Below are positions 1 through 64,000 of a stretch of 64,000 nt of DNA, piece by piece. The notes under the pieces are model-generated. The model saw only the letters and a list, made by a program, of their open reading frames with translations. It made no database searches and was not told the DNA's origin. This stretch comes from an uncultured bacterium (lineage in GTDB: Bacteria > Verrucomicrobiota > Lentisphaeria > Victivallales > UBA1829). Numbering within the stretch: the first letter of the stretch is position 1; each line of letters opens with the position of its first letter. The stretch spans positions 24,101 to 88,100 of the forward strand of contig URKJ01000012.1 in NCBI GenBank assembly GCA_900548385.1. Direction: 5' to 3'. The position numbers were made by a program, and so were the translations under genes.

Positions 1-543
1 ATTGCCGAGGACAGTTCCGGCATGATCGCCATGATCAATTCCATGCTGGAGATTACCCGGATTGAAAACAACTTTGAAACTCTGAAAACGACGGATGTTT
101 CGCTCAGTGCCCAACTGCATCAGGCGTATGACATCTTTTCCATGCAGGCGGAAGAGAAAAATCTGGAATTTATCCTTTCCCTGCCGGAACAGGAGGTGGT
201 GATTGCCGCGGATAAACTCAAACTCCAGCGAGTGATTTCGAACCTGTTGGACAATGCGATGAAGTTCACGCCGGAAAACGGACGTGTCATTCTGTCGCTT
301 GCCGTGGAGCCGGGAGCGGCCGTCATGCGGATTTCAGACAGCGGAGTCGGCATTTCCGATGCGGACAAGCAGCATATCTTTGAACGTTTTTTCCGCGCCG
401 ACGCCAGCCGGACCAAGCCGGGCAACGGGCTCGGGCTCTCCATGGTTCACGCCATTGTGCTGGCGCATGGGGCGACAATCGCGGTTTCCGACACCGCCAG
501 TGGCGGGACCACGTTTACGATCCGGTTCCGCCTTCCCGGATAA
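1..543 (+). CDS. sensor histidine kinase, C-terminal catalytic (HATPase_c) part; 5' end outside the window
   Basis: Frame is open from nt 1. N box LLDNAMKF, G1 box DSGVGI, G2 box GNGLGLS. TAA stop at 541-543. Confidence 0.85.
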   Translation: MAEDSSGMIAMINSMLEITRIENNFETLKTTDVSLSAQLHQAYDIFSMQAEEKNLEFILSLPEQEVVIAADKLKLQRVISNLLDNAMKFTPENGRVILSLAVEPGAAVMRISDSGVGISDADKQHIFERFFRADASRTKPGNGLGLSMVHAIVLAHGATIAVSDTASGGTTFTIRFRLPG

Positions 544-549
544 CGGCGC

Positions 550-1806
550 TTATTTGCGGATCAGGATGCCGATGACCTGCCTTTGAAGATTGCGGTGCCG
601 TCCTTCGGGCAGGTTGAACCGTTCGCAGACTTTCTTGATGAGAGTGACAGTGTGTTCCGCCGGAGCGCTGGAGAGGTCGGCGGCGGAGCGTTCCATTTTC
701 AGGCTGATTTCCGGTATCCGGCAGGTGAAGCCGAAATCCTCAGTGTGGAACGGTGTTTCCGTCAGGGAGACGTTTTCCACGCCGCGGATGGAGAGCTGGA
801 GTGTCAGCAGTTCCGGAGAATACCCCATGAAGTCATACAGCTGGGCAATGAATTTGACCGCTTCCGAGAAAAATTTGACGAGGAACTGATACGAAACCCC
901 TTTTTCAAACGGAAAAATGCCGGTGAAATAGAAAAGTCCGGATTGATACAGTTGCCAGAGCCGGTGACGGTCCGCCGAGAATGCCCGCAGGGAAACATTG
1001 GTGAAATAGGCATCCCGTATTTCTTCCGGCTGTATGAAAACCGCATCGGGAAACAGAATGAACGCTTCCTGAAGATGCATCCGCAGTTCGGAAAGGCTGA
1101 ATTTTTCCGCGGTATAATCCGGCGGCATGACCGAGAGTGTGAGACGGAAATTCGGACCGGTTGCGGTGGCGCGGCGTTTGCTGAAAAACTCTTTGGAGTG
1201 CGCGGTCTCCTCCAGAAAACGGGACTGCTGCTGGCGTTCGTTCTGAAAGGAGTGATCTTCGTACAGAATGCCGCGGATCATGCGGCCGAGCATCTCCCGC
1301 TGTGTCCGCAGGGTCCGCTGGATCAGGGCGTGGATCTCGCTGGAACGGTATGCCGGCCGGCTGGAGGCGTCCGGCGTGCGGATGTAGAATGTGCCGAGGG
1401 AAAGCTCGTTTTCGCAGGAGGAGGTGCAGACGTGCGGAAGATTGCGGAACCGCCGGATCACGAATACGACATACCGTTTGCCGTCGACAACCGGACGTTC
1501 CAGTGTAAAATCGACGGCGGGATCGGCGAAGCGGTTGATGAAATTACCGACGTCGGTCGGATCGAACGAGTGGGATTCCTCCTCGGTGAGTCCGGTGAAA
1601 AGCGACGGCTGCCCCGATGCGTCTTCCCCGACTCCGACGACGACGTAACCGCCCTTTGTATTGGCCATCGCGATGCAGTGCCGGACGAATTTTGCCCGTC
1701 CGGCGCGGGATAATGATTTCCAGTTCTGGGCGGCTTTGTAATCAAGTTCGTCGGATTCGATGCCGCGGCAGATGATGGATCTCCAGTCCGTATTGTTCGT
1801 TTCCAT
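550..1806 (-). CDS. AlbA_2 / Schlafen-type putative DNA-binding (divergent AAA) domain protein
   Basis: ORF 550-1842, with start set at ATG 1806 (METNNTDW). The N-terminal ESDELDYK...FVRHCIAMANTKGGYVVVGV resembles the AlbA_2 domain. The C-terminal ~280 aa are unassigned. Confidence 0.5.
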   Translation of the reverse strand: METNNTDWRSIICRGIESDELDYKAAQNWKSLSRAGRAKFVRHCIAMANTKGGYVVVGVGEDASGQPSLFTGLTEEESHSFDPTDVGNFINRFADPAVDFTLERPVVDGKRYVVFVIRRFRNLPHVCTSSCENELSLGTFYIRTPDASSRPAYRSSEIHALIQRTLRTQREMLGRMIRGILYEDHSFQNERQQQSRFLEETAHSKEFFSKRRATATGPNFRLTLSVMPPDYTAEKFSLSELRMHLQEAFILFPDAVFIQPEEIRDAYFTNVSLRAFSADRHRLWQLYQSGLFYFTGIFPFEKGVSYQFLVKFFSEAVKFIAQLYDFMGYSPELLTLQLSIRGVENVSLTETPFHTEDFGFTCRIPEISLKMERSAADLSSAPAEHTVTLIKKVCERFNLPEGRHRNLQRQVIGILIRK

Positions 1807-1973
1807 AGTTGTTCTCCGGCGTTGTCTGTCCGTAGTATACAATCAGTTTGCCGGGAAATCCAGAGGAAAACCGGAAAAAAGCGGTTTTTCTTCCTCTCTG
1901 TCATTGTTTTTTCCCGGTACGGTCTTATATTAGATGACGTCAATTTCCGGAATTTTATTATAAAGAAAAGGGA

Positions 1974-3914
1974 ATGAATCAGGAAATGAAACTTGGAAAA
2001 CTGTTTTCCGATGGTGCGGTCATTCAGCGCCGCCAGTTCGTTCCGGTGTGGGGAGAGACTACGCCGGATTCCGTGGTGAAAGCGACTCTTGCGGGAGTTT
2101 CCGCATTCGGCGCAAGTTCTGCAAGCGGAGACTTTCTGTTCCGGCTTCCGCCGATAGAGCAGGCGGGCGGGCCCCATACACTCGTGGTTGAAAATCTCTC
2201 GAACGGAGACAAAGTTGAGGTCCGCGATATTCTGATCGGCGAAGTCTGGCTTGCTTCCGGGCAGTCCAATATGGAATTCACGACGGGAACCTCTCCCGTT
2301 CAGATGAAAGAGTTTCTGGAGATGAACCGGGATCCCTCCACGCTCCGTATGCTGACCGTTGTAAAGAGCGCCTCCAGCGCTCCTCAGGATTCATTCGAGG
2401 GAGAATGGCTGTATTCGGATGCACAGAATGTTCCCGCGTTTTCCGCAGTGGCGCTCTGGTTCGGCTATAAATTGCGGGAGCGTCTCGGCGTTCCGGTCGG
2501 TATTATTGCAAGCTCCTGGGGCGGAACAATCATTGAAGCGTGGACCAGCCGCAGTACGCTGATGCGCAATCCCGATGTCGCTCCGGCGATTCTGGACTAC
2601 GAACAGCGGATTACCGGTGATCCCGTTTGGAAAGCCGCGGATATCGGAAAGATCATTCCGTCGCGTTTCGGATTGGACGTCAAGCCCGATCCCGGCAACA
2701 GGGGCGAGGGACTCGGCTGGGCAAAACCGGAGTTCGACGATTCCGCCTGGGTTGATTTCACCGTTCCCGGCTGCTGGACTTCGGAAGGGCTCGCCGGAAA
2801 CGGCGCCGTCTGGATCCGCCGCGAATTTGAACTGCCTGCGGAATGGGCGGGAAAAGACCTCGTTCTTGAACTCGGCGGAATCGACAAGCATGATGTCACC
2901 TATTTCAACGGCGTCCGGGTCGGCGCGTCCGGTAAAGGGTTCGATGAAGCGTTCTGGTGCTCGGCGCGGAAGTATACCGTTCCGGGCAGTCTGGTTTCCG
3001 GCGGAAAGGTGCTGATCGCGATCCGGGCGTTTTCGTTCCTGTTCGACGGTTCGTTTAACGGCGACGCTCAGTGGTACCGGATTTATCCCGCCGATTCCGC
3101 CGGGCAGGCGGTAAATCTCGCCGGAACATGGAAATTCGGTGTGGAAGTGGATTTCGGCAAGGTTCCGGAACCGACTCCCCGGACCTCGGCGGGGCCGAAC
3201 GTCCCGAACACATGGTCGATCCTGTTTGACGGCATGATCCGTCCGCTGATTCCGTATGCGATCCGCGGCGCGATCTGGTATCAGGGGGAAAGCAACGCCG
3301 GAACGATAGCCTCTTCCGCCGCTTACAAGCGCCTGATGACCGATATGATCAATGAGTGGCGGTTCTACTGGGGACAGGGCGATTTCCCGTTCCACATGGT
3401 CCAGCTCGCCAATTTCCGGATGCCGTGTTCTTATGACGCGAAAAGCACATGGGCGGTTCTGCGGGAAAGTCAGCGCCGTGCCTGTGAACAGCTTCCCAAT
3501 GTCGGGATGGCGGTTACGGTCGACTGCGGGGACGCGAGCGATATTCATCCGAAGGACAAGCGTTCCGTCGGATTCCGTCTTGCGTACAGTTCCCTGCATA
3601 ACGATTACGGCTGTGAGGACGTCGTTCCCGGCGGTCCGCTTCCGAAGCAGACCGTGATTGAAAACGGAGCGATCCGCGTCCGGTTTGAACATGCGCAGGG
3701 ACTCCGGTTCGACGGCGATCCGCGCGGGTTTTATCTTGCCGGAAGCGACGATGAGTTTTTCCCGGCGGATTCGGTGGTAATCGACGGTCCGGGCGTTGTT
3801 CTGCGCTCCTCGAAAGTCCTTCGTCCGATCCGTGTCCGTTACAGCTGGTCGGATAATCCGGACGGCAATCTGTACAACAATATGCTGCTTCCCGCTTCTC
3901 CGTTTGAAGCGTAA
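1974..3914 (+). CDS. sialate O-acetylesterase-like SGNH hydrolase
   Basis: 646-aa ORF. Serine block WLASGQSNMEF, SSWGGT block, DASDIHP (D-x-x-H). RBS-like AAGGGA before the ATG. No signal peptide. Confidence 0.8.
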   Translation: MNQEMKLGKLFSDGAVIQRRQFVPVWGETTPDSVVKATLAGVSAFGASSASGDFLFRLPPIEQAGGPHTLVVENLSNGDKVEVRDILIGEVWLASGQSNMEFTTGTSPVQMKEFLEMNRDPSTLRMLTVVKSASSAPQDSFEGEWLYSDAQNVPAFSAVALWFGYKLRERLGVPVGIIASSWGGTIIEAWTSRSTLMRNPDVAPAILDYEQRITGDPVWKAADIGKIIPSRFGLDVKPDPGNRGEGLGWAKPEFDDSAWVDFTVPGCWTSEGLAGNGAVWIRREFELPAEWAGKDLVLELGGIDKHDVTYFNGVRVGASGKGFDEAFWCSARKYTVPGSLVSGGKVLIAIRAFSFLFDGSFNGDAQWYRIYPADSAGQAVNLAGTWKFGVEVDFGKVPEPTPRTSAGPNVPNTWSILFDGMIRPLIPYAIRGAIWYQGESNAGTIASSAAYKRLMTDMINEWRFYWGQGDFPFHMVQLANFRMPCSYDAKSTWAVLRESQRRACEQLPNVGMAVTVDCGDASDIHPKDKRSVGFRLAYSSLHNDYGCEDVVPGGPLPKQTVIENGAIRVRFEHAQGLRFDGDPRGFYLAGSDDEFFPADSVVIDGPGVVLRSSKVLRPIRVRYSWSDNPDGNLYNNMLLPASPFEA

Positions 3915-3929
3915 GAGGTTCCGGATCAT

Positions 3930-3977
3930 AAAAAACGGCGGGACGTCCGGAGTTTTCCGGGCTTCCCGCCGTTTTTA
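3930..3977. terminator. bidirectional intrinsic terminator between convergent genes
   Basis: 9-bp stem ACGGCGGGA (3935-3943) / TCCCGCCGT (3964-3972) with an inner CCGG/CCGG pairing. Flanked by an A run (3930-3935) and a T run (3972-3976). Confidence 0.75.
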
Positions 3978-3996
3978 TTTTGATTCTGAATGGAGT

Positions 3997-5718
3997 TTAT
4001 CCCTGTTTCAGCCAGACGCAGATCGTGTTGGTTTCCCTGAACTGGTTTCCGGCGGAGGCGTAATCGCAGAGACGCGTTCCGTCCGGCCATTCGTAGAGTG
4101 CGGCGATCTCCGCATGAGGGATTCGCACCGGCTCCGCTGCCGGCAGAATGCAGGGAGTGTCGACACTACCGATCCGGGAATCCTGAACCAGCAGCACCGG
4201 GCCGCGTCTGATGGCGAACCGGGATGAACCGTCGGGCGCGGGAATCCGGACAATCGGCATCGGCAGCGTCAGGCGGATCCGGTCTCCGGGCGACCAGACT
4301 CGCCGCAGTTCGGCATAGCGTCCCTCCGCGGGGTTCCAGGATTTGCCGCCGGTCTCCAGTTCCGCTCCAAAGCACCAGCCCGGAATGCGCAGGGCAAGCG
4401 TGAATTCGACCGGATGTTCCGGCGAGATTTCCAGCAGAATCGCCCCGTCGTCGGGATAATTCCCGCTGATCTTCAGTTCCAGTGCCGTTCCGCCGACTTC
4501 CGTTTTGAGGGTGAGCGGTTCATAGAAGTTTACGGCGATTCCGCCGTCGCTGCGGCGCATTGCGGCAAACATTCCGCCGACTCCGAGCGCTTCGGGTCCT
4601 TGCGCAAGACAGCAGTCTTCGCCATATCCGGCGATCTGGTCACCTGCCGGACGCTTGAACGAACATCCCGCCAGCGGAGTCGGGTTGCGGTGCATCCACC
4701 AGGAGCCGTCGGCGTTCATTGCGCCGACGACGCCGTTGCAGAGCATGGTTTCCATCACGTCGGCAATCGCGGCGTCTCCGGTCAGACGGAGCAGATGGTT
4801 GGCGAACCGCAGAACGGTCGTCGTGACGCAGGTTTCGCCGAGGGCGGTTTCCGCGTGCGCCTGCATCTGCCGGATTGCTCCGTTGTCCCAGAATTCGCCC
4901 CAGATGTCTTTGAGTCCGCCGGCTCCCGTGATGAACAGTTCATTGCGGACAATATCATGGAAATAGTGCAGAGCGGTTTCAAGCAGCTCCCGGTTTCCGG
5001 TATCGCGGTAGAGTTCCAGCAGGCCTTCAAAACAGGAGGTCATTTCGTAGGCTTTTCCATTGCCGAGATCGGCGGGTTTTCTGCCTGCGCGCGACTCCCG
5101 GAACAGGTTCATGGATTCCGCGCAGCCGGAATCGGCGAGCCTCCGGGCGAATGCGAAGAATTCCTCTTCTCCGGTCATCCGGGCGGCAAGTTCGACCGCG
5201 CCGAGAATGGAATTGGCGGGCATTCCGTCGTGCCAGAGCCCGTCGCCGGGACGTTTCCTGTCCGGAAAACTTGCAATCAGATTTTCCGTCATGCGGCGGA
5301 TCGTTTCAAGAACGCGTGGATCCGCTTCGATGCAGCGGTAATAACGGCAGAGTCCGAGCAGGGCGTATTTGCGCCCCCAGACATCCCAGTCGGCGAGCCG
5401 TTTTTCCGGCGGATAGGTGCTGAGACAGCCGTCCGCTTCCATGCAGTCGCAAAGCCCGTGTACCGCCTGACGGATCATCGTTTCGAGTTCAGGGTCGGGA
5501 TTGGTTTGCAGGATGCGGATGGCGGACCGGACGATCTTTCCCCAGAATTCGCCGCGCCAGCGCCCGTCACAGTCTTCGTGATCGCGGAACGAGCGCACGA
5601 GTTTCCCGTAATCGACTTTTTTCAGCCGGTTTTCCGTTGTGAGCCGGATCGCTTTTCCGAGTCGGCCATTGAGAGTAACGCACCCTGCCGGAAATGCGGA
5701 TAACGGTTCCTGTATCAT
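3997..5718 (-). CDS. GH127-like (DUF1680, beta-L-arabinofuranosidase family) protein
   Basis: 573-aa ORF. Cys-rich motifs GETCVTT and YGEDCCLAQGP resemble the GH127 Cys/Glu metal site. No signal peptide. Confidence 0.6.
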   Translation of the reverse strand: MIQEPLSAFPAGCVTLNGRLGKAIRLTTENRLKKVDYGKLVRSFRDHEDCDGRWRGEFWGKIVRSAIRILQTNPDPELETMIRQAVHGLCDCMEADGCLSTYPPEKRLADWDVWGRKYALLGLCRYYRCIEADPRVLETIRRMTENLIASFPDRKRPGDGLWHDGMPANSILGAVELAARMTGEEEFFAFARRLADSGCAESMNLFRESRAGRKPADLGNGKAYEMTSCFEGLLELYRDTGNRELLETALHYFHDIVRNELFITGAGGLKDIWGEFWDNGAIRQMQAHAETALGETCVTTTVLRFANHLLRLTGDAAIADVMETMLCNGVVGAMNADGSWWMHRNPTPLAGCSFKRPAGDQIAGYGEDCCLAQGPEALGVGGMFAAMRRSDGGIAVNFYEPLTLKTEVGGTALELKISGNYPDDGAILLEISPEHPVEFTLALRIPGWCFGAELETGGKSWNPAEGRYAELRRVWSPGDRIRLTLPMPIVRIPAPDGSSRFAIRRGPVLLVQDSRIGSVDTPCILPAAEPVRIPHAEIAALYEWPDGTRLCDYASAGNQFRETNTICVWLKQG

Positions 5719-5768
5719 TGAAATATCCTCATCTGTTGTATTTGGAAGTGTTGTGCGGGTTGTTCCGT

Positions 5769-8700
5769 TCAGTAGACGATTTCAAAAAACGGAGTTCCGT
5801 TTTTCAGTTTTGACGTGTCCAGCGCAAGGATCAGCCTGCCGTTTTCCAGCGAGCAGGGGAGCTCCGCAAAACGGGTTCCGTCCAAATGAAGCGCGTAGAC
5901 TTTCGGCTTTTTCCCGTGTGTGGTCGCCAGTTCGATTCTGCATTGGATCGACTCCATCAGCACCGGCAGTTCGCCGGGATTCACGCAGCAGAACAGAGAG
6001 GCGTTTTCAAACGTCATGTTCGAGTTGAATGCGTTTGTCGCGACCGTCAGCAGGATGCGGGAAGCGTTTTTCAACGTCTGATCCGCGTTCAGCGATGCCG
6101 CCGTGACCGAGGCGGGAACAGAGACATTCCGCACGGAGAGGGCGGGCAGAACGGCGCTTTGCCCGCGTTTGAGGATCGCTCCTTCCAGTCGCGGCGTGAC
6201 CACGTTCATGGTGAGCCGGTTCGTGTCCAGCGTCAGCTCTCCGGTTTCGCTCTGATAAATGCGTTTGTTCCAGTCGGTTTTATTGGCGGAGGAGAGAATC
6301 CCGCTCTGTCTCAGCTTGGCAAGCAGTTTCGGAAAGTCTGTGCCGTCGGAATTGTCCGCGCTGACGTACCAGCTGGAGACCCGGAGTGGCGAGAATGATT
6401 CCGGTTCCAGCTGGAGAGTCGGCGTGAAACTGCCGACCTTGACGAGCGGTTTTCCTTCCGGATAGAGAATTCCGGTTTTGGTCAGCATGGAGAGCTTGCC
6501 GTAATCGTCGGCGATCGCGGCAAGATAGTTGTCCGGAAACAGCCTGGAGTTTTTGAGCAGAAGCCCGACGGAATGCGGAGCCTCTTTCACATCTTTGCGC
6601 ATGAAAAGCAGTGCGGTGACGGTTTCGGAAGCGTGGGCGATCGGGTCCATTCCATGCTCCATAGTCCACATCGGATCCACGGTCAGCCGGATGGTGTCAT
6701 TATGCGGTGTAAGATTGTCCCATCCCTGAAGAGCCGCATAGGAGCCGAAATAGAGTCCGCGTTCATGGCGGTAGCGGTTGAATGAACTGTGCGAATACTC
6801 CGTGATCATGTACGGACGGTCAAAAAAGCGCGCGGTTGCGGCGGAACGGAAGTAGCTGGAACTCAGCGAGCTCGTCTGGTCGACGGTCATGTCATTATTG
6901 CGTCCGCCCATATAGACCGCCCCTTTGCATTTCGGGACCAGATTCCGGGTCGGTACCGGGTTCGGATGGGCGAAATAGGTGTGCTGGGCGATTGCCGGAA
7001 CCATGGACCGTGCAGGCACTTCCATCGTCCGCATGATCATGTCCCAGTGGTGGAACAGCCCCGGATAACCGGCTTTCCGGACGGTTTTGAAATACCATGC
7101 GGTCATTTCCCGCATCGTTTCGATCAGGAAATCTCCGGTGTCCCGTGCCGCCGTTCCGCCGCCGCGGAGAACGGATTCGCTTACCGTTCCGGCTTTTTCA
7201 AAGGTCACGTCCGCGCCCCATGCCTTGGAGAGAGCCCGTTCCGTTCCGTATTTTGCGCGCAGCCATGCCGCAAACGGTTTCCGGAAACTTTCGATCTCCT
7301 TGGAATTGCCCAGACGGAAGTCCTGTTCGTTGAAAAAGTTGACAAAAGCGACCGCCGGTTCATCTTTCAGTTTCGTTCCGGTGTACGGATTTTCCCGGTT
7401 CATCAGATAATTCACCGCAACTTCCCAGTGCTTCCGGAATTTCGGGTCGAACAGCAGCTGGTTTTTAGTGAGTTCGTCCGGACCTTCCAGATACGCCATT
7501 GAGTACCCCGGTCTGTTCATCAGGTCGATGTTCAGGTAGATTCCGCGGTCTTTGAAGCATTTCACAAGATAGTCGAAACGGTCCATGTTGCCCGGATCGA
7601 ACGGGATCTCTTCCGCCGTCTGCGGCAGTCCCGCCTGTGCGATTGTCCGGTGCGGGCGCTGGTGGATCTTGTAGCCGATCAGATAACGGTTGAGATAATG
7701 GACACGGATCAGGTTGTAACCCTGTGCGGCGATGGCGTCCGCAAACCGTTCAATATCCTGCTTGGTCCAGGTATGCGCCCGCAGCCGCCAGTAACTGGGA
7801 CTGAAGTTCATTCCGAAAAACCGGACGGTTTCATCCGGTTTCTTTTCAAACGCCAGTTTGCCGGCGGAATTGACGATGACGCGTCCATAAGTTCCCGCCG
7901 GTACGCGTTTTCCGTTCAGCTCGGAAAAATCAAGCGCGGTTCCTTTCCGGATCAGAAAACGGTCGTTCGGCAGCGGACGGTATTTTGCGGATTCCGTCAC
8001 TTTGAACAGTCGGAGCCTGGCTTCCGGGTCCGCTACATACGGGACCGCGCCGCAGACGAAGCGGCAGCCGTCACTTCCCGCCAGAACTTTTACCGAAAGC
8101 GTGTTTTTCCCTTTTTTCACCGGGATGTTGAAAACGTGGTTGGCGGGCGCAAACGGTTTGATCCGGTTGCCGTCCCGTTCCGTTCCGTACACCCGTTTTC
8201 CGTTGACCGAGGCGGTGAACCACCAGTCGGCGGCCATGCCGAGCTGCATGAATCCCTCTTCCGGCGATTCAAACTGATTGACGAAAACGAACTTCGTTTT
8301 TTCCGCCGGAGCTTTTCCGTTTTCAAGGACATGGAACGTATTGTCTTTCAGGGTGACGGACTGCGTTTTCCCGTCCGGAGTTGTCAACTGCCACTGCGGG
8401 GCAAGAGCGAGCGGCAGAATTTTCGGCGCATCGGAGAGAGTCGCGGGACCGAAAAAGAGTTCTCCGCTTTCCGGGTAGGAGGCAAGCATCATTCTCGGCA
8501 GAACGTATTCGCCGCCGGGAGTCAGCTCCATTTTGAAATCCAGCGTGCAGGTCTGCCACTCCGGGGAGACGCTCAGGACCCGGAAATTTCCTTTCTGCAG
8601 GGGAGTGTATGGCGCTCCCGCCAGCGCGGGAACGATCCGTATTTCTCCGTTCCGGTTTCCCCTGTACTGGAATTGGATCCGGTAGCTGCGGTCTTTTTCC

Positions 8701-8963
8701 AGTACGCCGCGATACAGAAACGATACCTGGATCGCATGGCCTGGCGCACCGTGCGCCACCTGCTTCAGCGTGACTTTCAGAACGGGTTTCCCATCCGGAG
8801 TGGTTTCGTCTGTGATTGTTTTTTCCAGCATTGACCCTTTTGCCGCATAGAAGATCATACGGTCCGTTTTCAAGTCGCGTTCCGTTTCGTAACTCCATGT
8901 TTTAAGCTCTCCGGCGGAGCAGAGAAGGGTGGAAAACAGCAGTATCGTCAGTAATTTATACAT
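5769..8963 (-). CDS. large secreted glycoside hydrolase, clan GH-A TIM barrel with N-terminal beta-sandwich/CBM-like regions
   Basis: ORF 5769-8993, with start set at ATG 8963 (RBS GGAAAGGAA; signal peptide MYKLLTILLFSTLLCSAGE). FFNEQD (acid/base NE) and MITEYSH (nucleophile E) motifs. F..WLRAKYG....L..AWG pattern. Confidence 0.6.
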   Translation of the reverse strand: MYKLLTILLFSTLLCSAGELKTWSYETERDLKTDRMIFYAAKGSMLEKTITDETTPDGKPVLKVTLKQVAHGAPGHAIQVSFLYRGVLEKDRSYRIQFQYRGNRNGEIRIVPALAGAPYTPLQKGNFRVLSVSPEWQTCTLDFKMELTPGGEYVLPRMMLASYPESGELFFGPATLSDAPKILPLALAPQWQLTTPDGKTQSVTLKDNTFHVLENGKAPAEKTKFVFVNQFESPEEGFMQLGMAADWWFTASVNGKRVYGTERDGNRIKPFAPANHVFNIPVKKGKNTLSVKVLAGSDGCRFVCGAVPYVADPEARLRLFKVTESAKYRPLPNDRFLIRKGTALDFSELNGKRVPAGTYGRVIVNSAGKLAFEKKPDETVRFFGMNFSPSYWRLRAHTWTKQDIERFADAIAAQGYNLIRVHYLNRYLIGYKIHQRPHRTIAQAGLPQTAEEIPFDPGNMDRFDYLVKCFKDRGIYLNIDLMNRPGYSMAYLEGPDELTKNQLLFDPKFRKHWEVAVNYLMNRENPYTGTKLKDEPAVAFVNFFNEQDFRLGNSKEIESFRKPFAAWLRAKYGTERALSKAWGADVTFEKAGTVSESVLRGGGTAARDTGDFLIETMREMTAWYFKTVRKAGYPGLFHHWDMIMRTMEVPARSMVPAIAQHTYFAHPNPVPTRNLVPKCKGAVYMGGRNNDMTVDQTSSLSSSYFRSAATARFFDRPYMITEYSHSSFNRYRHERGLYFGSYAALQGWDNLTPHNDTIRLTVDPMWTMEHGMDPIAHASETVTALLFMRKDVKEAPHSVGLLLKNSRLFPDNYLAAIADDYGKLSMLTKTGILYPEGKPLVKVGSFTPTLQLEPESFSPLRVSSWYVSADNSDGTDFPKLLAKLRQSGILSSANKTDWNKRIYQSETGELTLDTNRLTMNVVTPRLEGAILKRGQSAVLPALSVRNVSVPASVTAASLNADQTLKNASRILLTVATNAFNSNMTFENASLFCCVNPGELPVLMESIQCRIELATTHGKKPKVYALHLDGTRFAELPCSLENGRLILALDTSKLKNGTPFFEIVY

Positions 8964-8989
8964 GGTCGGGTTCCTTTCCGTGGTTTGGT

Positions 8990-9718
8990 TCAATTATATG
9001 GCATCCAGTTTTTCTGCTTCGCCGGCAGCCATTGCTGACTGACGGTGTAATGGTCGTGAGAGCCGACGTGTCCATCGAAAAACAGAACGTTTGCCCGGTT
9101 GTTGTGGGAATAAGCGACACCGCCCTGTTCCGGATTGTTTTCCGGATTGACCCAGTATGCAATATCCCATTTCCCTTCCGAATTGGTGGAGTTTGCCTTG
9201 CCGCGTGTTTCGATCCATTGGAGTTTGGAAGAGGGATTTTTCACTTTCCGCAGGTGCATTGCTTTATAGCCGTTCTGCAGGGTGGCTTGGGAGCAGTTGA
9301 TCGCATAGAAGCTGATCCGTACGGTTCCGATGTATCTCGCCCATACTCCGACAGTGGCTCCGTTATATTCATTACATTTCCAACGTTCGATTTGCGGACA
9401 GAGCACTTTTTTCGGTACCCATGTGGCTGCCCAGTCGTTTTTGTTGAGAAGCATCCGGATGAAGTGCAGGGTATGCGTACCGGTGTTGTACCAGGGGGAA
9501 CCGCCGCTGCCATCAATGTTCGGAAACATCACGTCTTCGTTCTCGCTCAGGTACATCGCGGAAACCGTTCCGATGGTTTTCATGTTGGAGGTGCATTGAA
9601 TCGCCCGCGCGGTTTCCCTCGCTTTGTTCAGCGCCGGAAGAAGCATTCCGGCAAGAATCGCGATAATTGCGATTACTATGAGGAGTTCTATAAGGGTGAA
9701 CTTTGTTCTTTTCTTCAT
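8990..9718 (-). CDS. prepilin-type N-terminal methylation-domain protein, H-X9-DG (DUF1559-like) family
   Basis: ORF 8990-9784, with start set at ATG 9718 (RBS AAGGAG). N-terminus [36 protein letters not shown]-terminal [12 protein letters not shown]. Confidence 0.85.
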
Positions 9719-9755
9719 ATCTGTTTTTCTCCTTTCCATGGTTTTTCTCTGTATC

Positions 9756-9784
9756 ATTATACTATATTTTCCTGTTTTTGACAA
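9756..9784 (-). promoter_or_regulatory. sigma70-type promoter of the pilin-like/GH operon
   Basis: Minus strand: TTGTCA (9784-9779), 17-nt spacer, TATAAT (9761-9756). Lies 37 nt upstream of ATG 9718. Confidence 0.6.
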
Positions 9785-9798
9785 CCCCTGTTTGTGAA

Positions 9799-9824
9799 AA
9801 AATACTGAAATAAAATGAACAATG
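9799..9824 (-). repeat. 26-nt upstream element, copy 1 (identical to 11058-11083)
   Basis: Plus-strand AAAATACTGAAATAAAATGAACAATG. Lies exactly 14 nt upstream of the -35 hexamer at 9784-9779. Confidence 0.9.
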
Positions 9825-9826
9825 AA

Positions 9827-10954
9827 TTATTTCAGCACGTCGTTCACAACGCGTCTGACCGCTTCGAGGCGCGCATAGCCGTACTGTCTGTCCGGTTCCA
9901 GATAGGCACCCTCCGTCCACTCGTTCCAGCAGGCGAGATGCAGCAGTTCGGCGGTTGATTCCGGCGAAGCCGCGAACCGGGCGATGTGGCGCAGTGCCTG
10001 TTCGAACAGCTCCGGCGTGTTGTTGACAACGACCGTTCCGAACGGATAGCCGACTTTCTCGAACATATCCGACTGCACCGTGCGCGGGGAGCAGTCCCAG
10101 CCCGGCGTGACGACCGGATTGTAGGGAACGTTCAGCTTTTCCGTGATTTCCGCGGCAAAATTCCGGTTGCGTTCGAACCAGTCGGCATATTCCATCTTCG
10201 GGAATCCCTCCAGTCCGCTCCAGTTGTAGGCGGAGACCATGTCGAATCCGGCGTCTTTAATGGAAGCGTTGAGCACGTCCGGTTCGTTCCAGCGGTCCCA
10301 GCAGAAAAGATTGGAGTCGAGCGTGAGTGTTCCGAGTCCGGCTTTTTCGACTCTTGCGCGGAAATCGTCGAACAGCATCCGCGCGGCGCGGGGACCGCCG
10401 AGGTCGCGGATCATCCGGGACGGCTGGAAGATCGAAAAGTAAACGCCGCCGTTGACGCGCAGATAGTTCGGCTTGCCGAAATATTCGCGGATGCAGTGAT
10501 CGGTGCAGCGGATAAACGTTTCCGGCGTTGTTCTGCCGATCGTTCCCCAGAGCGGTTCCGCGGGTTTCCAGTAGCTTCCGGGGTGCGCATACATCGGGTC
10601 ATGGTTCGCCCACATCAGAGCGAATTGCAGATCGGCGCAGTTCGGAGCTTTCAGAAATCCTTCCTGAAGGCAGCGTTCCCGGTAGGAACCGTCTTCAAAA
10701 TAATACCAGTCGAAAATGAATGCGTCGATTCCGTGTTTTGTGGCGTCGGCGATTTTGCGTGTCATGACTGCCGGATCGGCTTCGTCGTCGAATCCGTACA
10801 GCGGTTCTTTCGGCTGTTCGTGTCCTTCGAAACGGGGGGTCGCGTACCGGGTCACGCGCCATTCGGTCCATCCTTTTCCGTGGATGCTTTCGTTCCGTGG
10901 GTCGACATGCCAGTTCGGGAAATAATACGAACAGACAATCGGTCTCTTCTTCAT
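9827..10954 (-). CDS. GH99-like / WbsX-family protein
   Basis: 375-aa ORF. YYFPNWH, GWTEW and IDAFIFDWYYF motifs typical of this family. No signal peptide. Confidence 0.7.
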   Translation of the reverse strand: MKKRPIVCSYYFPNWHVDPRNESIHGKGWTEWRVTRYATPRFEGHEQPKEPLYGFDDEADPAVMTRKIADATKHGIDAFIFDWYYFEDGSYRERCLQEGFLKAPNCADLQFALMWANHDPMYAHPGSYWKPAEPLWGTIGRTTPETFIRCTDHCIREYFGKPNYLRVNGGVYFSIFQPSRMIRDLGGPRAARMLFDDFRARVEKAGLGTLTLDSNLFCWDRWNEPDVLNASIKDAGFDMVSAYNWSGLEGFPKMEYADWFERNRNFAAEITEKLNVPYNPVVTPGWDCSPRTVQSDMFEKVGYPFGTVVVNNTPELFEQALRHIARFAASPESTAELLHLACWNEWTEGAYLEPDRQYGYARLEAVRRVVNDVLK

Positions 10955-11014
10955 GATCGGTTTCCTTTGAGTTTTCGTTTTTTACGGCTTTCCGTAAATG
11001 TTCCGTGCAGATTT

Positions 11015-11043
11015 ATTATACAATAATTCCCGGTTTTCCGCAA
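11015..11043 (-). promoter_or_regulatory. sigma70-type promoter of the GH99-like gene
   Basis: Minus strand: TTGCGG (11043-11038), 17-nt spacer, TATAAT (11020-11015). The spacer is 13/17 identical to that of the promoter at 9756-9784. Confidence 0.55.
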
Positions 11044-11057
11044 GAACCGTTCCGGGG

Positions 11058-11083
11058 AAAATACTGAAATAAAATGAACAATG
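11058..11083 (-). repeat. 26-nt upstream element, copy 2 (identical to 9799-9824)
   Basis: Same 26-mer, again exactly 14 nt upstream of a -35 hexamer (11043-11038). On the plus strand it ends 2 nt before TTGACA at 11086-11091. Confidence 0.9.
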
Positions 11084-11140
11084 GCTTGACAAACCGCGCC
11101 GGATGTGGCATGGTATTTCCGGAAATCGGGGAGAACTGCA

Positions 11141-12109
11141 ATGCCGGGAAAAATCACGATGGAGGATCTTGCACGGGAAGCGGGCTGTTCGCGTCCGCAG
11201 GTGTCGCGCGCATTCAACGGAAAACCGAATGTTGCGCCGGAAGTGCGGGAACGCGTGCTCGCCGCCGCGAAGCGTCTCAACTACCGGAACACGGCGAACC
11301 GCCGTCAGATACGGATTGCCGTGATCACGCAATCCATCGGCAGTATTTACGGCTCGGTGATGCTGGATGCTCTGATGAAGCAGGCCTGCGAACGGAACTG
11401 GGTCTGTCACATCGTGCACGAACAGTTCATACATACGATCTCCGATTATTTCTACGACGGCGCGATCAGTCTGATCTTCAACGATTCGTGGGCGCGGAAA
11501 TGGGCCGAGGAACGGACGACTCCGCTGGTGATGGTCAACAGCTACGGGACGGCGCTTGATAAAGTCTGTTCCGTTGATCCGGATTCTTACGACGGCAGCT
11601 GTCTTGTGCTCCGCCATCTGAAGCGGCTTGGGCACAGGAAAATTGCCCGTGTCCATATCGTCGGTCCGGGGGAAGTGACTTATCATCGCGGACAGAACGA
11701 GTTTCTGAGAGCCGCCGCCGAACTCAATCTCGGCGATTCCGTGCGGAATTTTCAGTTTGTGGAGCAGAGTACGCTGAAAAGCGGTCTTCTTTCCGTTCTG
11801 GAACAGGGATTTACGGCGGTGTATATGATTCATCAAAGTCTGGCGGTTCCCGCGGCGAAGGTGATTCTGGATGCGGGATACCGGATTCCGGAAGATGTGT
11901 CGCTGGTGACTTACGAGTTGAACGGCATATCCGCCCATCTCATGCCGCCGCATACCACGCTTGATTTTGATTACAGTGCGCTTGCCCGCCGTGCGTTGGA
12001 AGAGCTCCGTTTGCGGATGCTCGGCAGAGCGACCGGCGGCGGATCGGTTCTGATTCCCAATATTCTCACCGTGCGCGGTTCGACAGGCCCGTGTTCCCGT
12101 AAGAGCTGA
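11141..12109 (+). CDS. LacI-family transcriptional regulator
   Basis: ORF 11105-12109, with start set at ATG 11141 (RBS GGGGAG 7 nt upstream). HTH ITMEDLAREAGCSRPQVSRAFNGKPNVAPEVRERVLAAAKRLNY, followed by a PBP-type sensor domain. Confidence 0.85.
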   Translation: MPGKITMEDLAREAGCSRPQVSRAFNGKPNVAPEVRERVLAAAKRLNYRNTANRRQIRIAVITQSIGSIYGSVMLDALMKQACERNWVCHIVHEQFIHTISDYFYDGAISLIFNDSWARKWAEERTTPLVMVNSYGTALDKVCSVDPDSYDGSCLVLRHLKRLGHRKIARVHIVGPGEVTYHRGQNEFLRAAAELNLGDSVRNFQFVEQSTLKSGLLSVLEQGFTAVYMIHQSLAVPAAKVILDAGYRIPEDVSLVTYELNGISAHLMPPHTTLDFDYSALARRALEELRLRMLGRATGGGSVLIPNILTVRGSTGPCSRKS

Positions 12110-12165
12110 CAGTTCCCGTTTCCCCGCAGCCGGATGCGGTGTTATGAATTTTTCATTTGTGTCTC

Positions 12166-12195
12166 TTGACTTTTCCGGAAACGAGGGCATATTAT
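12166..12195 (+). promoter_or_regulatory. promoter of the second LacI gene with embedded 10-bp palindrome
   Basis: TTGACT (12166-12171), 18-nt spacer, TATTAT (12190-12195). The palindrome TTTCCGGAAA (12172-12181) abuts the -35. Confidence 0.5.
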
Positions 12196-12226
12196 CAGTT
12201 AACCCGGTTTAATCGACAGGAATCGA

Positions 12227-13237
12227 ATGAAAGTAACGATCAAAGACATTGCGCGGAAAGTTCAGGTTTCAAAGACGCTGGTTTCGCTGTATCTGAACGA
12301 TCATCCGCTTTCGGCGAAGATTTCGGCGAAAACCAAGGCACGGATTGATGAAGCGGTCCGGGAGCTTGGGTACCGTCCGAGTTTCGCCGCGCGCGCTCTG
12401 GCGAAAGGACGAACCGGGACGATCGGGATGATCGTCGGGGCGATCCGCGATCCGTTTTCCTATTATCTTGCCGATCTTGCGATGCGGGAGGTGGAACGCT
12501 ATCACTGCCAGCTGTTGCTTATGATGACGAATCAGGACCGGCGGGACCGCAACCGCTGTCTGGAACGGCTGTTGGAGAACCGGGTGGACGGCGTGCTCTG
12601 CTGTTCCGAGCTTCCGTCGGATACTCCGCTGTATGTCGAACTTCTGGCGCGCCGCTTTCCGCTTGTCGCGGTGAACCGGAAACAGGCGGATTTCTCCTGC
12701 ATATACAATGATTTTTCTCCGGCGGTGGATGAGCTGCTCGCCTGTCTGGATTCCATCGGGGCGGAAACGCTTTACCTGATCAGCACGGCAGGCAACCGGA
12801 TCGCCGGGCTTTTGCGTTCCGGCTGTGCGGCACACGGGATCCGCCTGACGGCTTCCCGGAATCTTGTCACCGACTCTGATATGGAGGCGATCTGCGGAAC
12901 CGTTCTGCGGCGTCGGCCTCCGTTTCTGTTTCTGACGAACTGCCGTGCGGCGCGGGTGGTTGTCAACGAGATCCGTCGTGCCGGAATTGACTATTTCCCT
13001 GCGATTTTCACGGTTTATACACTTCCCGCCGATATGATCGACGATTCCCGGATTGCCGGTGCGATCCAGTACAATTTTACCCCGCTGATCACCTGCGGGC
13101 TCGAAATGCTGAACCGTCAGCTGGAAGCCTCCGGAACAGCGGAGCGCGAAGAGACCGTACTGCCCGCGCGTTTTCTCCGGCAGGACCGGTTTTGTGAGCT
13201 TGAAACTCTCGGACGTTACAATTTCAGAACCAGCTAA
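12227..13237 (+). CDS. LacI-family transcriptional regulator
   Basis: 336 aa. HTH VTIKDIARKVQVSKTLVSLYLN...ARIDEAVRELGYRPSFAARAL, followed by a PBP-type sensor domain. Confidence 0.85.
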   Translation: MKVTIKDIARKVQVSKTLVSLYLNDHPLSAKISAKTKARIDEAVRELGYRPSFAARALAKGRTGTIGMIVGAIRDPFSYYLADLAMREVERYHCQLLLMMTNQDRRDRNRCLERLLENRVDGVLCCSELPSDTPLYVELLARRFPLVAVNRKQADFSCIYNDFSPAVDELLACLDSIGAETLYLISTAGNRIAGLLRSGCAAHGIRLTASRNLVTDSDMEAICGTVLRRRPPFLFLTNCRAARVVVNEIRRAGIDYFPAIFTVYTLPADMIDDSRIAGAIQYNFTPLITCGLEMLNRQLEASGTAEREETVLPARFLRQDRFCELETLGRYNFRTS

Positions 13238-13261
13238 CATAGCAGAAAGGATTTTTTCAAG

Positions 13262-15112
13262 ATGAATAATCAGCCTCAGATCCGTGTGCCGGGTTTTCCG
13301 GCAATCGAACTGAACTCCAGTGTGGCGATTGACCGCGCCGCGCCCGAACAGCTCCTTTGGAAAGCGGACGGTTCCGTCTTTACCGCCGCCACTCCGGGCG
13401 GAACATGGAAACTTGTCCTTGCCGAACGCGACGGTCGTATCGACGCCGCCTTTACCGGAACTCTGAACAAGCCGGCGGAATTCCTGGACGTGACGCTGTT
13501 CAATGTTCCGTCATTTGCCGCCGATCATGTTCTGCCGCAGGCGGTCCGCATGGGCGGCTGTCAGGCGTATGACCTGACGGCGATGGAGGATTCCGCCGCG
13601 TTCACCGGGGAGCTGCTCGCCTCCGTTACGAAAAACGGCGTCACGCTTCAGTGTTCGACTCCGTTCCACGGCGGTTTTCCGGTGCTGTTCCAGGGAACGG
13701 CGGAGAAAGGGCATATCCGCGATTTCCGCGTCGTTTCGCCGGTTCATTACCACGGTTCGACGGAGATCGCATTGCCTGTTGTTTCGTTCCGTTCCTCTTC
13801 CGACGGCTTTGCGCTTCTGGAATCTTACGGCGATGAAAACTGCGATGTGAAAAAGACCTTCGACACTCCGTCCGCCGGATGGAACAGCTGGGATTATTAC
13901 CGCTGGACCATCACCGAGGAGGAAGTCCTGAAAAACGCGGAGTTCATCGCAAAGGATCCGGTTCTTTCCCGGCACGTCAAACGGATCATTGTGGATGACG
14001 GCTGGCAGTATTGCTACGGCGAATGGGAAGCGAATTCCTATTTTCCCTCCGGTATGGAATATCTTGCAAAAGAGCTGACGAAGATGGGATTCGAGCCCGG
14101 ACTCTGGTTCGCTCCCGCAATCGCGGAACCGCACAGCCGCATTGCCCAGCTTGATTATGATATGCTTGCCCGTTCCGCCGGCGGACAGCCCTGTCTGGCA
14201 TACGAGTGCATGCGCCGTTTCGGATTCGTACTTGACCCGACGGTGAAGAAGACGGAAGAGTTTATGGAAAAGACTTTCCGCCGTTACGCCGATATGGGCT
14301 ATAAGTACTTCAAGCTTGATTTCCTCTGTTCCATGTTCAAGGCGCCGCGTTTTGCCGATCCGCTTGTGAAGCGCGACGAGCTGATCCCGCGTCTGTTTGA
14401 GCCGATTTATCGCGGAATCGGCGGCCGTGCCGTTCTGCTCGGCTGCAACTATCCTTACACCGCCGGAAACAGCATGGTGGAAGCGGTCCGTATCGGAGCG
14501 GATATCCATGCGCGCTGGGAGAGTACTTCGCGCAACAGCTCCGCGGTTGCCGCACACTTCTGGGCAAACAAGAAACTGTGGCTGAACGATCCCGATTTCG
14601 CGCTTTGCCGTTCCGCCCGGACCTCGAACGATCCCGATCTGAACCGTCTGAATCCGATGTGGCCGTTTGTCACACCGGAAGACGGTTACGATCCGAGTCG
14701 CGAATTCAAACTGGCGTCCATGGATCGCGCCGGACTGGAAGTTCTGCTGAGCGTGGTGCTCGCGGCGGCGGGAGCGGTCAATCTTTCCGACAAGATGACT
14801 CTGCTGAACGATGAGGGACTTTATCTTGCTCGCAAGGTGGTGAGTGCGGAATCCGGCGAGGCGGCGCGTCCGCTGGACCTTTTTTCCTCGGATCGTCCCG
14901 CGCGTTATCTTCAGAAACTGAAATCCGGCTGGCGCGTTCTGCTGATCAACTGGAGCGATGCCGCCCGGACCATGTCGTTCGATCTTGCCGCACACGGCGT
15001 CTGCGCTTCCTCCGCAACGGATTTCTGGAGCGAAAAACCGGTTGCAGTCGGTTCCGGAAAGCTGGAATTTGAACTTGCCCCGCGCAGCTGCAAACTGATC
15101 GAACTCCGGTGA
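13262..15112 (+). CDS. alpha-galactosidase-like glycoside hydrolase (clan GH-D, GH27/GH36-like)
   Basis: 616 aa. Motifs GWNSWDYY, IIVDDGWQ, YKYFKLDFL, LNDPDF. Confidence 0.7.
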   Translation: MNNQPQIRVPGFPAIELNSSVAIDRAAPEQLLWKADGSVFTAATPGGTWKLVLAERDGRIDAAFTGTLNKPAEFLDVTLFNVPSFAADHVLPQAVRMGGCQAYDLTAMEDSAAFTGELLASVTKNGVTLQCSTPFHGGFPVLFQGTAEKGHIRDFRVVSPVHYHGSTEIALPVVSFRSSSDGFALLESYGDENCDVKKTFDTPSAGWNSWDYYRWTITEEEVLKNAEFIAKDPVLSRHVKRIIVDDGWQYCYGEWEANSYFPSGMEYLAKELTKMGFEPGLWFAPAIAEPHSRIAQLDYDMLARSAGGQPCLAYECMRRFGFVLDPTVKKTEEFMEKTFRRYADMGYKYFKLDFLCSMFKAPRFADPLVKRDELIPRLFEPIYRGIGGRAVLLGCNYPYTAGNSMVEAVRIGADIHARWESTSRNSSAVAAHFWANKKLWLNDPDFALCRSARTSNDPDLNRLNPMWPFVTPEDGYDPSREFKLASMDRAGLEVLLSVVLAAAGAVNLSDKMTLLNDEGLYLARKVVSAESGEAARPLDLFSSDRPARYLQKLKSGWRVLLINWSDAARTMSFDLAAHGVCASSATDFWSEKPVAVGSGKLEFELAPRSCKLIELR

Positions 15113-15146
15113 TCCGGAGCTGTCGATGCGGTTTCCCGCATTTGGA

Positions 15147-15185
15147 GGGACACGGAGAAGAAACCTCTTCTCCGTGTCCCGTTTC
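15147..15185 (+). terminator. stem-loop terminator candidate after the alpha-galactosidase-like gene
   Basis: Perfect 15-bp stem GGGACACGGAGAAGA / TCTTCTCCGTGTCCC with an AACC loop, 35 nt after the stop. Only a short GTTTC tract follows. Confidence 0.6.
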
Positions 15186-15215
15186 ATAAAAAACGTATTT
15201 TTTTGGAAAAACAGT

Positions 15216-15244
15216 TTGCATTTGCCAACGATGGCAACTATCTT
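15216..15244 (+). promoter_or_regulatory. promoter with LacI-type operator-like palindrome filling the spacer
   Basis: TTGCAT (15216-15221), 17-nt spacer, TATCTT (15239-15244). The spacer contains TTGCCAAC|GATGGCAA (15222-15237), with 7 of 8 symmetric pairs and a central CG. Confidence 0.5.
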
Positions 15245-15276
15245 AAGCCAGAAACGGAATTCAAACAGGAAAGGGA

Positions 15277-16602
15277 ATGGAAATGACTCAGAAAAAATAT
15301 GTGCTTGTCGGAACCGGTTCCAGATGCGGAATGTATCTGGAAGCGCTTGCCGGAGATTTCAAGGATGCGGGTGACATCTGTGCGCTCTGCGACACCAATC
15401 AGACCCGTATGAACTACTGGAACAAACGGCTTCAGGAAAAATACGGACACGCTCCGCTGCCGACCTACAAGGCAAGTCAGTTTGATCAGATGATCGCCGA
15501 CATCAAGCCGGACAAAGTGATCGTCACCAGCATGGACCGCACACACCACAAGTATATCTGCCGGGCAATGGAACTCGGCTGCGACGTCATTTCCGAGAAA
15601 CCGATGACGGTCGATCCGGAGAAGTGCCAGCAGATCATCGACACCATCAAAGCGACCGGAAGACACCTCACCGTCACGTTCAATTACCGGTATTCTCCGC
15701 GCAATACCAAAATCAAGGAGATTATCCGGAGCGGCATGGTCGGCGAAATTACCAGCATTCATTTTGAATGGCTGCTCGACACGAGTCACGGAGCGGATTA
15801 TTTCCGCCGCTGGCACCGCAACAAGAATAATTCCGGCGGGCTCATGGTCCACAAAGCCACTCACCATTTCGACCTCGTCAACTGGTGGATTGATTCCGCG
15901 CCGAAGACCGTTTTCGCGATGGGCGATCTCAAGTTTTACGGCAAGGAAAATGCCGAGAAGCGCGGCGTAGCCGAATTTTACAGCCGTGCCCGCGGAAGCG
16001 AAACCGCCGCCAAAGACCCGTTTGCCCTGCATGTGACCGAAGAGGACACCACGCTTCAGGAACTCTATTACAATGCCGAGCATGAGGATGGCTATTTCCG
16101 CGATCAGAGCGTATTCGGCGATGGTATTTCCATTGAGGACAATATGGGCGTGATGGTCCGTTATGAGAACAACGTTGTCATGACCTACTCCCTCAATGCG
16201 CACTGTCCGTGGGAAGGCTACCGGGTCTGCTTCAACGGAACGAAAGGACGTCTTGAGTTCAACGTTGTGGAAAAATCCTATGTCAGCGGCGGACACGAGG
16301 ACTTCAATCAGCCCGGTATGCGTGAACTGGAAGGCGACAAGAAGACGCTCGTTCCCGAAATCATTTTCCAGCCGCACTGGGGCAAACCGCAGGTCATTAC
16401 CTATGACGCGGGCGACAAAGGCGGACATGGCGGCGGAGATGTCCGTCTCCTCAATCATGTGTTCCGCGGTGCGCAGGATGATCCGCTGGGTCATGCCGCG
16501 GGATACCTTGATGGCGCCCGCTCCATCCTGACGGGGATTTCCGCCAATATTTCGATGAAGACCGGACTCCCCGTCAACGCAAACGATCTCGTGAAATTCT
16601 GA
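15277..16602 (+). CDS. Gfo/Idh/MocA-family oxidoreductase
   Basis: 441 aa. N-terminal Rossmann-type VLVGTGSRCGMY and a family-typical C-terminal alpha/beta domain. Confidence 0.75.
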   Translation: MEMTQKKYVLVGTGSRCGMYLEALAGDFKDAGDICALCDTNQTRMNYWNKRLQEKYGHAPLPTYKASQFDQMIADIKPDKVIVTSMDRTHHKYICRAMELGCDVISEKPMTVDPEKCQQIIDTIKATGRHLTVTFNYRYSPRNTKIKEIIRSGMVGEITSIHFEWLLDTSHGADYFRRWHRNKNNSGGLMVHKATHHFDLVNWWIDSAPKTVFAMGDLKFYGKENAEKRGVAEFYSRARGSETAAKDPFALHVTEEDTTLQELYYNAEHEDGYFRDQSVFGDGISIEDNMGVMVRYENNVVMTYSLNAHCPWEGYRVCFNGTKGRLEFNVVEKSYVSGGHEDFNQPGMRELEGDKKTLVPEIIFQPHWGKPQVITYDAGDKGGHGGGDVRLLNHVFRGAQDDPLGHAAGYLDGARSILTGISANISMKTGLPVNANDLVKF

Positions 16603-16630
16603 TAAAGTCTGAACAGGAAGGAATACGATT

Positions 16631-18085
16631 ATGAAACTGCTGAAACGTGAAACCGCTCCGACTCTTCCCGTCAAGGTTCTCCAGTTCGGAGAAGGAAATT
16701 TTCTTCGCGCATTCATTGACTGGATGATCCATGAAATGAATAAACAGGGCAAGTTCAACGGACTTGTTCAGCTTGTGCAGCCGCTTCCGACCGGGCTGAC
16801 GGACCTCATCAACGCGCAGGATGGTCTTTACACTCTCATTCTGCGCGGCATTTCCGACGGCAAGGTTGTGGAAAACCGTGAAGTCATTGAATCCGTCAAA
16901 GGCTGTCTGAATCCGTATGCCGACTGGGCGGCGGTCGTCCGGGCGGCGGTCAATCCGGATCTCCGTTTCGTGTTTTCCAACACCACGGAGGCGGGCATTG
17001 AATACAAGCCGGAGCCCTATACGCCGGGTGTCTGCCAGAATACCTATCCCGCCAAACTGACGAGTCTGGTATTTGAACGCTGGAAAGCATTCGGCGGCGA
17101 TGCCTCGAAGGGACTTGTTTTCATTCCCTGCGAGCTTATCGACAGGAACGGCGCGACGCTGAAAACGCACATGCTCCATTATGCCGCCGACTGGGGTTTC
17201 CCGCAGGAATTTTCCGCGTGGCTTGAGAACAGCTGTCTGTTCATCAACACGCTGGTGGACCGCATTGTCGCCGGTTATCCGCGTGCCGAGGCGGAAAAGA
17301 TTTGCGCGGAACTCGGTTATCAGGACAATCTGCTCGACTGCGGCGAAATTTTCCATTTCTTCGTGATGGAGGGACCGGAATCCATTCTCCGGGAACTGCC
17401 GCTGAAGGAGTGCGGGCTGAATGTGGTTGTGACGGATAATCAGACGCCGTACCGCACCCGCAAGGTGCGTTTCCTGAACGGCGCGCATACCGCGAATGTG
17501 TTGGCGTCGATTCTCGGCGGGCTCACATTTGTCGATGAGATGATGAATGATCCCGTTTTCGGGAAAATGGTCCGCAAGGCGATTTACGGCGAGATTTTCC
17601 ATACAGTCAATCTGCCGGAAAATGAAAAACAGTTCTTTGCGGATTCAATCGTGGAACGCTTCCTGAATCCGTTTGCTCAGCACCGTCTGCTTTCGATTTC
17701 GCTGAACTCCGTTTCAAAATGGAAAGTGCGCGTTCTGCCGAGTCTGCTCGACTATACGGAACTCAAGGGCGAACTGCCCGCCGTGCTTGCGTTCTCGCTT
17801 GCCGCCCTGTTGCGTTTCTACCGTCTGACCGTGGATGCGGACGGCAAGGCGTCCGGCTCTTACAACGGCATCACATGGCCGGTTTCCGATTCGGAGGATG
17901 TGATCCGTTTCTTTGCCGGGATTTCCGGCGAACCGGTTGCGGAATATGTCCGCAAGGCGTTGGCGAATACGGCATTCTGGGAGATGGATCTCAACACCGT
18001 TCCCGGACTGACCGACTATGTGACCGCAAAGCTGGAGGCGATCGACGGTATCGGCATCCGCGACGCTGTGAAAACCGTGCTGTAA
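16631..18085 (+). CDS. uxaB: tagaturonate reductase (altronate oxidoreductase), mannitol dehydrogenase family
   Basis: 484 aa. N-terminus VLQFGEGNFLRAFIDWMI is typical of UxaB. Lies immediately upstream of uxaA. RBS AGGAAGGA. Confidence 0.8.
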   Translation: MKLLKRETAPTLPVKVLQFGEGNFLRAFIDWMIHEMNKQGKFNGLVQLVQPLPTGLTDLINAQDGLYTLILRGISDGKVVENREVIESVKGCLNPYADWAAVVRAAVNPDLRFVFSNTTEAGIEYKPEPYTPGVCQNTYPAKLTSLVFERWKAFGGDASKGLVFIPCELIDRNGATLKTHMLHYAADWGFPQEFSAWLENSCLFINTLVDRIVAGYPRAEAEKICAELGYQDNLLDCGEIFHFFVMEGPESILRELPLKECGLNVVVTDNQTPYRTRKVRFLNGAHTANVLASILGGLTFVDEMMNDPVFGKMVRKAIYGEIFHTVNLPENEKQFFADSIVERFLNPFAQHRLLSISLNSVSKWKVRVLPSLLDYTELKGELPAVLAFSLAALLRFYRLTVDADGKASGSYNGITWPVSDSEDVIRFFAGISGEPVAEYVRKALANTAFWEMDLNTVPGLTDYVTAKLEAIDGIGIRDAVKTVL

Positions 18086-18097
18086 GGATTCGTGACC

Positions 18098-19534
18098 ATG
18101 CAGAGCATCCGGATCAATCCTTTGGACAATGTGGCGGTCATGCTGGATGAGTCCTCGGCGGAAATCCCGCGCGGACACAAGTTCGCACTCCGGGATATTG
18201 CCGCAGGCGAGAACATCATCAAATACGGTATGCCGATCGGCCGTGCGACGCGCGGAATCCGCAAGGGCGGGCATGTTCACACGCAGAACATGAAAACAAA
18301 CCTCGACGGGATTCTGGAATATTCTTATGAGCCGGTCGAAATCCCGGTTCATCCGGCTGCCGGAACGGAAACGTTTTCCGGATTCCGCCGCAAAAACGGA
18401 TCGGTCGGGATCCGCAACCATATTTTCATCATTCCGACGGTCGGCTGTGTGAACAAACTGGCGCATACGCTGGCGGAGCGGCTGAACCGCACGCTTCCCG
18501 TCGGAAGCGTGGACCGCGCCGTCGCGATGGAGCATCCGTTCGGTTGTTCCCAGCTTGGCGGCGACCATGAGATGACCCGCGCCATTCTTTGCGGACTCGT
18601 CAAACATCCGAACGCGGGCGGCGTGCTCGTGGTCGGGCTCGGATGTGAAAACAACACGATTGATTCCTTCCGGGAAAAACTCGGAGAGATTGATTCGGAC
18701 CGCATCAAATTTCTGGTTTCGCAGAAAGAATCGGATGAAGTCGCCGCCGGAATGGAGATCCTGAACGGGCTTGTCAGAGTTGCATCGCAGGATGTCCGCA
18801 CGGAAATTCCTGTCGGCGAGCTTGTCGTCGGACTCAAATGCGGCGGTTCGGACGGACTCAGCGGAATCACGGCGAATCCGCTTGTCGGGCGTTTTTCCGA
18901 TTGGCTGACCGCGCGCGGCGGAAGTACGATTCTCAGCGAAGTGCCGGAGATGTTCGGCGCGGAGACGCTTCTGATGGCACGCTGCCGCAGCCGTGAGGTG
19001 TTTGACAAATGCGTAAAGATGGTGAACGAATTCAAACAGTATTTCACCCGTTACGGACAGACCATTTACGAAAATCCTTCTCCCGGCAATAAAGCGGGCG
19101 GGATTTCGAGCTTGGAAGACAAATCGCTCGGCTGCACGCAGAAAGCGGGCAGTTCCGCGGTCAACGATGTCCTGCTGCCCGGTGAACATGTCCGGGAAAA
19201 AGGACTCAATCTGCTGACGGGCCCCGGCAACGACATGGTTGCTTCGACTCTTCTGGCGTCTTCCGGCGCGCACATCATTCTGTTCACCACCGGACGCGGT
19301 ACGCCGTTCGGTTCGGTCGTTCCGACGCTGAAAATTTCCTCCAATACCGCGCTGGCGGAATTCAAGCCGAACTGGATCGACTTTGACGCCGGCCGTGTTT
19401 TGAATGAAGATCCTGCCGTTGTCGACCGCGAATTTTTCGCAAAGGTTCTTTCCGTCGCCGATGGAGAGGAAGCCGCGAATGAGCGCAACGGTTACGAAGA
19501 GATTTCCATTTTTAAGGATGGCGTGACGCTTTGA
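18098..19534 (+). CDS. uxaA: altronate dehydratase
   Basis: ORF from GTG 18092; ATG 18098 is preferred because AGGA lies 8 nt upstream. SAF-domain N-terminus IRINPLDNVAV and a UxaA/GarD-type C-terminal domain. Confidence 0.85.
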   Translation: MQSIRINPLDNVAVMLDESSAEIPRGHKFALRDIAAGENIIKYGMPIGRATRGIRKGGHVHTQNMKTNLDGILEYSYEPVEIPVHPAAGTETFSGFRRKNGSVGIRNHIFIIPTVGCVNKLAHTLAERLNRTLPVGSVDRAVAMEHPFGCSQLGGDHEMTRAILCGLVKHPNAGGVLVVGLGCENNTIDSFREKLGEIDSDRIKFLVSQKESDEVAAGMEILNGLVRVASQDVRTEIPVGELVVGLKCGGSDGLSGITANPLVGRFSDWLTARGGSTILSEVPEMFGAETLLMARCRSREVFDKCVKMVNEFKQYFTRYGQTIYENPSPGNKAGGISSLEDKSLGCTQKAGSSAVNDVLLPGEHVREKGLNLLTGPGNDMVASTLLASSGAHIILFTTGRGTPFGSVVPTLKISSNTALAEFKPNWIDFDAGRVLNEDPAVVDREFFAKVLSVADGEEAANERNGYEEISIFKDGVTL

Positions 19535-19702
19535 CCCCGTTTTTCGACGACAATGACTCTGTTCCGCGCAGGAGCCGTGGCCGGAGTCATTGAAGAGAAG
19601 ACGGGCTTCTGCCGGCGGTTTATTTTTTCGTTTATTCCGGAAAATTCCGGGAATAATAAAGACGGCAGCCGCTGATTTCCCGGAAAATTTTTGTTTCTTA
19701 TC

Positions 19703-19731
19703 TTGAAGAATTCTTGTTTCCGATGTAGAAT
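19703..19731 (+). promoter_or_regulatory. candidate mutS promoter
   Basis: TTGAAG (19703-19708), 17-nt spacer, TAGAAT (19726-19731). Lies 38 nt upstream of ATG 19770. Confidence 0.5.
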
Positions 19732-19769
19732 ACGGAGTTGTTTAAGATTGAAACTTATGGAGTCTTCCG

Positions 19770-22334
19770 ATGCCCGATGATAAAAGTCTGACGCCCATGA
19801 TGCAGCAATACGTCAAAGTGAAGGCTGAAGCGCCGAAGGACGCGGTTCTTCTCTTCCGTATGGGCGATTTCTATGAAATGTTTTTCAATGATGCGAAGAT
19901 TGCGAGTCCGATTCTGGAAATTGCCCTGACCACCCGCGCCGGGTATCCGATGTGCGGTGTGCCGTATCATGCGCTCGACATTTATCTGCCGAAACTTCTG
20001 GAAGCCGGGGTGAAAGTCGCGATTGCGGAGCAGCTGGAAAATCCGGCGCTTGTCAAGGGAAATGCGATTGTTAAACGCGGTATCACCCGCGTCATCACGC
20101 CCGGTTCCATTACCGAAGGCCCGCTGCTGAAACCGTCCGACAACAATTTTCTCTGCTCCTATTTCAGTATTCCGTCGAAAAATGTTTATGCTTTGGCATG
20201 GCTCGACATCAGCACCGGGGAATTTCTCGCCGCTGAATTCCGCAATATCCAGGAAGTTTCCGACGAACTGGCAAAGCTGCATCCGCGCGAATGTGTCGTT
20301 CCGGCGTCGCTGCTCGCCGAATGGCGCAAGGACTCCGTTTCCAAGCCCGATACTCCGCAGAATCTGTTGTGGACCGAGCTGGATGACTGGATCTTCACCT
20401 ATGAAAACGCATCCGGACTTCTGAACCGTCATTTCGGCACTATCACGCTGGAAGGGTTCGGGTTCAAGCAGAAAGAGACGAACGCGGTCCGTGCGGCGGG
20501 TGCGGTTCTTGCCTACACCGAGGACAACCTGAAGTGCCAGACCGGGCATATCCGCAAGATCAGCCTCAAGTCGCGGGACGAAGTTCTGCTGATCGACCCC
20601 TCCAGCCGGCGCAATCTGGAACTTGCCGATCCGATGCTTGGTTCCGCGAAAGATTCCACGCTGCTGCATGTGCTGGACTGTTCCAAAACGCCGATGGGCG
20701 GACGTCTGCTGCGTCAATGGGTGCTGAATCCGCTCCGGAGTGTCCAGCGCATTATCGAGCGGCAGGACATCGTCGGTACGTTCAAGGACGATCCGCTGAC
20801 GCTTGCCGAATTGCGGGAGACCATTTCCGGCATCCGGGATCTTGCGCGCATCACGACCAAACTCAATATGAACACCGCGAATCCGCGTGATCTGATTTCG
20901 CTCAGTGCGAGTCTTTCCCTGATCCCCGGAGTCAAAAACATTCTGGCGATTTTCGATCTGCCGCTGATCGGCGACATCAATACGCGGCTTTGTGAACTGG
21001 ACGAGCTTACCGGAAGAATCCTCAATACGCTGATTGATTCACCCCCGGCTTCCGCGACCGATGGCGGAGTGATCCGGGAAGGATGCAATTCCGAACTTGA
21101 CGAGCTCCGTTCCGCCGCCACCGAAGGGCGGAACTGGGTTGCCCGGCTTCAGGCGAAAGAGCAGGAGCGTACCGGAATCAAATCATTGAAAGTGCATTAC
21201 AACCGCGTATTCGGATTTTATATTGAAGTGACGAAATCCAATCTGGAGAGCGTTCCGGCGGATTATATCCGCAAACAGACTCTCGTAAATTGTGAACGGT
21301 TTATTACACCTGAACTCAAGGAAATGGAATCCAGGATTCTCGGTGCCGATGACAAGGCGAAAGCGCTGGAGATTAAAATTTTCGAGGAACTGCGTCAATA
21401 CGCCGCCGGATTTACGCGCGAGATTCAGCAGAACGCCGAAGCGCTGGCGGAGATCGACGCCCTTTGCGCCCTTGCCGATTGCGCATCGCGCTATTCCTAC
21501 TGCCGCCCGCATATTGACGACAGCGATATGCTCGTCATCAAGGGCGGTCGTCACCCCGTGCTTGACGCCGCCATGCAGGACTCCCGTTTCATTCCCAACG
21601 ACACCATTCTGGACGGCGAAGAAAATCGGATGATGATCATTACCGGCCCCAACATGGCGGGTAAATCAACGTATATCCGCCAGACCGCCCTGCTGGTCAT
21701 CATGGCGCAGATGGGATCGTTCATTCCCGCCGACAGCGCCGTGATCGGCGTCACGGACAAGATTTTTACCCGCGTCGGCGCCGCGGACGATATTTCCCGC
21801 GGACAGAGCACGTTCATGGTCGAGATGCTGGAAACGGCGAATATTCTCAATAATGCCACGCCGCGGAGCCTGATTATTCTGGATGAGATCGGGCGCGGAA
21901 CCAGCACGTTTGACGGGCTTTCCATCGCGTGGTCCGTCGCCGAATACATCCTTGATCATCCCTCCTGCCGTGCAAGGACGCAGTTCGCGACTCATTACCA
22001 CGAGCTGACGGAACTGGCGATGGTGCGGAAAGGCGTCCGGAATTACAATGTCGCCGTCCGGGAATACGGAGATCAGATCATTTTTCTCCGTCAGATCGTT
22101 CCCGGCGCCGCCGATAAAAGCTATGGAATCCATGTCGCCAAACTGGCGGGACTGCCGGACAAGGTGGTCAAGCGGGCAAAAGAAATCCTTGCGAATCTGG
22201 AAGAAAATGCGATCGGCGAAGCGAATCTGCCGTCAGTCACCGTTGCCCGCGAGAAGCGCGGACGCTACCGGGCAAAAAATGACGGTCCTCCGCAGCCGAA
22301 GCCTGCAATCCTCCAGCCTTCCCTGTTCGATTGA
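19770..22334 (+). CDS. mutS: DNA mismatch repair protein MutS
   Basis: 854 aa. N-terminus TPMMQQY, Walker A GPNMAGKST, STFMVEM motif. Confidence 0.97.
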   Translation: MPDDKSLTPMMQQYVKVKAEAPKDAVLLFRMGDFYEMFFNDAKIASPILEIALTTRAGYPMCGVPYHALDIYLPKLLEAGVKVAIAEQLENPALVKGNAIVKRGITRVITPGSITEGPLLKPSDNNFLCSYFSIPSKNVYALAWLDISTGEFLAAEFRNIQEVSDELAKLHPRECVVPASLLAEWRKDSVSKPDTPQNLLWTELDDWIFTYENASGLLNRHFGTITLEGFGFKQKETNAVRAAGAVLAYTEDNLKCQTGHIRKISLKSRDEVLLIDPSSRRNLELADPMLGSAKDSTLLHVLDCSKTPMGGRLLRQWVLNPLRSVQRIIERQDIVGTFKDDPLTLAELRETISGIRDLARITTKLNMNTANPRDLISLSASLSLIPGVKNILAIFDLPLIGDINTRLCELDELTGRILNTLIDSPPASATDGGVIREGCNSELDELRSAATEGRNWVARLQAKEQERTGIKSLKVHYNRVFGFYIEVTKSNLESVPADYIRKQTLVNCERFITPELKEMESRILGADDKAKALEIKIFEELRQYAAGFTREIQQNAEALAEIDALCALADCASRYSYCRPHIDDSDMLVIKGGRHPVLDAAMQDSRFIPNDTILDGEENRMMIITGPNMAGKSTYIRQTALLVIMAQMGSFIPADSAVIGVTDKIFTRVGAADDISRGQSTFMVEMLETANILNNATPRSLIILDEIGRGTSTFDGLSIAWSVAEYILDHPSCRARTQFATHYHELTELAMVRKGVRNYNVAVREYGDQIIFLRQIVPGAADKSYGIHVAKLAGLPDKVVKRAKEILANLEENAIGEANLPSVTVAREKRGRYRAKNDGPPQPKPAILQPSLFD

Positions 22335-22365
22335 AAAACAGATCCTGAACATCCGGATTTTTATG

Positions 22366-22392
22366 AAAACGCGGCATTCCCCGCGTTTTTTT
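22366..22392 (+). terminator. intrinsic terminator after mutS
   Basis: Stem AAAACGCGG / CCGCGTTTT with a 6-nt loop, followed by a T run to 22392. Confidence 0.75.
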
Positions 22393-22394
22393 AT

Positions 22395-22422
22395 TTGATT
22401 TTTTATAAAAGGATGTTATTAT
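22395..22422 (+). promoter_or_regulatory. candidate extended -10 promoter of uxuA-like gene
   Basis: TTGATT (22395-22400), 16-nt spacer ending in TGT, TATTAT (22417-22422). Confidence 0.5.
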
Positions 22423-22463
22423 AGAATATATCATATTCAATACAGAATAAAGGAGACGTTGAA

Positions 22464-23426
22464 ATGAAATTGGGTCTGATGCTTCCGGTCAACCGGACGA
22501 TTCAGTGGGATGTGGCGGCTCAGCTCGGGGTGGAGTATGCGGTTACGAAAGCCGCGCCGGAGCTCAGCGGATTGTCCGATCCGTCGGATTTCAAGGCGCT
22601 GGAAACCGTGGTGAACCGGTTCCGGGAACGTGGATTTTATCTTTATGCGCTGGAGGGAGACGAGTTTGACATGTCCCGTATCAAACTTGGGCTTCCGGGA
22701 TTTGAAGAGGATATTGAACGGTACCGGCAGATGCTGCGCAATATGGGAAAACTCGGAATCCGGTTGCTGTGTTATAACTTTATGGCGGGCGTCGGCTGGT
22801 TCCGTTCCCGCAACGATCTGCCGGAGCGCGGAGGGGCGCTCACCAGCGGCTTCGACATCCGGGAGATCAGGAATGACGTTCCGCTGAAAGTGACGGAGGA
22901 GCAGATGTGGGAAAACTACACGCGGTTTATCCGGGCGGTGATCCCCGCTGCCGAGGAAGCCGGAGTGAAAATGGGGCTTCACCCGGATGATCCGCCGGTT
23001 TCTCCCCTGCTTGGATATTCGAGGATTCTGACGAACGCCGATGCCTACCGTCGCGCAATGAGGATCGTTGACAGTCCGTCGCACGGCATAACGTTCTGTC
23101 AGGCGACGTTCCGCGCGATGGGGGAAGACGTATTTTCCCTGATCAGGGAGTTCGGTCCGAAAATTTTCTTTTTCCATTTCCGCGATATTACCGGAACAAA
23201 AACCTGTTTCCGCGAGACGTTCCATGACAACGGTCCGACGGACATGGCGGCTCTTCTGGAGACCGTCTCCCGGTATGCGCCGGACTGCCTGATCCGTCCG
23301 GATCATACGCCGACGATGGCGGGGGAAAGCAATGAGAATTTCGGCTATGCGATGCTCGGCAATATTTTTGCCGTCGGCTATCTCAAAGGATTGCTGGAGA
23401 AAAAACAGGTACCGTCCGGAGATTGA
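22464..23426 (+). CDS. uxuA: mannonate dehydratase family protein
   Basis: 320 aa. The segment IERYRQMLRNMGKLGIRLLCYNFMAGVGWFRSR matches the UxuA signature region (..NL...GI...CYNFMP...W.R). RBS AAAGGAG. Confidence 0.7.
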   Translation: MKLGLMLPVNRTIQWDVAAQLGVEYAVTKAAPELSGLSDPSDFKALETVVNRFRERGFYLYALEGDEFDMSRIKLGLPGFEEDIERYRQMLRNMGKLGIRLLCYNFMAGVGWFRSRNDLPERGGALTSGFDIREIRNDVPLKVTEEQMWENYTRFIRAVIPAAEEAGVKMGLHPDDPPVSPLLGYSRILTNADAYRRAMRIVDSPSHGITFCQATFRAMGEDVFSLIREFGPKIFFFHFRDITGTKTCFRETFHDNGPTDMAALLETVSRYAPDCLIRPDHTPTMAGESNENFGYAMLGNIFAVGYLKGLLEKKQVPSGD

Positions 23427-23450
23427 CAAAACCGGAGAACATGCTATATT
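23423..23450 (+). promoter_or_regulatory. strong extended -10 promoter driving the structured leader
   Basis: TTGACA (23423-23428, overlapping the uxuA stop), 16-nt spacer ending in TGC, TATATT (23445-23450). Confidence 0.6.
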
Positions 23451-23515
23451 ATTCCGACTGCGGCATACAGGATGCCGCAGATGTTGTTTGACATTCCGTT
23501 ACTATTTCAGCAAAA

Positions 23516-23699
23516 GCACTGAAAACCGACCAAGTTAAAAAGTTGTTTGCTGTCACAAGGGATGCTTATTGTCCGGATTTTTGCCAGTATATACGCCCGG
23601 ATTCCATCCCGTTGAAATGGCCCCGGAGTTTGTGTTGTTCACAAACTTAGCCGGGCGCTTCTTCGTGTGACAGCGGGTTCTTGGTCGGACCTTCAGTGC
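23516..23699 (+). ncRNA. 184-nt highly structured RNA element (three-way junction, family unassigned; 6S-like size or novel leader/riboswitch)
   Basis: Interrupted 26-bp basal stem: 23516-23523/23692-23699, 23526-23534/23680-23688 and 23549-23557/23666-23674. Two inner hairpins: 23559-23564/23605-23610, and 23622-23634/23640-23655. Strand is inferred from the upstream promoter. Confidence 0.45.
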
Positions 23700-23805
23700 A
23701 ATGATTTGAAGCGTTCGGCTTTTTTCATCATTCCGCCGGTCCGGCGTTCCGCGATCGGGATTGTTTGTTGAGTGTTTACGGAATCAACAGGCATGGAGGA
23801 TTTTG

Positions 23806-25707
23806 ATGAATACTGATACCGCTGTTCAACGGGGGAATATGCCGGAAAAAACGTCTGCATTCCGGGAGGAACGTTTTTCCGTCACAGTTCCGTTCCAGCC
23901 GTTCTCCGGAGTGGAAACGGATCGTTTTCCGGCTGTTTCCATTTTGATTCCCACTTACGAACGCAAGTCTTTGCTGAAAGAGACTCTTGCCACGGTATTG
24001 AAACAGTCGTTTCAGGATTTTGAGATCATTGTGCTTGATGACGGTTCGCGTGAGCGGCCTGACCGTGAAATTTGTGAAATCGCCGCCGCATTGCCGGATC
24101 CCGACAGGAAAATCCGCTATTACCGTCAGCCGAACAGCGGACCTTCCGCCGCACGGAACCGGCTGCTGACTTTGGCGCGCGGGAGATGGATCCTGTTTCT
24201 GGATGACGATGACCGGATGACTCCGGATATGCTGCAACGGCTGGTCTCAGAAGCGGAGGCGTCGCCGGAACCGGTTGCCGCTTATTGCGGATATTGCCGG
24301 ATTGATGAACATGGGAACTTCTGCGGGATTCCGAATAAAGTAGAGAATCTGCCGTCCGGATGGATCACGGATCAGCTGTACCGGCGGATTTTTCTCTCTT
24401 CCAGTCAGGTTCTGATTCCGCGTGATGTTCTGCTGAAGCATTCGATCCGTTTCCGGAAGGAACTCCGCCTTTTTGAAGATACCGTATTTTTTCTGGAACT
24501 CTCCCTGCATATTCCATTCCGGGCGGTGAATTCTCCGCTGCTCTGCCGCCGCCGGCATTCCGGCAATCTATCCTCTTCGGGAAAGAACGCGGTTCATCAG
24601 CTATATGTCTGGATCTGGCTGATGAGAAAACCGGAATTCGCCTGCCGTCTGACGCAGAAGACTTTAAATGAACGGTTTGCCCAGCTCTATTTTCGTGCGG
24701 CAGGAGAAGAGACGGCGCCGGAACGGAAGATGCGGTACCGGAAGCGTTCTCTGCAATATCGCCGGAGGATGAAGACGGTGTTTTTATATTGGATGGACCG
24801 TCTCCGGTGCATCGTGACCACTGCTGTTCAGAAAACGGTTTTTCAAATCATATGCATCCGGAATGAATTCTGCCGGAAAGGGGGCACTCTGACGGTGTCT
24901 TATTACAGGGATCCGGAAAAAGCGCCGTTGGAGTCATCCAATTTCGGCGACGATCTGAACAGAACTTTTCTGTCGGAACTGACCGGGAAAGAAGTAATTC
25001 CGTATTCGTTCAGTGTCGCTTCCCGCTGTTTTTCCCGTCCCCATTACCTGTGTATCGGTTCGATCCTTCACCGCTGCTCCCGTCCGGGAGCGGTGGTATG
25101 GGGGAGCGGGATGAAATCTCCGGCGACTCTGCGGGGTAAACGGAAACGGATCCGGGTTTGCGCGGTCCGCGGTCCTCTGACGCGTGCCCGGCTTCTGGAA
25201 TCGGGAGTTGACTGCCCGCCGGTTTACGGAGATCCGGCAATTCTGATGCCGCTGCTGTATCATCCTGCCGTTCCGGAAAAGCGGTACCGGATCGGTTTGA
25301 TTCCGCATTTGCATGATCTGCATTATCCGGTTGTTTCCTGGTATGCGGAACAGCCTGGAGTGCACCTGTTTGACCTTCGGAAATATCCGCGGTGGCGGCA
25401 GTTCGTGGATGAACTTTTAAGTTGTGAAATGGTTCTTTCCTCTTCGCTGCATGGGTGCATTCTTGCGGATGCTTACGGCATTCCGAATTTGCAGGTGAAA
25501 TTTGTTGCGGATCTGGAACGGGAAAACTTCAAATTTGAAGATTATCATCTCTCCTGCCGGGCTTCCGTTCCGGTTCCGCTGGATCTGGGGTATGCGGACC
25601 GGACGGTTGAAGAACTGGCGGCGATGAAAACGGAATGGGTGCCGCCTGTATTCGATCGTGAAAGTCTGATGAAAGCGGCTCCGTTTCCGTTGAACATTCC
25701 GCGATAA
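23806..25707 (+). CDS. fusion protein: family-2 glycosyltransferase (N-terminal) + polysaccharide pyruvyl transferase (C-terminal)
   Basis: ORF 23761-25707, with start set at ATG 23806 (RBS GGAGGA). GT2 block VSILIPTYERKSLLKETLATVLKQSFQDFEIIVLDDGS. Pyruvyl-transferase blocks SSNFGDDLN, IGSIL, VWGSGM, VRGPLT. Confidence 0.7.
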   Translation: MNTDTAVQRGNMPEKTSAFREERFSVTVPFQPFSGVETDRFPAVSILIPTYERKSLLKETLATVLKQSFQDFEIIVLDDGSRERPDREICEIAAALPDPDRKIRYYRQPNSGPSAARNRLLTLARGRWILFLDDDDRMTPDMLQRLVSEAEASPEPVAAYCGYCRIDEHGNFCGIPNKVENLPSGWITDQLYRRIFLSSSQVLIPRDVLLKHSIRFRKELRLFEDTVFFLELSLHIPFRAVNSPLLCRRRHSGNLSSSGKNAVHQLYVWIWLMRKPEFACRLTQKTLNERFAQLYFRAAGEETAPERKMRYRKRSLQYRRRMKTVFLYWMDRLRCIVTTAVQKTVFQIICIRNEFCRKGGTLTVSYYRDPEKAPLESSNFGDDLNRTFLSELTGKEVIPYSFSVASRCFSRPHYLCIGSILHRCSRPGAVVWGSGMKSPATLRGKRKRIRVCAVRGPLTRARLLESGVDCPPVYGDPAILMPLLYHPAVPEKRYRIGLIPHLHDLHYPVVSWYAEQPGVHLFDLRKYPRWRQFVDELLSCEMVLSSSLHGCILADAYGIPNLQVKFVADLERENFKFEDYHLSCRASVPVPLDLGYADRTVEELAAMKTEWVPPVFDRESLMKAAPFPLNIPR

Positions 25708-25787
25708 AGGCGGTGTTTGCCGTTTTCTGCAACGGCTTCCTATTGAAAAAGATAAGGCTCGAAACAGGAAGTTTTGATGCCGCTTCA

Positions 25788-25815
25788 TTGATTTTTTGGA
25801 AAATGATGCTATATT
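25788..25815 (+). promoter_or_regulatory. candidate extended -10 promoter of ptsH-ptsI
   Basis: TTGATT (25788-25793), 16-nt spacer ending in TGC, TATATT (25810-25815). Confidence 0.55.
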
Positions 25816-25856
25816 ATCCGGCATTGATTCCGACTAAAACAGGAAAGGGATGCCGG

Positions 25857-26135
25857 ATGGGAGCCGTCTCAAGAACGACAGAATGCACAATAAAAAACAA
25901 ACTGGGCCTTCATGCAAGACCGGCGTCCCTGTTTGTGCAGACCGCATCGAAATTCGACAGCGATATTACCGTTTCAAAAGATGCGGAAACCGCAAACGGA
26001 AAGAGTTTGATGAGTATGCTTGTTCTTTCTGCCGCCTGCGGTTCCAAACTCACGATCACCGCCTGCGGACATGACGCAGAAGATGCACTCAAGGCTCTTA
26101 ACGATTTGGTTGACAGACGATTCGATGAAGAATGA
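25857..26135 (+). CDS. ptsH: phosphocarrier protein HPr
   Basis: 92 aa from ATG 25857. His-15 region GLHARPAS and Ser-46 region GKSLMSML. Confidence 0.9.
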   Translation: MGAVSRTTECTIKNKLGLHARPASLFVQTASKFDSDITVSKDAETANGKSLMSMLVLSAACGSKLTITACGHDAEDALKALNDLVDRRFDEE

Positions 26136-27951
26136 TGCAACAGTTGGTTCCACCGTTCCGCAGTTGCCGCCTGAAGCGCGAAAAGAAGTGATGTATCACG
26201 GCATTCCGGCTTCTTCCGGGATCGCCATCGGAATCGCGCTGATTGTCGGCAGAGTCGGCCGCTCCTCCCTGGATGTTGAACCGAAACCGATCACGGAATC
26301 GGAGGTCCCCTGCGAGATTTCCCGTTTCACGGCGGCGCTTGACAGAACCCGGCGCCAGATCATGGAGTTGCAGTCCCGTGTCAAATCCTCGCTGGCTTCC
26401 GAAGAAGCCAGTATTTTCGATGCTCATCTGCTGATCGTTGACGATAAAGTGCTGACGCAGGAGGTGATTGAGGGCATCCGCAAGGAACTCCAGGCGGCGG
26501 ATGTGGTGTTCGCGCGGATTATTCAGCGGTATGTTTCCGCAATTTCCGCGGTCGATGACCAGTATCTCAAAGAACGCGCTTCCGACGTTGCCGACGTCGC
26601 ATACCGTATTTTGGATAACCTCAGCGGGGAAGAACGGCAGCTTCTGGACCGGCTTCCCGGACAGAGAATCCTGATTTCCAAAGATCTGGCGCCGTCCGAC
26701 ACCGCGATGCTTGACCGTGAAAATGTACAGGCATTTGCAACGGAGACTGGAAGCCGGACTTCCCACACCGCGATTCTGGCGCGTTCCATGCGCATTCCGG
26801 CGGTCGTAGGGGTTCCCGGACTGCTTGCCGGCATTCACAACGGGGATGTGCTGATTATTGACGGGTACGCCGGCACGATTATCACCAATCCTGCACAGGA
26901 GACACTGGAACTCTATGCCCAGAAAGAGGTTTCCAAAGAACAGTTCTTCAATGAACTGCAGCAGGAAAGTTCGCTTCTGCCTGAAACCATCGACGGATAC
27001 CGGATTCATCTTGCCGCCAATCTTGACGACTCCGGAAATATCGGCGAGGTCCATAAATCCGGAGCATCGGGAATCGGACTGTTCCGCACGGAATATCTGT
27101 TCATGGGGAACCGGATTCCGACGGAAGAGGAGCAATTCGAAGTTTACCGGAGAATCGCGGAGGGGATGAACGGCGAGGCGACCATTATCCGGACGCTGGA
27201 TCTCGGCGGCGACAAGCTTTCTTCGCTGATCAATGTCACGCACGATGCGAACCCGTTTCTCGGACAGCGGTCGATCCGGCTGTGTCTGGCTTATCCCGAA
27301 TTGCTGATTCCCCAGCTCCGTGCGATCCTCCGGGCAAGCGTGTTCGGGCATATCCGCATGATGTTTCCGATGGTCACCTGCGAGGACGAGATCGACCAGC
27401 TGCTGGAAATTCTCGACAGGGTCCGGGAAGAGCTGCGGGCGGAGAAAAAGAAATTTGATGAACATCTGGAAGTCGGCATCATGGTGGAAACTCCCGCCGC
27501 CGCGCTGTTTGCGGAGCATCTTGCCCGGAAAGTCGATTTCTTCAGCATCGGGACCAATGACCTTGTTCAGTATACAATGGCGGTGGACCGCGGCAATGAA
27601 AAGATTGCCTTCCTGTACCGTCCGGCGCACCCGGTGATCCTGATGCTGATTGACCGGATCGTCAAGGCGGCGAATGCCGCGGGGATCTGGGTCAGCGTCT
27701 GCGGGGAAATGGCATCGGATCCCCGGTTCATTCCGCTGCTGATCGGGCTCGGAGTGCAGGAGCTCAGCATGAGCACGGGATCGCTCGGCGTTGCCCGCCG
27801 TGTGATCCGCAGTCTCCGCATGTACGAAGCGGAGCAGTTCGCGGAGGAAGCGATGAAGTGCGGCGATCACCGGCAGGTTCTGGATATGTCGGATGCGTTT
27901 TTGCAGCGGGTCGCCCCCGATGTCGTAAGTCTCGCCATGAAAGGTGTTTAA
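26125..27951 (+). CDS. ptsI: phosphoenolpyruvate-protein phosphotransferase (PTS enzyme I)
   Basis: Start at ATG 26125 (11-nt overlap with ptsH); ATG 26191 is an alternative. Active-site His region SHTAILARSMRIPAVVG. PEP-utilising C-terminal FFSIGTNDL. Confidence 0.92.
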   Translation: MKNDATVGSTVPQLPPEARKEVMYHGIPASSGIAIGIALIVGRVGRSSLDVEPKPITESEVPCEISRFTAALDRTRRQIMELQSRVKSSLASEEASIFDAHLLIVDDKVLTQEVIEGIRKELQAADVVFARIIQRYVSAISAVDDQYLKERASDVADVAYRILDNLSGEERQLLDRLPGQRILISKDLAPSDTAMLDRENVQAFATETGSRTSHTAILARSMRIPAVVGVPGLLAGIHNGDVLIIDGYAGTIITNPAQETLELYAQKEVSKEQFFNELQQESSLLPETIDGYRIHLAANLDDSGNIGEVHKSGASGIGLFRTEYLFMGNRIPTEEEQFEVYRRIAEGMNGEATIIRTLDLGGDKLSSLINVTHDANPFLGQRSIRLCLAYPELLIPQLRAILRASVFGHIRMMFPMVTCEDEIDQLLEILDRVREELRAEKKKFDEHLEVGIMVETPAAALFAEHLARKVDFFSIGTNDLVQYTMAVDRGNEKIAFLYRPAHPVILMLIDRIVKAANAAGIWVSVCGEMASDPRFIPLLIGLGVQELSMSTGSLGVARRVIRSLRMYEAEQFAEEAMKCGDHRQVLDMSDAFLQRVAPDVVSLAMKGV

Positions 27952-27969
27952 TACAACTAAGGAACAAAA

Positions 27970-28473
27970 ATGGGAACCAAAGTAAAACTGACAACAGGAA
28001 TGGGTGATATTGAGCTGGAGCTCTTTGATAAGGAGACTCCGGTCACCGTCCGTAATTTTCTTGATTATGTGAAGAGCGGCCACTACAACGGTACGATCTT
28101 CCACCGTGTTATCGACGGTTTCATGATCCAGGGCGGCGGTATGGATGCCGATATGAACGAACTTGACACCGAACCGCCGATTAAGAACGAGGCGCATGTC
28201 GCTCCTTCCAACAAACGCGGCACTGTCGCAATGGCGCGAACCAACGTGGTGGACAGCGCCACGGCGCAGTTCTTCATCAATCTTGTGGACAATGATTTTC
28301 TTGATCATAAGTCCAAATCGCCGTCGGGTTACGGCTACTGCGTTTTCGGCAAGGTGACAAAGGGAATGAATGTCGTCGATAAGATCGGCAAAGTCGAAAC
28401 GGGACCGTACGGCTATCATGACGATGTTCCGGTGGAACCTGTTGTTATCGAACGCGCGGAAGAGCTTTCCTGA
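27970..28473 (+). CDS. ppiB: cyclophilin-type peptidyl-prolyl cis-trans isomerase
   Basis: 167 aa. [24 protein letters not shown] motifs. No signal peptide. Confidence 0.92.
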
Positions 28474-28500
28474 CGGAGCTTCCGGAATGCGCGGTCCGGT

Positions 28501-28540
28501 CCGGCATTTTGACAGAAGTCGTCAATGCCGGATTTTTCTT
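28501..28540 (+). terminator. intrinsic terminator after ppiB
   Basis: Stem CCGGCATT..GAC / GTC.AATGCCGG (28501-28531) followed by TTTTT (28533-28537). Confidence 0.8.
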
Positions 28541-28717
28541 TAATAAGAACCGGAAAAATCATCAGATCCGCGCCGGTTTTACAATAAGGTCCGAAACAGA
28601 TCAAGATGTTCCAGTATGGACGGCGTCGTCGTGTTCCTTTTTATTTCCGGTTTTCCCGGAATGATGGACAATATTGGTGATTTTTTGGTTTTCTTTCCGT
28701 GCAGTGCATTTCTTTTA

Positions 28718-28746
28718 TTGACAGAATGGGGAAACGGTTGTAAATT
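28718..28746 (+). promoter_or_regulatory. candidate promoter of adk-map-infA
   Basis: TTGACA (28718-28723), 17-nt spacer, TAAATT (28741-28746). Confidence 0.5.
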
Positions 28747-28791
28747 ATAGGATTATAAAAAATTTTAACTTTATTCAATGAGGAAGTGAAA

Positions 28792-29445
28792 ATGATCACG
28801 AAAAAGAATATCGTTCTTCTCGGCCCTCCGGGAGCGGGAAAAGGTACACTCTCTGAAATTCTTCTGAGAGATGAGAATCTTGCACATGTTTCCACGGGAG
28901 ACATTTTCCGCGCCGAGATCGGAAAAGGAAGCGAAATCGGAAAACTGGCGAAGAGTTATATTGACGCAGGAAAACTGGTTCCCGATGAAGTCGTTGCCGA
29001 TATGGTCGCCGGAAAACTGATCTCCGAAGAGTGCGCGAACGGATTTCTGCTTGATGGTTTTCCGCGCACGATCAAACAGGCGGAACTGCTGGAAGCCGCG
29101 CTTGCAAAAGCCGGAAAAAAACTGGATGCCGTTGTTCTGTTCGATGCTCCGGAAGAGCTGCTGATCCAGAGACTCACGGCCCGTCTTACCTGCCGTAAAT
29201 GCGGTGCAAGCTACAACAGAATCTTCTCCAGACCGAAACAGGAAGGCGTTTGCGATTCCTGCGGCGGAGAGCTCTACCAGCGTACCGACGACTCTTTGGA
29301 AACGGCGAAGAACCGTCTTTCCGTTTACAAGGAACAGACGTTCCCGCTGATCGAATACTATACCGGAAAATCCCTGCTTTCGAAAATAGATTCCTCGCTT
29401 CCCAAAGCCGAGGGATATGCCGCGCTCCGCGCGATTCTGAGCTGA
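28792..29445 (+). CDS. adk: adenylate kinase
   Basis: ATG 28792 is preferred (RBS GAGGAAG 5 nt upstream). P-loop GPPGAGKGT. Zn-lid CRKCG...CDSCGG. Confidence 0.95.
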   Translation: MITKKNIVLLGPPGAGKGTLSEILLRDENLAHVSTGDIFRAEIGKGSEIGKLAKSYIDAGKLVPDEVVADMVAGKLISEECANGFLLDGFPRTIKQAELLEAALAKAGKKLDAVVLFDAPEELLIQRLTARLTCRKCGASYNRIFSRPKQEGVCDSCGGELYQRTDDSLETAKNRLSVYKEQTFPLIEYYTGKSLLSKIDSSLPKAEGYAALRAILS

Positions 29446-29449
29446 TAAA

Positions 29450-30214
29450 ATGGGCAGAGATTACATCATTCATACGCCGGAGGAGATCGCGCATATCCGC
29501 GTTGCCGCGGCGATGGCGGGCAAGGCGCGCGATCGGATCGCGGAGTTCATCCGTCCGGGAATGAGTACCAAAGAGCTGGATATGGTCGCCGGAGAGGTCA
29601 TTGCCTCCATGGGCGGCCGGTGTGCGTTTCTGGGGTATCACGGATATCCCGGAAACATCTGTATTTCCGTGAATGATGAGGTCGTTCACGGAATCGGCGA
29701 TCCCAACCGCTTTATCCTGAAAGGCGATCTCGTCAGTATTGACATCGGTGTTGACTATGAGGGCGGGATCGGCGATACCGCACTTACTGTTTATGTGGGA
29801 GACGAACCGGTTCCGGCGGAAGACCGGAAGCTGATGGACGTGACCCGCGAAGCGTTGGAAGCCGGGATCAAGGCGGCGCTGCCGGGCAATTACATCCGTG
29901 ATATTTCCGCCGCGGTTCAGCAGGTTGCCAAAAAGAACGGTATTGCAGTTGTCCGTGATTTTGTCGGACACGGTTGCGGAGTCAAGCTGCACGAACCGCC
30001 GGAGGTTCCCAATTATGTGACTCCGATGCGCGGTCCGCGCCTGCAGCCGGGCATGGTCCTTGCGATTGAACCGATGTTCAATCTCGGCACTTATAAAGTC
30101 TATGTGGAACGCAATCAATGGACGGTCCGCACCCGCGACGGCAGAAAATCGGCTCATTTTGAGCATATGGTCCTTATCACAAATGAACAACCGGAGGTTT
30201 TAACCCGTGCCTAA
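29450..30214 (+). CDS. map: type I methionine aminopeptidase
   Basis: 254 aa. MAP type-I fold motifs (VHGIG, DIGV..GG..GD, GHG.G...HE..). Position adk-map-infA. Confidence 0.95.
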
Positions 30215-30425
30215 AGATGACGTCATAAAAGTAGAGGGTGTAGTAAAGGAACTGCTCCCCAACACCATGTTTAAAGTGGAACTGTCGAACGGACATTGCG
30301 TTCTCGCCCACATCAGCGGCAAGATGCGTCTGAATTTCATCCGTATTCTTCCCGGTGACGCCGTGACGCTTGAAATGTCGCCTTACGATCTGACGAAGGG
30401 CAGAATCGTGTTCCGCCAGAAATAA
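30207..30425 (+). CDS. infA: translation initiation factor IF-1
   Basis: 72 aa. [30 protein letters not shown]...[14 protein letters not shown]. 8-nt overlap with map. Confidence 0.97.
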
Positions 30426-30535
30426 GCCGGATGGAAATACGCAGGAAAAAATAAAAATTTTTCAGATTTCCATTTGACTTTTTCAAAGAATGATGTATCT
30501 TATAGACATCTGCCAAAGATAAGATGAACTCGAGT

Positions 30536-30611
30536 GAGTCGGTAGCTCAGTCGGTAGAGCATCGCCCTTTTAAGGCGGTGGTCCCGGGTTCGAGCCCCGG
30601 CCGACTCACCA
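30536..30611 (+). tRNA. tRNA-Lys (anticodon UUU), CCA encoded
   Basis: Cloverleaf read by eye. Acceptor GAGTCGG/CCGACTC, D arm GCTC-AGTCGGTA-GAGC, anticodon loop CTTTTAA, T arm CCGGG-TTCGAGC-CCCGG, discriminator A plus CCA. Confidence 0.93.
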
Positions 30612-30720
30612 TTTATTTCTCCAGTCTTATGAACCATGCCGGTTATCCGCTTTTGCAGACATGTTTTCATCCGTTCCGCAAATCCGCCGTTTGCCGGTCT
30701 TATTTCCGGAGTCAAATTCC

Positions 30721-31347
30721 ATGAGTGATATACAGCGTCTCGGAATCGCCCTGATCCTTTCCGGTCCCAGCGGATCGGGAAAGTCAAGCATTTGCAAGGA
30801 AGTGATGAAACGTCACCCCGATGTGACATTTTCGATCTCCTGCACCACACGCGCCCCGCGCGGTACGGAGCAGGACGGCGTGGATTACCATTTTCTTTCC
30901 CGTGATGAATTCAAGGCGAAGATCGAAGCGGATGAATTTATCGAATATGCCGAAGTTCACGGCAATTTCTACGGCACCCTGAAATCCGAGGTCGTGAACC
31001 GTGTGACGAAAGGGATTGACGTGATTCTTGACATTGATGTTCAGGGGGCCGCGAAAGTGCACGAGCTCTGCCGGACCGATGAAGTTTTCCGCGATTGTGC
31101 GGAATTTGTGTTTGTCACTCCACCCTCCCATGCCGAGCTGGAGCGGCGTCTGCGCGGCCGCGGGACCGATGCTGAAACGGTTATTTTAAAGCGTTTGGAG
31201 AATTCCAGACTTGAAATTTCCCGCTGGAGGGAGTATTCGTATCTCCTGATAAACGATGATTTCGGGAGCGCGGTGGAGAGATTCAACGCTCTGCTCCTCG
31301 CATTCAGAATGTCCACCAAACGATGGAAAGAGGATATCAATGTCTGA
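30721..31347 (+). CDS. gmk: guanylate kinase
   Basis: Start at ATG 30721 (MSDIQRLG). P-loop GPSGSGKSS. Also TTR.PR..E..G.DY.F. Confidence 0.93.
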   Translation: MSDIQRLGIALILSGPSGSGKSSICKEVMKRHPDVTFSISCTTRAPRGTEQDGVDYHFLSRDEFKAKIEADEFIEYAEVHGNFYGTLKSEVVNRVTKGIDVILDIDVQGAAKVHELCRTDEVFRDCAEFVFVTPPSHAELERRLRGRGTDAETVILKRLENSRLEISRWREYSYLLINDDFGSAVERFNALLLAFRMSTKRWKEDINV

Positions 31348-31885
31348 CCCTGATGCTGTTCTTCTCGGCGTGACCGGCGGAGTTGCCATTTATAAAGCCG
31401 CGGATCTCTGCTCCAAATTGTCCGCCGCCGGATACGATGTTCATGTGATGATGACCGATTCCGCGCGTCATCTGATCTCCGATAAACTGTTTTTCACGCT
31501 TTCCCGCAATCCGGTGATTTTTGATCTCTGGGATACTCCCACATGGAAGCCGGGTCATATTGAGATTTCCGAACTGGCGTCCCTGATGGTGATTGCACCC
31601 TGTACGGCGAATTTCCTGGGAAAATACGCCAACGGGATCGCCGATGATGCACTCACCACGTCCGCAATCGCGTATCAGGGAGCCGTTCTCCTGGCACCCG
31701 CGATGAATACACGCATGTGGCAGAATCCGGCGGTTCAGCGCAACTGCGCGACGCTGCGTGCACAAGGCGTCCATTTTGTCGGTCCCGGCAAGGGACGTCT
31801 TGCCTGCGGAGACAATGGCGAGGGCCGGATGGCGGAAGTCTCCGAAATTCTGGAAGCGATCGAATCCATCCGCAAAAACGCCTGA
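31340..31885 (+). CDS. coaC: phosphopantothenoylcysteine decarboxylase-type flavoprotein (CoaC-only, no CoaB half)
   Basis: 181 aa. GVTGGVAIYKA FMN-binding start and APAMNTRMW motif. 8-nt overlap with the gmk stop. Confidence 0.7.
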   Translation: MSDPDAVLLGVTGGVAIYKAADLCSKLSAAGYDVHVMMTDSARHLISDKLFFTLSRNPVIFDLWDTPTWKPGHIEISELASLMVIAPCTANFLGKYANGIADDALTTSAIAYQGAVLLAPAMNTRMWQNPAVQRNCATLRAQGVHFVGPGKGRLACGDNGEGRMAEVSEILEAIESIRKNA

Positions 31886-31896
31886 CGGGGTTTGCA

Positions 31897-32706
31897 ATGT
31901 CCGCTTCGACCGTTCATCTGAATGCTCCGGAAATTCATCTGGGGGCGGTTTCCAAGACCCGGCTGACGGCGTTCTGGAATCATTTGACGCTGGGTGGATA
32001 CTACTGGCGGCTTTATCATCACACCGCCTGCGGAGCGGGAGTATTCCTTGATGGACAGAGGATTGAGCTGACGCCGGATAAGCTCTATCTGCTTCCGCCG
32101 AATTGCAATCTGAGAACATGGTCCGGCGGTGCGCCGGAGCAGCTCTATATTCATTTTGAAGTGGAAAATATTTCCGGCAGCCGCGCTCATCTGGTGAATG
32201 CGATCGACCTTGAGGGATCGGGGTGTGTCGCGGTGATTCTGAAAGAGCTGCACGATTGTTTTGCCGCGGAGAATTGCCCGCCGGCGCGGCGCAAACTGCT
32301 TGGCCTATCCCTTGTCACAGCATCAATAGCGAAACTTCCGCCGGAAGCGTTTTCCGAGATCGACTGCGACCGCCGCATTATCGACGCCTGTGACTATATC
32401 CGTTCGAATATCGACAAAGAGATCAATCTTGCGACTCTTTCCCGGATTGCGGGACTTTCGGAAAATGTATTCCTGCGGGATTTCAAGTCCCAGACGGGCA
32501 GTACTCCGTATCAGTATCTTCTGCATGTCCGGTATACGCAGGCGGCGCGTCTGCTTCAGTTCGGAAACTGTACGATCGACGAGATTTGTTATTCAATCGG
32601 CGTCAACGACCGCTTTCATTTTTCCCGCACATTCAAGCGGATGTACGGCGTTCCGCCTGCGCAGTACCGCAAACATCTTCAGGAACACTCCGTATTTACG
32701 GAGTGA
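31897..32706 (+). CDS. AraC-family transcriptional regulator
   Basis: Start at ATG 31897. Cupin-like N-terminus. C-terminal double HTH LSRIAGLSENVFLRDFKSQTGSTPYQYLLHVRYTQAARLL...FSRTFKRMYGVPP. Confidence 0.8.
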   Translation: MSASTVHLNAPEIHLGAVSKTRLTAFWNHLTLGGYYWRLYHHTACGAGVFLDGQRIELTPDKLYLLPPNCNLRTWSGGAPEQLYIHFEVENISGSRAHLVNAIDLEGSGCVAVILKELHDCFAAENCPPARRKLLGLSLVTASIAKLPPEAFSEIDCDRRIIDACDYIRSNIDKEINLATLSRIAGLSENVFLRDFKSQTGSTPYQYLLHVRYTQAARLLQFGNCTIDEICYSIGVNDRFHFSRTFKRMYGVPPAQYRKHLQEHSVFTE

Positions 32707-32928
32707 TTCCGGTATGATTTACGGGCACATAAAGAGGCTATTTCAAAAGTTTTTAATTTCAATATATTCAGGGATAAATCCTTATTCTGAAGGATGGGCG
32801 TGTTCAGGCAAGAGCCTCCGTGGATATTCTGACGGCGGGGACCTTCAGGGAGCCTTCGGTTTGTTTCGGGAAACGTGCGGGATTTTGCCTCCGGACTCTC
32901 TTTTTTCTCTTTTTTTTCAAAAGGCCTA

Positions 32929-32957
32929 TTGACAAAATTCGCAGAATGTTGTATAAT
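32929..32957 (+). promoter_or_regulatory. consensus sigma70 promoter of cassette b
   Basis: TTGACA (32929-32934), 17-nt spacer, TATAAT (32952-32957). A T-rich tract lies upstream. Shares TTGACAAAATT with the promoter at 55146. Confidence 0.65.
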
Positions 32958-33005
32958 ATAAATAAATGACACAGTAACTCTACTAATATCAACTTCGGAC
33001 GGAAA

Positions 33006-34037
33006 ATGGCGGATACGGCGGTTTCAGAATACATGAAAATACGGCGTTATGTGGTCAATCTGATTTACAAAGCGCGCGGAAAATCAATTCAGGTCCCGAC
33101 GATTTTGGAACTGGCGAAACAGTTTGGCGTAAGTCATGCGACGGTGAGCAAGGCGATGAAGGAGCTTACGACAGAGGGCTTTATCATCGGCCGGCGCGGT
33201 ATCGGATCGTTCACGAATCCGCGTCTGAGTGCTGCCGGCGGTATCCGGGAGCTGCCGGTGATCGGGATTCTGATGGAGGACGGCATGGGGGTGCATTTCG
33301 ACAAATACCTGGCACCCATTCTCGGGCAGATGCTTCAGCAGTTGGTCTGCCTGCCGGCGACGGTTCATCTCCTGACTCTGGGGAGCCTTGACCCTGAAGT
33401 TATGCACCGTGAGATTGTCAACGAGCAGCTCGACGGGCTCCTGTGGAATTGTCCCGAGGAAAGAGGCGTTGAGGTTGCCCGGCGGCTGCGGAGGGACGGG
33501 CTCCCTGTTGTTCTTCTCGGGAAGAAAGCCGAGGGGCTCTCCTCCGCCATGTTCGATTTTGAAGGATGGGGGATGGAGTGCGGAAAACAACTGCTGAAAG
33601 AGGGGCGGCGGAACGTCGTATTCCTGCCGGATGTGTTTCCGTGGAACCGTTCTTTCGGCGGAATTCGCGGAGTATACCGGGAAGCGGGCATTTCCCTCAA
33701 TGAGAATTTGTTTCTGAAGGACAGCTTCTCCTGTCTGGAGGAGTTGAAGCGGGTGATTGCGTACGGAGTTCCTGTCGATGCGGTCTGCAATACGCTTTTT
33801 TCGGAAAACGAGGTGAATGACGTTTTGCTGGCGGCGGATCCGGGGATCGTCTCCCGGTGCTGTCTGGTTCAAAGCTCCCTTGCGGCGGCACCGCACCCGG
33901 GCTTTCACCGGATCATCTATGGACTGCCGTTCGAGGAACTGATCGGAGAAGGAGTGGCTTTGATGAGGCTGGCTCTGGAGAAAAAAGATTCTCCCGGAGA
34001 GTGCCGGAAGGTCAGGCTGCCGATGATAATAAAATAA
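33006..34037 (+). CDS. AraR-type regulator (GntR winged-HTH + LacI/PBP-type sugar-sensor domain)
   Basis: 343 aa. wHTH PTILELAKQFGVSHATVSKAMKELTTEGFIIGRRGIGSFT, then a LacI-like periplasmic-binding-fold domain. Confidence 0.75.
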   Translation: MADTAVSEYMKIRRYVVNLIYKARGKSIQVPTILELAKQFGVSHATVSKAMKELTTEGFIIGRRGIGSFTNPRLSAAGGIRELPVIGILMEDGMGVHFDKYLAPILGQMLQQLVCLPATVHLLTLGSLDPEVMHREIVNEQLDGLLWNCPEERGVEVARRLRRDGLPVVLLGKKAEGLSSAMFDFEGWGMECGKQLLKEGRRNVVFLPDVFPWNRSFGGIRGVYREAGISLNENLFLKDSFSCLEELKRVIAYGVPVDAVCNTLFSENEVNDVLLAADPGIVSRCCLVQSSLAAAPHPGFHRIIYGLPFEELIGEGVALMRLALEKKDSPGECRKVRLPMIIK

Positions 34038-34052
34038 CGGGAGGTGTTTTTT

Positions 34053-34787
34053 ATGAAAGGAAAAGTGAAAAAATTTACGCTTCTAGAACTTTTAATTGCA
34101 ATTTCTGTAATTGCCATTCTTGCAGGACTTTTGCTTCCGGCATTGAACAAGGCCCGGGAGAGGGCGTACCAGGTCAAGTGCATGGGAACGATGAAGACGA
34201 TGATTTTCGCCGCACTGCAGTATGCCGATGACAGCGGCGGCAGGATGCTGCCGAGACAGACGACCTCCGATTTCATGGGATCGACCTGGGCCAGGAATGA
34301 ACATTTTCTGGAATTCGCGGGAATCAAATTCAGCAAGAACTATCCGATGTATTGGTATAAGCCGTTCATGTGTCCGACGGTGGATTTGACAAAGAAAGGC
34401 TGGAACCGGGAGGACATCGGAATGGCAACCAGTATTTACGGTATGCAGGATAAGATGGATCCTCTGACTCTGGAAGAGAGCCGGGAAACCGGAGTAATGC
34501 TGAATCAGGTGTTTGCCCCTTCATCTAAAATCTTTTTTCAGGAGTCAACCTATGGAGGACATCCGGTTGTTGGCAGCGGAACAAATCGCTCCTGGACATT
34601 GACTTATGGAGAAAATTTTGGTCAGGAGGGGCTGTCGGCGGGACAGAACTGGATCACATACCGCCACAATGGCCAATCCGCATCGAACAACGCTTATTAC
34701 GACGGTCATGTGGAGTGTAATGGCTATGCGTCCATGACTGATTCTTCTTCCCGCAGAAACAAACGGCTTTATTATAAGTATAAATGA
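34053..34787 (+). CDS. prepilin-type N-terminal methylation-domain protein, H-X9-DG-like family
   Basis: ATG 34053 is preferred (GGGAGG 9 nt upstream; the ORF track starts at GTG 34044). N-terminus [37 protein letters not shown]-terminal H-x11-DGHV. Confidence 0.85.
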   Translation: MKGKVKKFTLLELLIAISVIAILAGLLLPALNKARERAYQVKCMGTMKTMIFAALQYADDSGGRMLPRQTTSDFMGSTWARNEHFLEFAGIKFSKNYPMYWYKPFMCPTVDLTKKGWNREDIGMATSIYGMQDKMDPLTLEESRETGVMLNQVFAPSSKIFFQESTYGGHPVVGSGTNRSWTLTYGENFGQEGLSAGQNWITYRHNGQSASNNAYYDGHVECNGYASMTDSSSRRNKRLYYKYK

Positions 34788-34799
34788 AAGGAGCATTTC

Positions 34800-37700
34800 A
34801 TGAAAGTTAAATGGATCTTTTGTGTCCTGACCGCTGCGCTGTTTTTATGCGCCGCGGAAAAACCGGAAGATTTTCAGCCGGATTTCAAGACCTGGGACAT
34901 CTATCTGCCGCACCTGAACCGGACCTATCTTTCCGGCTGGTGGAAGTTGAAAAAAGTCTCGTCGGATCGCAGAAACGATCCCCTCGACGAAGGTACGAAG
35001 CGGAAGTTTCATCTCCCCGAAACGGATGACTCCGGCTGGGGGAAAGATCTTGTCCCGAACAATCTTCATGCACCGTTTTTGAGTCCGAATGCCACACGGG
35101 AGGAAAGAACTTGGGGCGGAGTCGCGTGGTTCCGGAAAGAATTTACCGCCCCCGAATTGAAGAAAGGGGAACGCGCGATCCTGCATTTCAATGAAGTGCT
35201 CGGCATATTCAAAGTCTGGGTGAACGGAACGCTTGTCGGCGAACAGGATTTCACCATGCCGACAAAATATTCGGATTACAAAGGTCCCGGAGACCAGTAT
35301 GATTATGATGTAACGGAACAGCTGCGTCCGGGTGCGAAAAATACGATTGCCGTGCGGTTGTTCCATACCGGGGAACCTGTGATGTGGAAAATCTGGGCGC
35401 CTTACTGCGGAATTCTGGGAACGGTGTATCTTGATGTAAAGCCCCCCGCATGGAGCGACCGGATTCTTGTCACGCCCGAAAAGAATCTCCGGGACGTTTC
35501 GTTCGAGTGTCTGCTCTCCGGTTCGGAGAACACGGAGGACACTGATTCCTGGAACGCGGAGATTTTTGAATGGAATAGCGGAAAGCGCGTGGCTTCGGCG
35601 GTGTTCGGGAAGGCTTATGCAGGGGATGGCGGACGTTATGTCGCGGGGAAGGCCTCCATTGAAGATGCGAAACTCTGGTCGCCGGAATCGCCGTTCCTTT
35701 ACGGAGTGAAACTCCGGAACCGGAAGGGGGAAGTGACCGGCGTTCAGCGGTTCGGAATGCGCACTTTCGGCGTGAAAGACGGCAATTTCGTGCTGAACGG
35801 AAAACCCGTCATGCTTCGCGGAATCTGCCAGGGGAACGAATATCCGCGGAACAGTCACGGCTATTCGTTTGCCATGACGACGAACGAGGGTGACGCCCTG
35901 CGCCGGTATTGGCAGGCATACAGGGATTCGAACGTCAATCACATCCGCATTCACAGCTGCGAACATTCGCCGAATACATACGACATCATGGACGAGCTCG
36001 GCTTCATTCTGACCGATGAACTCACCTATCCGACGGTCCACCTGAAAAACGCGGTTCTGGCGGAACTGATCGATACGAAAAGTTTTGACAGCGCCAGCGA
36101 CAAGACCGGAAAGCTGCTTCCGCAGTTTATCGGAAAGATCACCCGCCGGATTCACCGCAACTATTCGCATCCCTCCATCTGCACATACAGTTTCGGCAAC
36201 GAACTTCGCGATTATTCCGGACGCGCCGCAACGATGCTGAACAACCTTTACGATCTGTACCACCGGATCGACCGGCAGGGACGTCCGGTTACTTCCTCGT
36301 CCGGCAGATTCTGGAAGGACGGCAGCAATGTCGAAGAGCTCTGCAAAACGGAAAAAATGGATTATGCCGATACCCATGACTACACCGGGAGCATCAACAA
36401 TATGCCTTTGGCATACTGCCAGCCGGTGGCGGAACATTTTGTTTCGCTGCTCAAAAAACACTTTCCCGGCGGAAAGGTGCCGATCGTGAACGGAGAGACT
36501 GTTTATTTCGCCCAGCATTATTATGCCGGCATCACAGATGGAATCTGGCCGGAGGAAAGCGATAATTCTCCGAATTGGAAAAAGGCGCTGTTTGCACTCA
36601 ACGACTGGCATGCCAAAGAGCGCGGAACCGCTTTCCTCGCTCTCTACTGGATACGAAACTGGGGAATGAAAAATTACAAATTCCATCGTGATCTCGGCCG
36701 CGGAATTTACACGGACCGGATTCTGGAAGTCCAGCGGAAACTCTGGCCGGATATGGACGGTTTCGAGGCGCTTTCCGGTCCGTTCTTCCGGATGCCGAAA
36801 TCGGCGTATCCGTTTGACCGCCTGAAGTTTGAACCGAATGAAGCGTATTCCTACCTGCGCCGTGTTTGTGCGCCGCAGATCGTGATCCTTGATTATGTCG
36901 CGCCCAACCGGTTTACGGGAGAAACGGTTTCGACAAATGCGTATCTGATTAACAATTCGGAACGCGATGTGGAAAATGCCGTTCTTGAAATCGGTTTTGA
37001 ACGGAACGGAAAGTCCGTCGGCGGAACGCTGGCAAAAAAGATCGGCACGGTAAAAAGCAATGAGAAGAAAATCATCCCTGTTGAATTCAAACTTCCCGGA
37101 CGGGACGGGGCGTACCGGCTGGTGTACCGTTTCCTGTCCGGCGGAAAAGAGCTGAACCGCAGGGACGGCGATCTGAATCTCCGGAGCCGCGCGGAACTCT
37201 TTGCTCCGTTGAAGACTGCGAAGAGGATTGCGCTTTACGATGCTTCCGCCGTTTTCGGCGGTCTCAAACCTTACAGTTCGACGAAAGTGCTGAAGGCGTT
37301 CGGTGTGCCGTTCGTTCCCGTGGAGGATTTCAAAGAACTGAGGAAATATGATGTCCTGGTGATCGGCAACGGCTCCGTGGACGGGAAAGTGGCGGATGGC
37401 GCGGACGGAATCAGGGCATTCGTTGAAAACGGCGGGCGTCTGCTCGTTTTCGATCAGACCGTTTCCGGTCGGATTCCGTTCCTGCCGGAACTGGAATACT
37501 CGCTTGCGGGACCGGGGCAGTTCTCCGAGATTCTTCAGTTCGACCATCCCGTATTGAAGGGAATGACGCAGAAGGAGTTCTTCTGCTGGAATCAGAAAGA
37601 CTGGTCCGTGTACCGGGCTTACATCCGTCCTGTTTCGGAAGCTGCGCTGACGGTCGGCGGCAATTCCGGATCGTGGGGTGCCGACGCATTCGGCATGGTG

Positions 37701-38492
37701 TCCGCTCATTTGAAGCTCGGAAAAGGCGATGTGCTGATGACGCAGGCGGAAGTCACTTCCACGTTCCGGTCGGATTCCGGTGCCGCGCTTTTGGCCCGCC
37801 GTCTTTTGGAAACCGTTCTGGACGATGCAACCCGGAAAAACGCCTCGCCGTTTCGCGGGTACGAGGTCAAGGTTAAAGGACTGAAAGCGTCCCGCGCAAA
37901 GTTCATTTCCCTGAAAAATGCCGCGAATATGGCGTTTGCAGACGAGATTGCCAGAGACGGGAAGGGCGGGTGGACCGATCAGGGAGCCGTCAACGATCTT
38001 TCCCCGTTTCCCGTCGGCAGACGGATTTTCGGCGGTGTTCCGTTTCAAATCATTGATCCTGCGGAAAACGGCGGCCGCTCCTGCGTCGTCGTTTCCGGCA
38101 ACAGGACGCTTCCGTTTCAGCCGCGGAGCCGGAGTATCGAAATCGGCGGGCGGGTGAAGCGTCTTCTGTTCCTGCATTCCGGCGCGTGGATCGCTCCCGA
38201 CGGCGGACAGGTCGGCGAATATGAGGTTCGGTATGCTTCCGGGAAAACGTGGTCGATTCCGGTTGTGGAAGGGGTGAACATTACAGACTGGTGGGGACCA
38301 TCCAAAAAATTGAAATCGGCGATGTGCGGGTGGAGCGGTATGAATAAGAGCGGGGTCGTGGGTGCGTTCCTGTATTCCTGGGACAATCCGCATCCCGAAG
38401 ATCAGATAAGTTCGATCGTGTTGAAAACAAAAGGAAACGCCGTGGTGGGTCTGCTTGGCCTGACGGCAGAAAAAACGGAGGAGTCCGAATGA
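34800..38492 (+). CDS. secreted GH2-family glycoside hydrolase with ~600-aa C-terminal extension
   Basis: 1230 aa. Signal peptide MKVKWIFCVLTAALFLCAAE. GH2 blocks WFRKEFTAP..., LWSPESPFLY, NGKPVMLRG, acid/base FGNEL. The extension includes a flavodoxin/GATase1-like stretch YDVLVIGNGS...ENGGRLLVFDQ. Confidence 0.75.
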   Translation: MKVKWIFCVLTAALFLCAAEKPEDFQPDFKTWDIYLPHLNRTYLSGWWKLKKVSSDRRNDPLDEGTKRKFHLPETDDSGWGKDLVPNNLHAPFLSPNATREERTWGGVAWFRKEFTAPELKKGERAILHFNEVLGIFKVWVNGTLVGEQDFTMPTKYSDYKGPGDQYDYDVTEQLRPGAKNTIAVRLFHTGEPVMWKIWAPYCGILGTVYLDVKPPAWSDRILVTPEKNLRDVSFECLLSGSENTEDTDSWNAEIFEWNSGKRVASAVFGKAYAGDGGRYVAGKASIEDAKLWSPESPFLYGVKLRNRKGEVTGVQRFGMRTFGVKDGNFVLNGKPVMLRGICQGNEYPRNSHGYSFAMTTNEGDALRRYWQAYRDSNVNHIRIHSCEHSPNTYDIMDELGFILTDELTYPTVHLKNAVLAELIDTKSFDSASDKTGKLLPQFIGKITRRIHRNYSHPSICTYSFGNELRDYSGRAATMLNNLYDLYHRIDRQGRPVTSSSGRFWKDGSNVEELCKTEKMDYADTHDYTGSINNMPLAYCQPVAEHFVSLLKKHFPGGKVPIVNGETVYFAQHYYAGITDGIWPEESDNSPNWKKALFALNDWHAKERGTAFLALYWIRNWGMKNYKFHRDLGRGIYTDRILEVQRKLWPDMDGFEALSGPFFRMPKSAYPFDRLKFEPNEAYSYLRRVCAPQIVILDYVAPNRFTGETVSTNAYLINNSERDVENAVLEIGFERNGKSVGGTLAKKIGTVKSNEKKIIPVEFKLPGRDGAYRLVYRFLSGGKELNRRDGDLNLRSRAELFAPLKTAKRIALYDASAVFGGLKPYSSTKVLKAFGVPFVPVEDFKELRKYDVLVIGNGSVDGKVADGADGIRAFVENGGRLLVFDQTVSGRIPFLPELEYSLAGPGQFSEILQFDHPVLKGMTQKEFFCWNQKDWSVYRAYIRPVSEAALTVGGNSGSWGADAFGMVSAHLKLGKGDVLMTQAEVTSTFRSDSGAALLARRLLETVLDDATRKNASPFRGYEVKVKGLKASRAKFISLKNAANMAFADEIARDGKGGWTDQGAVNDLSPFPVGRRIFGGVPFQIIDPAENGGRSCVVVSGNRTLPFQPRSRSIEIGGRVKRLLFLHSGAWIAPDGGQVGEYEVRYASGKTWSIPVVEGVNITDWWGPSKKLKSAMCGWSGMNKSGVVGAFLYSWDNPHPEDQISSIVLKTKGNAVVGLLGLTAEKTEESE

Positions 38493-39247
38493 AAAAACAA
38501 AATTGGATTTTGGGGGCGGTTCTCGCGGTCTGCGGAGCCGGAGCACTTGCAGCGGAAACGTACACCAGTGACGGTTTCAGTGCAAGGATCACGAACAGCG
38601 GAATGATCGAGAACCTGCGGTACAGGGAGCAGCTGCTCTGCAAACTGATTCAGCTGAATGGTTCCTATCGGCTGCCGCCGGATGCGCAGAAATACGATGC
38701 GCGGTTTTTCCAGTCGTGGGACGGTTCCGGAAAGGCGGTCTGCAAACGGGACGGCGACACGATGATGGTTACGATTGATTCGAAGCTTGGGAACAAGGTT
38801 CTGAAGGATGCCGCGGATTACAAAGTCGAAACCATGTTGACTCCGAACCGGATCACGGTCCGCACCTCCGTCAAGTTGAACGTTCCCCTGCAGACAACTT
38901 TCAACCTTTTCCAGACGATCATGAACATGCCTCCCGCATTTTTCGGCCGCGGAGTGAAGTGTACGGACGGTTCAGCTCCGGAACGGTTTGAGATCCTGCC
39001 CGAAACTTACAATAAAGCGTTCCGGTTGAAAGGCGATTCAATCGCCGTTTCCACGGGCAAAGGGGTTTTCCTCGTTGCGGGCGGCAAAGGAGTGACCGTC
39101 AATTTCATGGATTCCCGCATGTGGGGCGGCAAGGATTTTTCATTTACCGTCGCCGGTCCTGCGAAGTGGACACCGAAGGCGGTGGAGCATCCTGCGGGCA
39201 GCACTTTCAGCTGGGAGTTTACGCTCTCTTTTGAACCGGAGAAGTAG
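38489..39247 (+). CDS. secreted hypothetical protein, translationally coupled to the GH2 gene
   Basis: 252 aa. ATGA start/stop overlap with the GH2 gene. Signal peptide MKKQNWILGAVLAVCGAGALAAE. No recognisable motif. Confidence 0.55.
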   Translation: MKKQNWILGAVLAVCGAGALAAETYTSDGFSARITNSGMIENLRYREQLLCKLIQLNGSYRLPPDAQKYDARFFQSWDGSGKAVCKRDGDTMMVTIDSKLGNKVLKDAADYKVETMLTPNRITVRTSVKLNVPLQTTFNLFQTIMNMPPAFFGRGVKCTDGSAPERFEILPETYNKAFRLKGDSIAVSTGKGVFLVAGGKGVTVNFMDSRMWGGKDFSFTVAGPAKWTPKAVEHPAGSTFSWEFTLSFEPEK

Positions 39248-39262
39248 TCGGCATGGTTATGG

Positions 39263-39308
39263 AAAAAGGGCTGCCGCGTACCCGGAGGTTTTGCGACAGC
39301 CACTTTTT
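39263..39308. terminator. bidirectional terminator between convergent cassettes
   Basis: Stem GGCTGCCGC (39269-39277) / GCGACAGCC (39293-39301), 8 of 9 pairs. Flanked by AAAAA (39263-39267) and TTTTT (39304-39308). Confidence 0.6.
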
Positions 39309-39329
39309 CCGCCGTTGAACGGGCGAATG

Positions 39330-42300
39330 TTATTCCGGCCGGACCAATATGCCGCCTGCCCTGGAACGGTCGCGCAGATCGACGTTGAAACCGAGGAACC
39401 GGATCGGAAAGTCGATTGTCCCATTGCGTTTTCCGCCGTACCGGATCACCTTTTTGCCGAAGATTTCCGTCGGCTTGAACGTCAGACTTTGCCATACTCC
39501 CGGTTTTACATTGCGGAGCTCCTGCTTTAACTGGAATGTTTCGCCGGAATGGTCCAGCAGGAGCAGACTGACGGCTTTGACATTGTCCGTTTCCGGGAGA
39601 AAACGGAATTCGACGGTGCGTTTCAGTTCTTTTGCCGAGGCGGCGAACGGATAGGGTACGGTACGGAAAATATTGCCGTATCCGCGCTGCGGCGAGGCGA
39701 TCCAGGAAAGTCGCAGAGCAGTCTCTTTTTCGGCGCCTTTCAACTGGAAACCTTTGGAATAGTTGCACCAGCTTCCGGTTTTGAGCTTTGCCGGAGCCGA
39801 GATCAGCATTACGCGATCGGTGAACTGCCGTCCATCCGCCGTTTGGAACAGAGCGGTCAGATAACGGTAATCTCCGGTCGGGAAATCGGCGGGAACGTAC
39901 AGTGTAAACGTCGCGGTTCCCATTCCGTCCGCCGGGATCGTCAGATGCCGTTCCGCCGGTGTGACTTTCCACAGGAATTCCCGCCACGAAGCGGAAGCAT
40001 CCAGACGGATAGTTCCTGTCAGCGGCGCTGCCGACTGATTGTAAATCCGGACAGTGACGGTTTTTGCCTGTTTCGGGGCGGCGTTCAGCCGGACGCCTTT
40101 CATTTCATCGCAGCCGCGTCCCATGTTGTCCGCATCCGGCAGAATACGGACCGTTGCGGCGGTTTCCGGGAATATTTTTCTGCCTGCCGTGGTTTTAACG
40201 GTTTCCAGTTCCGGAGTCAGTTTTCCGCGGACAAATACCGGATATTCGTCCACGGGGACCGCGATTTCACCGTTCCGGTTTTTCAATGTGGATACAACGC
40301 CGTCCGAGGAGACAAGTTCCGCATCGCCGGAGGCTTTGATCCGGACCGTTTCCGCCGGATGAATGAGTTCTGCAAACGGGATTTCGAACCGGTCATAGCC
40401 GTAGGCGTCGTTGCGCCAGAATGCCAGAACGTCGCGTCCGGCTTTGTCGCGGAATGCGAAACCGGCGATCTTTCCCGCGGCAAAGGAGTGTCCTTTGATA
40501 AAGCCCCGGAATGCGGCATCGCCGATCATCCGTGCAGTGGTGCGGTATGCCGCCGCTCCGGGTTTCGGAAGACCGTAGCGGTTGGTCATTCCGAAATCCT
40601 CTTCCAGATAATCAAGCGGAACATCGCGGAATGTGTAGACCAGCACTTTCGAGGCACCGAACGCTTTTCCGCCGACCATCGTTTTCGGAACGTGGAGAGC
40701 AATATAGCGCGCGACTTCCTCCGGGGAACGCTGCGGGATGACGTGGCGGGCGCTGTAAGTCGAAACGCCGATTTCCGTCAGCCAGACCGGTTTTTCCGCG
40801 ATTCCCGCGGCTTCCATGGAACTGTTCAGCTGACGGCATTTTCCGGCGATTCCCCAGAAACCGGGAACATAGAAGCCGTAGATATGCGCGGCGACCGCAT
40901 CGGTCAGTTTTCCGGTTCCGAGCCGCAGGACGGGATCGTGGTGTGCGGAAACGTCGCCGAGAATGATGTTGGCTTGCGGATCCGCAAGCCGGATCGCCTT
41001 TGCCAGCGTTTTGGCATACTGCGCATAATCTTCCGGCATCATTTTCCAGTAATAGGGTTCGTTGCCGAGTTCCCAGTCGTGGATGTCGTTCTTGTATTTC
41101 TGAACCATTTGGAAGACTTCTTCCGCCGCGTTTGCGAACTCCGGCGCAATACCGTGTTCCGCCCATTTTGCGCAGACCGCACTGTTTGCGCGGCTCTGTT
41201 CCATCTGCCTGGGACTATAGCCGCGGCAGATCAGAAGCGGCCGGAAGCCATGTTTGCGGACGACCCGGAAGAGGTCGCGTGCACCTTCGCGCTCGTTTCC
41301 CGCGTCATTGCGGATGATGCTCACGCCGAGTTCCCGGAGAATGTCAAAATCAGGCAGTTCGTTTGTGTAGGAGTTTGCCCAGCGCTGAAGATGAACCGTG
41401 AACCCGAAATCTCCATCGGCTCCGTAATCCGGCATTTTCTCCCGCATGACGGCAAACGGAATCCGGACCGCCTTTCCTTCGTATGCCGGATCGTCCGGGA
41501 ATACGGAAAGTTCATAATAGCCGTCTTTGGCGGGGAGCGGGAAACGATGGATGCTGACTCCCTGTTTCAGATCGGTTTTGACCGTGTTTTCGGAAACGGT
41601 TTCTCCCCGTGCGTTGCGGATTTCAAGTTTCAGGACCGCCTGTTTCCGGGCGTTTGCCGAACGGATTTTCAACTCTCCCTGTGACGGAGCATCCGCAAAG
41701 AAGAAGTTCTTTTTTGTGTTCAGCAGCGGAGCGATTGCAAGATCGGAAGTGGAGGCAACACGGAATCCGCCGTATTCTTCTTCGGAATTGTCGTTTCTCT
41801 GCAGGAAGCGGATCGTGTTGAGCAGATCGGGATCCTGTTGTTTGTCGTTTGCGCCCAGAAAGACCGGGGCTCCGGCGTAGTACTTGTTTTCCATCCATTC
41901 GCTGACTCCGGAGGCGTGATTGCGGATGCCGTAATGGGACGGTTTTCCGGCGTCTGCTTTGGTGATGACGGGATAACCGCCTTTGCCGTCATAGAATCCC
42001 GCTTTGTAGAATTCGTGCATGTCAGGCAGAAAATAGAGACGCGGCGAATCCGGCGTCGTCAGATCCCGCCAGCCGATGATGCCGGGGGCGGAAGAGCCGT
42101 TCGGGCGTGTCCCCCGGAAAATCCGGTAGACCGGTCCCCTGGAGAGCCAGTTGCAATACCGGGCGGCATCGACGCGGCTTACATGGTTAACGGGTTTTTC
42201 CGCGTCTTCCGGCGAAACTTCGTACCGGTATGCGCCCTCGTTTCCGGTGCGGCGGATCCGCATTTTCGGATTGTACAGGCCGTCAGGATCACTTGCTGCG

Positions 42301-42506
42301 ACGGCGTTCAGAAATTTTACATATTCCGCGTTGGTGACTTCCGTTTCGGCGATGCGGTAAGGATAGGAGACCGTACCGCGCGGATAGCCTTTTTTAGAGG
42401 TGAACGGTACGACTTTTCCCGGATTTCCAAGGTCGCCGATGGTGATGAAATTCCCGGCGGTGGCGGAAAGGGCGGTCAGCAGAGCAAGATTCAACAGTTT
42501 TTTCAT
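39330..42506 (-). CDS. secreted fusion: SUMF1/FGE-type domain + clan GH-A glycoside hydrolase + C-terminal beta-sandwich regions
   Basis: Start at ATG 42506 (RBS GAGGTG; signal peptide MKKLLNLALLTALSATAG). FGE-type blocks VTNAEYVKFLN, VNHVSRVDAARYCNWLS, SGVSEWM, GGFRVAS. GH-A motifs WELGNEPYYW and VWLTEIGVS. Confidence 0.65.
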   Translation of the reverse strand: MKKLLNLALLTALSATAGNFITIGDLGNPGKVVPFTSKKGYPRGTVSYPYRIAETEVTNAEYVKFLNAVAASDPDGLYNPKMRIRRTGNEGAYRYEVSPEDAEKPVNHVSRVDAARYCNWLSRGPVYRIFRGTRPNGSSAPGIIGWRDLTTPDSPRLYFLPDMHEFYKAGFYDGKGGYPVITKADAGKPSHYGIRNHASGVSEWMENKYYAGAPVFLGANDKQQDPDLLNTIRFLQRNDNSEEEYGGFRVASTSDLAIAPLLNTKKNFFFADAPSQGELKIRSANARKQAVLKLEIRNARGETVSENTVKTDLKQGVSIHRFPLPAKDGYYELSVFPDDPAYEGKAVRIPFAVMREKMPDYGADGDFGFTVHLQRWANSYTNELPDFDILRELGVSIIRNDAGNEREGARDLFRVVRKHGFRPLLICRGYSPRQMEQSRANSAVCAKWAEHGIAPEFANAAEEVFQMVQKYKNDIHDWELGNEPYYWKMMPEDYAQYAKTLAKAIRLADPQANIILGDVSAHHDPVLRLGTGKLTDAVAAHIYGFYVPGFWGIAGKCRQLNSSMEAAGIAEKPVWLTEIGVSTYSARHVIPQRSPEEVARYIALHVPKTMVGGKAFGASKVLVYTFRDVPLDYLEEDFGMTNRYGLPKPGAAAYRTTARMIGDAAFRGFIKGHSFAAGKIAGFAFRDKAGRDVLAFWRNDAYGYDRFEIPFAELIHPAETVRIKASGDAELVSSDGVVSTLKNRNGEIAVPVDEYPVFVRGKLTPELETVKTTAGRKIFPETAATVRILPDADNMGRGCDEMKGVRLNAAPKQAKTVTVRIYNQSAAPLTGTIRLDASASWREFLWKVTPAERHLTIPADGMGTATFTLYVPADFPTGDYRYLTALFQTADGRQFTDRVMLISAPAKLKTGSWCNYSKGFQLKGAEKETALRLSWIASPQRGYGNIFRTVPYPFAASAKELKRTVEFRFLPETDNVKAVSLLLLDHSGETFQLKQELRNVKPGVWQSLTFKPTEIFGKKVIRYGGKRNGTIDFPIRFLGFNVDLRDRSRAGGILVRPE

Positions 42507-42516
42507 GGGAACCACC

Positions 42517-43200
42517 TCACCACGGAGCCGTTGCTATGCCGCTTTCCCAGGAGAGATATCCCCACCAGGCATAACGAGTTTCCGGAAATTCCCGGTTCAT
42601 AGTATCTCCGACACGGCGGAAACGGATGCTTTGGACGTGACCGTCGAGGAATGCGCCGTTCATGTTCATGCCATGATCCCAGCGCAGTTGTTTGTAGGCG
42701 GTCGCATCGCCGAAAAAGTGATAACTGACGATCCAACTGGTTGTTTCCAGAATGGTCGGGCATTTGGTCGGACGGGACACTTTTTCGATTCTGACCGGAG
42801 ATTTCGGGGATTTCTGACTGTCCATTCCGTGCCACATGATGAGATTGTTTCCGCCGTAACCCTGTGTTCCGTTCATCGGTTTGCGATTGGAAGGGCATTG
42901 CCAGACTTTATTGTTCATTTTCTGATTTCTCTGCCGTCCGCCGAGATACATACGGTCCAGAATCCCGTGCCACTGATTGTCGAATTCCATGGAAGTGGTG
43001 GAAGAGACGCACGGAACAATGAAGCCGGTATCATTCGCATACATGGTGACGGCTGATATCTGCTGTTTCATGTTCCCCATGCATGCCATCTGCTGCCCTT
43101 TTTCCCGTGCCTTGTTCAGTGCCGGCAGGAGCATTGCTGCGAGAATTGCAATGATTGCGATTACGACGAGGAGCTCTATGAGGGTAAATCTCCGTTTCAT
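42517..43200 (-). CDS. prepilin-type N-terminal methylation-domain protein, H-X9-DG family
   Basis: 227 aa. N-terminus [34 protein letters not shown]-terminal [18 protein letters not shown] overlap with the regulator gene. Confidence 0.88.
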
Positions 43201-44324
43201 TGTGACTTTCCTTTTTTGATTGATTTGTTATTTTGAACCGTTTTGATGCTTTTTCGTTCGATGATTTCCTGTTCACAGAAGAAGAAATGTTCGTCAAGGA
43301 ATTTTCCTCCCGCGATTTCCGTTGCCCGTTTGCACATGCCGTCGTAATGCGGGCAGACCGCAGAGAGCGGCGGATTGCTGTATTCCAGCCAGGTGGATTC
43401 TCCTTCGGAGATCAGGCTGATGTCATCCGGCACGGCGAAGCCGCCTTCCACCAGAATGGGAATTGCCGCAACGGCACCCACGCCGGAGGTGTAGACCAGT
43501 GCGGAAAGTTTCTGTTTCCGGATATTGTCCAGATTTTTTGCAGTGATCTGACGGGCGGCGTTCAGGGAGTTTTCCCATGGGCGGATCGTTTCCGAGAAGA
43601 TATGGGATGCCGGTATCACGGCTCCGTTCCGGCGGAGTGTTTTGACAAAGGCGTTCTGTTTCCGGATTCCGTAATCGCTTTGCGGTTCATTGCGTACATA
43701 ACCGACCCGCTCGTGCCCGTGCTGCAGCAGACATTCCGCCATGAGACGCCCGGAAAGCTCCGGTTCGTGTGACACAATATAAAGATTTTCCGGCATGTCT
43801 TCGTAATAGGATTGACTGTCCAGCAGAACCACGGGAACGGATTGTCTGCCGAGAATTTCCAGCTCTTCATGACTGTAACGGTCCGGAGTCGGAATGATCA
43901 GAATTTCCCGGCAGTTCGGATAACGCGCCGCCGCTTCTGTGATGGCCCGGACCGTGGTGTCCGGCTGCATTTTGTAGGAGATTACCTGAAAACCGCTCTG
44001 TTTGGCGTATTGTTCCGTCATGAATTCAAGTCTCCAGAGCTGTTCCGACGGATAATCCGGATATGCGAAAAAGATGGATGCCGCGTTCTGCGCCGCATCG
44101 GGAACTTCCGGATTCTGCGGCATGCGCGCCGCCACAATACCCCGTCCCTGCTGACGGATGATCACATTTTCGTGTTCCAGTTCGATCAAAGCCTGATTCA
44201 CGGTTGCCATTGCAACGCTGAATCTGCGCAACAAAGTGCGTACCGAGGGCATGGAAGTGATTGCTTCCGGTTTCAGCGCCTCCGCTTTCAGATATTCTTT
44301 GATCTGCACATATTTTGGAACCAT
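43197..44324 (-). CDS. AraR-type regulator (GntR winged-HTH + LacI/PBP-type sugar-sensor domain)
   Basis: 375 aa. w[44 protein letters not shown], followed by a LacI-like sensor domain. Confidence 0.7.
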
Positions 44325-44367
44325 CGCCGTTATCCTGTTTAATGACCAGTGTTCTAGTACAGTTATA

Positions 44368-44396
44368 ATTATACAACAAAATCATGAAAATGTCAA
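44368..44396 (-). promoter_or_regulatory. consensus sigma70 promoter of cassette c
   Basis: Minus strand: TTGACA (44396-44391), 17-nt spacer, TATAAT (44373-44368), preceded by ccctc and a T-rich tract. Lies 43 nt upstream of ATG 44324. Confidence 0.65.
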
Positions 44397-44558
44397 GAGG
44401 GTAATTCAGAAAAAAATTGAATTTTGTCAGAATGCGAATGGACAAAGCGGAGATCATTTTATAAAACAGCTGTTGAAAATCACCGTAAAAAACAGCGGTT
44501 TCTTAGGAAGCAGAGCGGAATTTTTGAGACTTTATATGCATTTTCTTATTTTTAAGAG

Positions 44559-44587
44559 TTGACTTTTGAAGAAAAATAGCATATAAT
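44559..44587 (+). promoter_or_regulatory. orphan near-consensus sigma70 promoter
   Basis: TTGACT (44559-44564), 17-nt spacer, TATAAT (44582-44587). No ORF start lies within 200 nt. Confidence 0.6.
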
Positions 44588-44593
44588 TTAAAA

Positions 44594-44700
44594 AGAGGCG
44601 GAAGAGTGTTTTGAAAGACTTCCGCTATTTTCTGTGCGACCCTCCAATCCGGTCGGATGATTCTTCCTCGTCTGAGGAGTCTGACGGCCGGATTCTTTTT
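44594..44700 (+). ncRNA. candidate small RNA or attenuating leader (two terminator-like hairpins)
   Basis: Hairpin 1: GCGGAAG (44598-44604) / CTTCCGC (44619-44625), then TATTTTCT. Hairpin 2: AATCCGGTCG (44646-44655) / CGGCCGGATT (44685-44694) with inner TCCTC-GTCT-GAGGA, then TCTTTTT. Confidence 0.35.
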
Positions 44701-44805
44701 ATCTGTCTTTTTTGCGAATTATTTTCGTTCCGGAAATTGCTAATTCAGTTTCCGCGTGTAAATTACTTTCACACATATAATTTTTTTTAAAAAACGGAGT
44801 TCGGA

Positions 44806-46158
44806 TTGAAAACGCAGGAAGAAACACCGCGCATGGTCTGTATTGTCAGCCTCGGGTGTCCGAAAAATTTTGTCGATACGGAAATCGCCGCAGGGTCGCT
44901 TCTTTGCCGCGGACTTGGGATCACCGGGGATGAAGATGAGGCGGATGTCATGCTGATTAATACCTGTGCCTTCATTGACACCGCGCGCAAAGAGTCTGTC
45001 GATGTGATCAGGGGAGCGATCCGCTGGAAGAAGCGCCGTGCCGGTCGCCGCATTGTTGTGGCGGGGTGTCTGGTGCAGTGGAAAAAGGCGGATTCCGTGC
45101 GGGAAAAATTTCCGGAAGTCGATCTTTGGACCGGTATCGACTCCGTGGAACAGATGGGGGAACTGCTTGCCGGACTGGATGCCGGGACGTCCGCGGAACC
45201 GTCCGCGGAACCTTGTTATCTTTATAACGAAAAGACTTCCCGCGTTCTTCTGACGCCGGAGCATTATGCCTATATCAAGATTGCCGATGGCTGCGACAAC
45301 CGTTGTTCGTACTGTTCCATTCCGGATATTCGCGGTTCCCTGCGCAGCCGGACGGAAAAGTCGGTGCTGACCGAGGCGCAGTCATTGATCGACAACGGCG
45401 TGAAGGAGCTTATTATTATTGCGCAGGACACAACGGCGTTCCGCCGCGACAGGGGAGACAGGGACGCCGCGGCGAAACTGATCCGCAAGTTGGATCGGCT
45501 CAAGGGGGATTACTGGTTCCGTCTGATGTATCTGCACCCCGCTTCGGTGACGGATGCAGTGATCGGTGCGATGGCGGATGCCCGTCACCTCGCGCGCTGC
45601 GTGGAGATGCCGCTTCAGCATATTTCCGACCGGATTCTCCTTTCCATGGGCAGAAAAGTCGGCGAAGAGGCGACCCGCGAAGCGGTCCGCCGGGTCCGGG
45701 AAGAGGCGCATTGCGCGATCCGGACCACTTTCATGACCGGTTTTCCCGGAGAGACGGCGGAGGATTTTGAAAAGCTGCTCCGTTATGTTCAGGAACAGAG
45801 ATTTGCGCGCCTCGGTGCGTTTTACTATTCGCCGGAGGAGGGAACGCCCGCGGCGGCGTTCCGGAATCAGGTTCCGCGCAAACTGGCGATGGAGCGTTAT
45901 GAGAGGATCATGCAGGCGCAGAATGCGATTTCTCTTGCCACCAACAAGGCGTTGATCGGAACGGAGATCGAGGTGATGGTCGATTCCGTGGAGGGGCGCG
46001 GCAAAGCTCTCGGACGGAGCATGCTGGATGCGCCGCAGATCGACAATCAGATCGTATTGAAAAAGGTCCCGGCCGGTGTTGTTCCGGGAATGTTCGTGCG
46101 GGCGGCTGTCCGTTCTGCAAAAGCGTATGATATTACAGCGGATGTCACCGCGTTCTAG
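44806..46158 (+). CDS. rimO: ribosomal protein S12 methylthiotransferase RimO
   Basis: 450 aa from TTG 44806 (GGAG 6 nt upstream); ATG 44833 is an alternative. MTTase N-terminus SLGCPKN, radical-SAM CDNRCSYC, TRAM C-terminus. Confidence 0.9.
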   Translation: MKTQEETPRMVCIVSLGCPKNFVDTEIAAGSLLCRGLGITGDEDEADVMLINTCAFIDTARKESVDVIRGAIRWKKRRAGRRIVVAGCLVQWKKADSVREKFPEVDLWTGIDSVEQMGELLAGLDAGTSAEPSAEPCYLYNEKTSRVLLTPEHYAYIKIADGCDNRCSYCSIPDIRGSLRSRTEKSVLTEAQSLIDNGVKELIIIAQDTTAFRRDRGDRDAAAKLIRKLDRLKGDYWFRLMYLHPASVTDAVIGAMADARHLARCVEMPLQHISDRILLSMGRKVGEEATREAVRRVREEAHCAIRTTFMTGFPGETAEDFEKLLRYVQEQRFARLGAFYYSPEEGTPAAAFRNQVPRKLAMERYERIMQAQNAISLATNKALIGTEIEVMVDSVEGRGKALGRSMLDAPQIDNQIVLKKVPAGVVPGMFVRAAVRSAKAYDITADVTAF

Positions 46159-46171
46159 GGAGGAATGGACA

Positions 46172-46786
46172 GTGACTTACAGTATGAAAAATTTGCCGAA
46201 CCGGATAACTCTGAGCCGGATCCTGCTGATCTTTGTCTTTGTGGCGCTTGCGAATATCCGCAGCGACAGTGTCGGTTTTTTCATTCCGACGGTCAGCCCG
46301 GAATCGGCGCAGGTCTGTCATATTATTGCTTATATCGTGGCGATTCTTGCCGCGTTCACCGACATGCTGGACGGCTATCTTGCGCGCCGGTTTCATCTGG
46401 AAAGCGATTTCGGGCGTCTGGTTGACCCGCTTGCGGATAAGATTTTCGTGGTGGGAACGTTCGTAATGATGGCGGAATACAAGCTCATGCCGGGGTGGAT
46501 CATTATTGTGGTTCTGACCCGTGAATTCATGGTGACGGGACTCCGTATGCTGGCAACTCACAAAGGCGTTGTAATCTCCGCGGACAAATGGGGCAAACTC
46601 AAGACGATTCTGCAAATGATCTCGCTGCTGATCGGCGGAGCCGCCTGGGTGCAGATGTTTGACATTCATCAGAAAACAATCTGGGTCGTCTGGTACATTC
46701 TTCTTCTGGTCATGACGCTGGTCACGATCCTTTCCGGGATCGGCTATTTCCTGAAAAACAAACATCTCTACATGGAAAATACATGA
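46172..46786 (+). CDS. pgsA: CDP-diacylglycerol--glycerol-3-phosphate 3-phosphatidyltransferase (CDP-alcohol phosphatidyltransferase family)
   Basis: GTG 46172 (GGAGG 8 nt upstream) or ATG 46184. Motif DMLDGYLARRFHLESDFGRLVDPLADK. Multiple TM helices. Confidence 0.8.
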   Translation: MTYSMKNLPNRITLSRILLIFVFVALANIRSDSVGFFIPTVSPESAQVCHIIAYIVAILAAFTDMLDGYLARRFHLESDFGRLVDPLADKIFVVGTFVMMAEYKLMPGWIIIVVLTREFMVTGLRMLATHKGVVISADKWGKLKTILQMISLLIGGAAWVQMFDIHQKTIWVVWYILLLVMTLVTILSGIGYFLKNKHLYMENT

Positions 46787-48129
46787 CGCAAAACCTTACA
46801 GCGGAAAAAATGGATGAATTTTCCCAGACGGAAACCGCTGCGGAAAAGAAACCGAAGTCCGGAGCGTTTCTGGTCGGCGTGACGGAGCAGGGAGAACTCC
46901 CGCAGGATGCCCGTGAACATCTTGACGAGCTCCGCGAGCTGGTTTCGACTTTGGGATTTCCCGTCGTCGGGGAAATGATGACGGTGATCCGTGTTCCGAA
47001 TGTAAAGTTTTATCTGGGTTCCGGCAAGGCGGAAGAAGTCTGCAATGCGGCGAAACAGGCCGGCGCGGAACTGATTGTATTTGATACGGAGCTGGGTCCC
47101 TCCCAGCAACGCAATCTGGAGCGTCTTGCGCGGACGAATGTCGTGGACCGTCAGGAGATTATTCTTGATATTTTTGCCGAGCGTGCGCAGACCCGGGAAG
47201 CGGTTTTGCAGGTGGAACTGGCGCGCAACAAATATTTCCTGCCCCGTCTCACGCGCGCGTGGAGTCATCTTTCCCGTCAGCGCGGCGGAGCGAAAGGAAC
47301 ACGCGGCGAGGGGGAGAAGCAGATCGAATATGACCGCCGCATGGTCAAACAGCGCATTTCCCAGCTGGAAGTGGAACTTGCGACGGTCCGCAGGCAGCGG
47401 GATGTGCAGCGGAAAGGGCGTATCCGGCGGGCGATGCCGCTTGCGGCGATCGTCGGTTACACCAATGCGGGGAAATCTTCTCTGCTGAATGCGCTGACCG
47501 GATCGGAGGCATTGGTGGAAAACAAGCTCTTTGCCACGCTTGATCCCACGACCCGCAAACTGGTGCTTCCCAATAAGAGCGAACTTCTGCTGACCGATAC
47601 GGTTGGATTTGTCCGTAAATTGCCTCATTCGCTGATCGAAGCGTTCAAATCGACGCTGGAGGAGGCGGTTCTTGCCGATTTCCTTGTAATGGTGCTGGAT
47701 ATTTCGAGTCCGGATGTGGAATCGCACTGGCAGACGACGCTTTCGGTGCTTTCCGAACTCGGAGCGCAGGAAAAACCGATGCTGACGGTGTTCAACAAGA
47801 GCGACCGCCAGAAAGATGCGCTGATCCGGACGCGTCTGCGTTCGCTGGATCCGGACGGGGTGTTCATCTCCTGCCGTACCGGAGAAGGGCTTGACGACCT
47901 GCGCAAGTCTCTGATCGCATTCATGAAGAAACGGACGCTGATTGACGATCTTCTGATTCCGCCGGACCGCCCCGACGCTGTGGCGGCGGTCTATTCCAGG
48001 GCTTCGCTGCTGGACGGGGAGTATCTGGATGACGGTTCGTTCTGCTGTACGGTGCGTATTCCCGATGCGCAGAGTGAGTTTTTTGCACCGTTTTCCCGCT
48101 TGATAATTGAAAATAAAATGGAGGAATAA
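46783..48129 (+). CDS. hflX: GTPase HflX
   Basis: 448 aa. ATGA overlap with pgsA. HflX N-domain and G1 GYTNAGKSSLLNALT. Confidence 0.9.
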   Translation: MTQNLTAEKMDEFSQTETAAEKKPKSGAFLVGVTEQGELPQDAREHLDELRELVSTLGFPVVGEMMTVIRVPNVKFYLGSGKAEEVCNAAKQAGAELIVFDTELGPSQQRNLERLARTNVVDRQEIILDIFAERAQTREAVLQVELARNKYFLPRLTRAWSHLSRQRGGAKGTRGEGEKQIEYDRRMVKQRISQLEVELATVRRQRDVQRKGRIRRAMPLAAIVGYTNAGKSSLLNALTGSEALVENKLFATLDPTTRKLVLPNKSELLLTDTVGFVRKLPHSLIEAFKSTLEEAVLADFLVMVLDISSPDVESHWQTTLSVLSELGAQEKPMLTVFNKSDRQKDALIRTRLRSLDPDGVFISCRTGEGLDDLRKSLIAFMKKRTLIDDLLIPPDRPDAVAAVYSRASLLDGEYLDDGSFCCTVRIPDAQSEFFAPFSRLIIENKMEE

Positions 48130-48132
48130 TAT

Positions 48133-51100
48133 ATGAAATTCAAGTTGATGGCTGCATTGGCGCTTGCTGTGGCGCTTCCGGTTCAGCCGGTGTTTTCGCA
48201 GAGTGGGTCCGGAGCGTCGTCTCAGGCGTCGTCCGATGTCTGGAGCACCTGGCGCAAAGGATTCGAGAGCTATGAGCAGGCGGAAAAAGCGGTAAAAAAT
48301 AAAGATTACAGCCTTGCGATCTCCCATTACCGGATGTCTCTGAATTCATTCCGGGCGGTAAGAAAATCGAATCCGAACTGGAACCGCAGTGTGATCAGCT
48401 ACCGGATTGACCTCTGTCTCCGCCGGATCCGGGCGGCGCAGGAATTGCAGGTTGCCGCTGCGAAGAAAGCGGTTCCCGAAAAACCGAAAGCCGTGGTCAA
48501 CGCTGTTCCGAAACGTCCGGTTCCCCAGCGTGAGGACTTTGTGACGCAGTCGCTGAAAATGCGCGCGCGTCTTGCCGAAGCGGAAAAGGAAATCGCTGCG
48601 TTGAAACGTTCGATTGAACTCAATACGAAAGCCGCGGAGCAGGTGAAGAATCTGATCAAAGAGAAAAATGAGCTCGTGGAAAAGAACAATATGCTCACGC
48701 TTCTCCTTGAGGATTCCAAAGAAAAGCTCAAACGTGCGGACCGTAACCGTGACCGTGACCGCCGGATCGTGGAGGAAAAAGCCAAAGTCACGGCGCTCTC
48801 CGATAAACTCCGCAGTCTGGAAGTGGAGATGGATACGCTGAAACGTCAGAAAGCGGAAGCACAGAACCGCCGGAATGAAGCGGAACTCGCGTTACGGCAG
48901 AATGTGCAGCAGATCACCGCCTTGACCGCCGCGGTCGAGACTTCAAGACTGGTTCAGAAAGAGAATCAGCTTCTGCTCGCTCAGGTCGTGGAAATGAAAA
49001 AGGACCGGACCGAACTGGAAAAGAAACTGAATGAAGCGACCCGGAAGATTGCAGATCTGAACTCCCAGCTGACGAAAATCCGCGAGGGAATCGACCTGCC
49101 GGAAAATATCCGCCGGATTCAGGATAATGCCAATGTGGTCATGAAAGACAACGAGTATCTCCGGACACTGAATACAAAAAATATGAAAGAACTGGAGCTG
49201 CTCCGTAAAAGCAATCAGGCGTCCGCCGCCGAACTGGCGAAAGTTACGGCGCAGTACAAGGAGGCTGCCGCCGGCTACAGCCTGGCGTCCCGGCAGGCGC
49301 TCCAGGCGCAGACTCAGCTTTCCGCAACCGAAAAACTGGCTGAATCGTACCGGAATTCCGTGGAATTGCTGCAAAAAGAGCGCGACGGGCTCAAAAACGA
49401 GCTTTCCGCGTTTGCTTCCCGTTATGAATCCCTGCTGAAAAACGCATCGCGTTCGGATTCTCTCTCCGCGGAACTGCTGAAAAAGGAAAAGGAACTGCAG
49501 GAGCTTGCGAAGAAGACAACGGCACTGGATCTTGCATTTTCCAAACTCAAACAGGAACATGCCGCCGCCTTGCAGCTCAGTTCGGAGCTGCAAGCCAATA
49601 CGGCACGTCTTTCCGCAGAAAATCTGAAATTGAAAACCGATGCCGAAAAACTGCGCTCTGCGGCCTCCCGTGCGGAAGAACTCGGACAGAAATTCCGGCT
49701 TCTGGCGGCTGAAAATGAAACGCTCCGGAAGGAAGCCGCCTCTTTCCGTGCGGCTATGGATAAATTCGGCGTGGAAGCCGCCGCAGGTCAAGTGTTGGCC
49801 CGTGAAAAAGCCGCACTCGCCGCCGAACACGCCCGGTTGAAACAGCGTGCCGATTCCCTGAAACAGGATTTCGACCGGGTTTCTGCGGAACGCACAAAAC
49901 TGCTGGCGGAAAAAAATGTTGCGAAAGACAGCGCTGATCTTCTGCGGAAATACAAGGAAGTCGTGGCTAACAATAATCGTCTTTCCGCGGAATACGCCGG
50001 TTTGAAGCAGGAATTTGAGCGGTTCAAAGCGTCTGCCGCAAAGGTGAATCAGGCAGGATTCTCTTCCGGAAAAACCGTTGAGGAGAATGAGCGCCTGAAA
50101 CGCGAAGCCGCGGAATTGCGCGGAAAACTTACTGATTATATGAGAAAAGCGGATGCGTCTGCCGCATCCATTGCCGGATTGACAGAGGAAAACAACCGTT
50201 TGAAGCAGAGCATTGACGCTTCCGTCAAGAGTGCCGGGCAGTTTGAAGCGGAAAATGCCAGACTCAAAAAAGAGTTTGACGCATTGAAGACCACGCTTGA
50301 CGCTCAGGCTGTGGACAATGCCGGATTGAAAAAGGCGCTTGCCGAACAGCAGGCTTTGCAGGAGCGTTCCAATACTTTGATCGCGGAAAACCGGAAACTC
50401 CGGGCGGAACTCGACGATTTGAGAAAAACAGCATCCGGAAGCGATCTTTCCGCCCGTATTAAAACCCTGAGTTCGCAAAACGATTCTCTGCGGACCGAAG
50501 TCGCCACTCTGAAAGGCAGTGTGGCACGGCTGATCAAACTGGCGGAACATCCGGAGCTTGCTTCTCAGCAGCTCGAACAGACCGTTCAGGAAAACAGCGG
50601 GATGAAATTGGAAATGCAGAAATTGAAAGCGCATGTGGAAACGCTCAATGCCCAGCTGGCGGAAAATGAGAAGCGGCGTAAAGAGAACGATGCCCGGCTT
50701 GTCGCCTTGCTGGCATCGGTGCGTAATTCGCAGGCGTTTATCAAACAGCGGGATGAAACGATCCGCGGGCTCACGGAGCAGATTGAGCGGCTCAAGCGTC
50801 TTGACTCGACTTCCGCGGCGAAAGAGATCACCCAGCTTTCCGCAACCGTTACCGAGCTCAAGGAGGGAAAGGTGCAGTTTGAAACCGCGCTTGCGAATTT
50901 GAACGCTGCCCGCAAGAAACTTGAAACGGAGAATGCCGGATTGAAAGCCCGTCTTGAACTGGCGGGACGTGAAACCGAAGCACTCAAAAAACAGCTTGGT
51001 CAGCCCCGTCCGCAGGGCGAACTGGAACGCCGCAACCTTGAACTGCTGGAAGCCGCGTCAAAATATGAAAAACTGTATTCGCAGACATCCAAAGAGCGCA

Positions 51101-51882
51101 GCGAGCTTTCCGGACGCGTCAAAAATCTGGATAAGGAGATCGCAGAAGCGAAACAGCGTCTTGCGGAATCCGGTTCCACGATTGAACTGATGCGGAAAGA
51201 GCTGAAACGGTGGACCGACGATCCCATCAGCATGAACGATCAGACCGTTTATAAAAAGAATCTTGCTCTGGATTCGATTGTCGGCGAGAATGAAACGCTC
51301 CGTCGTGAAGTGGAGCGTCTCAAGACGGAACTTTCCGTTTCCAACGATTCTCTCCGCAAGAGCAGGCTGGCGATGGTCGGCATGGAAAAACGGTTCCGGG
51401 AAGTCCTGTTTTCCCTGAAAGAGTATAAACAGGAGAATCCGTCCGCCGTTCTTCTGATCGACAGCCGGAAACAGCAGGAAGAGGACCGCGCGGAGGAAGA
51501 GAAGCTGAAAAAACATCAGGCGATTATCGCCAAATCCAGAGAACAGCAGCAGAAAAAGAACACGGAAAAAGCCGTCGGGAAGAAAGCTGTTCCCGTCGTG
51601 AAAGCAGAACCGGAAAAAGGAAAAGCTGCTGACGAAGCGAAGTATAAATCCGCGATGTCGATTGCCGTGAAAGCGGAGAAAGAGAAAAATATGGCGGTGG
51701 CGCTGATGAATTACTGGCGCGCAGTCGATGCGTGGCCGGAAAGCGTGGAGGCTTATTCCGGTCTGACGCGGGTTTATCTGGCGCGCGGCGATAAGGCCAG
51801 CGCACAGAAAGCATACGAGACCGCCCGGAAATTCGGGCTTGAACAATCCAAAGAACTGGAAAACAAACTTTACGGAGAATAA
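48133..51882 (+). CDS. exported giant coiled-coil protein with TPR-like termini
   Basis: 1249 aa. Signal peptide MKFKLMAALALAVALPVQPVFSQ. About 1000 aa are heptad-rich and dominated by E/K/L/A/R, with recurring EN.RLK.E units. TPR-like helices at both ends. RBS GGAGG. Confidence 0.75.
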   Translation: MKFKLMAALALAVALPVQPVFSQSGSGASSQASSDVWSTWRKGFESYEQAEKAVKNKDYSLAISHYRMSLNSFRAVRKSNPNWNRSVISYRIDLCLRRIRAAQELQVAAAKKAVPEKPKAVVNAVPKRPVPQREDFVTQSLKMRARLAEAEKEIAALKRSIELNTKAAEQVKNLIKEKNELVEKNNMLTLLLEDSKEKLKRADRNRDRDRRIVEEKAKVTALSDKLRSLEVEMDTLKRQKAEAQNRRNEAELALRQNVQQITALTAAVETSRLVQKENQLLLAQVVEMKKDRTELEKKLNEATRKIADLNSQLTKIREGIDLPENIRRIQDNANVVMKDNEYLRTLNTKNMKELELLRKSNQASAAELAKVTAQYKEAAAGYSLASRQALQAQTQLSATEKLAESYRNSVELLQKERDGLKNELSAFASRYESLLKNASRSDSLSAELLKKEKELQELAKKTTALDLAFSKLKQEHAAALQLSSELQANTARLSAENLKLKTDAEKLRSAASRAEELGQKFRLLAAENETLRKEAASFRAAMDKFGVEAAAGQVLAREKAALAAEHARLKQRADSLKQDFDRVSAERTKLLAEKNVAKDSADLLRKYKEVVANNNRLSAEYAGLKQEFERFKASAAKVNQAGFSSGKTVEENERLKREAAELRGKLTDYMRKADASAASIAGLTEENNRLKQSIDASVKSAGQFEAENARLKKEFDALKTTLDAQAVDNAGLKKALAEQQALQERSNTLIAENRKLRAELDDLRKTASGSDLSARIKTLSSQNDSLRTEVATLKGSVARLIKLAEHPELASQQLEQTVQENSGMKLEMQKLKAHVETLNAQLAENEKRRKENDARLVALLASVRNSQAFIKQRDETIRGLTEQIERLKRLDSTSAAKEITQLSATVTELKEGKVQFETALANLNAARKKLETENAGLKARLELAGRETEALKKQLGQPRPQGELERRNLELLEAASKYEKLYSQTSKERSELSGRVKNLDKEIAEAKQRLAESGSTIELMRKELKRWTDDPISMNDQTVYKKNLALDSIVGENETLRREVERLKTELSVSNDSLRKSRLAMVGMEKRFREVLFSLKEYKQENPSAVLLIDSRKQQEEDRAEEEKLKKHQAIIAKSREQQQKKNTEKAVGKKAVPVVKAEPEKGKAADEAKYKSAMSIAVKAEKEKNMAVALMNYWRAVDAWPESVEAYSGLTRVYLARGDKASAQKAYETARKFGLEQSKELENKLYGE

Positions 51883-51886
51883 TGCA

Positions 51887-52225
51887 ATGTCGATGTTCGG
51901 TTCCCTCGGTGAAATGGCCAATCTGATGAAGAAGTTCGGCGAAATTCAGAGCAATATGAAAAAAATGCAGGCGGAGCTTGCGGCGATCGAAGTGCGCGGC
52001 ACGTCATATTCCAATATCGCGGAGGTTGTGATGTCCGGCGATATGGTTGTCAAGAGCGTGAAACTGGATCCCGCGGCGCTTTCCGCTCAGAACCGCGAAC
52101 TGGTGGAAAACGCCGTACAGGAGGCAGTCGCTTCCGCGCTTCAGCAGGCGAAAATGGAAGGGGCGAAGCGTCTTTCCAATGCGACCGGCGGAATCAGCAT
52201 TCCCGGCCTGACGCCCGGAGCGTAA
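51887..52225 (+). CDS. ybaB: YbaB/EbfC-family nucleoid-associated protein
   Basis: Start at ATG 51887. MSMFGSLGEMANLMKKFGEIQSNMKKMQAEL... is typical of the family. Lies immediately upstream of recR. Confidence 0.85.
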   Translation: MSMFGSLGEMANLMKKFGEIQSNMKKMQAELAAIEVRGTSYSNIAEVVMSGDMVVKSVKLDPAALSAQNRELVENAVQEAVASALQQAKMEGAKRLSNATGGISIPGLTPGA

Positions 52226-52230
52226 CAGAA

Positions 52231-52851
52231 ATGAATTCCGCCGCATATCCGGAAGCGCTCCAGGAATTGATGGATCTTCTGCGCGGACTTCCCGGCGTCG
52301 GCCGGCGCAGTGCGGAGAGGATGGCACTTCAGCTTTACAGTTGGGATCCCGCCCGGCTGGAAGCTCTTGCGGAAACTCTCGGCACGCTGCATGAGCGGGT
52401 GGGAGTCTGCCCCGAATGCGGCGGTATGTCGTCCGGCAAAGAGGAACTGTGCGGGATCTGTTCCTCGCCGCTGCGTGATGCCGCACAAATTTGTGTGGTG
52501 GAGGATTTTCCGCAGATCCGTTCGATCGAAGCCGGAGGCGTGTACAAAGGGCGTTATCACGTTCTCGGCGGCACGCTTGCGCCGCTGGAGGGACGTCTCG
52601 CCGATTCGCTTTCCATTGAACCGCTTCTGAAACGGATCGCTGCCGGAGGTGTCCGGGAGGTGATTCTTGCGCTCAGTCCCGATGTGGAAGGACAGGCAAC
52701 TTCCATTTATCTTGCCAATTTACTGAAAGACAAACCGGTTAAGATCAGCCGTCCGGCGCAGGGGCTTCCGGCAGGTTCGGATCTCAGTTATGCGGATCCT
52801 GCAACGATTGCCGTGGCTTTGAACGGACGTACCGATTTCGGCCGCTCATAA
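52231..52851 (+). CDS. recR: recombination protein RecR
   Basis: 206 aa. HhH N-terminus LPGVGRRSAERMA, Cys4 finger CPECG...CGIC, Toprim VVEDF. Confidence 0.95.
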   Translation: MNSAAYPEALQELMDLLRGLPGVGRRSAERMALQLYSWDPARLEALAETLGTLHERVGVCPECGGMSSGKEELCGICSSPLRDAAQICVVEDFPQIRSIEAGGVYKGRYHVLGGTLAPLEGRLADSLSIEPLLKRIAAGGVREVILALSPDVEGQATSIYLANLLKDKPVKISRPAQGLPAGSDLSYADPATIAVALNGRTDFGRS

Positions 52852-52863
52852 CGGAGATTTATC

Positions 52864-54273
52864 ATGTCCAAATACCTGCTGCGTTCCACGCCGGAGTCCG
52901 TGGGGATTCCGTCATCCGCCCTGATCCGTCTCATTGCCGAACTGAAAAAACTGGATTCCCTGAACAGCATCATGGTTCTGCGCCACGGGCATGTCTGTGC
53001 GGAGGGATGGTGGAAACCGTATTCTCCGGATATTCCGCATATCCTGTTTTCTCTCAGCAAGAGTTTCACGTCGGTGGCGGTCGGTCTGGCGCAGGACGAG
53101 GGGCTGCTGAAGATTTCCGATACTCTGATCTCTTATTTCCCGGAATATGATGCGGTTGTCACCGATCCGCGTATGCGGAGTGTCACCCTGCGGAACCTGC
53201 TGACGATGGCGAGCGGACACGCCTCCTGTGCGCGTCCCGCGATGCTTGCCGATCCCGACGGGGACTGGGTGCGCGGTTTTCTTGCTTCCGCTTTGGAATA
53301 TGAGCCGGGCAGCCGTTTTGTTTACAATTCCGCCGCGACTTATATGCTGGCGGCAGTTCTGCGGAAAGTCACCGGAACGAATGTGCGGGAGTATCTGATT
53401 CCGCGTCTGTTTGATCCGCTCTGCATAACCCCCGGCATGTGGGAATGCTGCCCGAAGGGAACAAATGCCGGCGGATGGGGATTTTATCTCAAGACCGAGG
53501 ATCTTGCCAAATTCGCGCAGCTTCTTCTTGACGGCGGCGTCTGGAATGGCAGACCGCTGATCCCTGCCGACTATCTCCGGGAAGCCACGGGCAGGCAGAT
53601 TGACAATTCCATGAATGAAGCGCCCGACTGGAAACTTGGATACGGCTATCAGTTCTGGCAGAACCGGTACGGCTTCCGCGGCGACGGTGCATCCGGGCAG
53701 TATGCGATCGTGCTTCCGGAGCAGGATATTGCGATTGCCACGACTTCTGGACTTCCCGACATGCAGCGGATCCTGACGCTGATCTGGGATATTCTGCTCC
53801 CCGCCGTGACTTGCGACACTCTTCCGGAGAACCCGGCGGATCAGAACGAACTGACCGGACTTCTGAGTACGCTGTCGATTCCGCTTGCATCGGGGGATCT
53901 GACACGCCGTCATGCTCCCGCTGTCTGGAAGTTCCGTCCCAACGAGGCGGGAATCACGGATGTCGCCGTCTCGTTCGGCGAAAAAGACTGTCTGCTGGAA
54001 TTTCATTCAAGGCACGGCACGGAAAAACTGCGCGCCGGTTTCGGGTTCAACTGCGATAATCTTCTGCGTCTGAACGACAGCCTTCCGCGCCGCACCGCCG
54101 CGAGTGCCGCCTGGATTTCGGAAAACGTTCTGGAGATCAGACTCTGCTGTTACGAGGCGTCGTTCCGCGGGGAGTTCCGGCTTGATTTCGCGTCGATGGA
54201 AAAGCCGCTTGCAGGGTCCTGCCGCTTCTGTACATTCCGTACTCCGTTCCTGCCGGAACTGACAGCGGAATAG
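52864..54273 (+). CDS. beta-lactamase-family serine hydrolase
   Basis: 469 aa. S-x-x-K (SLSKSF) and Y-x-N (VYNSAAT) motifs. No signal peptide. Confidence 0.75.
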   Translation: MSKYLLRSTPESVGIPSSALIRLIAELKKLDSLNSIMVLRHGHVCAEGWWKPYSPDIPHILFSLSKSFTSVAVGLAQDEGLLKISDTLISYFPEYDAVVTDPRMRSVTLRNLLTMASGHASCARPAMLADPDGDWVRGFLASALEYEPGSRFVYNSAATYMLAAVLRKVTGTNVREYLIPRLFDPLCITPGMWECCPKGTNAGGWGFYLKTEDLAKFAQLLLDGGVWNGRPLIPADYLREATGRQIDNSMNEAPDWKLGYGYQFWQNRYGFRGDGASGQYAIVLPEQDIAIATTSGLPDMQRILTLIWDILLPAVTCDTLPENPADQNELTGLLSTLSIPLASGDLTRRHAPAVWKFRPNEAGITDVAVSFGEKDCLLEFHSRHGTEKLRAGFGFNCDNLLRLNDSLPRRTAASAAWISENVLEIRLCCYEASFRGEFRLDFASMEKPLAGSCRFCTFRTPFLPELTAE

Positions 54274-54285
54274 AGCCGGTTGACG

Positions 54286-55116
54286 ATGGATAACGGCAGC
54301 GGTTTCTGCGGGAAGTTCAATTATGATTTTCTGCAAACGCATCATACGCTGGTGCAGTTGAAGATCCTTGAACTCGCGTTTGCCCGGTTTGTCTGGAAAG
54401 GGCGCAACAGTTATTCTTTCAACCGCTGTTTTCTGATCCTCAAAGGGGAAGGCTGGATTTGCAATCATACCGGTTCGCAACAGCTGACCATGTCCGCCGG
54501 AAACGGTTATTTCATGCCGCCGGGCATTGATCTTTCCTTTGATTTTCCGCCGGGACTCGAACTGCTCAGCATTCATTTCAACGCTTTTCTGCTGCCCGGA
54601 ATGGATGTGTTTGCCAAAGAGACGCAATGCCTGGAATTTCCGGTCGGGACGGCGCGTCTGGAGGAATTCCGGCTTCTTTTGGAACGGGCTGACGGCTGGG
54701 GATCGCTCTGCCGGTTTGAAAGTATTCTGTGGGAACTGCTTTCCGGGATCAATCTGCCGGGGATGGATCATTTCGGCAGTGTTCCCGCTCTTCAGAAACG
54801 GTATGGGTCGCTGCTGCAGTATATTCATGACAATATTTCCGCCCGGACCGGGATCGGGGAGTTGAGTGCGGTGGCTGGAGTGGGAAGCGATACGCTGTCC
54901 CGTCGCTTTTCCCGTGATTTCGGAATTCCGCTGAAAACGTTTCTGATGAAAGAGCTGATTTCCGTTGCAGAACGTCATCTGCTTGGCGGCGACCTGTCGA
55001 TCCGGGAGATCGCGGAAAAACTGGAGTTCAGCAGCGAGTACTATTTTTCCTCGTTTTTCAAACGGATGAAAGGAATTTCGCCAACCATATTCCGTTCCAT
55101 GCGCGGAAAATTGTAA
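54286..55116 (+). CDS. AraC-family transcriptional regulator
   Basis: ATG 54286 (the ORF track starts at TTG 54280). C-terminal HTH LSAVAGVGSDTLSRRFSRDFG...IREIAEKLEFSSEYYFSSFFKRMKGISP. Confidence 0.75.
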   Translation: MDNGSGFCGKFNYDFLQTHHTLVQLKILELAFARFVWKGRNSYSFNRCFLILKGEGWICNHTGSQQLTMSAGNGYFMPPGIDLSFDFPPGLELLSIHFNAFLLPGMDVFAKETQCLEFPVGTARLEEFRLLLERADGWGSLCRFESILWELLSGINLPGMDHFGSVPALQKRYGSLLQYIHDNISARTGIGELSAVAGVGSDTLSRRFSRDFGIPLKTFLMKELISVAERHLLGGDLSIREIAEKLEFSSEYYFSSFFKRMKGISPTIFRSMRGKL

Positions 55117-55145
55117 AAAATCTTTCTTTTTTTCTGTTTCCCCTC

Positions 55146-55174
55146 TTGACAAAATTATATTTATGTGCTAAAAT
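55146..55174 (+). promoter_or_regulatory. near-consensus sigma70 promoter of cassette d
   Basis: TTGACA (55146-55151), 17-nt spacer, TAAAAT (55169-55174), preceded by ccctc and a T-rich tract. Confidence 0.6.
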
Positions 55175-55217
55175 TTATAGCAGATAACTAAAATATTTAA
55201 CAAAAAGCGGTTTTTCA

Positions 55218-56324
55218 ATGACACGGCAATACTCCGGGACAAAGGCGCAGCAGATCAGAGATGAATTGTTGCGGCAGATACGGATCGGGAATTTTCCACG
55301 CGGCTCCCAGCTGCCCTCGGAACAAAGACTGTCAGAGCAGCTTGGAGTCAGCCACATGACGGTCCGTAAAGCGGTGGCGGATTTGACTGCTTCCGGATAT
55401 TTGCGTAAAGAGCCGCGGATCGGCACGTTCATCAACGAAGAGATTTCCGGCAGCAAACTGCAAAAGCAGCTTGGCATTGTCTGTCCGGCATGGCCGCATC
55501 CCATGTTTAACGAGTCGATGATGCATTTGAGCCGGATTTTTGAACGGGAAGGCTGGATTTGCCGTTATGCGTTTGCGCGGCATTGGGAAGACCGGATGAT
55601 CGAGGAGGTCTGGAAGAGTTCGGATGCGCTGGTTCTGTTTCCGATCCGGTCACGGGAACAGATTCCGCCGGAGCTTCTTCAACGTCTGGAGTCGCAGGAA
55701 AAGCCGGTGGTGTATGTCGGCAACCCGGATGTGTTCCGGACGGATACCGTGTCGTTTGATGATGAGGCGGGGATCGGAATGCTGTTGCGGGAGCTCCGCA
55801 AGTTCGGGCACACCTGCATCGGACGTCTTTCCCAACGGATCCCGGAGAGGAAGCTGCGTCCGCGTGACGAACGGCTGTTTCTGGAAGCCGCGGCGGAAAA
55901 CCCGTGGTGCCGCATTGTGGACTTTGATGTGGAATGCCCTTATTTTGAATCTCCGGTGAATGCGGTTTACCGGAAAATCCGGGAGCAGGGGATCGGAGAA
56001 TGCACGGTTCTTGCCGGGAGTTACAGTATGATTCTTGCCGCCCATGCCGCGTTGGTCGACAGCGGATTCCGGGTGCCGGAAGACGTGTCGCTGGTTGTTC
56101 TTGGAGAAAACGGCGATTTGCAGTTCCTCCGTCCGCGTCCGGCCCATTGCTCGTTTTCAGTTGAGGTGCAGGCAAAACTGATTTTAGAACTGATTCTCCG
56201 CCGGATTGCGGATCCGGACCGTCCGGTCCGCAACCCGAAAGTCCCGCCCTGTTTTTATCACGGGGAGACTCTGGCGGAATCTCATGCAGCAATACGGAAC
56301 AATAACACAGGAGAGTACAGATGA
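55218..56324 (+). CDS. AraR-type regulator (GntR winged-HTH + LacI/PBP-type sugar-sensor domain)
   Basis: 368 aa. wHTH LPSEQRLSEQLGVSHMTVRKAVADLTASGYLRKEPRIGTFI, followed by a LacI-like sensor domain. Confidence 0.75.
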   Translation: MTRQYSGTKAQQIRDELLRQIRIGNFPRGSQLPSEQRLSEQLGVSHMTVRKAVADLTASGYLRKEPRIGTFINEEISGSKLQKQLGIVCPAWPHPMFNESMMHLSRIFEREGWICRYAFARHWEDRMIEEVWKSSDALVLFPIRSREQIPPELLQRLESQEKPVVYVGNPDVFRTDTVSFDDEAGIGMLLRELRKFGHTCIGRLSQRIPERKLRPRDERLFLEAAAENPWCRIVDFDVECPYFESPVNAVYRKIREQGIGECTVLAGSYSMILAAHAALVDSGFRVPEDVSLVVLGENGDLQFLRPRPAHCSFSVEVQAKLILELILRRIADPDRPVRNPKVPPCFYHGETLAESHAAIRNNNTGEYR

Positions 56325-57073
56325 AAAAAGGAAAAAACAACGTCAGGAAATTTACCATTATAGAACTCTTAATAGTTGTTTCTATTATATCAATTCTTGC
56401 CGCTATGCTGCTTCCGGCTTTGAACAAGGCGAGAGAAAGAGCCCGTACAATAACCTGTGTCAACCGGAAAAAAGAGTGTATGCTGGCGTTGTTTCAATAT
56501 GGCAGTGATTACGGCATGATCGCCGGGATCACCAAGGATTCAAAGTGCTGGTACAATCTGATTGTGACGGGAAACCGGCCGGAAAATCTCGGCTATCTGA
56601 AACCGGGAATGCTGATCTGTCCGTCCAACCGTTATGTTCCGCCGGATCTTGTTTCATTCAGCGACGATCAGGTATCCTATGGAATGGAGCGGATCGCCCA
56701 TTACATGGAAGCGGACTTGCTGGAGGCGAACGGGGCAGGCAGCTGTTTTGATGTTTCCCGGAACAATACCTGGGGCTTTCTTCAGCCTGAAAGAGTCCGG
56801 ACGCCCTCGCGTCTGCTGCTGATCGCGGACAGCGCGCGCGGCGGACATCAGAAGCCGTGGACCGGTTATCAGAACGGCGGAGGCGGGAGCAGTTTTTTCT
56901 ATACTTACCAACCGCATGAACGGCGCATTCATCTGATCCATGAGGAGAGAACGGTTGCCGGATTTGTGGACGGGCATGTGGCGTCGCTTTCGTTTTCCGG
57001 TCTTTATTATGATACGACCAATCGGATCCGTTACGTTTATGCGCAGGACGGAACGACTCTGCTGAACCGCTGA
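56321..57073 (+). CDS. prepilin-type N-terminal methylation-domain protein, H-X9-DG family
   Basis: 250 aa. ATGA overlap with the regulator. N-terminus [40 protein letters not shown]-terminal H-EERTVAGFV-DGHV. Confidence 0.88.
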   Translation: MKKGKNNVRKFTIIELLIVVSIISILAAMLLPALNKARERARTITCVNRKKECMLALFQYGSDYGMIAGITKDSKCWYNLIVTGNRPENLGYLKPGMLICPSNRYVPPDLVSFSDDQVSYGMERIAHYMEADLLEANGAGSCFDVSRNNTWGFLQPERVRTPSRLLLIADSARGGHQKPWTGYQNGGGGSSFFYTYQPHERRIHLIHEERTVAGFVDGHVASLSFSGLYYDTTNRIRYVYAQDGTTLLNR

Positions 57074-57088
57074 TAATGGGGGATCGTT

Positions 57089-59740
57089 ATGAAAATCCAG
57101 TTTTCCGTATTTCTTTCTGTGTTTGTCCTGTTTCTTGGCGGGGCGGAATATCGCATCGGGGACCGGGCGGGAGTGCCGTGGATCATGCGGGATGGCATCC
57201 CGGTTTCCCCCCGCATGGTTTATGTGAGCCGGACCGCTCAGGAGATCGCGACTGTCGGGCCGCAATGGAAAGAGTTCACGCTTCGTTTTTCAATTTTGAA
57301 GAGCTGTGACAATGCCGCTCTGCATTTGCGTTTTTTCAGCATGGCATTCCGCAGGGAACCGGAATCGGTTCAGTTTTCCAGAATCGAAGTGCAGGAAGCA
57401 TCATCGGGTCGTGTGGTCAAGTCGTTCCGGTTCGACGGGGAGAAGCCGGATCCCTCCATTGATTTCTGGTGCACCGGGAAATGGAAAAACGGAAAACGGA
57501 TGCCGGTTCCTGTGGAATTTGCCAATCGCCGGCTTCCGGGTGCTCCGGACGGAGCGTTCTGTGTGACTTCCAAGGGCGATCCCGGCGGCAGGCTCGGCGA
57601 ATTTCATCTGATTCTTTACGGAATCCCCGTGGAGAAAGAACGGGATTATCAGATTATCTGCCGTGCGCGTGCCGACCGGGAACAGAACCTGACGTCGTCG
57701 CTTTATCATCAGATCGCCGTTCCGCAGGCGCTGGCATATCCCGGAACGACTCTGCGGGAACAGGTGAGACTCGCTGCCGACGCAGGGGTTGATTTTGTCA
57801 CGTTTCCGGTTGACGGGATTTGGCGGAAAGCCGGCGAGCCTGCCGATTACTCCGTTCTGGACCGGATTTGCCGTACAGTTCTGGAAGTCAATCCGCGTGC
57901 CCGGCTGATTCCGCGTGTTGATCTGAGGACGCCGCCGGAATGGTGGCAGAAAAAATATCCCGGAGAGATGATGAAATTCACGTCCGGCGGAAACGGCGGT
58001 TATCCGTCGGTCTCTTCGCTTCAGTACCGCCGGGATGCGGCGGAGGCGCTCCGGGAGGTGATCCGGTTCTGTGAAACACGTTTCAAAGACAATATGGCGG
58101 GGTATCATCCGACGGGCGGCAACACGCATGAATGGTTTTATTACCGTTCCCAGAGGCGGATTCTGAGCGGGTATGATGAGGCGACCCGTTCCGCATGGCG
58201 TCGCTTTCTGCGCAGAACTTACAACGATGACAGGAGTCTCAGGACTGCGTGGAATATGCCGGATGTCTCGCTGGCCTCCGCGGAAATACCGTCGCCGGAA
58301 TATCGCCGCCGGAATCGCCCGGTTTCTCTGCTTTCTCCGTTATCTGATCGTCCGCTGATTGATTTCAACCGTTTTTTGCAGGAAGAAATGTCGGAAACCG
58401 TTTTATCGCTGGCCCGTGTGATCCGGACGGAAACGGGCGGGACGCGTCTCAGCGTGGTGTTTTACGGTTATCTCTTTGAACTTTCCGCGATTGCAAACGG
58501 ACCCGCCTGCTCCGGGCATTATGCACTGCGGCGGATTCTCGCTTCGCCGGATGTTGATCTTGTCGCCGGACCGATTTCTTATTTGGATCGTCAGCCGGGA
58601 GGTGGGACGACAACCATGACGGCGGCGGATTCCGTGATGCTGTCCGGCAAACTCTGGCTGAATGAGGATGATACCAGTACGCATACCGCTTACCGGAACG
58701 GCAATCGTGCCCCCGGTTGGAAGAGCGGAGCAATGACGCAGGAGCAGAGTCTTCTTCTGCTGCGCCGGAATCTGTCGGTGTCGGCGTTCCATGGATTCGG
58801 GATCTGGTGGATGGATCTGTTTGGTGCCGGATGGTTTACCGATCCTGTGCTGTGGAAACTGATGCGGCAGTTTGCCGCTCTGGATACCGCCATGCGGCAG
58901 CCTGCGGACACACAGCTTGCAGAAATCATTGATGAAAATTCTCTGCTGTATCTCTCTCCTGCCGGTTTTGAACGGAATTACAATTCCGCCGTCAGCGGAC
59001 CGCTGATCAAAAACGGACGCGCAGCTCGCGGACGGACCGGCGCTTCTTCGGGGCAATATCTGCTGGATGATCTGCTTGCGGGCAAAGTCAAATCCGGATT
59101 GAATGTAATCACTTCCGCCTGGGCGCTTGACGGCGTTCAGAGAAAGAAACTCCGGGCATTGTCGGAACAGGTCCCTGCGTTCTGGTGCTGGGCGCCCGGC
59201 TATCTTGACCTTGATTCCGGAAAATTCTCGTTGAAAGCCGTGGAAGAGACGACAGGATTCCAGGTCCGCAAGCAGGTGCGGGGGAGCTTTGCGATCCGTC
59301 CGACCGCCGCCGGCTTGAAGTTCGGTTTGACGGATTCCGTTTCCGTCGCCCGGGAGTCTGTTGATCCGGTTCTTTCCCCGGTTTGCCGCAACGGGGATAT
59401 TGTGCTTGCCGAATACCTGGACGGTGCTCCGGCTGTTGTCCTCCGTCCGGGAAAAGTTCCCGCTTTGTTCTGCGGCATTACCGATATTCCCGCCGGACTC
59501 TACCGCAGTTTTGCCGCGTTTGCGGGGATTCATCTGTATACAGACCGTCCGGCTTATGTTCTGCGGCGCGGAGAGTGGCTGAGTGTCACAGCGCCGGAAC
59601 AGGGATTTTATAAGATCAGCACCGGAACCGGTGACGGGATTGTGGATTTCTTTTCCGGCAGAAAACTTGGAACCGGTCCGGAACTCAGGATTTTTTTCCG
59701 GAAAGGGGAAAACCGGATATTCCGGTTGAATCCGGAATGA
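57089..59740 (+). CDS. secreted GH42-like / clan GH-A-like hypothetical glycoside hydrolase (family unassigned)
   Basis: 883 aa. Signal peptide MKIQFSVFLSVFVLFLGGAE. TIM-barrel-like region with GGNTHEWFYY and WRRFLRRTYNDDRSLRTAWN (the GH42-style F..WL...Y....L..AW pattern). Confidence 0.5.
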   Translation: MKIQFSVFLSVFVLFLGGAEYRIGDRAGVPWIMRDGIPVSPRMVYVSRTAQEIATVGPQWKEFTLRFSILKSCDNAALHLRFFSMAFRREPESVQFSRIEVQEASSGRVVKSFRFDGEKPDPSIDFWCTGKWKNGKRMPVPVEFANRRLPGAPDGAFCVTSKGDPGGRLGEFHLILYGIPVEKERDYQIICRARADREQNLTSSLYHQIAVPQALAYPGTTLREQVRLAADAGVDFVTFPVDGIWRKAGEPADYSVLDRICRTVLEVNPRARLIPRVDLRTPPEWWQKKYPGEMMKFTSGGNGGYPSVSSLQYRRDAAEALREVIRFCETRFKDNMAGYHPTGGNTHEWFYYRSQRRILSGYDEATRSAWRRFLRRTYNDDRSLRTAWNMPDVSLASAEIPSPEYRRRNRPVSLLSPLSDRPLIDFNRFLQEEMSETVLSLARVIRTETGGTRLSVVFYGYLFELSAIANGPACSGHYALRRILASPDVDLVAGPISYLDRQPGGGTTTMTAADSVMLSGKLWLNEDDTSTHTAYRNGNRAPGWKSGAMTQEQSLLLLRRNLSVSAFHGFGIWWMDLFGAGWFTDPVLWKLMRQFAALDTAMRQPADTQLAEIIDENSLLYLSPAGFERNYNSAVSGPLIKNGRAARGRTGASSGQYLLDDLLAGKVKSGLNVITSAWALDGVQRKKLRALSEQVPAFWCWAPGYLDLDSGKFSLKAVEETTGFQVRKQVRGSFAIRPTAAGLKFGLTDSVSVARESVDPVLSPVCRNGDIVLAEYLDGAPAVVLRPGKVPALFCGITDIPAGLYRSFAAFAGIHLYTDRPAYVLRRGEWLSVTAPEQGFYKISTGTGDGIVDFFSGRKLGTGPELRIFFRKGENRIFRLNPE

Positions 59741-60202
59741 AATACCGGACAGGCTGTCTGAAACTCAAAAGAAAACATGCCGGGCGGGATTCAAACATTT
59801 GATTGTTGTAAAGAGCCGGAGCCGCCGGGAGCACAGATTCAATTAAAAGATCGTTTTTCTGTCAAAAAATGTTCACTGTTTTCCATGTATGGATATGGAG
59901 TGTGGAGCGCACAGACGCGGCGGCTTCTTGAAAACTGCTTTTTTCATCGCCGCGGAGTCAATCCGGAACACTCCGGCAGACCGTCCGGAACTTAAAGAAA
60001 AAATGGTTTACCGGATAAAATTCCGGTATAATTATTTTAAAACCGGTATTGAAAATTTTTGTTTTCAGTGTATGTTACCTGCAACAATAGAGAGATGCGA
60101 TAATTTTATTTTTGTTGGAATGTTTTTCGGGGTTCATTAAGGGGATGGATTCCGTTCGGGGGAAATTTTTTTATTTTATCATGAAAGAAGAGGAGACACT
60201 TC

Positions 60203-61240
60203 ATGTATGATTCACACCTGTTGAGAATTGGAATTTTTTATGACGGTAATTATTTTTATCATGTCAGCAATTACTATTGCTATGCACATGAACGCCGTTC
60301 CCGTCTCAGTATTTCCGGACTTCATGATTTCATCAAGCGTCTTGCCGGAAGATTCGAGGGAGTGGAATCGAAATTCTGTCAGATCGTTGACTGTCACTAT
60401 TTCCGCGGGCGTCTTCCCGCAATGGAGGCGAATGCCCGTCAGATCCTGCTGAATGAGCGCATGTTTGATGATATTCTCATGCGGGAAGGTGTGGTGACGC
60501 ATTATCTGCCTGTGACCCGCGGCGGTGAAAAAGGTGTGGATGTATGTCTCGCGTTGGAAGCACTGGAATTGAATATTTTCAAAAAATTCGATGTCGTAGC
60601 TCTGATCGCCAGCGATGGCGACTATGTTCCGCTCGTGCGCAAACTGAACGCCCTCGGAACGCGCGTCATGGTGCTTGGTTGGGATTTTGAATATATTGAC
60701 GATAACGGCAATGAACGTTATACCGCCACTTCCGGCAAAATGATGAATGAAGTCACCTATCCGATCTGGATGCATAAAGTGATTGACGGACAGGACGGCC
60801 GGTTCGAGGCGAACGAAGTCAATGCGTTGTTTGTTCCCTCCGGCCTGCGTGATTCTTCCGGCTGTTCAAAAGAGGAGTTGAAAAACGGCAGGGATGAAGG
60901 TTACGGGCATTCCACTCCGAATTATGATGAAGTTCAACCGGATTCGTCGCGCGGCGCCCATTACGGCGTCGATGATTCCAGCGACTCCATGCAGACCGTC
61001 GTTCCCGAAGCCCCGGAGGGACGCCGGTGCAGCCGGATCCTTCAGCTGAAGAATGGTTACGGGTTCCTTTCCAATGAACCGTCGCCGAAAAATCTCTTTT
61101 TCTTCTGGGAAGATTTGGAGGGAATTGATTTCAATGAACTCAATGTCGGCGATATTTTAGAGTATGAGATCGGGGAAAATGAGCGCGGAGAATGTGCGCG
61201 GCATATCACCCGCGTTTCTTCGCAGTCCGACAACCTGTAA
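60203..61240 (+). CDS. NYN (LabA-like) nuclease domain fused to a C-terminal cold-shock/OB-like domain
   Basis: 345 aa. NYN blocks IGIFYDGNYF, GEKGVDVCLALEALE, VALIASDGDYVPLVRKL. Acidic/Ser-rich linker. C-terminal LKNGYGFLS...FFFWEDLEG...GDILEYEIGENERGECARHI. RBS AGAGGAG. Confidence 0.6.
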   Translation: MYDSHLLRIGIFYDGNYFYHVSNYYCYAHERRSRLSISGLHDFIKRLAGRFEGVESKFCQIVDCHYFRGRLPAMEANARQILLNERMFDDILMREGVVTHYLPVTRGGEKGVDVCLALEALELNIFKKFDVVALIASDGDYVPLVRKLNALGTRVMVLGWDFEYIDDNGNERYTATSGKMMNEVTYPIWMHKVIDGQDGRFEANEVNALFVPSGLRDSSGCSKEELKNGRDEGYGHSTPNYDEVQPDSSRGAHYGVDDSSDSMQTVVPEAPEGRRCSRILQLKNGYGFLSNEPSPKNLFFFWEDLEGIDFNELNVGDILEYEIGENERGECARHITRVSSQSDNL

Positions 61241-61255
61241 CCGGAGATTTGGTTC

Positions 61256-62077
61256 ATGCGGGGTGTGGCGCGGAAACTGATCGCTCAGGTGGGGGAAGCG
61301 ACGGCTGACGCCGCGCGGGACTCCGTGCAGCTGATCACATTTACCGGAGAGACGATTTCGGAGTTTGTTTCCGCATTGCGCCATCCCCGTCTGATCCGCC
61401 GCAAAGAGACCCTGTATTACATGAATCTTTGCGGTGCGAACGCGTTTCCCATCAGTTCGCTGATTTGCCTGCTGATGGGGCTGATCCTCGGTTATCAGTC
61501 TGCCGTTCAGATGCACAAGTACGGAGCGGATTCGTTTCTTCCCGCTCTGGTCGGCTGTTCGATTGTCCGGGAGCTCGGCCCGCTGATGGTCGCTGTGATT
61601 GCCACCGGCCGTGCGGGGTCGGCGTTTGCCGCGGAGATCGCCACGATGAAGGCGTCGGAAGAGATCAACGCCATGCTGACGATGGGATTTTCACCCTGGC
61701 GTTTTCTCGTGATTCCGAAACTGCTGGCGATGATCTGCATGATGCCGCTTCTGACGTTTTTCGGGGATATTTTCGGCATCATCGGCGGGATGTTCGTCGG
61801 TACATTTGAACTTGACATGCCAGCGTCGGTTTATTACCGGCAGACGATTTACTGGGTTCCGCTCCGCTTTTTTATTGAAAGTCTTGTCAAAAGCATCGTA
61901 TTTGCCGTGATTATCACGGGTATTTGCTGTATGCGCGGATTCGATGCGAAGGAGGATTCGCTCGGAGTCGGGCGTGCCACGACTTCCGCAGTGGTGACGA
62001 GCATTATCTGGATCATTCTTGCGGACAGTCTGATGGCGCGCATGTTCAATTTGATTTTCTACGGATCGGCGGTGTAA
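61256..62077 (+). CDS. mlaE: MlaE-family ABC transporter permease
   Basis: 273 aa. RELGPLMVAVIATGRAGSAFAAEIATMKASEEINAM signature. Followed by mlaF and mlaD. Confidence 0.85.
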   Translation: MRGVARKLIAQVGEATADAARDSVQLITFTGETISEFVSALRHPRLIRRKETLYYMNLCGANAFPISSLICLLMGLILGYQSAVQMHKYGADSFLPALVGCSIVRELGPLMVAVIATGRAGSAFAAEIATMKASEEINAMLTMGFSPWRFLVIPKLLAMICMMPLLTFFGDIFGIIGGMFVGTFELDMPASVYYRQTIYWVPLRFFIESLVKSIVFAVIITGICCMRGFDAKEDSLGVGRATTSAVVTSIIWIILADSLMARMFNLIFYGSAV

Positions 62078-62078
62078 G

Positions 62079-62855
62079 ATGGCGGAAACTGCGGTAACGG
62101 TGGAAAATGTAACGGTCGGATATGGGGAGCGCACCATTCTGGAGCATGTTTCATTCGGGATTCATCACGGGGAGATCGTCGCGTTGCTCGGCGGTTCCGG
62201 CTGCGGGAAAAGCACGATGCTGAAAGCGGTCATCGGTCTGCTGCCGGTCCGGCAGGGAGATATCCGGATAGAAAATGAGAGCATCGTCAAAGCCGTCGGG
62301 GAGCGGAAGCGGGCGATTATGCGCCGGTTCGGCGTGGCATTTCAGGGAGGGGCGCTGTTCCGTTCCTATACGATCCGTGAAAATATTGCGCTTCCGTTGG
62401 AAGAATATACCGATTATCCGCGTGACACGATCAACCGTCTTGTCAGCGAAAAACTGGAAATGGTGGGGATGAAAGGGACCGAGGATATGATGCCCGGCGA
62501 TCTTTCCGGCGGAATGATCAAGCGTGCCGCTGTGGCGCGTGCGTTGGCGCTGGACCCGAAGATTATTTTCTTCGACGAACCTTCCGCCGGACTCGATCCG
62601 CTGAATTCGGCAAATCTGGATGAACTGATATTGGATATCCGCGACCGCTGCAATGCCGCGATCGGGATTGTAACCCACGAACTTGACAGTATTTTCACGA
62701 TTGCCGACCGCGCGGTGTTTCTTGACCGCGATGCGAAGACGGTGATCGCCGATGGTCCGCCGGCGGAACTGCGTGACCATTGTCCCGTTGAAAAAGTGCG
62801 CGTCTTCCTGAATCGCGGACGCCTTAAAGAAGGAGAAAGAAATCATGGCCATTGA
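62079..62855 (+). CDS. mlaF: MlaF-type ABC transporter ATP-binding protein
   Basis: 258 aa. Walker A GGSGCGKST, signature LSGGMIKR, Walker B IIFFDEP. Confidence 0.9.
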   Translation: MAETAVTVENVTVGYGERTILEHVSFGIHHGEIVALLGGSGCGKSTMLKAVIGLLPVRQGDIRIENESIVKAVGERKRAIMRRFGVAFQGGALFRSYTIRENIALPLEEYTDYPRDTINRLVSEKLEMVGMKGTEDMMPGDLSGGMIKRAAVARALALDPKIIFFDEPSAGLDPLNSANLDELILDIRDRCNAAIGIVTHELDSIFTIADRAVFLDRDAKTVIADGPPAELRDHCPVEKVRVFLNRGRLKEGERNHGH

Positions 62856-63825
62856 AACCGATAAATTCAAACTCGGACTATTTGTAACAGTTTCGTTTAT
62901 CTCGCTCTGTATTCTGTTTATTGTATTCGGCCTGTTCGACTTCGTCAATACGAAAGTTCCGGTGTATTCCCTGTTTCAGGAGAGTGTGCAGGGGCTGGAA
63001 TCCGGAGCGCTGGTCAAATACCGCGGTGTGCCGATTGGCAAGGTGACGGACATCACGCTTTCGACTTCCAACAATCTGATCCGGGTGGATATGGAAGTGA
63101 ATCTGAGCAAAATGCGTTCCGATCCGGAACACGGTCATGCCGCGGAGACGATTTCCGAACCGGAGTTTTATACTTATATGGAACGCGAAATCCGGCGCGG
63201 TCTGCGTGCACGGCTTGAATTGAACGGCATCAGCGGTTTCAAGTATATTGAGCTCGATTATCTCGATCCGGAAGTTCCCGTAAAGGACGGCTATGATGAG
63301 ATCGGGCTCAATCAGGAGGGATTTTTCTATGTACCGTCCGAACCGTCCATGTTGAGCGGACTGCGTTCGGGCATCACCGAAACGATCGCCAAGATCGCTT
63401 CCATTGATTACAAGCAGATCAGCGACAAGTTGGAAAGCGCTCTCAACAACGCCAATTCCCTGCTGGCTGATCCGAAACTCAAGGTCATGCTTGCCAATTC
63501 CGAGAAGCTGACCGGCGAACTTTCGCAGACGGTGCGTTCTTTGAATGCGGCGTTTACTCCCCAGCGTTTTGAGGAACTTTCCGCGAAGACCGCCGCCGCT
63601 TTGGAGCAGGTGCAGGAGCTGTCGAAGAAACTGGACAGGGCAATCGAAGAATCGAAGATCCCGGATACTTCCGCCTCGTTCCGCAATGCGGCGCTCTCCC
63701 TGCGGGATTCGGAACAGGCGTTCAACAATACGATGGCGAAATTCAATGACACTCTGGATGCGCTTTCGGAACTCATCAAAACTCTGGACGACAATCCGTC
63801 GTCACTGCTCAGCGGCAAAAAGTAA
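62845..63825 (+). CDS. mlaD: MlaD/MCE-domain protein with C-terminal coiled coil
   Basis: 326 aa. N-terminal TM helix, MCE block GLESGALVKYRGVPIGKV, helical C-terminus. 11-nt overlap with mlaF. Confidence 0.8.
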   Translation: MAIETDKFKLGLFVTVSFISLCILFIVFGLFDFVNTKVPVYSLFQESVQGLESGALVKYRGVPIGKVTDITLSTSNNLIRVDMEVNLSKMRSDPEHGHAAETISEPEFYTYMEREIRRGLRARLELNGISGFKYIELDYLDPEVPVKDGYDEIGLNQEGFFYVPSEPSMLSGLRSGITETIAKIASIDYKQISDKLESALNNANSLLADPKLKVMLANSEKLTGELSQTVRSLNAAFTPQRFEELSAKTAAALEQVQELSKKLDRAIEESKIPDTSASFRNAALSLRDSEQAFNNTMAKFNDTLDALSELIKTLDDNPSSLLSGKK

Positions 63826-63946
63826 AAAGACGCGGTTCCGGGCTTTCCGGGTTTTTTGATACTTTTTCGTGAAAAGGATTTTACGAAACGGAAAGTCGGT
63901 GTATATTACCGGGATGAAAACTGAAACAGGGAGGTTTTATACTCAG

Positions 63947-64000
63947 ATGAATGCGAATCAACTCAGATCGAAATTTTTGGAATTTTTCAAGAGCAAAGGG
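63947..64000 (+). CDS. alaS: alanine--tRNA ligase, first 18 codons (3' end outside the window)
   Basis: MNANQLRSKFLEFFKSKG matches the typical AlaS N-terminus (..R..FL.FF..KGH). GGGAGG lies upstream. An in-frame ATG at 63914 is an alternative start. Confidence 0.65.
   Translation, partial: MNANQLRSKFLEFFKSKG

Follow-up and report, generated by a model that had tools for sequence, protein, structure and literature searches.

Genes of the locus

The locus is a sugar-degrading gene cluster of an uncultured human-gut Lentisphaeria bacterium, and was analysed within a 64-kb stretch of DNA, hereafter the window. The GH99-like gene (9827-10954, minus strand) encodes a protein of the WbsX family (Pfam PF14307, Glyco_tran_WbsX, E = 4.5e-45), whose homologs are named 'glycoside hydrolase family 99-like' in public sources (NCBI). 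Downstream, on the same strand, lies a pilin-like gene (8990-9718), characterized by a prepilin N-terminal methylation motif and a DUF1559 domain (Pfam PF07596 and PF07963), the start of which was corrected to the ATG at 9718. It is followed by GH-A (5769-8963, minus strand), a large glycoside-hydrolase-like open reading frame with a weak Pfam match to Cellulase/GH5, slightly below the curated cut-off. The GH-A gene order is syntenic in two related loci, L011 and L018. A further set of genes encoding proteins of 375, 227 and 1058 aa (39330-44324) was considered as a paralogous cluster and rejected: the gene lengths match, but, apart from the pilin N-terminus, the proteins are not related.

On the plus strand, the LacI-family regulator LacI-1 (11141-12109; Pfam LacI and Peripla_BP_3) is divergent from the GH99-like gene, and a second regulator of this family, LacI-2 (12227-13237; Pfam LacI), lies beyond it. 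The GTG at 11105 was ruled out as the LacI-1 start by an in-frame stop found there in the related lineage L054, and the start was therefore corrected to the ATG at 11141. The linker between the helix-turn-helix and the core domain of LacI-1 appears unusually short. Pfam annotation covered 29 of the approximately 45 predicted genes, all within the first 46 kb of the window. Regulators among these 29 genes were of the LacI, GntR and AraC families, together with one histidine-kinase fragment (22-543) at the window edge, which corresponds to the C-terminal part only and lies 9 kb from the locus; no response regulator was found among them. The only regulators adjoining the locus are LacI-family proteins.

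A 26-nt element present in two copies

The 26-mer AAAATACTGAAATAAAATGAACAATG was found as an exact match at 9799-9824 and 11058-11083 of the plus strand, with only these two copies in the 64-kb window; on the minus strand, that of the genes it precedes, it reads CATTGTTCATTTTATTTCAGTATTTT. Both copies flank the GH99-like gene. The first, or 'mid', copy begins 2 nt past the stop codon of the GH99-like gene, ahead of the promoter of the pilin-like gene and GH-A, and the second, or 'up', copy sits between the divergent promoters of the GH99-like gene and LacI-1. A perfect 26-nt direct repeat flanking the GH99-like gene had been described in an earlier, sequence-only reading of this DNA, and exact matching confirmed both of its positions.

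The element is rich in A+T (81%), in a genome of 54% G+C. Neither dyad symmetry nor a CG dinucleotide was found within it, the best dyads of the region falling outside the 26-mer. No further copies with at most 3 mismatches were detected in the 64-kb window (0 expected from 100 shuffles), and even the next-best matches of the whole window differ from it by 9 mismatches. A search of the same 64 kb for weaker copies, using the full 26-mer (at most 9 mismatches) and two sub-blocks (at most 3 mismatches), returned nothing above chance. One 17/26 match (44401-44426), located upstream of the promoter of another pilin-like operon, has a -35 distance 10 nt shorter and was treated as a chance A+T-rich likeness.

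Promoter modules

The pair was extended by a repeat finder to a 69-nt direct repeat (9756-9824 and 11015-11083) with 77% identity. The duplication proposed in the sequence-only reading is thus real, but its unit was the whole promoter module and not the 26-mer alone. Read on the minus strand, each module is composed, from its upstream end, of the 26-mer, a 14-nt variable linker, a TTGnnn hexamer, a 17-nt spacer and TATAAT. The remainder of the mid module (9756-9798) comprises the linker (9798-9785), the -35 hexamer TTGTCA (9784-9779), the spacer (9778-9762) and the -10 hexamer TATAAT (9761-9756); that of the up module (11015-11057) comprises the linker (11057-11044), the -35 hexamer TTGCGG (11043-11038), the spacer (11037-11021) and TATAAT (11020-11015). 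The two linkers, ccccggaacggttc and ttcacaaacagggg, are 14 nt each and identical at 5/14 positions, and the two spacers at 13/17. On all these points, linkers, hexamers and spacers, direct reading agreed with the earlier description, as it did for a plus-strand TTGACA at 11086, 2 nt past the up copy.

Both promoters exhibit sigma-70-type hexamers. The mid promoter (TTGTCA-17-TATAAT) matched the consensus at 11/12 positions in a promoter scan, and the up promoter (TTGCGG-17-TATAAT) matches it at 9/12 by direct reading. The latter was missing from the scan list because its -35 matches the consensus at 3/6 positions, where the scan rule is 4/6; as a putative promoter, it is called from direct reading and conservation. 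The mid promoter would drive the pilin-like gene, the first gene that it serves, and the large glycoside hydrolase gene downstream, and the up promoter would drive the GH99-like gene.

By direct reading, the plus-strand TTGACA (11086-11091) is a candidate -35 for the divergent LacI-1 promoter; no convincing -10 was identified for it. Two plus-strand -10-like hexamers within the 26-mer (AATACT and TAAAAT) were set aside, being without a conserved -35 partner in both copies. A sigma-54 reading of a conserved GTGGCA in the LacI-1 leader was likewise rejected, as the -12 element is absent. The ATTTCCGGAAAT palindrome of the LacI-1 leader was discarded as a conserved operator, since neither L054 nor L018 retains it.

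Conservation in related lineages

Both copies are kept in three further gut Lentisphaeria lineages with 81-92% nucleotide identity to the window (81% overall for L018/L052 and 92.5% for L053-L055, with both copies in each), and the linker and spacer lengths are unchanged. In a four-way alignment of 7.7 kb (the window, L054, L053 and L018), 51 out of the 52 element columns are invariant, versus 161 out of 268 (60%) elsewhere in the two intergenic regions and 68% at third codon positions within the GH99-like gene; the probability of 51/52 is about 1e-10 against the former and about 4e-8 against the latter. The up copy is fully invariant and falls within the longest fully conserved run of the alignment (43 nt, 11051-11093), a block that also contains the plus-strand TTGACA. 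The mid copy is invariant at 25 of its 26 columns across the four lineages, the sole change being T21 to C in L053.

The linker, the -35 hexamers and the 5' UTRs are all variable in lineages that keep the 26-mer. The -35 of the up promoter, for example, is either TTGCGG or TTGTGG, whereas the TTG, the TATAAT and the 17-nt spacing of the promoters are kept in the four lineages. A linker of 14 nt and a spacer of 17 nt were found in all five distinct copies (5/5), including a third copy present in L031. The 26-mer is under purifying selection. Between the paralogous copies, the linker has diverged to chance level, while the 26-mer is unchanged; moreover, the linker type is copy-specific, orthologs of each copy keeping their own type. 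It follows that the module was duplicated before these species separated and that the 26-mer has remained constant since.

Internal repeat and a distant counterpart

Two TTCA half-sites, 10 bp apart, are present within the 26-mer. On direct reading, the 10-bp units TTCATTTTAT and TTCAGTATTT match at 7/10 positions, in direct orientation and with a 10-bp period. Among the more distant orthologous loci, only L011, a distant syntenic ortholog, was comparable. It carries TTGCAG twice, with a period and a -35 distance equal to those of the 26-mer repeat: TTGCAGTTTC and TTGCAGTCGA show a 10-bp period and lie 19 nt from the -35, both as in the 26-mer. When the 42 nt upstream of the -35 were compared between L011 and the window (promoter-anchored and ungapped), 23/42 identities were counted, versus 12.1 ± 2.8 expected (p = 1.6e-4). 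The L011 counterpart is not A+T-rich, yet the repeat geometry is kept. A LacI-1 ortholog (49% identity) occupies the same position in L011, which is without the 26-mer sequence itself.

Distribution of the element

In Lentisphaeria genome contigs and metagenome contigs, matches to a 20-nt core of the element were confined to this locus. Outside this locus, the core was absent from the species-representative genome and from the metagenome collection, and no matches to it were found in viral contigs and plasmids. As judged from these scans, the 26-mer is not a dispersed repeat, a MITE or an IS fragment. Far from being scattered without regard to promoters, an outcome that the sequence-only reading had weighed against itself, every extra copy stands in the same relation to a promoter. 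The single regulon proposed in that reading would, as far as seen, consist of this locus only.

The third copy was found in L031, a contig with 1.5x coverage, where it lies 14 nt from the promoter and before another pilin-like gene. This contig has an extra cassette (a pilin-like gene and a second open reading frame) with a module at either end, and shows mosaic identity to the window; it may be chimeric. More distant orthologs have no mid module, and the gap between their GH99-like and pilin-like genes is 18-23 nt. No element was found in L012, L014, L016, L024, L025, L028 and L056, which have other neighbours (AraC-family regulators or other genes).

An RNA hairpin at the mid copy

A terminator-like RNA hairpin with a 12-bp stem is predicted at the end of the GH99-like gene (9797-9838, minus strand). 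Its 5' arm, GTGCTGAAATAA (9838-9827), consists of the last codons and the stop codon of this gene and pairs with the 3' arm, TTATTTCAGTAT (9813-9802), inside the mid 26-mer; the loop (9826-9814) is 13 nt long and a U-run (9801-9797) follows. The folding energy was -18.1 kcal/mol in a 66-nt context (z = -3.9) and -10.5 kcal/mol for the hairpin alone. Across five sequences, 98% of the cells are still paired, and a single pair occurs as GU, AU and GC: the T21 to C change of L053 converts the G-U pair to G-C, and L054 has A-U there. Covariation in these five sequences was not significant, as 202 out of 500 shuffles reached the observed value. The stem is A-U-rich and is followed by 5-6 U; it was not flagged by the terminator scan, which requires 3 or more G-C pairs and a loop no longer than 8 nt. 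An Rfam scan of both strands of 8800-12400 gave no match at E <= 1. The up copy showed no such fold (z = 0.5) and has no partner sequence.

Interpretation

The 26-mer is probably genuine as a transcription control site, though of an ordinary kind and specific to this locus, because it is nearly unchanged in related species while its surroundings have mutated. The sequence-only reading had proposed a shared cis-regulatory element at a fixed distance upstream of two promoters, a proposal strengthened by the conservation of the 26-mer in lineages of 81-92% identity and by the constant 14- and 17-nt distances. On balance, we favour, from the sequence comparisons above, a selectively maintained site for a sequence-specific factor, which would couple both promoters via its fixed upstream position. 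Start sites were placed from the hexamers only; with +1 about 7 nt past TATAAT, the 26-mer would span approximately -75 to -50 and be centred near -62, at about -62.5. The ancestral module would be the one before the GH99-like gene. Insertion of a second copy between this gene and the pilin-like gene, in the ancestor shared by a small clade of gut Lentisphaeria, would have split one operon into two units sharing an upstream control site.

As the most likely mechanism, a DNA-binding protein would occupy the element as two head-to-tail subunits on TTCA-N6-TTCA and, like a class I activator, contact RNA polymerase from a set distance and a set face of the helix. The pilin-like and GH-A genes would then be switched together with the GH99-like gene, and the site could control the LacI-1 promoter too, given that the up copy abuts the divergent LacI-1 -35. 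The poor -35 of the up promoter speaks for an activator site; such hexamers are common at activator-dependent promoters. Several observations count against a factor site: the similarity of the direct repeats within the element is modest; a typical transcription-factor site needs fewer than 26 invariant positions; the carriers are limited to four lineages of one narrow clade; and closer relatives with AraC as the neighbouring regulator are without the element.

A factor-independent enhancer, that is, an A+T-rich far-upstream UP or curved-DNA element that recruits alpha C-terminal domains directly, seems to us unlikely, although it deserves the most serious consideration among the alternatives. 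The A+T content of the element in this genome is as expected for it, other strong promoters in the window are likewise A+T-rich upstream, and relative to the plus-strand LacI-1 promoter the element lies at approximately -37 to -62, the classical UP position. In addition, AAAWWTWTTTT, which Estrem et al. in 1998 reportedly gave as the consensus of the distal UP subsite, is matched at 6-8 of its 11 positions by the final 10 nt of the element, TCAGTATTTT (about -59 to -50). However, the 14 nt adjoining the -35 (-49 to -36; the two linkers) are G+C-rich and variable, and the proximal UP subsite, next to the -35, is more effective than the distal one; about 16 nt of the element extend beyond -59. 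UP function tolerates many A/T exchanges, yet the nine lineage-copies contain no A-to-T or T-to-A change, and the -35 hexamers of these promoters do vary. The L011 counterpart also keeps the repeat geometry with TTGCAG repeats that are not A+T-rich. The choice left by the sequence-only reading, a UP element or an activator/anti-repressor site, thus shifts away from a plain UP element, which is less likely because the 26-mer lies further upstream, behind a G+C-rich linker, and is conserved more strictly than the -35 hexamers. A binding site for LacI-1 or LacI-2, either of which would repress or activate both units from the 26-mer, is rather improbable. It would fit with the divergent position of LacI-1 at the up copy, with the candidate -35 that abuts the element, and with L011, where the LacI-1 ortholog and a homologous repeat are found in the same places; the plus-strand half-site TGAAA also resembles TGWAANCGNTNWCA, the half-site of CcpA-type operators. 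The adjacent LacI proteins are nevertheless not obvious binders, because the 26-mer is without dyad symmetry and CG; its half-sites are direct and not inverted, it lies upstream of the promoter and not over it, and a CG-centred palindrome in the LacI-2 promoter spacer, TTTTCCGGAAAC, conserved in three lineages, is a more conventional candidate. The more specific proposal that LacI-1 would activate from -62 on two direct TGAAA-type half-sites, with the cassette copied before pilin-like genes, is doubtful; if true, it would represent a non-canonical binding mode of the LacI family, and the copied cassettes would wire pilin-like genes into the same sugar response.

The 26-mer could instead act mainly as RNA, as the 3' half of an intrinsic terminator or of a hairpin stabilising the 3' end of the GH99-like transcript. 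This is improbable: the stem, the U-run and the z-score of the mid copy agree with it, as do the pairing kept across the five sequences and the L053 change, the sole 26-mer substitution, which preserves pairing. However, the up copy is at least equally conserved with neither partner nor fold, the third copy of L031 pairs differently, the A-U-rich stem and long loop escaped the terminator scan, covariation was not significant, and the fixed 14-nt distance to the -35 is left unexplained. The hairpin is most readily viewed as a secondary role, confined to the mid copy. Very improbable, in our view, is a recombination substrate or mobile promoter cassette, in which the module is copied and pasted and the repeats shuffle gene cassettes without regulation. 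In its favour, the two genes that the inserted module separates adjoin each other in outgroups, L031 is mosaic and has an extra cassette between two modules, and promoter reuse before unrelated genes is documented in bacteria (PMC3575422). Against this, there are at most two or three copies at a single locus, with none elsewhere in the species-representative genome or metagenome collection or in viral contigs and plasmids; terminal inverted repeats or a recombinase-type dyad core were not seen; and L031, at such low coverage, may be chimeric. The age of the duplication and the constancy of the element ever since require a function other than mobility. The identity of the copies is what recent duplicates would show, but a functionless, neutral leftover of a recent duplication is hardly credible: the rest of the module has diverged, and both copies are already unchanged in lineages 8-19% diverged.

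To our knowledge, almost nothing has been described on transcription control in Lentisphaeria, and the control of the many operons of a pilin-like gene plus a glycoside hydrolase in the PVC group (Planctomycetes-Verrucomicrobia-Chlamydiae-Lentisphaerae) is, as far as we know, almost entirely obscure. The present case is of small reach, being limited to a single locus of a narrow clade of uncultured gut bacteria, and the class of mechanism, an upstream factor site and promoter duplication, is already well known. The locus nevertheless offers a clean, testable promoter architecture with a sharply bounded element under selection, yields a handful of candidate binders, and presents a natural case of an operon split through an inserted copy of a promoter module.

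Comparison with known systems

LacI-family operators are dyad-symmetric sites of 14-20 bp, usually with a central CG. The 26-mer shares with them a position next to LacI-family genes in a sugar-utilisation locus; unlike them, it contains neither a palindrome nor a central CG and lies upstream of the promoter and not over it. UP elements of the rrnB P1 type are similarly A+T-rich and upstream of the -35 of strong promoters, and the 3' third of the 26-mer partly matches the distal subsite. The 26-mer differs from them by its position further upstream, by the G+C-rich variable linker in between, and by being base-for-base invariant and not merely A+T-rich; of the A+T-rich region of a UP element, from -59 to -38 and including the proximal subsite, only the distal part overlaps it.

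Putative mobile promoters were defined as homologous promoter DNA before non-homologous genes of one genome (Matus-Garcia, Nijveen and van Passel 2012), with at least 80% identity over at least 50 nt in the upstream regions of non-paralogous genes (PMC3575422). The module resembles them in preceding genes of different Pfam families with no known mobile element involved. It differs in its identity, 77% over 69 nt and about 76% (hand count) over a 50-nt stretch from the 26-mer, below 80% over 50 nt; in its copies, which are 1.26 kb apart at one locus; and in the age of the duplication, the module having remained constant only in part.

Compared with the tandem sites of OmpR/PhoB-type regulators (the pho box and the OmpR F and C sites), the 26-mer has a period of 10 bp and not 11, a half-site similarity of 7/10, and no response regulator seen adjoining the locus. 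It is like them in its two direct half-sites, at a 10-bp period within the 10-11 bp of this type, separated by an A+T-rich spacer and located upstream of or abutting the -35. The plus-strand CTGAAATAAAATGAACA is similar in layout to the pho box, CTGTCATAAAACTGTCA, and is a lead only.

Class I activator sites are centred near -61.5, as is CRP at the lac promoter, or one or two helical turns further upstream. The 26-mer departs from class I promoters in being without dyad symmetry, and its position relative to +1 is deduced from the hexamers only. With this qualification, the likeness would lie in a discrete site, some 22-26 bp long and centred near -62, with strictly conserved spacing to a sigma-70 promoter that has an imperfect -35.

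Structure of the duplicated promoter module

A search of the window with the 26-mer AAAATACTGAAATAAAATGAACAATG gave two exact matches, at 9799-9824 (mid copy) and 11058-11083 (up copy), and no further match at up to three mismatches, none being expected by chance; the next-best matches across the 64-kb window had nine mismatches. Extension of this pair by a repeat finder yielded a 69-nt direct repeat (9756-9824 and 11015-11083, 77% identity). Both copies, read on the minus strand, consist of the 26-mer, a 14-nt linker (5/14 identical between copies), a -35 hexamer (TTGTCA or TTGCGG, one per copy), a 17-nt spacer (13/17 identical) and TATAAT, and a plus-strand TTGACA lies at 11086-11091. The sequence-only reading had described this arrangement, including the exact duplication, and was correct in all its factual statements.

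The window originates from an uncultured human-gut Lentisphaeria; the same locus was found, identical, in many gut metagenomes and MAGs, and its homologs bear Lentisphaeria names. The up copy is located between a GH99-like/WbsX-family gene (9827-10954, minus strand) and the divergent LacI-family gene LacI-1 (11141-12109, plus strand), beyond which lies a second LacI-family gene on that strand, LacI-2 (12227-13237). The mid copy begins 2 nt past the GH99-like stop codon and faces the pilin-like DUF1559 gene (8990-9718, minus strand) and the large glycoside-hydrolase-like gene GH-A (5769-8963, 1064 aa). A GH127 gene is also present on the minus strand. In public gene calls, the pilin-like ORF (255 aa) begins at the TTG of the -35 hexamer (window 9718-9757; L001:7198-7965); translation almost certainly begins with the ATG at 9718 (242 aa), the start called in the related locus L054.

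Two more operons in the window, at 33006-38492 (plus strand) and 39330-44324 (minus strand), comprise a GntR-type regulator, a pilin-like gene and a hydrolase of more than 1000 aa, the place of the pilin-like gene being taken in the former by an unannotated 244-aa ORF (34053-34787). Both stand behind a TTGACA-17-TATAAT promoter in which TTG precedes the -10 (TTGTATAAT), likewise in the up copy. The upstream region 44382-44431 contains an ATTCA-N9-TGAAT dyad and the best partial match to the 26-mer (17/26).

Conservation of the 26-mer

Ten same-species loci were identical except that one sample has lost 1 nt of the up copy (L002:5873-5897, the G of CATTGTTCA), the sole within-species variant; they say little on selection, since near-identity extends over the entire locus. 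The informative lineages were the MAG HGM23471 (L018) with an independent assembly, L052 (81% nucleotide identity over 7.7 kb), and L053-L055 (92.5% identity over 21 kb). All of these kept both 26-mers and the 14-nt and 17-nt distances; a single substitution was seen in their 26-mers, T21 to C in L053 (mid copy). In a four-way alignment, 51/52 columns of the two 26-mers were invariant, versus 161/268 (60%) in the remainder of the two intergenic regions and 68% of third codon positions of the GH99-like gene; the intergenic rate would give at least 51 such columns with a probability of about 1e-10, the third-position rate with one of about 4e-8. The longest invariant run of the 7.7-kb alignment (43 nt, 11051-11093), which exceeds every coding run, comprises the up copy and its two flanks, TTGACAAA and CCCCGGA. 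By this comparison of sequences, the 26-mer is under selection. The proposal of a shared cis-regulatory element upstream of two promoters is thus supported by copies and distances kept across lineages.

Distribution of the element

A scan of 185,579 species-representative genomes with a 20-nt core found, within Lentisphaeria, this locus only; elsewhere there were five hits, each a single chance match (four archaeal MAGs and one Chitinophagaceae MAG). Among metagenome contigs, matches were restricted to L052, L031 and an unrelated low-G+C family. L031, a 4.3-kb gut contig with 1.5x coverage, carries the mid copy and, 2.1 kb downstream, a third copy fronting a second pilin-like gene, again with a 14-nt linker, TTGTCA, a 17-nt spacer and TATAAT. 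The 26-mer is therefore not a dispersed repeat lacking any relation to promoters, the outcome that would have told against the sequence-only reading: copies are bound to this locus, and the third is also promoter-linked. Sub-motifs showed no enrichment in the rest of the window; to judge from this, a factor, if any, acts locally.

The L031 26-mers lie at 452-477 and 2549-2574, in the order GH99-like, module, pilin A, about 1.1 kb of broken unannotated ORFs, module, pilin B, GH-A. Identity of this contig to the window is mosaic, at about 70% within the GH99-like gene and about 100% over that gene's last 100 nt and module A, which could reflect recombination at the repeat or chimeric assembly. 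The low-G+C (26-35%) family (L029:1341-1366, L030, L033, L035, L037, L040, L041, L043-L045 and L047-L051) shares 20 identical nt of the element, GTTCATTTTATTTCAGTATTAA. In L029 this match begins 25 nt upstream of a 447-aa ORF that we read, from its GSGKT, DEAD and HRVGRTAR motifs, as a DEAD-box helicase; the shared stretch resembles a conserved leader of that ORF, and its likeness to the element is probably coincidental.

Origin of the duplication

Orthologs of each copy share their own linker type; the duplication therefore predates these lineage splits. In the distant relatives L011, L014, L024 and L056, no promoter lies between the GH99-like and pilin-like genes, which are separated by 18-23 nt or annotated as a single fused gene. 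It follows that the mid module is a clade-specific insertion splitting an ancestral operon. Sequence comparison with L011 (78% amino-acid identity; same order of LacI, GH99-like, pilin-like and large gene) indicates that the up region is ancestral: a LacI-1 ortholog (49% identity) is again the divergent neighbour, and the 42 nt upstream of the -35, aligned ungapped and anchored on it, share 23 identities with the window versus 12.1 ± 2.8 expected (p = 1.6e-4). The window's GTTCATTTTA-TTTCAGTATT corresponds to TTGCAGTTTC-TTGCAGTCGA at the same place in L011, both being tandem direct repeats of 10-bp period that end 19 nt ahead of the -35. In another LacI/pilin-like divergent intergenic region, L011:150-440, TGTGAAAT(A/T)TT occurs three times ahead of a TTGACA-17-TATACT promoter; the 26-mer shares its TGAAAT core (CTGAAAT on the plus strand).

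Nature of the site

Our best estimate, held with slightly better than even confidence, is that the 26-mer is a putative site of a sequence-specific factor. Within it are two 10-bp units in direct orientation, TTCATTTTAT and TTCAGTATTT (7/10 matching), an architecture typical for head-to-tail binding proteins. If transcription starts about 7 nt past TATAAT, the element would lie at about -75 to -50, with its centre near -62, a class I activator position. The poor -35 of the up promoter (TTGCGG; TTGTGG in L018) would fit activator dependence. A factor-independent UP or curvature effect is a lesser possibility; against a plain UP element, the 14 nt adjoining the -35 are variable and G+C-rich, much of the 26-mer is farther upstream than -59, A/T-for-A/T exchanges are not tolerated in it, yet the -35 hexamers vary, and the L011 counterpart is not A+T-rich. 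A LacI operator is unlikely: the 26-mer showed neither dyad symmetry nor CG and so does not qualify as a canonical operator of the LacI family, and its position is upstream of the promoter, not over it.

An RNA hairpin as the chief function appears distinctly improbable. In the minus-strand RNA, the last GH99-like codons and stop (GUGCUGAAAUAA) pair with UUAUUUCAGUAU within the mid 26-mer, forming a 12-bp stem that closes a 13-nt loop and is succeeded by 5-6 U (66-nt context, -18.1 kcal/mol, z = -3.9; hairpin by itself, in kcal/mol: window -10.5, L053 -12.5, L018 -6.9). One stem pair is G-U in the window, A-U in L054 and L031, G-C in L053, where it results from the sole 26-mer substitution observed, and mismatched in L018; these changes are suggestive and, with n = 5 sequences, not significant. 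The up copy showed no comparable fold (z = 0.5), so the hairpin cannot account for conservation of the element as a whole; as modelled, the mid copy may plausibly also be a weak terminator immediately before the copied promoter. Recombination or a mobile cassette is very improbable; the core had no matches in viral contigs and plasmids. A neutral leftover of duplication is scarcely credible, given that the duplication is old and the paralogous 26-mers are still identical while their linkers have diverged to chance level.

A candidate conventional LacI-type operator is the CG-centred palindrome TTTCCGGAAA (12171-12182), which lies within the LacI-2 promoter spacer (TTGACT-TTTCCGGAAAC...TATTAT) and is retained in L054 and L052. 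Similar palindromes occur just upstream of a sialate-esterase-like gene (1943-1954, kept in L054) and in the LacI-1 leader (11115-11126, not conserved); at up to two mismatches, the motif occurs 20 times in the window versus 6.8 expected, many occurrences being in coding DNA. A perfect palindrome with 7-bp arms (TTTACGG-CTTT-CCGTAAA, 10981-10998), in the predicted GH99-like 5' UTR, is present in the window and L053/L054 and deleted in L018. At the LacI-1 N-terminus (11141-11330), about 6 residues (TANRRQ) separate the YRN ending the helix-turn-helix from the first core strand, IRIAVIT, as against about 13, hinge helix included, in typical members of the LacI family; PDB alignments are ambiguous there.

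Overall, the sequence comparisons support a conserved, position-locked upstream control site in a duplicated promoter module, which would couple the GH99-like gene with the pilin-like/GH-A unit. A literature search on the 26-mer element or Lentisphaeria promoter motifs returned nothing. The phenomenon itself belongs to known kinds, namely upstream factor sites and promoter reuse, the latter having been described previously (PMC3575422).

Follow-up and report, generated by a model that had tools for sequence, protein, structure and literature searches.

What is the role of the conserved stretch that separates uxuA from a gene whose product combines a GT2 domain with a polysaccharide pyruvyl-transferase domain in a human-gut member of the Victivallales? 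Lentisphaerota/Victivallales are common in the human gut and almost unstudied, and to our knowledge next to nothing is known of their gene regulation. The original prediction, made on a 64-kb stretch of DNA (the window), left two options: a novel cis-regulatory leader or riboswitch, or an independent structured sRNA. Our analysis leads us to propose tentatively, with a little under even confidence, that the region is the ~350-nt 5' leader of the GT2/pyruvyl-transferase mRNA and that its core acts as a cis transcription attenuator. The promoter match, fold, conservation, strand, gene linkage and competing pairings are directly grounded, and we take them up in turn. The outer features of the region are as follows:

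23423..23450, + strand: sigma-70-type promoter (-35 TTGACA, 16-nt spacer, extended -10 TGcTATATT)
23458..23480, + strand: 5'-terminal hairpin, a perfect 9 bp, -14.7 kcal/mol
23726..23805, + strand: less conserved 3' part of the leader, with a G+C hairpin at ~23736-58 and an RBS-proximal hairpin at 23762-93
23806..25707, + strand: GT2/pyruvyl-transferase (GT) gene, 633 aa (PF00535, 4e-30; PF04230, 2.7e-11)

The extended -10 promoter anticipated at the end of uxuA is borne out: it agrees with the consensus at 11 of 12 positions, carries the TG extension, overlaps the uxuA stop codon (23424-23426) with its -35 and ranks second-best among the promoter-like sites in 20 kb, with a predicted transcription start at ~23457. 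Its -10 block, ATGCTATATTA, is unchanged across all four lineages compared; the same 11-mer occurs once more in the window, in the HPr promoter at 25806. No promoter-like site was found between the U-run that closes the core and the GT start; the element lies between the promoter at 23423-50, the only such site, and the gene. The perfect 9-bp hairpin expected next to the start is likewise present and may serve as the uxuA terminator as well. Its sequence is variable, with strain SNPs that are mainly C->U facing G, and a different hairpin (AAUGCA/UGCAUU) occupies the same place in the related locus L013. Its loop AUACAGGAUGC may recall the GGA motifs of CsrB-type CsrA sponges, in which such motifs are repeated in hairpin loops; the loop is not conserved in L011 or L013. 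Canonical intrinsic terminators are in use in this genome, e.g., at 22365-90 after mutS. At the other end, the less conserved 3' part of the leader includes a conserved block, UUGUUUGUUGA, at 23761-71, and the 6-bp hairpin placed before the RBS by the original prediction is found (UGUUGA/UCAACA, 23766-23789); the RBS itself, GGAGG at 23795-99, precedes the ATG at 23806. The sequence GGAUUGUU...CAGGCA at 23758-97 may recall a BglG-family RAT target, the consensus of which overlaps a terminator; here there is no overlap with a terminator.

Between these outer features lies the core, which folds into a three-way junction closed by a long rod:

23516..23557, + strand: 5' strands of the rod (P1a 23516-23, P1b 23526-34, P1c 23546-57)
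23559..23610, + strand: hairpin A, the variable arm of the junction, with a conserved apical loop
23614..23664, + strand: hairpin B, -22.7 kcal/mol, whose 3' arm (23649-61) doubles as the 5' arm of an alternative pairing, T1
23666..23699, + strand: 3' strands of the rod (P1c 23666-77, P1b 23680-88, P1a 23692-99)

The minimum-free-energy (MFE) fold of the 184-nt element 23516-23699 is the very junction that had been described. The shuffling check suggested at the time, when run, gave -79.5 kcal/mol for the element and, on average, -50.7 for its shuffles (z = -7.41), none of the 200 being as stable; a longer 274-nt segment also folds beyond its shuffles (z = -6.3), and in the most distant homologue the lowest-energy structure again has this core fold. 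The perfect arms of 8, 9 and 9 bp (23516-23/23692-99, 23526-34/23680-88 and 23549-57/23666-74) are as first reported, but the third helix actually grows to 12 bp via three U.G pairs, and the fold comprises 60 pairs rather than ~50. The closing rod P1a/b/c is thus an interrupted 29-bp helix (8+9+12), of which the P1a/b part alone contributes -26.5 kcal/mol. The largest internal loop, in both the MFE and the alignment consensus, measures 11 x 2 nt, with an A-rich 11-nt loop at 23535-45 between the 5' strands of P1b and P1c. The reverse strand gives as strong a fold (z = -7.67), so that the fold statistic by itself carries no strand information.

The U-run downstream of the junction proved more informative than the weak hairpin followed by TTTTTT that had been predicted there. 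The U6 run is present at 23720-23725, but the arm before it really belongs to two stronger alternative terminators, T1 and T2. These competing pairings, along with a short upstream ORF, had been overlooked. Two further features are required here:

23506..23514, + strand: segment UUCAGCAAA, with two partners, 23546-52 (helix X) or 23764-72 (helix P0)
23708-20 (within 23706..23725), + strand: shared terminator 3' arm GAAGCGUUCGGCU, then the U-run at 23720-25

T1 consists of 13 contiguous pairs between 23649-61 and the shared arm (duplex -22.3 kcal/mol), a run as long being found in 0.25% of 20,000 shuffles. T2 pairs 23683-96 with 23706-20 in a 14-bp stem around a 9-nt loop (-15.7 kcal/mol), after which five U stay unpaired; 18 of 2000 shuffles do as well. 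The segment 23683-96 is common to P1a/b and T2, just as 23649-61 is common to hairpin B and T1. In constrained folds, blocking 23481-23536 brings T2 into the MFE, and blocking 23506-57 brings in T1. The leader displays two sequence features of an intrinsic-terminator attenuator: a G+C-rich hairpin directly before a U-tract, and an antiterminator that uses some of the same nucleotides, so that only one of the two can form at a time; the rod is read as the antiterminator, given that the 5' arm of T2 is sequestered in its 3' strands. The helices X and P0 (-8.4 kcal/mol each) are not significant individually; both are paired in every lineage checked, with a U.G of P0 becoming U-A in L013, where the extensions of this long-range helix are broken. 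Going by the pairing itself, helix X would hold back the 5' strand of the rod, and P0 might conceivably form.

The pattern of substitutions indicates which of these features are maintained. Over 245 nt (23481-23725), the core is 91% identical to L013, compared with 46-64% at third-codon positions and ~83% nucleotide identity in housekeeping genes; the comparison with L011 gives 99.2% in the core and ~78% at third-codon positions. Judged by these comparisons, the core is under purifying selection as a strongly conserved folded RNA. Within it, 11 substitutions fall in the 64 unpaired positions and 8 in the 120 paired ones, six of the latter in hairpin A, which takes most of the substitutions together with both 1-nt insertions and refolds in L013, where it gains a 5-bp helix (CUGUA/UGCAG). 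Junction and loop nucleotides are constant. The stems of hairpin B do not vary either, L013 changing its apical loop only, and the 5' strands of the rod are constant over 19 distinct sequences save for a C->U at 23531, where a U.G pair results. All 36 copies have the same terminator arm and U-run, with variable sequence just downstream. On the + strand, and not on the other, wobble preserves pairing at each position changed in the P1, T1, T2, X and P0 helices; position 23691, the site of a C->U SNP, has no partner in the rod state and forms a U.G in T2. These wobble-type substitutions assign the RNA to the + strand. Conservation in related lineages, which had been named as a check, thus holds, but covariation was not found: no helix has a compensatory double change among the 3-4 lineages compared, so that the structure rests on thermodynamics and on wobble-type changes in these lineages. 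Two other readings of the core were rejected. A minus-strand RNA has neither promoter nor terminator, and the C->U and G->A changes would create A.C mismatches in it; a protein-coding core is incompatible with two separate 1-nt insertions in L011/L020, others in L013 and ORFs of at most 35 codons.

The same observations bear on two explanations that dispense with a switch. Long stems with small internal loops are known substrates of RNase III, and an 8+9+12 bp duplex of this kind between two same-strand genes could be an RNase III-type site that separates the GT message or sets its half-life; as this would leave unexplained the conserved terminator arm and U-run, the two alternative pairings and the conservation of loops and junction, we consider such a processing or stability element improbable. 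Still less probable, to the point of being a marginal option, is an element acting as DNA, such as a miniature inverted-repeat transposon, a recombination site or a single-strand origin. The equal folding of both strands and the position at the edge of a strain-variable block would suit it, but wobble accommodates all helix substitutions on the + strand alone, the boundaries of deletion and replacement do not lie at the inverted repeats, neither the window nor any fetched locus has a second copy (the one assembly testable has a single one), and nothing similar turned up in phage and plasmid collections or in viral contigs. A repeat or mobile element of the MITE or REP type was likewise rejected, dispersed copies not having been found.

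How widely is the element distributed, and what does it travel with? It is known from three closely related species only. A scan of 185,579 species genomes returned one true match and 4 chance matches, the single-copy status being established from the one related assembly so matched; the JGI metagenomes gave one match. The loci fetched from PtsI relatives (85-88% and 79% identity) lack it at that position, and it is missing at this locus in L025 and in L023/L024, the latter two belonging to the species of L013; since these syntenic relatives are without the element, they provide no covariation data set. Rfam 15 (4227 covariance models), run over the whole window at the gathering score, recovered only a tRNA elsewhere, and permissive filters over 23350-23900 at E<=10 yielded only the chance-level mir-7927 (E 0.44) and DdR1 (E 7.4), in agreement with the initial failure to recognize any known riboswitch signature. 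A 2010 list of 104 candidate RNAs (PMC2864571) includes the Lentisphaerae motif Acido-Lenti-1 (RF01687, in Rfam), which does not match the element, and a full-text literature search produced nothing beyond that list.

The likeness to 6S RNA that had been raised fails on these grounds. In 6S RNA, the rod is interrupted by a large central bubble in imitation of an open promoter, and the molecule is a housekeeping, lineage-wide one. The 184-nt length and the long end-to-end closing stem do resemble it. In contrast, the element has a branched interior, i.e., a three-way junction without a central bubble, matches neither RF00013 (at E<=10) nor the 6S-Flavo model, was found in only three close species and is strain-variable at its locus, being missing from same-species strains, which is not the behavior of a housekeeping RNA. 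A 6S-like RNA that binds RNA polymerase is thus largely refuted, and we accord it a negligible chance.

The GT gene itself varies between strains, and its orthologues form only three clusters among 5.8 billion proteins. L013 and L023 have flanks that are 99% identical and differ by a 2433-nt block made up of the promoter, the leader and GT; by this comparison, the presence of the element at this locus follows that of the GT gene in one species. In another arrangement, found at 7 of 13 loci in one species, the leader stands alone: this allele lacks positions 23780 onward, and the GT deletion in it is recent. Being widespread, it indicates that the leader can persist without its presumed target. 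This allele is one of several observations compatible with the second option of the original prediction, an independent trans-acting sRNA of ~245-270 nt that ends at the U-run, with GT expressed only through terminator leakage. Such an RNA would have a strong conserved promoter of its own, a constant terminator arm and U-run, and highly conserved loops, not stems alone. However, the stable fold leaves only a 5-bp hairpin of -4 kcal/mol before the U-run; with no strong terminator there, transcription should continue into the gene. Moreover, GT has no separate promoter that we could find, the element is absent at the locus from same-species strains without the gene, and it was found in only three close species, in single copy in the one assembly testable by the scan. 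We therefore hold the sRNA to be unlikely. The cis-regulatory leader, on the other hand, is supported by its placement, its conservation, its linkage to GT and its terminator/antiterminator layout.

Returning to the attenuator, we infer from the sequence that transcription would terminate at the U-run and that this would be regulated, and we advance the following mechanism. The two ends of the core would pair into the 29-bp interrupted rod that closes the three-way junction. With the rod formed, the 13 nt before the U-run would be limited to the 5-bp hairpin, and polymerase would read into the gene, the default state being ON. If the 5' strand of the rod were blocked, the freed 23683-96 could pair with 23706-20 to form the T2 terminator beside the U-run; if the whole rod were open, the 3' arm of hairpin B could pair with the same segment 23708-20 as the T1 terminator. 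Either would stop transcription before GT (OFF). As the rod forms first and exceeds the terminator state in stability by ~15 kcal/mol, the switch would need an active blocker. Candidates are: (i) a ribosome on the upstream ORF, whose stop lies inside P1a; (ii) the upstream segment UUCAGCAAA via helix X; (iii) a protein; (iv) a small ligand acting on the junction.

The last of these candidates touches on the riboswitch label given originally, which is not supported: no ligand pocket, covariation or known class was found. A metabolite-sensing riboswitch would have a ligand (e.g., PEP, a nucleotide sugar or a second messenger) at the junction shifting the balance between rod and terminator, and the overlap of the terminator 5' arms with the 3' strands of the closing helix and of the third arm, as well as the constant junction and loop nucleotides, would be in keeping with it. 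Nevertheless, a 29-bp closing helix, with -26.5 kcal/mol in P1a/b, is far too stable for ligand dependence, and the narrow distribution and the single gene that follows also speak against a riboswitch, which we regard as quite unlikely.

The first candidate, in contrast to the earlier statement that no ORF with an RBS is present, involves a putative ORF of the window species:

23481..23522, + strand: upstream ORF MLFDIPLLFQQKH followed by a stop, 13 codons (ATG 23481, stop 23520-22)

This ORF stands behind an AGGA 8 nt upstream, which is found in the window species only, the Shine-Dalgarno (SD) sequence being absent in L013; it begins MLFDIP and ends with a UGA inside the 5' strand of P1a. The L013 version is MLFDIP followed by a stop, and the three other differences that it has, in codons 2 and 4, leave the amino acids unchanged; in L020/L032, a 1-nt insertion follows codon 6. 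Accordingly, the length among homologues is 6, 13 or 45 codons, with codons 1-6 conserved. A run of regulatory codons is absent from the ORF, and ~200 nt separate its stop from the terminator, a distance that is awkward for ribosome-polymerase coupling. A fuller version of the attenuator, namely a new leader class of gut Victivallales in which a rod antiterminator and a two-partner terminator arm, set by an MLFDIP-arrested ribosome or by a ligand or protein, control a surface-glycan enzyme, is doubtful as a whole.

The element is a well-defined, testable candidate for RNA control of a surface-polysaccharide-modifying enzyme that is gained and lost between strains; strain-variable surface-glycan traits usually matter in interactions with phages and hosts. 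Were the switch true, it would represent a new leader architecture, in which the antiterminator is a very stable rod and the terminator arm has a choice of two partners, and perhaps a new arrest peptide or ligand sensor too; were it untrue, the element would still be a conserved RNA meriting an entry in an RNA family database.

Against the backdrop of known systems, the leader shares with the trp and pyrBI attenuators and with pbuE-type riboswitches a U-tract terminator that takes its 5' arm from the 3' strand of a competing upstream helix. The putative short ORF of the window species, which ends inside the competing helix, is as in classical attenuators, from which the leader differs in that this ORF is of variable length and lacks a regulatory codon run. 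The three-way junction closed by the competing helix is like that of ON-type riboswitches, e.g., the pbuE adenine riboswitch, a closing-helix strand that overlaps the terminator arm being the layout of ON-type purine riboswitches of this kind. Unlike trp, pyrBI and pbuE, it has a 29-bp antiterminator far stabler than the terminator and a terminator 3' arm with two partners, and it bears no sequence or covariance-model similarity to catalogued attenuator or riboswitch leaders. Another parallel is with EAR (the B. subtilis eps-associated RNA), the epsC and wcaG motifs and JUMPstart/ops, the last of these found before variable O-antigen and capsule clusters; all of them, like this leader, are conserved non-coding 5' regions before fast-evolving, strain-variable surface-glycan genes. 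The Rfam models for these motifs (listed in PMC2864571) do not match it, and one gene rather than a long operon follows. The leader is also better conserved than the gene behind it. Taken together, its modeled shape suggests an on/off transcription switch of an uncatalogued type.

The element lies in a leader between a UxuA-family gene and a gene coding for a GT2 glycosyltransferase–polysaccharide pyruvyl-transferase fusion (the GT gene), which is in turn followed by HPr, PtsI and housekeeping genes, the whole series being on the + strand:

22464-23426, + strand: UxuA-family gene, 320 aa, upstream neighbour of the leader region
23423-23450, + strand: promoter TTGACA, 16 nt, TG-c-TATATT, matching 11 of 12 consensus positions
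23806-25707, + strand: GT gene, a GT2 glycosyltransferase domain fused to a polysaccharide pyruvyl-transferase domain, 633 aa, downstream neighbour

The extended -10 promoter of the original prediction is thus borne out as a consensus match and ranks second among the promoter-like sites within 20 kb; a search from the U-run (23720-25) to the GT start codon found no promoter-like site. At the predicted transcription start (23456/23457), strains of the window species (L040, L044, L046, L047) carry 0, 1 or 2 additional A. Upstream, a canonical intrinsic terminator 3' of mutS (a 10-bp stem, then a T-run) is directly followed by the uxuA promoter TTGATT-16-TG-TATTAT, both within 22365-22422; these show that standard sigma-70 promoters and intrinsic terminators are in use in the clade, and ordinary intrinsic terminators are present at other places in the window. 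In one metagenome assembly (L004, 5967-8529), mutS is called as two overlapping ORFs of 693 and 172 aa, as against one 854-aa product, pointing to a frameshift or a misassembly.

The minimum-energy structure of the 184-nt element (23516-23699) is exactly the three-way junction first described from the sequence, at -79.5 kcal/mol against a shuffle mean of -50.7 kcal/mol (z = -7.4; 0 of 200 shuffles equally good). Arms pairing perfectly over 8, 9 and 9 bp form a closing rod (P1a, P1b, P1c) around hairpins A and B, and the perfect 9-bp hairpin at 23458-80 likewise stands; the total, earlier put at about 50 bp, is 60 pairs, with the third rod helix reaching 12 bp via three U.G pairs and the P1a/b duplex alone accounting for -26.5 kcal/mol. 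As the opposite strand folds equally well (z = -7.7), the fold alone cannot assign the strand.

Homologous loci collected via the GT protein and PtsI yielded 36 leader copies (19 distinct) from three closely related gut Victivallales species. Identities to the most distant copy, L013, are as follows:

Core of the leader (23481-23725): 91% (nucleotide)
Neighbouring genes: about 83% (nucleotide)
Third-codon positions: 46-64%
UxuA, HPr, PtsI and prolyl isomerase: 88-92% (amino acid)
GT gene: 69% (nucleotide), 64% (amino acid)

The GT gene hence diverges far more rapidly than the genes around it (64% versus 88-92% amino-acid identity). Against the closer L011, the core is 99.2% identical and third-codon positions about 78%. 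Polymorphism is much higher in the flanks than in the core: about 10 sites vary along 27 nt of the 5' hairpin, and the 80 nt leading up to the start codon are variable too. Within the element, L013 has 11 substitutions in 64 unpaired positions and 8 in 120 paired ones; six of the latter eight fall in hairpin A, which refolds with a new 5-bp helix, and one change falls among the roughly 96 paired nucleotides of the rod and hairpin B. A conserved reading frame spanning the core is excluded by one-nucleotide indels between homologues.

Every substitution in the rod and terminator helices is a transition compatible with pairing on the + strand alone. In L013, G->A changes face U at 23675 and 23772, and a third of this sort, at 23665, is paired solely in the alignment consensus fold; in individual strains, positions 23531 and 23691 change from C to U facing G. 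The 5' hairpin likewise has C->U opposite G at 23461 and 23476, alongside non-pairing changes. Across the 36 copies from three species, compensatory double changes are absent; hence, the structural evidence is thermodynamic and of the wobble type rather than covariation. Taken together, these patterns show strong purifying selection on the element, as an RNA on the + strand.

The original prediction had noted a weak hairpin followed by TTTTTT. The U-run is present, and the unconstrained fold, in which the rod wins, leaves the arm before it with a 5-bp hairpin of -4 kcal/mol; overlooked were two stronger partners of this arm, whose 13 nt, GAAGCGUUCGGCU (23708-20), can pair with either of two segments further upstream:

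23708-20 with 23649-61 (hairpin B 3' arm), + strand: T1, 13 contiguous pairs, two of them G.U
23706-20 with 23683-96 (3' strands of P1b and P1a), + strand: T2, 14 bp, one bulge, 9-nt loop, -15.7 kcal/mol

A 13-pair run reaching the U-tract, as in T1, occurs in 0.25% of 20,000 dinucleotide shuffles, and pairings as good as T2 in 18 of 2000. T2 leads directly into the U-run and, as modelled, is a canonical intrinsic terminator. It enters the minimum-energy fold when 23481-23536 are barred from pairing, as does T1 when 23506-57 are barred. The arm and U-run are invariant in 36 of 36 copies, and the sequence immediately downstream varies. These pairings and constrained folds, the invariant arm and the lack of a nearer promoter point to a leader of terminator/antiterminator layout with a built-in choice: read-through into the GT gene would be the default while the rod is formed, and unavailability of its 5' strand would lead to termination.

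What might occupy that strand? Three candidates present themselves, involving these features:

23481-23522, + strand: short upstream ORF of 13 codons, peptide MLFDIPLLFQQKH, then stop; ATG at 23481 directly after the 5' hairpin, UGA at 23520-22 inside the P1a 5' strand
23506-14 with the P1c 5' strand, + strand: helix X, formed by UUCAGCAAA, 7 bp, not significant alone
23506-14 with 23764-72, + strand: helix P0, UUCAGCAAA with the conserved UUUGUUGAG, 9 bp, not significant alone

The first is a ribosome on the short ORF, which, when terminating at the stop, would mask P1a together with the greater part of P1b. The prediction had denied any ORF with an RBS; in the window species this one has an upstream AGGA. 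The L013 peptide is MLFDIP-stop, and codons 1-6 differ there by synonymous changes only, three in all (codons 2 and 4); in L020 and L032 a 1-nt insertion shifts the frame after codon 6. Conservation is thus limited to codons 1-6, with the later ones free. We infer that this would fit an arrest-type peptide, its ribosome covering 23506-14; against it count the tiny sample and the restriction of the AGGA to the window species. Secondly, this invariant UUCAGCAAA segment might itself hold the P1c 5' strand through helix X; in P0, a U.G pair becomes U-A in L013. Thirdly, a protein or ligand might bind the junction or the 11-nt A-rich loop, a candidate on which the data are neutral.

L013 and L023/L024, with flanks 99% identical and therefore of the same species, differ by a 2433-nt block comprising promoter, leader and GT gene (L013 3235-5667). 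In L023, 102 unrelated nucleotides (9564-9665) replace it, altering also the final UxuA residues, so that uxuA is directly followed by the HPr promoter. The block is also missing from L025, whose PtsI is 85% identical, and in the group whose PtsI identity is 79% the neighbourhood differs. In the sister species, one clean 1978-nt deletion (window equivalent 23780-25756) is common to 7 of 13 loci (L028, L029, L031, L034, L035, L037, L038), drawn from seven separate assemblies (six different sequencing samples and one NCBI genome assembly); six loci keep the GT gene. The deletion takes the RBS and the whole gene and leaves the leader fused to the HPr promoter region. In the window species, leader and gene are together in 10 of 10 places examined, and among 5.8 billion proteins the GT orthologues form three clusters, confined to these three lineages.

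The uxuA-HPr gap is thus a variable locus and the element, at least here, belongs to a strain-variable gene cassette, unlike the core genome. The leader can evidently persist without the GT gene; however, this leader-only allele is a single recent deletion with no time for decay and does not demonstrate independent function. An independent sRNA is a minority alternative. The original observation stands: the element is a functional + strand structured RNA, and it probably makes up the greater part of the 5' leader belonging to a strain-variable glycan-modifying gene. Just two copies of the 11-mer ATGCTATATTA are present in the 64 kb, one in the leader promoter (23441-23451) and one in the HPr promoter (25806-25816). 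The likeness extends, in the window species, to some 30 nt at the start of the leader, which resemble the HPr 5' UTR as far as its ATG (CGACT...ACAGGA...GGATGCCG.GATG). A duplicated HPr promoter, with the cassette inserted behind it, therefore seems to account for the arrangement.

No second copy of the element exists in the window, and phage and plasmid collections held nothing similar. An exact two-block pattern (internal loop and junction), searched in representative genomes of 185,579 species, found one true homologue, in a human-gut 'Lentisphaeria bacterium' MAG, the remaining four matches being without further similarity. A 20-mer from the rod matched a single contig among the JGI metagenomes; a different one, from the rod 3' strand, matched none among viral contigs.

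Two segments outside the element recall known regulatory targets. The 5' hairpin loop AUACAGGAUGC (23465-23476) resembles the CsrA binding consensus, RUACARGGAUGU, and is not kept in L011 or L013. The RBS-proximal hairpin zone (23758-23797), GGAUUGUU...CAGGCA, is similar to the RAT targets recognised by BglG/LicT-type antiterminators, with no terminator overlapping it; the block UUGUUUGUUGA is kept in L013, where its partner arm differs yet is still complementary.

At the gathering score, the sole Rfam 15 match in the whole window is a tRNA gene (30536-30608, 72 bits, between methionine aminopeptidase/IF-1 genes and guanylate kinase); with lax filters, 23350-23900 gave two chance-level matches at E<=10, with 6S and the riboswitch classes absent. 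The element thus matches none of the 4227 families. 6S RNA is rejected on this result and on cassette membership at this locus, which argues against a housekeeping RNA. Of the novel cis-regulatory leader or riboswitch originally suggested, the leader is supported by conservation, gene linkage and the terminator/antiterminator layout; the riboswitch, without an Rfam class, is unproven and less likely because the closing rod is extremely stable. Novel as a motif and familiar in type, the element is confined to a small gut clade.

Follow-up and report, generated by a model that had tools for sequence, protein, structure and literature searches.

Four compact gene cassettes, which we call a to d, lie in the window, the whole 64,000-nt stretch of DNA analysed here, which comes from a gut Lentisphaerota genome. 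In each of them, a gene for a pilin-like protein of the DUF1559/H-X9-DG family stands directly before a gene for a large exported carbohydrate-active enzyme (CAZyme). Our results support the view that each cassette is a self-contained, co-inherited unit of regulator, pilin-like protein and exported CAZyme, similar to a PUL. The preliminary description had noticed two cassettes, b and c, and had proposed that they are PUL-analogous regulator-pseudopilin-exoenzyme modules. With four cassettes the claim is stronger than first stated, and the module is borne out by conservation of the whole unit in distant relatives and by enrichment. The linkage is the first strong functional clue for a hugely expanded pilin-like family.

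Cassette b is on the plus strand. A motif scan placed a TTGACA-N17-TATAAT promoter (12/12) at 32929..32957, followed by the genes for regulator b (343 aa; 33006..34037), pilin-like protein b (244 aa; 34053..34787), a GH2 enzyme with a signal peptide (1230 aa; 34800..38492) and a 252-aa exported protein (38489..39247). This ATGA-coupled fourth gene is conserved in L092 and L093, and its product gave no family match in profile searches. Regulator b is kept upstream of the pilin b orthologues in L091-L094. The gene directly upstream of the cassette encodes an AraC-family regulator (31897..32706, plus strand), and L091 has the same arrangement. Cassette c is on the minus strand, with a second 12/12 promoter of this type at 44368..44396 and the genes for regulator c (375 aa; 43197..44324), pilin-like protein c (227 aa; 42517..43200) and enzyme c (1058 aa, with a signal peptide; 39330..42506). 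Every ORF of the two cassettes is present as first described, and so are the perfect promoters; nowhere else in 12.5 kb is there a 12/12 match. A search of the cassette promoters for an operator palindrome gave none. Junctions are tight throughout: regulator c and pilin c overlap by an ATGA (-4), as do the GH2 and 252-aa genes, and the remaining junctions are 10-15 nt with Shine-Dalgarno-like purine runs. The 82-bp spacer between the convergent cassettes contains the bidirectional terminator proposed earlier. It folds as a GC hairpin at 39261..39310 (-33.8 kcal/mol, z -2.3), with an A-run on one side and a U-run on the other.

Cassette d (plus strand) consists of regulator d, with GntR and Peripla_BP_3 domains (55218..56324), pilin-like protein d, with K at -1 and H-X9-DGHV (56321..57073; ATGA overlap with the regulator gene), and an exported 883-aa GH42-like enzyme with a signal peptide (57089..59740). 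Its promoter at 55146-55174 is an 11/12 match with an extended TG. Upstream lies a second AraC-family regulator gene (54286-55116); the AraC-family regulators before cassettes b and d are possible co-regulators. Cassette a (minus strand) comprises pilin-like protein a (8990..9718), which passes the Pfam DUF1559 and TIGR04294 cutoffs, and an exported 1064-aa enzyme with a signal peptide and a weak GH5 match (5769..8963). Pilin a has a promoter to itself (11/12, 9784-9756); the gene directly before it does not encode a GntR regulator. A GntR plus sugar-sensor regulator precedes three of the four pilin-like genes in the window, and after every one of the four, at a gap of 10-26 nt, comes a different large glycosidase with a signal peptide. 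As had been claimed for b and c, the partner enzymes and the 252-aa protein all have signal-peptide-like N-termini. Where a CAZyme of the window stands apart from any pilin-like gene (GH127, SASA esterase, melibiase-like and WbsX-like), it has no signal peptide.

Domain searches agreed with most of the assignments made earlier. The AraR architecture, a GntR winged helix followed by a LacI-type sensor, was confirmed for the GntR domain in both b and c and for the sensor in c (Peripla_BP_3, 62 bits), whereas the sensor of regulator b is weakly supported (RbsR-like, E 0.003; PDB LacI-family 4rk0, E 0.028). The best PDB match of the regulator b HTH is B. subtilis AraR, 4egy. Enzyme b is a GH2 enzyme (Glyco_hydro_2_C at 57.6 bits), and its best solved relatives are beta-glucuronidases and beta-galactosidases. 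Enzyme c had been described as SUMF1 plus GH-A. Its N-terminal FGE-sulfatase-like domain is clear (E 1.7e-11); the remainder resembles a distant GH5/clan GH-A TIM barrel, with a sub-threshold GH5 match.

Cassettes b and c are each kept whole down to about 41% pilin identity in unrelated flanks. The four-gene cassette b is retained at both 80% and 41% pilin identity, again with unrelated flanks. For triad c, regulator, pilin and enzyme are 58%, 65% and 68% identical in L001, and 39%, 43% and 46-47% identical in L007; at both levels, the enzyme c orthologues are still downstream of the pilin c orthologues. By these identities, the members of triad c co-diverge. Complete triads were also found in the cultured Victivallis vadensis. 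In one relative, cassette b faces a different triad and cassette c is on another scaffold. The convergent b/c pairing given in the preliminary description is incidental.

Adjacency of pilin-like genes to exported glycosidases downstream and AraR-type regulators upstream was then assessed statistically, and it is enriched (OR 13-17) in 86 related loci, which are the closest relatives of pilin c and not a random genome-wide sample. Controls were other genes of the same CAZyme-rich loci; gene calls and signal-peptide calls were made with home-made heuristics. A same-strand gene of ≥600 aa was found ≤200 bp downstream of 45 of 93 pilin-like genes and 36 of 633 other genes (OR 15.5, p 6e-24). An AraR-type regulator was directly upstream in 25/87 and 15/653 cases, respectively (OR 17, p 2e-15). 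Signal-peptide-like N-termini were called for 51 of the 63 downstream partners compared with 137/570 (OR 13, p 6e-19). The order is asymmetric, as the pilin-like gene comes before the large gene 41 times and after it 6 times, with a median gap of 23 nt.

Two abundant gene families might often be neighbours by chance without any functional tie. Within its 64 kb, the window alone counts at least eight CAZyme-like genes besides the four pilin-like ones, and a large exported partner is present for only about half of the pilin-like genes. We strongly disfavour this explanation and consider it very improbable, because the enrichment (p 1e-15 to 1e-24) holds even against the same-locus controls, the order is strict and the spacing tight. 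In addition, exported CAZymes alone are partners while the cytoplasmic CAZymes of the window are not, and whole cassettes persist over deep divergence in changing surroundings.

Although common, the exact triad does not occur everywhere. The GntR+PBP regulator is directly upstream in about one-third of cases, and LacI or AraC regulators stand in elsewhere. The partners include GH5, GH42, GH92, GH123, GH27/36, BNR sialidase-like proteins, heparinase-type lyases and CBM4/9, and no common module was found across 43 partner enzymes. The linkage is strong across Victivallales and extends to Verrucomicrobiia and Planctomycetota.

The motifs reported for pilins b and c were all found, from the N-terminal stretch that begins K/R-FT(L/I)(L/I), with K at -1 in b and R in c, to the C-terminal H-Xn-DGHV, spaced by X11 in b and X9 in c. 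Across 92 homologues, residues F+1, T+2 and E+5 never vary. Among the paralogues, the N-terminal 30 residues are 73-90% identical and the heads 19-25%. All four window proteins score above the TIGR02532 cutoff, and three of them are below the Pfam and TIGRFAM family cutoffs. In the AF2 model of pilin c (pLDDT 79.5), a 52-residue helix is joined to a small head made of beta-sheet. The top PDB matches of the model are type IV pilins, along the helix; the head had no significant match in the PDB to a solved lectin, CBM or pilin head. K/R/N takes the place of the Gly at -1 in all four proteins of the window and in roughly 86-98% of family members examined; among the loci examined, only Planctomycetaceae copies retain the Gly. 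Since classical prepilin peptidase cleavage needs this Gly, such processing cannot be assumed. The N-terminus had been taken to define a type IV pilin/pseudopilin site; the pilin-like architecture stands, but the site is incomplete.

With the Gly missing, the N-terminus would serve as a signal-anchor if the protein were an uncleaved, inner-membrane-anchored periplasmic protein that forms no fibre. Its head would bind oligosaccharide products, hold or organise the enzyme near an inner-membrane transporter, or relay a signal. We consider this quite unlikely. It would fit the K/R/N at -1 in most Lentisphaerota members, and the short basic leader with about 20 hydrophobic residues also resembles a type II signal-anchor. 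Family members adjoin MFS and ABC importers, and, as noted before, the window has no T2SS/T4P ATPase, platform protein, secretin or prepilin peptidase among the ORFs scanned with Pfam. However, F+1, T+2 and E+5 do not vary among the homologues, and a buried Glu at +5 typifies the packing of subunits against one another in assembled pilins; what it would do in a simple membrane anchor is not apparent. That old paralogues have kept the entire helix so similar points to an interaction partner common to them. A further point in favour is the Pfam domain name 'SBP_bac_10', the domain having been termed a solute-binding family in an older paper (PMC2754498), but no solute-binding fold was seen: the AF2 model has a pilin-type helix and sheet, not two lobes.

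An unlikely but more serious alternative, and the foremost idea of the preliminary description, is that each pilin-like protein is a minor pseudopilin at the tip or in the body of a shared T2SS pseudopilus, and that it binds its co-expressed, folded enzyme in the periplasm and then either guides the enzyme out through the secretin or keeps it attached to the cell surface. The clade does have machinery, with two T2SS-E genes and T2SS-F 5 kb from a triad in L036. The partners are overwhelmingly large Sec-exported enzymes, the upstream position, order and short gap of the pilin-like gene would suit stoichiometric co-production, and pilin/enzyme pairs are kept to about 41-43% pilin identity. Among the profile models, those for the pseudopilins GspG, GspH and ComG give the N-terminal regions their highest scores, although the GspG scores of 22-31 bits are far under the equivalog cutoff of 88.85, and the -1 Gly is missing. 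With no recognisable module common to the partner enzymes, a separate protein-protein interface would be required for every head. We know of no T2SS in which every substrate has a pseudopilin to itself, which also counts against this alternative. Gene contexts argue in the same direction. In L089, a single pilin-like gene heads an operon of four different enzymes. In L090, from another phylum, the operon behind the pilin-like gene encodes an ABC importer and a periplasmic binding protein but lacks any secreted enzyme; the ABC-importer context amounts to this locus and one Peripla_BP_2 match among 53 partners. In V. vadensis, the last gene of one triad encodes an MFS sugar transporter. The preliminary description had offered escort or tethering and glycan binding as roles. 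The lack of a shared module and these three contexts lean away from a strictly enzyme-specific escort, and on the same grounds we tentatively favour substrate binding over enzyme binding by the head.

Our best explanation, held tentatively and at somewhat below an even chance, is that each cassette is a sugar-responsive, PUL-like operon in which the pilin-like protein is an envelope component whose head most likely binds the target glycan. Each would be an autonomous, co-transcribed polysaccharide-utilisation operon induced by sugar. A strong sigma-70 promoter would drive an autoregulated AraR-type repressor, with its GntR domain and LacI-type sugar sensor, then the pilin-like protein as the operon's own envelope component and, directly next, the Sec-exported enzyme. 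The near-invariant N-terminal helix may be a universal adaptor that enters the inner membrane and assembles into a fibre through a shared T2SS/T4P-like machine encoded elsewhere. The fast-diverging head would give specificity for the substrate of that operon, and would catch the glycan for the enzyme expressed with it or bring the glycan into the periplasm.

Like Bacillus subtilis AraR, regulators b, c and d join a GntR-type winged helix to a LacI/PBP-type sugar-binding domain. Unlike it, they are only 22-24% identical among themselves, with a marginally detectable sensor in regulator b. The pilin-like proteins share with T2SS pseudopilins (GspG-K) and T4 minor pilins a short basic leader, F+1, E+5, a hydrophobic stretch of about 20 residues, a long alpha-1 helix and a small beta-sheet head. 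They differ in that the window proteins have no -1 Gly and score far under the GspG, GspH, GspI and GspJ cutoffs, the genes occur one by one within catabolic operons and not beside machinery, the paralogues number tens to hundreds compared with about five, and the head has an H-X9-DG/Cys-Cys core without a solved homologue. By homology, the window proteins are members of the DUF1559 (PF07596)/TIGR04294 'H-X9-DG' family of PVC bacteria, as a Lentisphaerota subtype with a 13-residue motif and K/R/N at -1. As stated earlier, this family is very large and its function is unassigned; it is the largest paralogue group, of unknown function, in Planctopirus limnophila (PMC10632474). A systematic link of DUF1559 to exported CAZymes and AraR-type regulators appears to be new, as we found no paper describing it.

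Pilins and fibres have been tied to polysaccharides before. PilA of Caldicellulosiruptor bescii, one of the cellulolytic Firmicutes with glycan-binding type IV pili, is xylan-induced and xylan-binding (bioRxiv 10.1101/614800). It offers a likeness as a polysaccharide-induced pilin that binds polysaccharide directly and is encoded near glycan-degradation genes. C. bescii differs as a monoderm with one major pilin and a complete T4P locus for adhesion, and it has no pilin-like paralogue per enzyme operon. Within the PVC superphylum itself, pili-like (crateriform) fibres of Planctomycetes bind dextran (PMC5394234), and Akkermansia needs MUL genes 'that encode pili' to take up mucin and to build up mucin products in compartments inside the cell (PMC12418764). 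For Planctomycetes, the molecules behind such uptake are still unknown (PMC12673574), and DUF1559 proteins may be tied to such uptake, as judged from gene context only.

Compared with the SusC/SusD PULs of Bacteroidota, the cassettes are much smaller (3-4 genes), and in place of hybrid two-component or ECF/anti-sigma systems they use AraR-type, LacI or AraC regulators. The scanned ORFs of the window include no SusC/TonB-dependent transporter and no SusD; the pilin-like protein of about 230 aa would take the slot that SusD/SusC hold. In both systems, a compact substrate-specific unit combines a local sugar-sensing regulator, exported glycoside hydrolases and its own non-catalytic envelope protein, and a genome has many paralogous units, each with a different enzyme family.

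Cassettes b and c are the two convergent units that the preliminary description had recognised at 33006-44324, and the ORF list contained all of their genes where it had placed them. Cassette b, on the plus strand, encodes regulator b (33006-34037; GntR winged helix), pilin b (34053-34787; prepilin-type N-terminus by Pfam/NCBIfam), enzyme b (34800-38492; 1230 aa with GH2 domains) and a 252-aa exported protein (38489-39247). Cassette c, on the minus strand, encodes regulator c (44324-43197; GntR winged helix plus Peripla_BP_3), pilin c (43200-42517; likewise a prepilin-type N-terminus) and enzyme c (42506-39330; 1058 aa). The junctions are as tight as claimed. Regulator c/pilin c and the GH2/252-aa gene pair are joined by 4-nt ATGA overlaps, and the remaining gaps are 10-15 nt with purine-rich ribosome-binding sites ahead. 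Both promoters described as perfect are present. Each regulator is immediately preceded by a 12/12 match to TTGACA-N17-TATAAT, at 32929-32957 (+) for b and 44396-44368 (-) for c, and these two are the sole 12/12 matches within 12.5 kb. No convincing operator palindrome was found at the cassette promoters. The 82-bp spacer between the convergent cassettes contains a GC-rich hairpin at 39261-39310 (-33.8 kcal/mol, z -2.3) flanked by an A-run and a U-run, which looks like the bidirectional intrinsic terminator that had been proposed there.

A motif scan of all six frames found four pilin-like genes in the window, compared with two in the preliminary description. Cassette d is a third complete AraR-type triad on the plus strand. 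An 11/12 promoter that includes an extended TG (55146-55174) precedes regulator d (55218-56324; GntR plus Peripla_BP_3 by Pfam), pilin d (56321-57073; ATGA overlap with regulator d) and enzyme d (57089-59740; 883 aa, GH42-like by Pfam). Cassette a, on the minus strand and spanning from 9784, has its own 11/12 promoter, pilin a (9718-8990) and enzyme a (8963-5769; 1064 aa, weak GH5 match by Pfam). The gene upstream of pilin a encodes a WbsX-like protein; there is no GntR regulator, and two LacI regulators are nearby. These tandem LacI-family genes (11141-12109 and 12227-13237, both +) separate cassette a from a melibiase-like gene, and an ORF overlapping the first of them (10982-12190, -) is probably a shadow ORF. 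Other antisense ORFs reach 1233 aa, for example at 34845-38546 (-), 39549-41684 (+) and 26098-28419 (-). They have no family matches and lose against the sense strand under a codon model; by these sequence measures they are artefacts. A 1249-aa protein at 48133-51882 (+), after HflX and before YbaB/RecR, has weak coiled-coil-type matches only.

To follow the linkage across relatives, a scan of one genome per species gave 80 loci (best match 43%). Most came from gut or rumen Lentisphaeria/Victivallales, with a few from Verrucomicrobiia and Planctomycetota, and the sample is weighted towards relatives of pilin c. Pilin-like genes and regulators were located by HMMs. Genes were called with a codon model trained on the Pfam-verified genes of the window, where it rejects the antisense shadow ORFs. 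The caller, like the rule used to recognise signal peptides, is a home-made heuristic, and 15 loci with deviating composition were poorly called. A same-strand gene of at least 600 aa starts no more than 200 bp downstream of 45/93 pilin-like genes in the loci, vs 36/633 other genes (OR 15.5, p 6e-24). An AraR-type regulator lies directly upstream of 25/87 pilin-like genes vs 15/653 others (OR 17, p 2e-15). Signal-peptide-like N-termini were called on 51/63 downstream partners vs 137/570 in the comparison set (OR 13, p 6e-19). Because the comparison genes share the CAZyme-rich surroundings of the pilin-like genes, they make a conservative control. Gene order is asymmetric: the large gene immediately follows the pilin-like gene in 41 cases and immediately precedes it in 6, and the gap has a median of 23 nt. 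Independent pre-computed gene calls with Pfam gave the same picture. Chance adjacency of pilin-like and enzyme genes is thereby effectively excluded.

Seventeen complete regulator/pilin/large-gene triads were counted in the loci examined. Two divergent triads are carried by the type strain of the cultured species Victivallis vadensis (DSM 14823), and one by a Planctomycetaceae MAG. Directly upstream of the pilin-like gene we found a GntR+PBP regulator in 23/72 cases, a second pilin-like gene in 8, a LacI regulator in 4 and an AraC regulator in 3. Common as it is, the exact triad is not universal.

The cassettes are moreover passed on intact. A metagenomic relative (L001) carries cassette c with 58%, 65% and 68% identity for regulator, pilin and enzyme, and a Lentisphaeria MAG (L007) carries it with 39%, 43% and 47%. 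In another locus (L004) the pilin c orthologue (35-41%, depending on the alignment) immediately precedes that of the enzyme (46%). The flanks of these relatives are wholly different in each case. The four-gene cassette b, with its GntR regulator, pilin-like gene, GH2 enzyme of 1230-1245 aa and 252-aa protein, recurs at 98%, 80% and 41% pilin identity, and its flanks are unrelated in the two more distant of these. We regard the cassette as very probably a genuine functional unit. The convergence of b and c is incidental: in the 80% relative, a GH42-type triad takes the position opposite cassette b, and cassette c is on another scaffold. A functional meaning of the pairing was therefore rejected. 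Recent duplication of one cassette was rejected as well. The enzymes show no relationship to one another (E 1-3), and identity reaches only 22-24% among the regulators and 19-25% among the pilin heads; the modules of the window are thus old and diverged.

The AraR architecture claimed for both regulators was borne out in full for c and in part for b. The GntR winged helix (PF00392, cutoff 27) scores 32.2, 34.4 and 60.8 bits in b, c and d. The Peripla_BP_3 sensor (cutoff 26.5) scores 62.1 bits in c and 29.2 in d, and the sensor region of b has only marginal LacI-family matches (RbsR-like, E 0.003; 4rk0, E 0.028). BLAST found no similarity between regulators b and c beyond the HTH, and regulators b, c and d are mutually 22-24% identical. 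The best PDB match for the HTH of regulator b is AraR of B. subtilis (4egy), and the regulators of all three cassettes are AraR-like. AraC-family genes at 31897-32706 (+) and 54286-55116 (+) lie directly upstream of the promoters of cassettes b and d. An AraC gene also lies just downstream of the cassette c orthologue in the metagenomic relative (L001), and divergent AraC genes replace the GntR regulator in another (L088). These neighbours may provide dual control by an activator and a repressor.

In the pilin-like protein, a basic leader of 4-10 residues precedes an invariant F-T-L-I-E-L-L (F+1, E+5). About 20 hydrophobic residues, LPALNKARE, a conserved Cys...Cys-Pro pair and a C-terminal H-X9-DG-H-V follow. 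All motifs said to be shared by pilins b and c are present, and the H-to-DG spacing is X11 in pilin b and X9 in the other three window copies. In pilin c numbering, F5, T6 and E9 never vary, either among 92 sequences or among the four window copies, and H176, N181, D186, G187 and H188 are at least 90% conserved in the 92. The window paralogues are 73-90% identical over the first 30 mature residues and only 19-25% over the remainder. All four pass TIGR02532 (cutoff 16.3), with 21.4, 18.1, 21.9 and 16.6 bits for a, b, c and d, and pilin c alone reaches the Pfam N_methyl cutoff (PF07963; 21.2 vs 21.2). Pilin a alone passes PF07596 (30.4 vs 23.3) and TIGR04294 (19.0 vs 19); pilins b, c and d match neither. 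Full-length homologues of b, c and d bear PF07596 and the H-X9-DG annotation of JGI, and by these sequence relationships the four proteins are DUF1559/H-X9-DG members of a Lentisphaerota subtype. The family is as massively expanded as had been stated. An exhaustive profile search over clusters at 50% identity returned 63,451 representatives at E<=1e-30, a number that rises to 248,009 at E<=1e-10 and to 401,072 at E<=1e-3, and a word-indexed homologue search returned at least 7,964 matches. Near-identical contigs occur in metagenome assemblies (P0001, 97%; P0258, 98%). The most recent mention of DUF1559 proteins describes them as of unknown function (PMC10632474).

The statement that this N-terminus defines a type IV pilin needs one amendment. 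F+1, E+5, the hydrophobic stretch and the TIGR02532 match are all there, but Gly at -1 is replaced. Gly is normal at this position of the prepilin site, and prepilin peptidases require it. Pilin c has R at -1, pilins a, b and d have K, and most family members have R, K or N. Gly was counted in 13/92 homologues and, within the loci, in 2/91 copies, both from a Planctomycetaceae MAG. Processing by prepilin peptidase is therefore not to be assumed, and the K/R/N at -1 points to either a Lentisphaerota peptidase with altered specificity or no cleavage at all. The missing Gly favours an uncleaved, membrane-anchored periplasmic partner, an explanation that we consider unlikely. Because E+5 and the whole helix are invariant, the conservation pattern argues for assembly of the pilin-like protein with a common partner.

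We modelled pilin c with AlphaFold2 from 92 homologues (pLDDT 79.5, pTM 0.79). In the predicted fold, an N-terminal helix of 52 residues leads into a short second helix and four beta-strands. The best PDB matches by Foldseek are type IV pilins, over the helix only. The head matched no solved structure, either by Foldseek against the PDB or by sequence search. An older statement calls the DUF1559 domain a solute-binding family (PMC2754498), and its Pfam name is SBP_bac_10. This identity was rejected, as the model shows a long helix with a small sheet and is not two-lobed, and no PBP is among the PDB matches. Orthology to GspG (TIGR01710) was rejected too, since the scores of 22.5-31.2 bits fall well short of the 88.85 cutoff and the alignment covers just the N-terminal ~55 residues. 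As had been noted, a T2SS/T4P ATPase, platform protein, secretin and prepilin peptidase are absent among the Pfam-scanned ORFs of the window. In a Lentisphaerae MAG, two tandem T2SS-E ATPase genes with MshEN domains and a T2SS-F platform gene (L036:933-5689) lie 5 kb upstream of a regulator/pilin/CBM-enzyme triad; they form a candidate shared machine.

Signal peptides, claimed for enzymes b and c, can be extended to all four window partners, which carry signal-peptide-like N-termini. The GH127, SASA esterase, melibiase-like and WbsX-like CAZyme-like proteins of the window carry none. Enzyme b is a GH2 protein as stated (Pfam Glyco_hydro_2_C, 57.6 vs 21; Glyco_hydro_2, 25.6 vs 23). It has 111 GH2 relatives in the PDB, of which beta-glucuronidases are the closest (E 1e-20). 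For enzyme c, assigned as SUMF1+GH-A, the FGE-sulfatase-like domain was recovered and the GH5 match is sub-threshold. The four enzymes share no sequence kinship (E 1-3). Pfam assigned 53 downstream partners in the loci to GH5, GH42, GH92, GH123, GH27/36, BNR sialidase-like, heparinase-type lyase, CBM4/9 and other families. All-against-all BLAST of 43 partners found no docking module common to them, and accessory modules of ~150-170 aa are shared sporadically.

The 252-aa exported protein of cassette b has no Pfam or NCBIfam match. Relatives with as little as 41% pilin identity nevertheless keep its length and its position (L092:14442-15200, L093:14528-15286). In comparable position, two other cassettes (L087, L065) encode a ~250-aa Laminin_G_3 protein, a ConA-like lectin. 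Hexuronate catabolism genes occupy 16631-23426 (+) and encode mannitol-dehydrogenase-family UxuB/UxaB-like proteins, altronate dehydratase and UxuA. In L092, a Mannitol_dh gene and an MFS gene lie upstream of the cassette b orthologue. Given these genes and the beta-glucuronidase relatives of enzyme b, cassette b may release glucuronate.

The proposed mechanism is as follows. The strong promoter would drive co-transcription, and the regulator would be autoregulated and induced by sugar released from the substrate. The adaptor helix would insert in a shared T2SS/T4P-type machine, and the head domain would carry specificity. An enzyme-specific secretion adaptor would account for the strict pairing with Sec-exported enzymes and for the gene order. 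We consider such an adaptor rather unlikely and prefer a substrate-directed head, because by BLAST the partners share no module for the pilin to recognise. Gene contexts lead to the same preference. In a locus from Verrucomicrobiia (L089), one or two pilin-like genes head an operon with four distinct enzymes, and one of the V. vadensis triads has an MFS sugar transporter as its last gene. In an Omnitrophota MAG, a DUF1559 gene heads a Peripla_BP_2/FecCD/ABC_tran importer operon with no enzyme (L090:8001-11445). In Proteobacteria, the position of this gene is the usual slot of a TonB-dependent receptor. The importer is of B12 or siderophore type and adjoins a CobA gene, and a T2SS-E ATPase is 4 kb away.

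Precedents in and near the PVC superphylum also speak for a substrate-directed head. In Planctomycetes, dextran binds pili-like fibres (PMC5394234), and the players in this fibre uptake are "still unknown" (PMC12673574). In Akkermansia, according to a review, pili-encoding MUL genes are needed to accumulate mucin products (PMC12418764). PilA of C. bescii is xylan-induced and xylan-binding (bioRxiv 10.1101/614800). We therefore favour a head that captures or takes up glycan, the slot that SusD/SusC fill in Bacteroidota, and hold the full model including this step tentatively. A broader reading, which we find doubtful, is that DUF1559/H-X9-DG proteins are swappable subunits, each capturing a particular substrate, of a retractile T4P/T2SS-like fibre that they share. 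With this fibre, PVC bacteria and some Omnitrophota would bind polysaccharides and other nutrients and draw them across the outer membrane, a pilus-based alternative to SusCD/TonB-dependent import with one 'hook' per catabolic operon. If the capture-fibre reading is true, pilin-like proteins would be the long-sought molecules that mediate fibre-associated uptake of macromolecules in Planctomycetes, and possibly also pilus-dependent mucin foraging in Akkermansia.

No relevant account of the linkage was found in the full-text literature, in line with the preliminary description. The components are of known kinds; what was not found described is the systematic arrangement of pilin-like genes in regulator/pilin/exported-CAZyme cassettes. 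DUF1559/H-X9-DG is among the largest families without a known function and the largest paralogue group in model Planctomycetes. Its linkage to a sugar-sensing regulator and an exported CAZyme yields a concrete, testable functional hypothesis, and a practical annotation handle for PUL-like loci in Lentisphaerota and Verrucomicrobiota. Experiments are feasible, since cultured V. vadensis DSM 14823 carries complete triads.

Both in guts and in oceans, PVC bacteria play a major part in breaking down complex glycans. To our knowledge they lack the SusCD paradigm, and how they capture polysaccharides, secrete towards them or import them is an open question. If the uptake reading is true, the cassettes would come close to a new category of nutrient-acquisition system. 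The analogy with a PUL that had been drawn for b and c holds for the compact, co-inherited units of regulator, pilin-like protein and exported CAZyme, but not for the SusC/SusD pair. TonB_dep_Rec, Plug and SusD were found neither in the scanned window ORFs nor in the pre-computed contexts of relatives. Compared with the PULs of Bacteroidota, the pilin-like protein takes the place of SusCD in these PUL-like catabolic operons.
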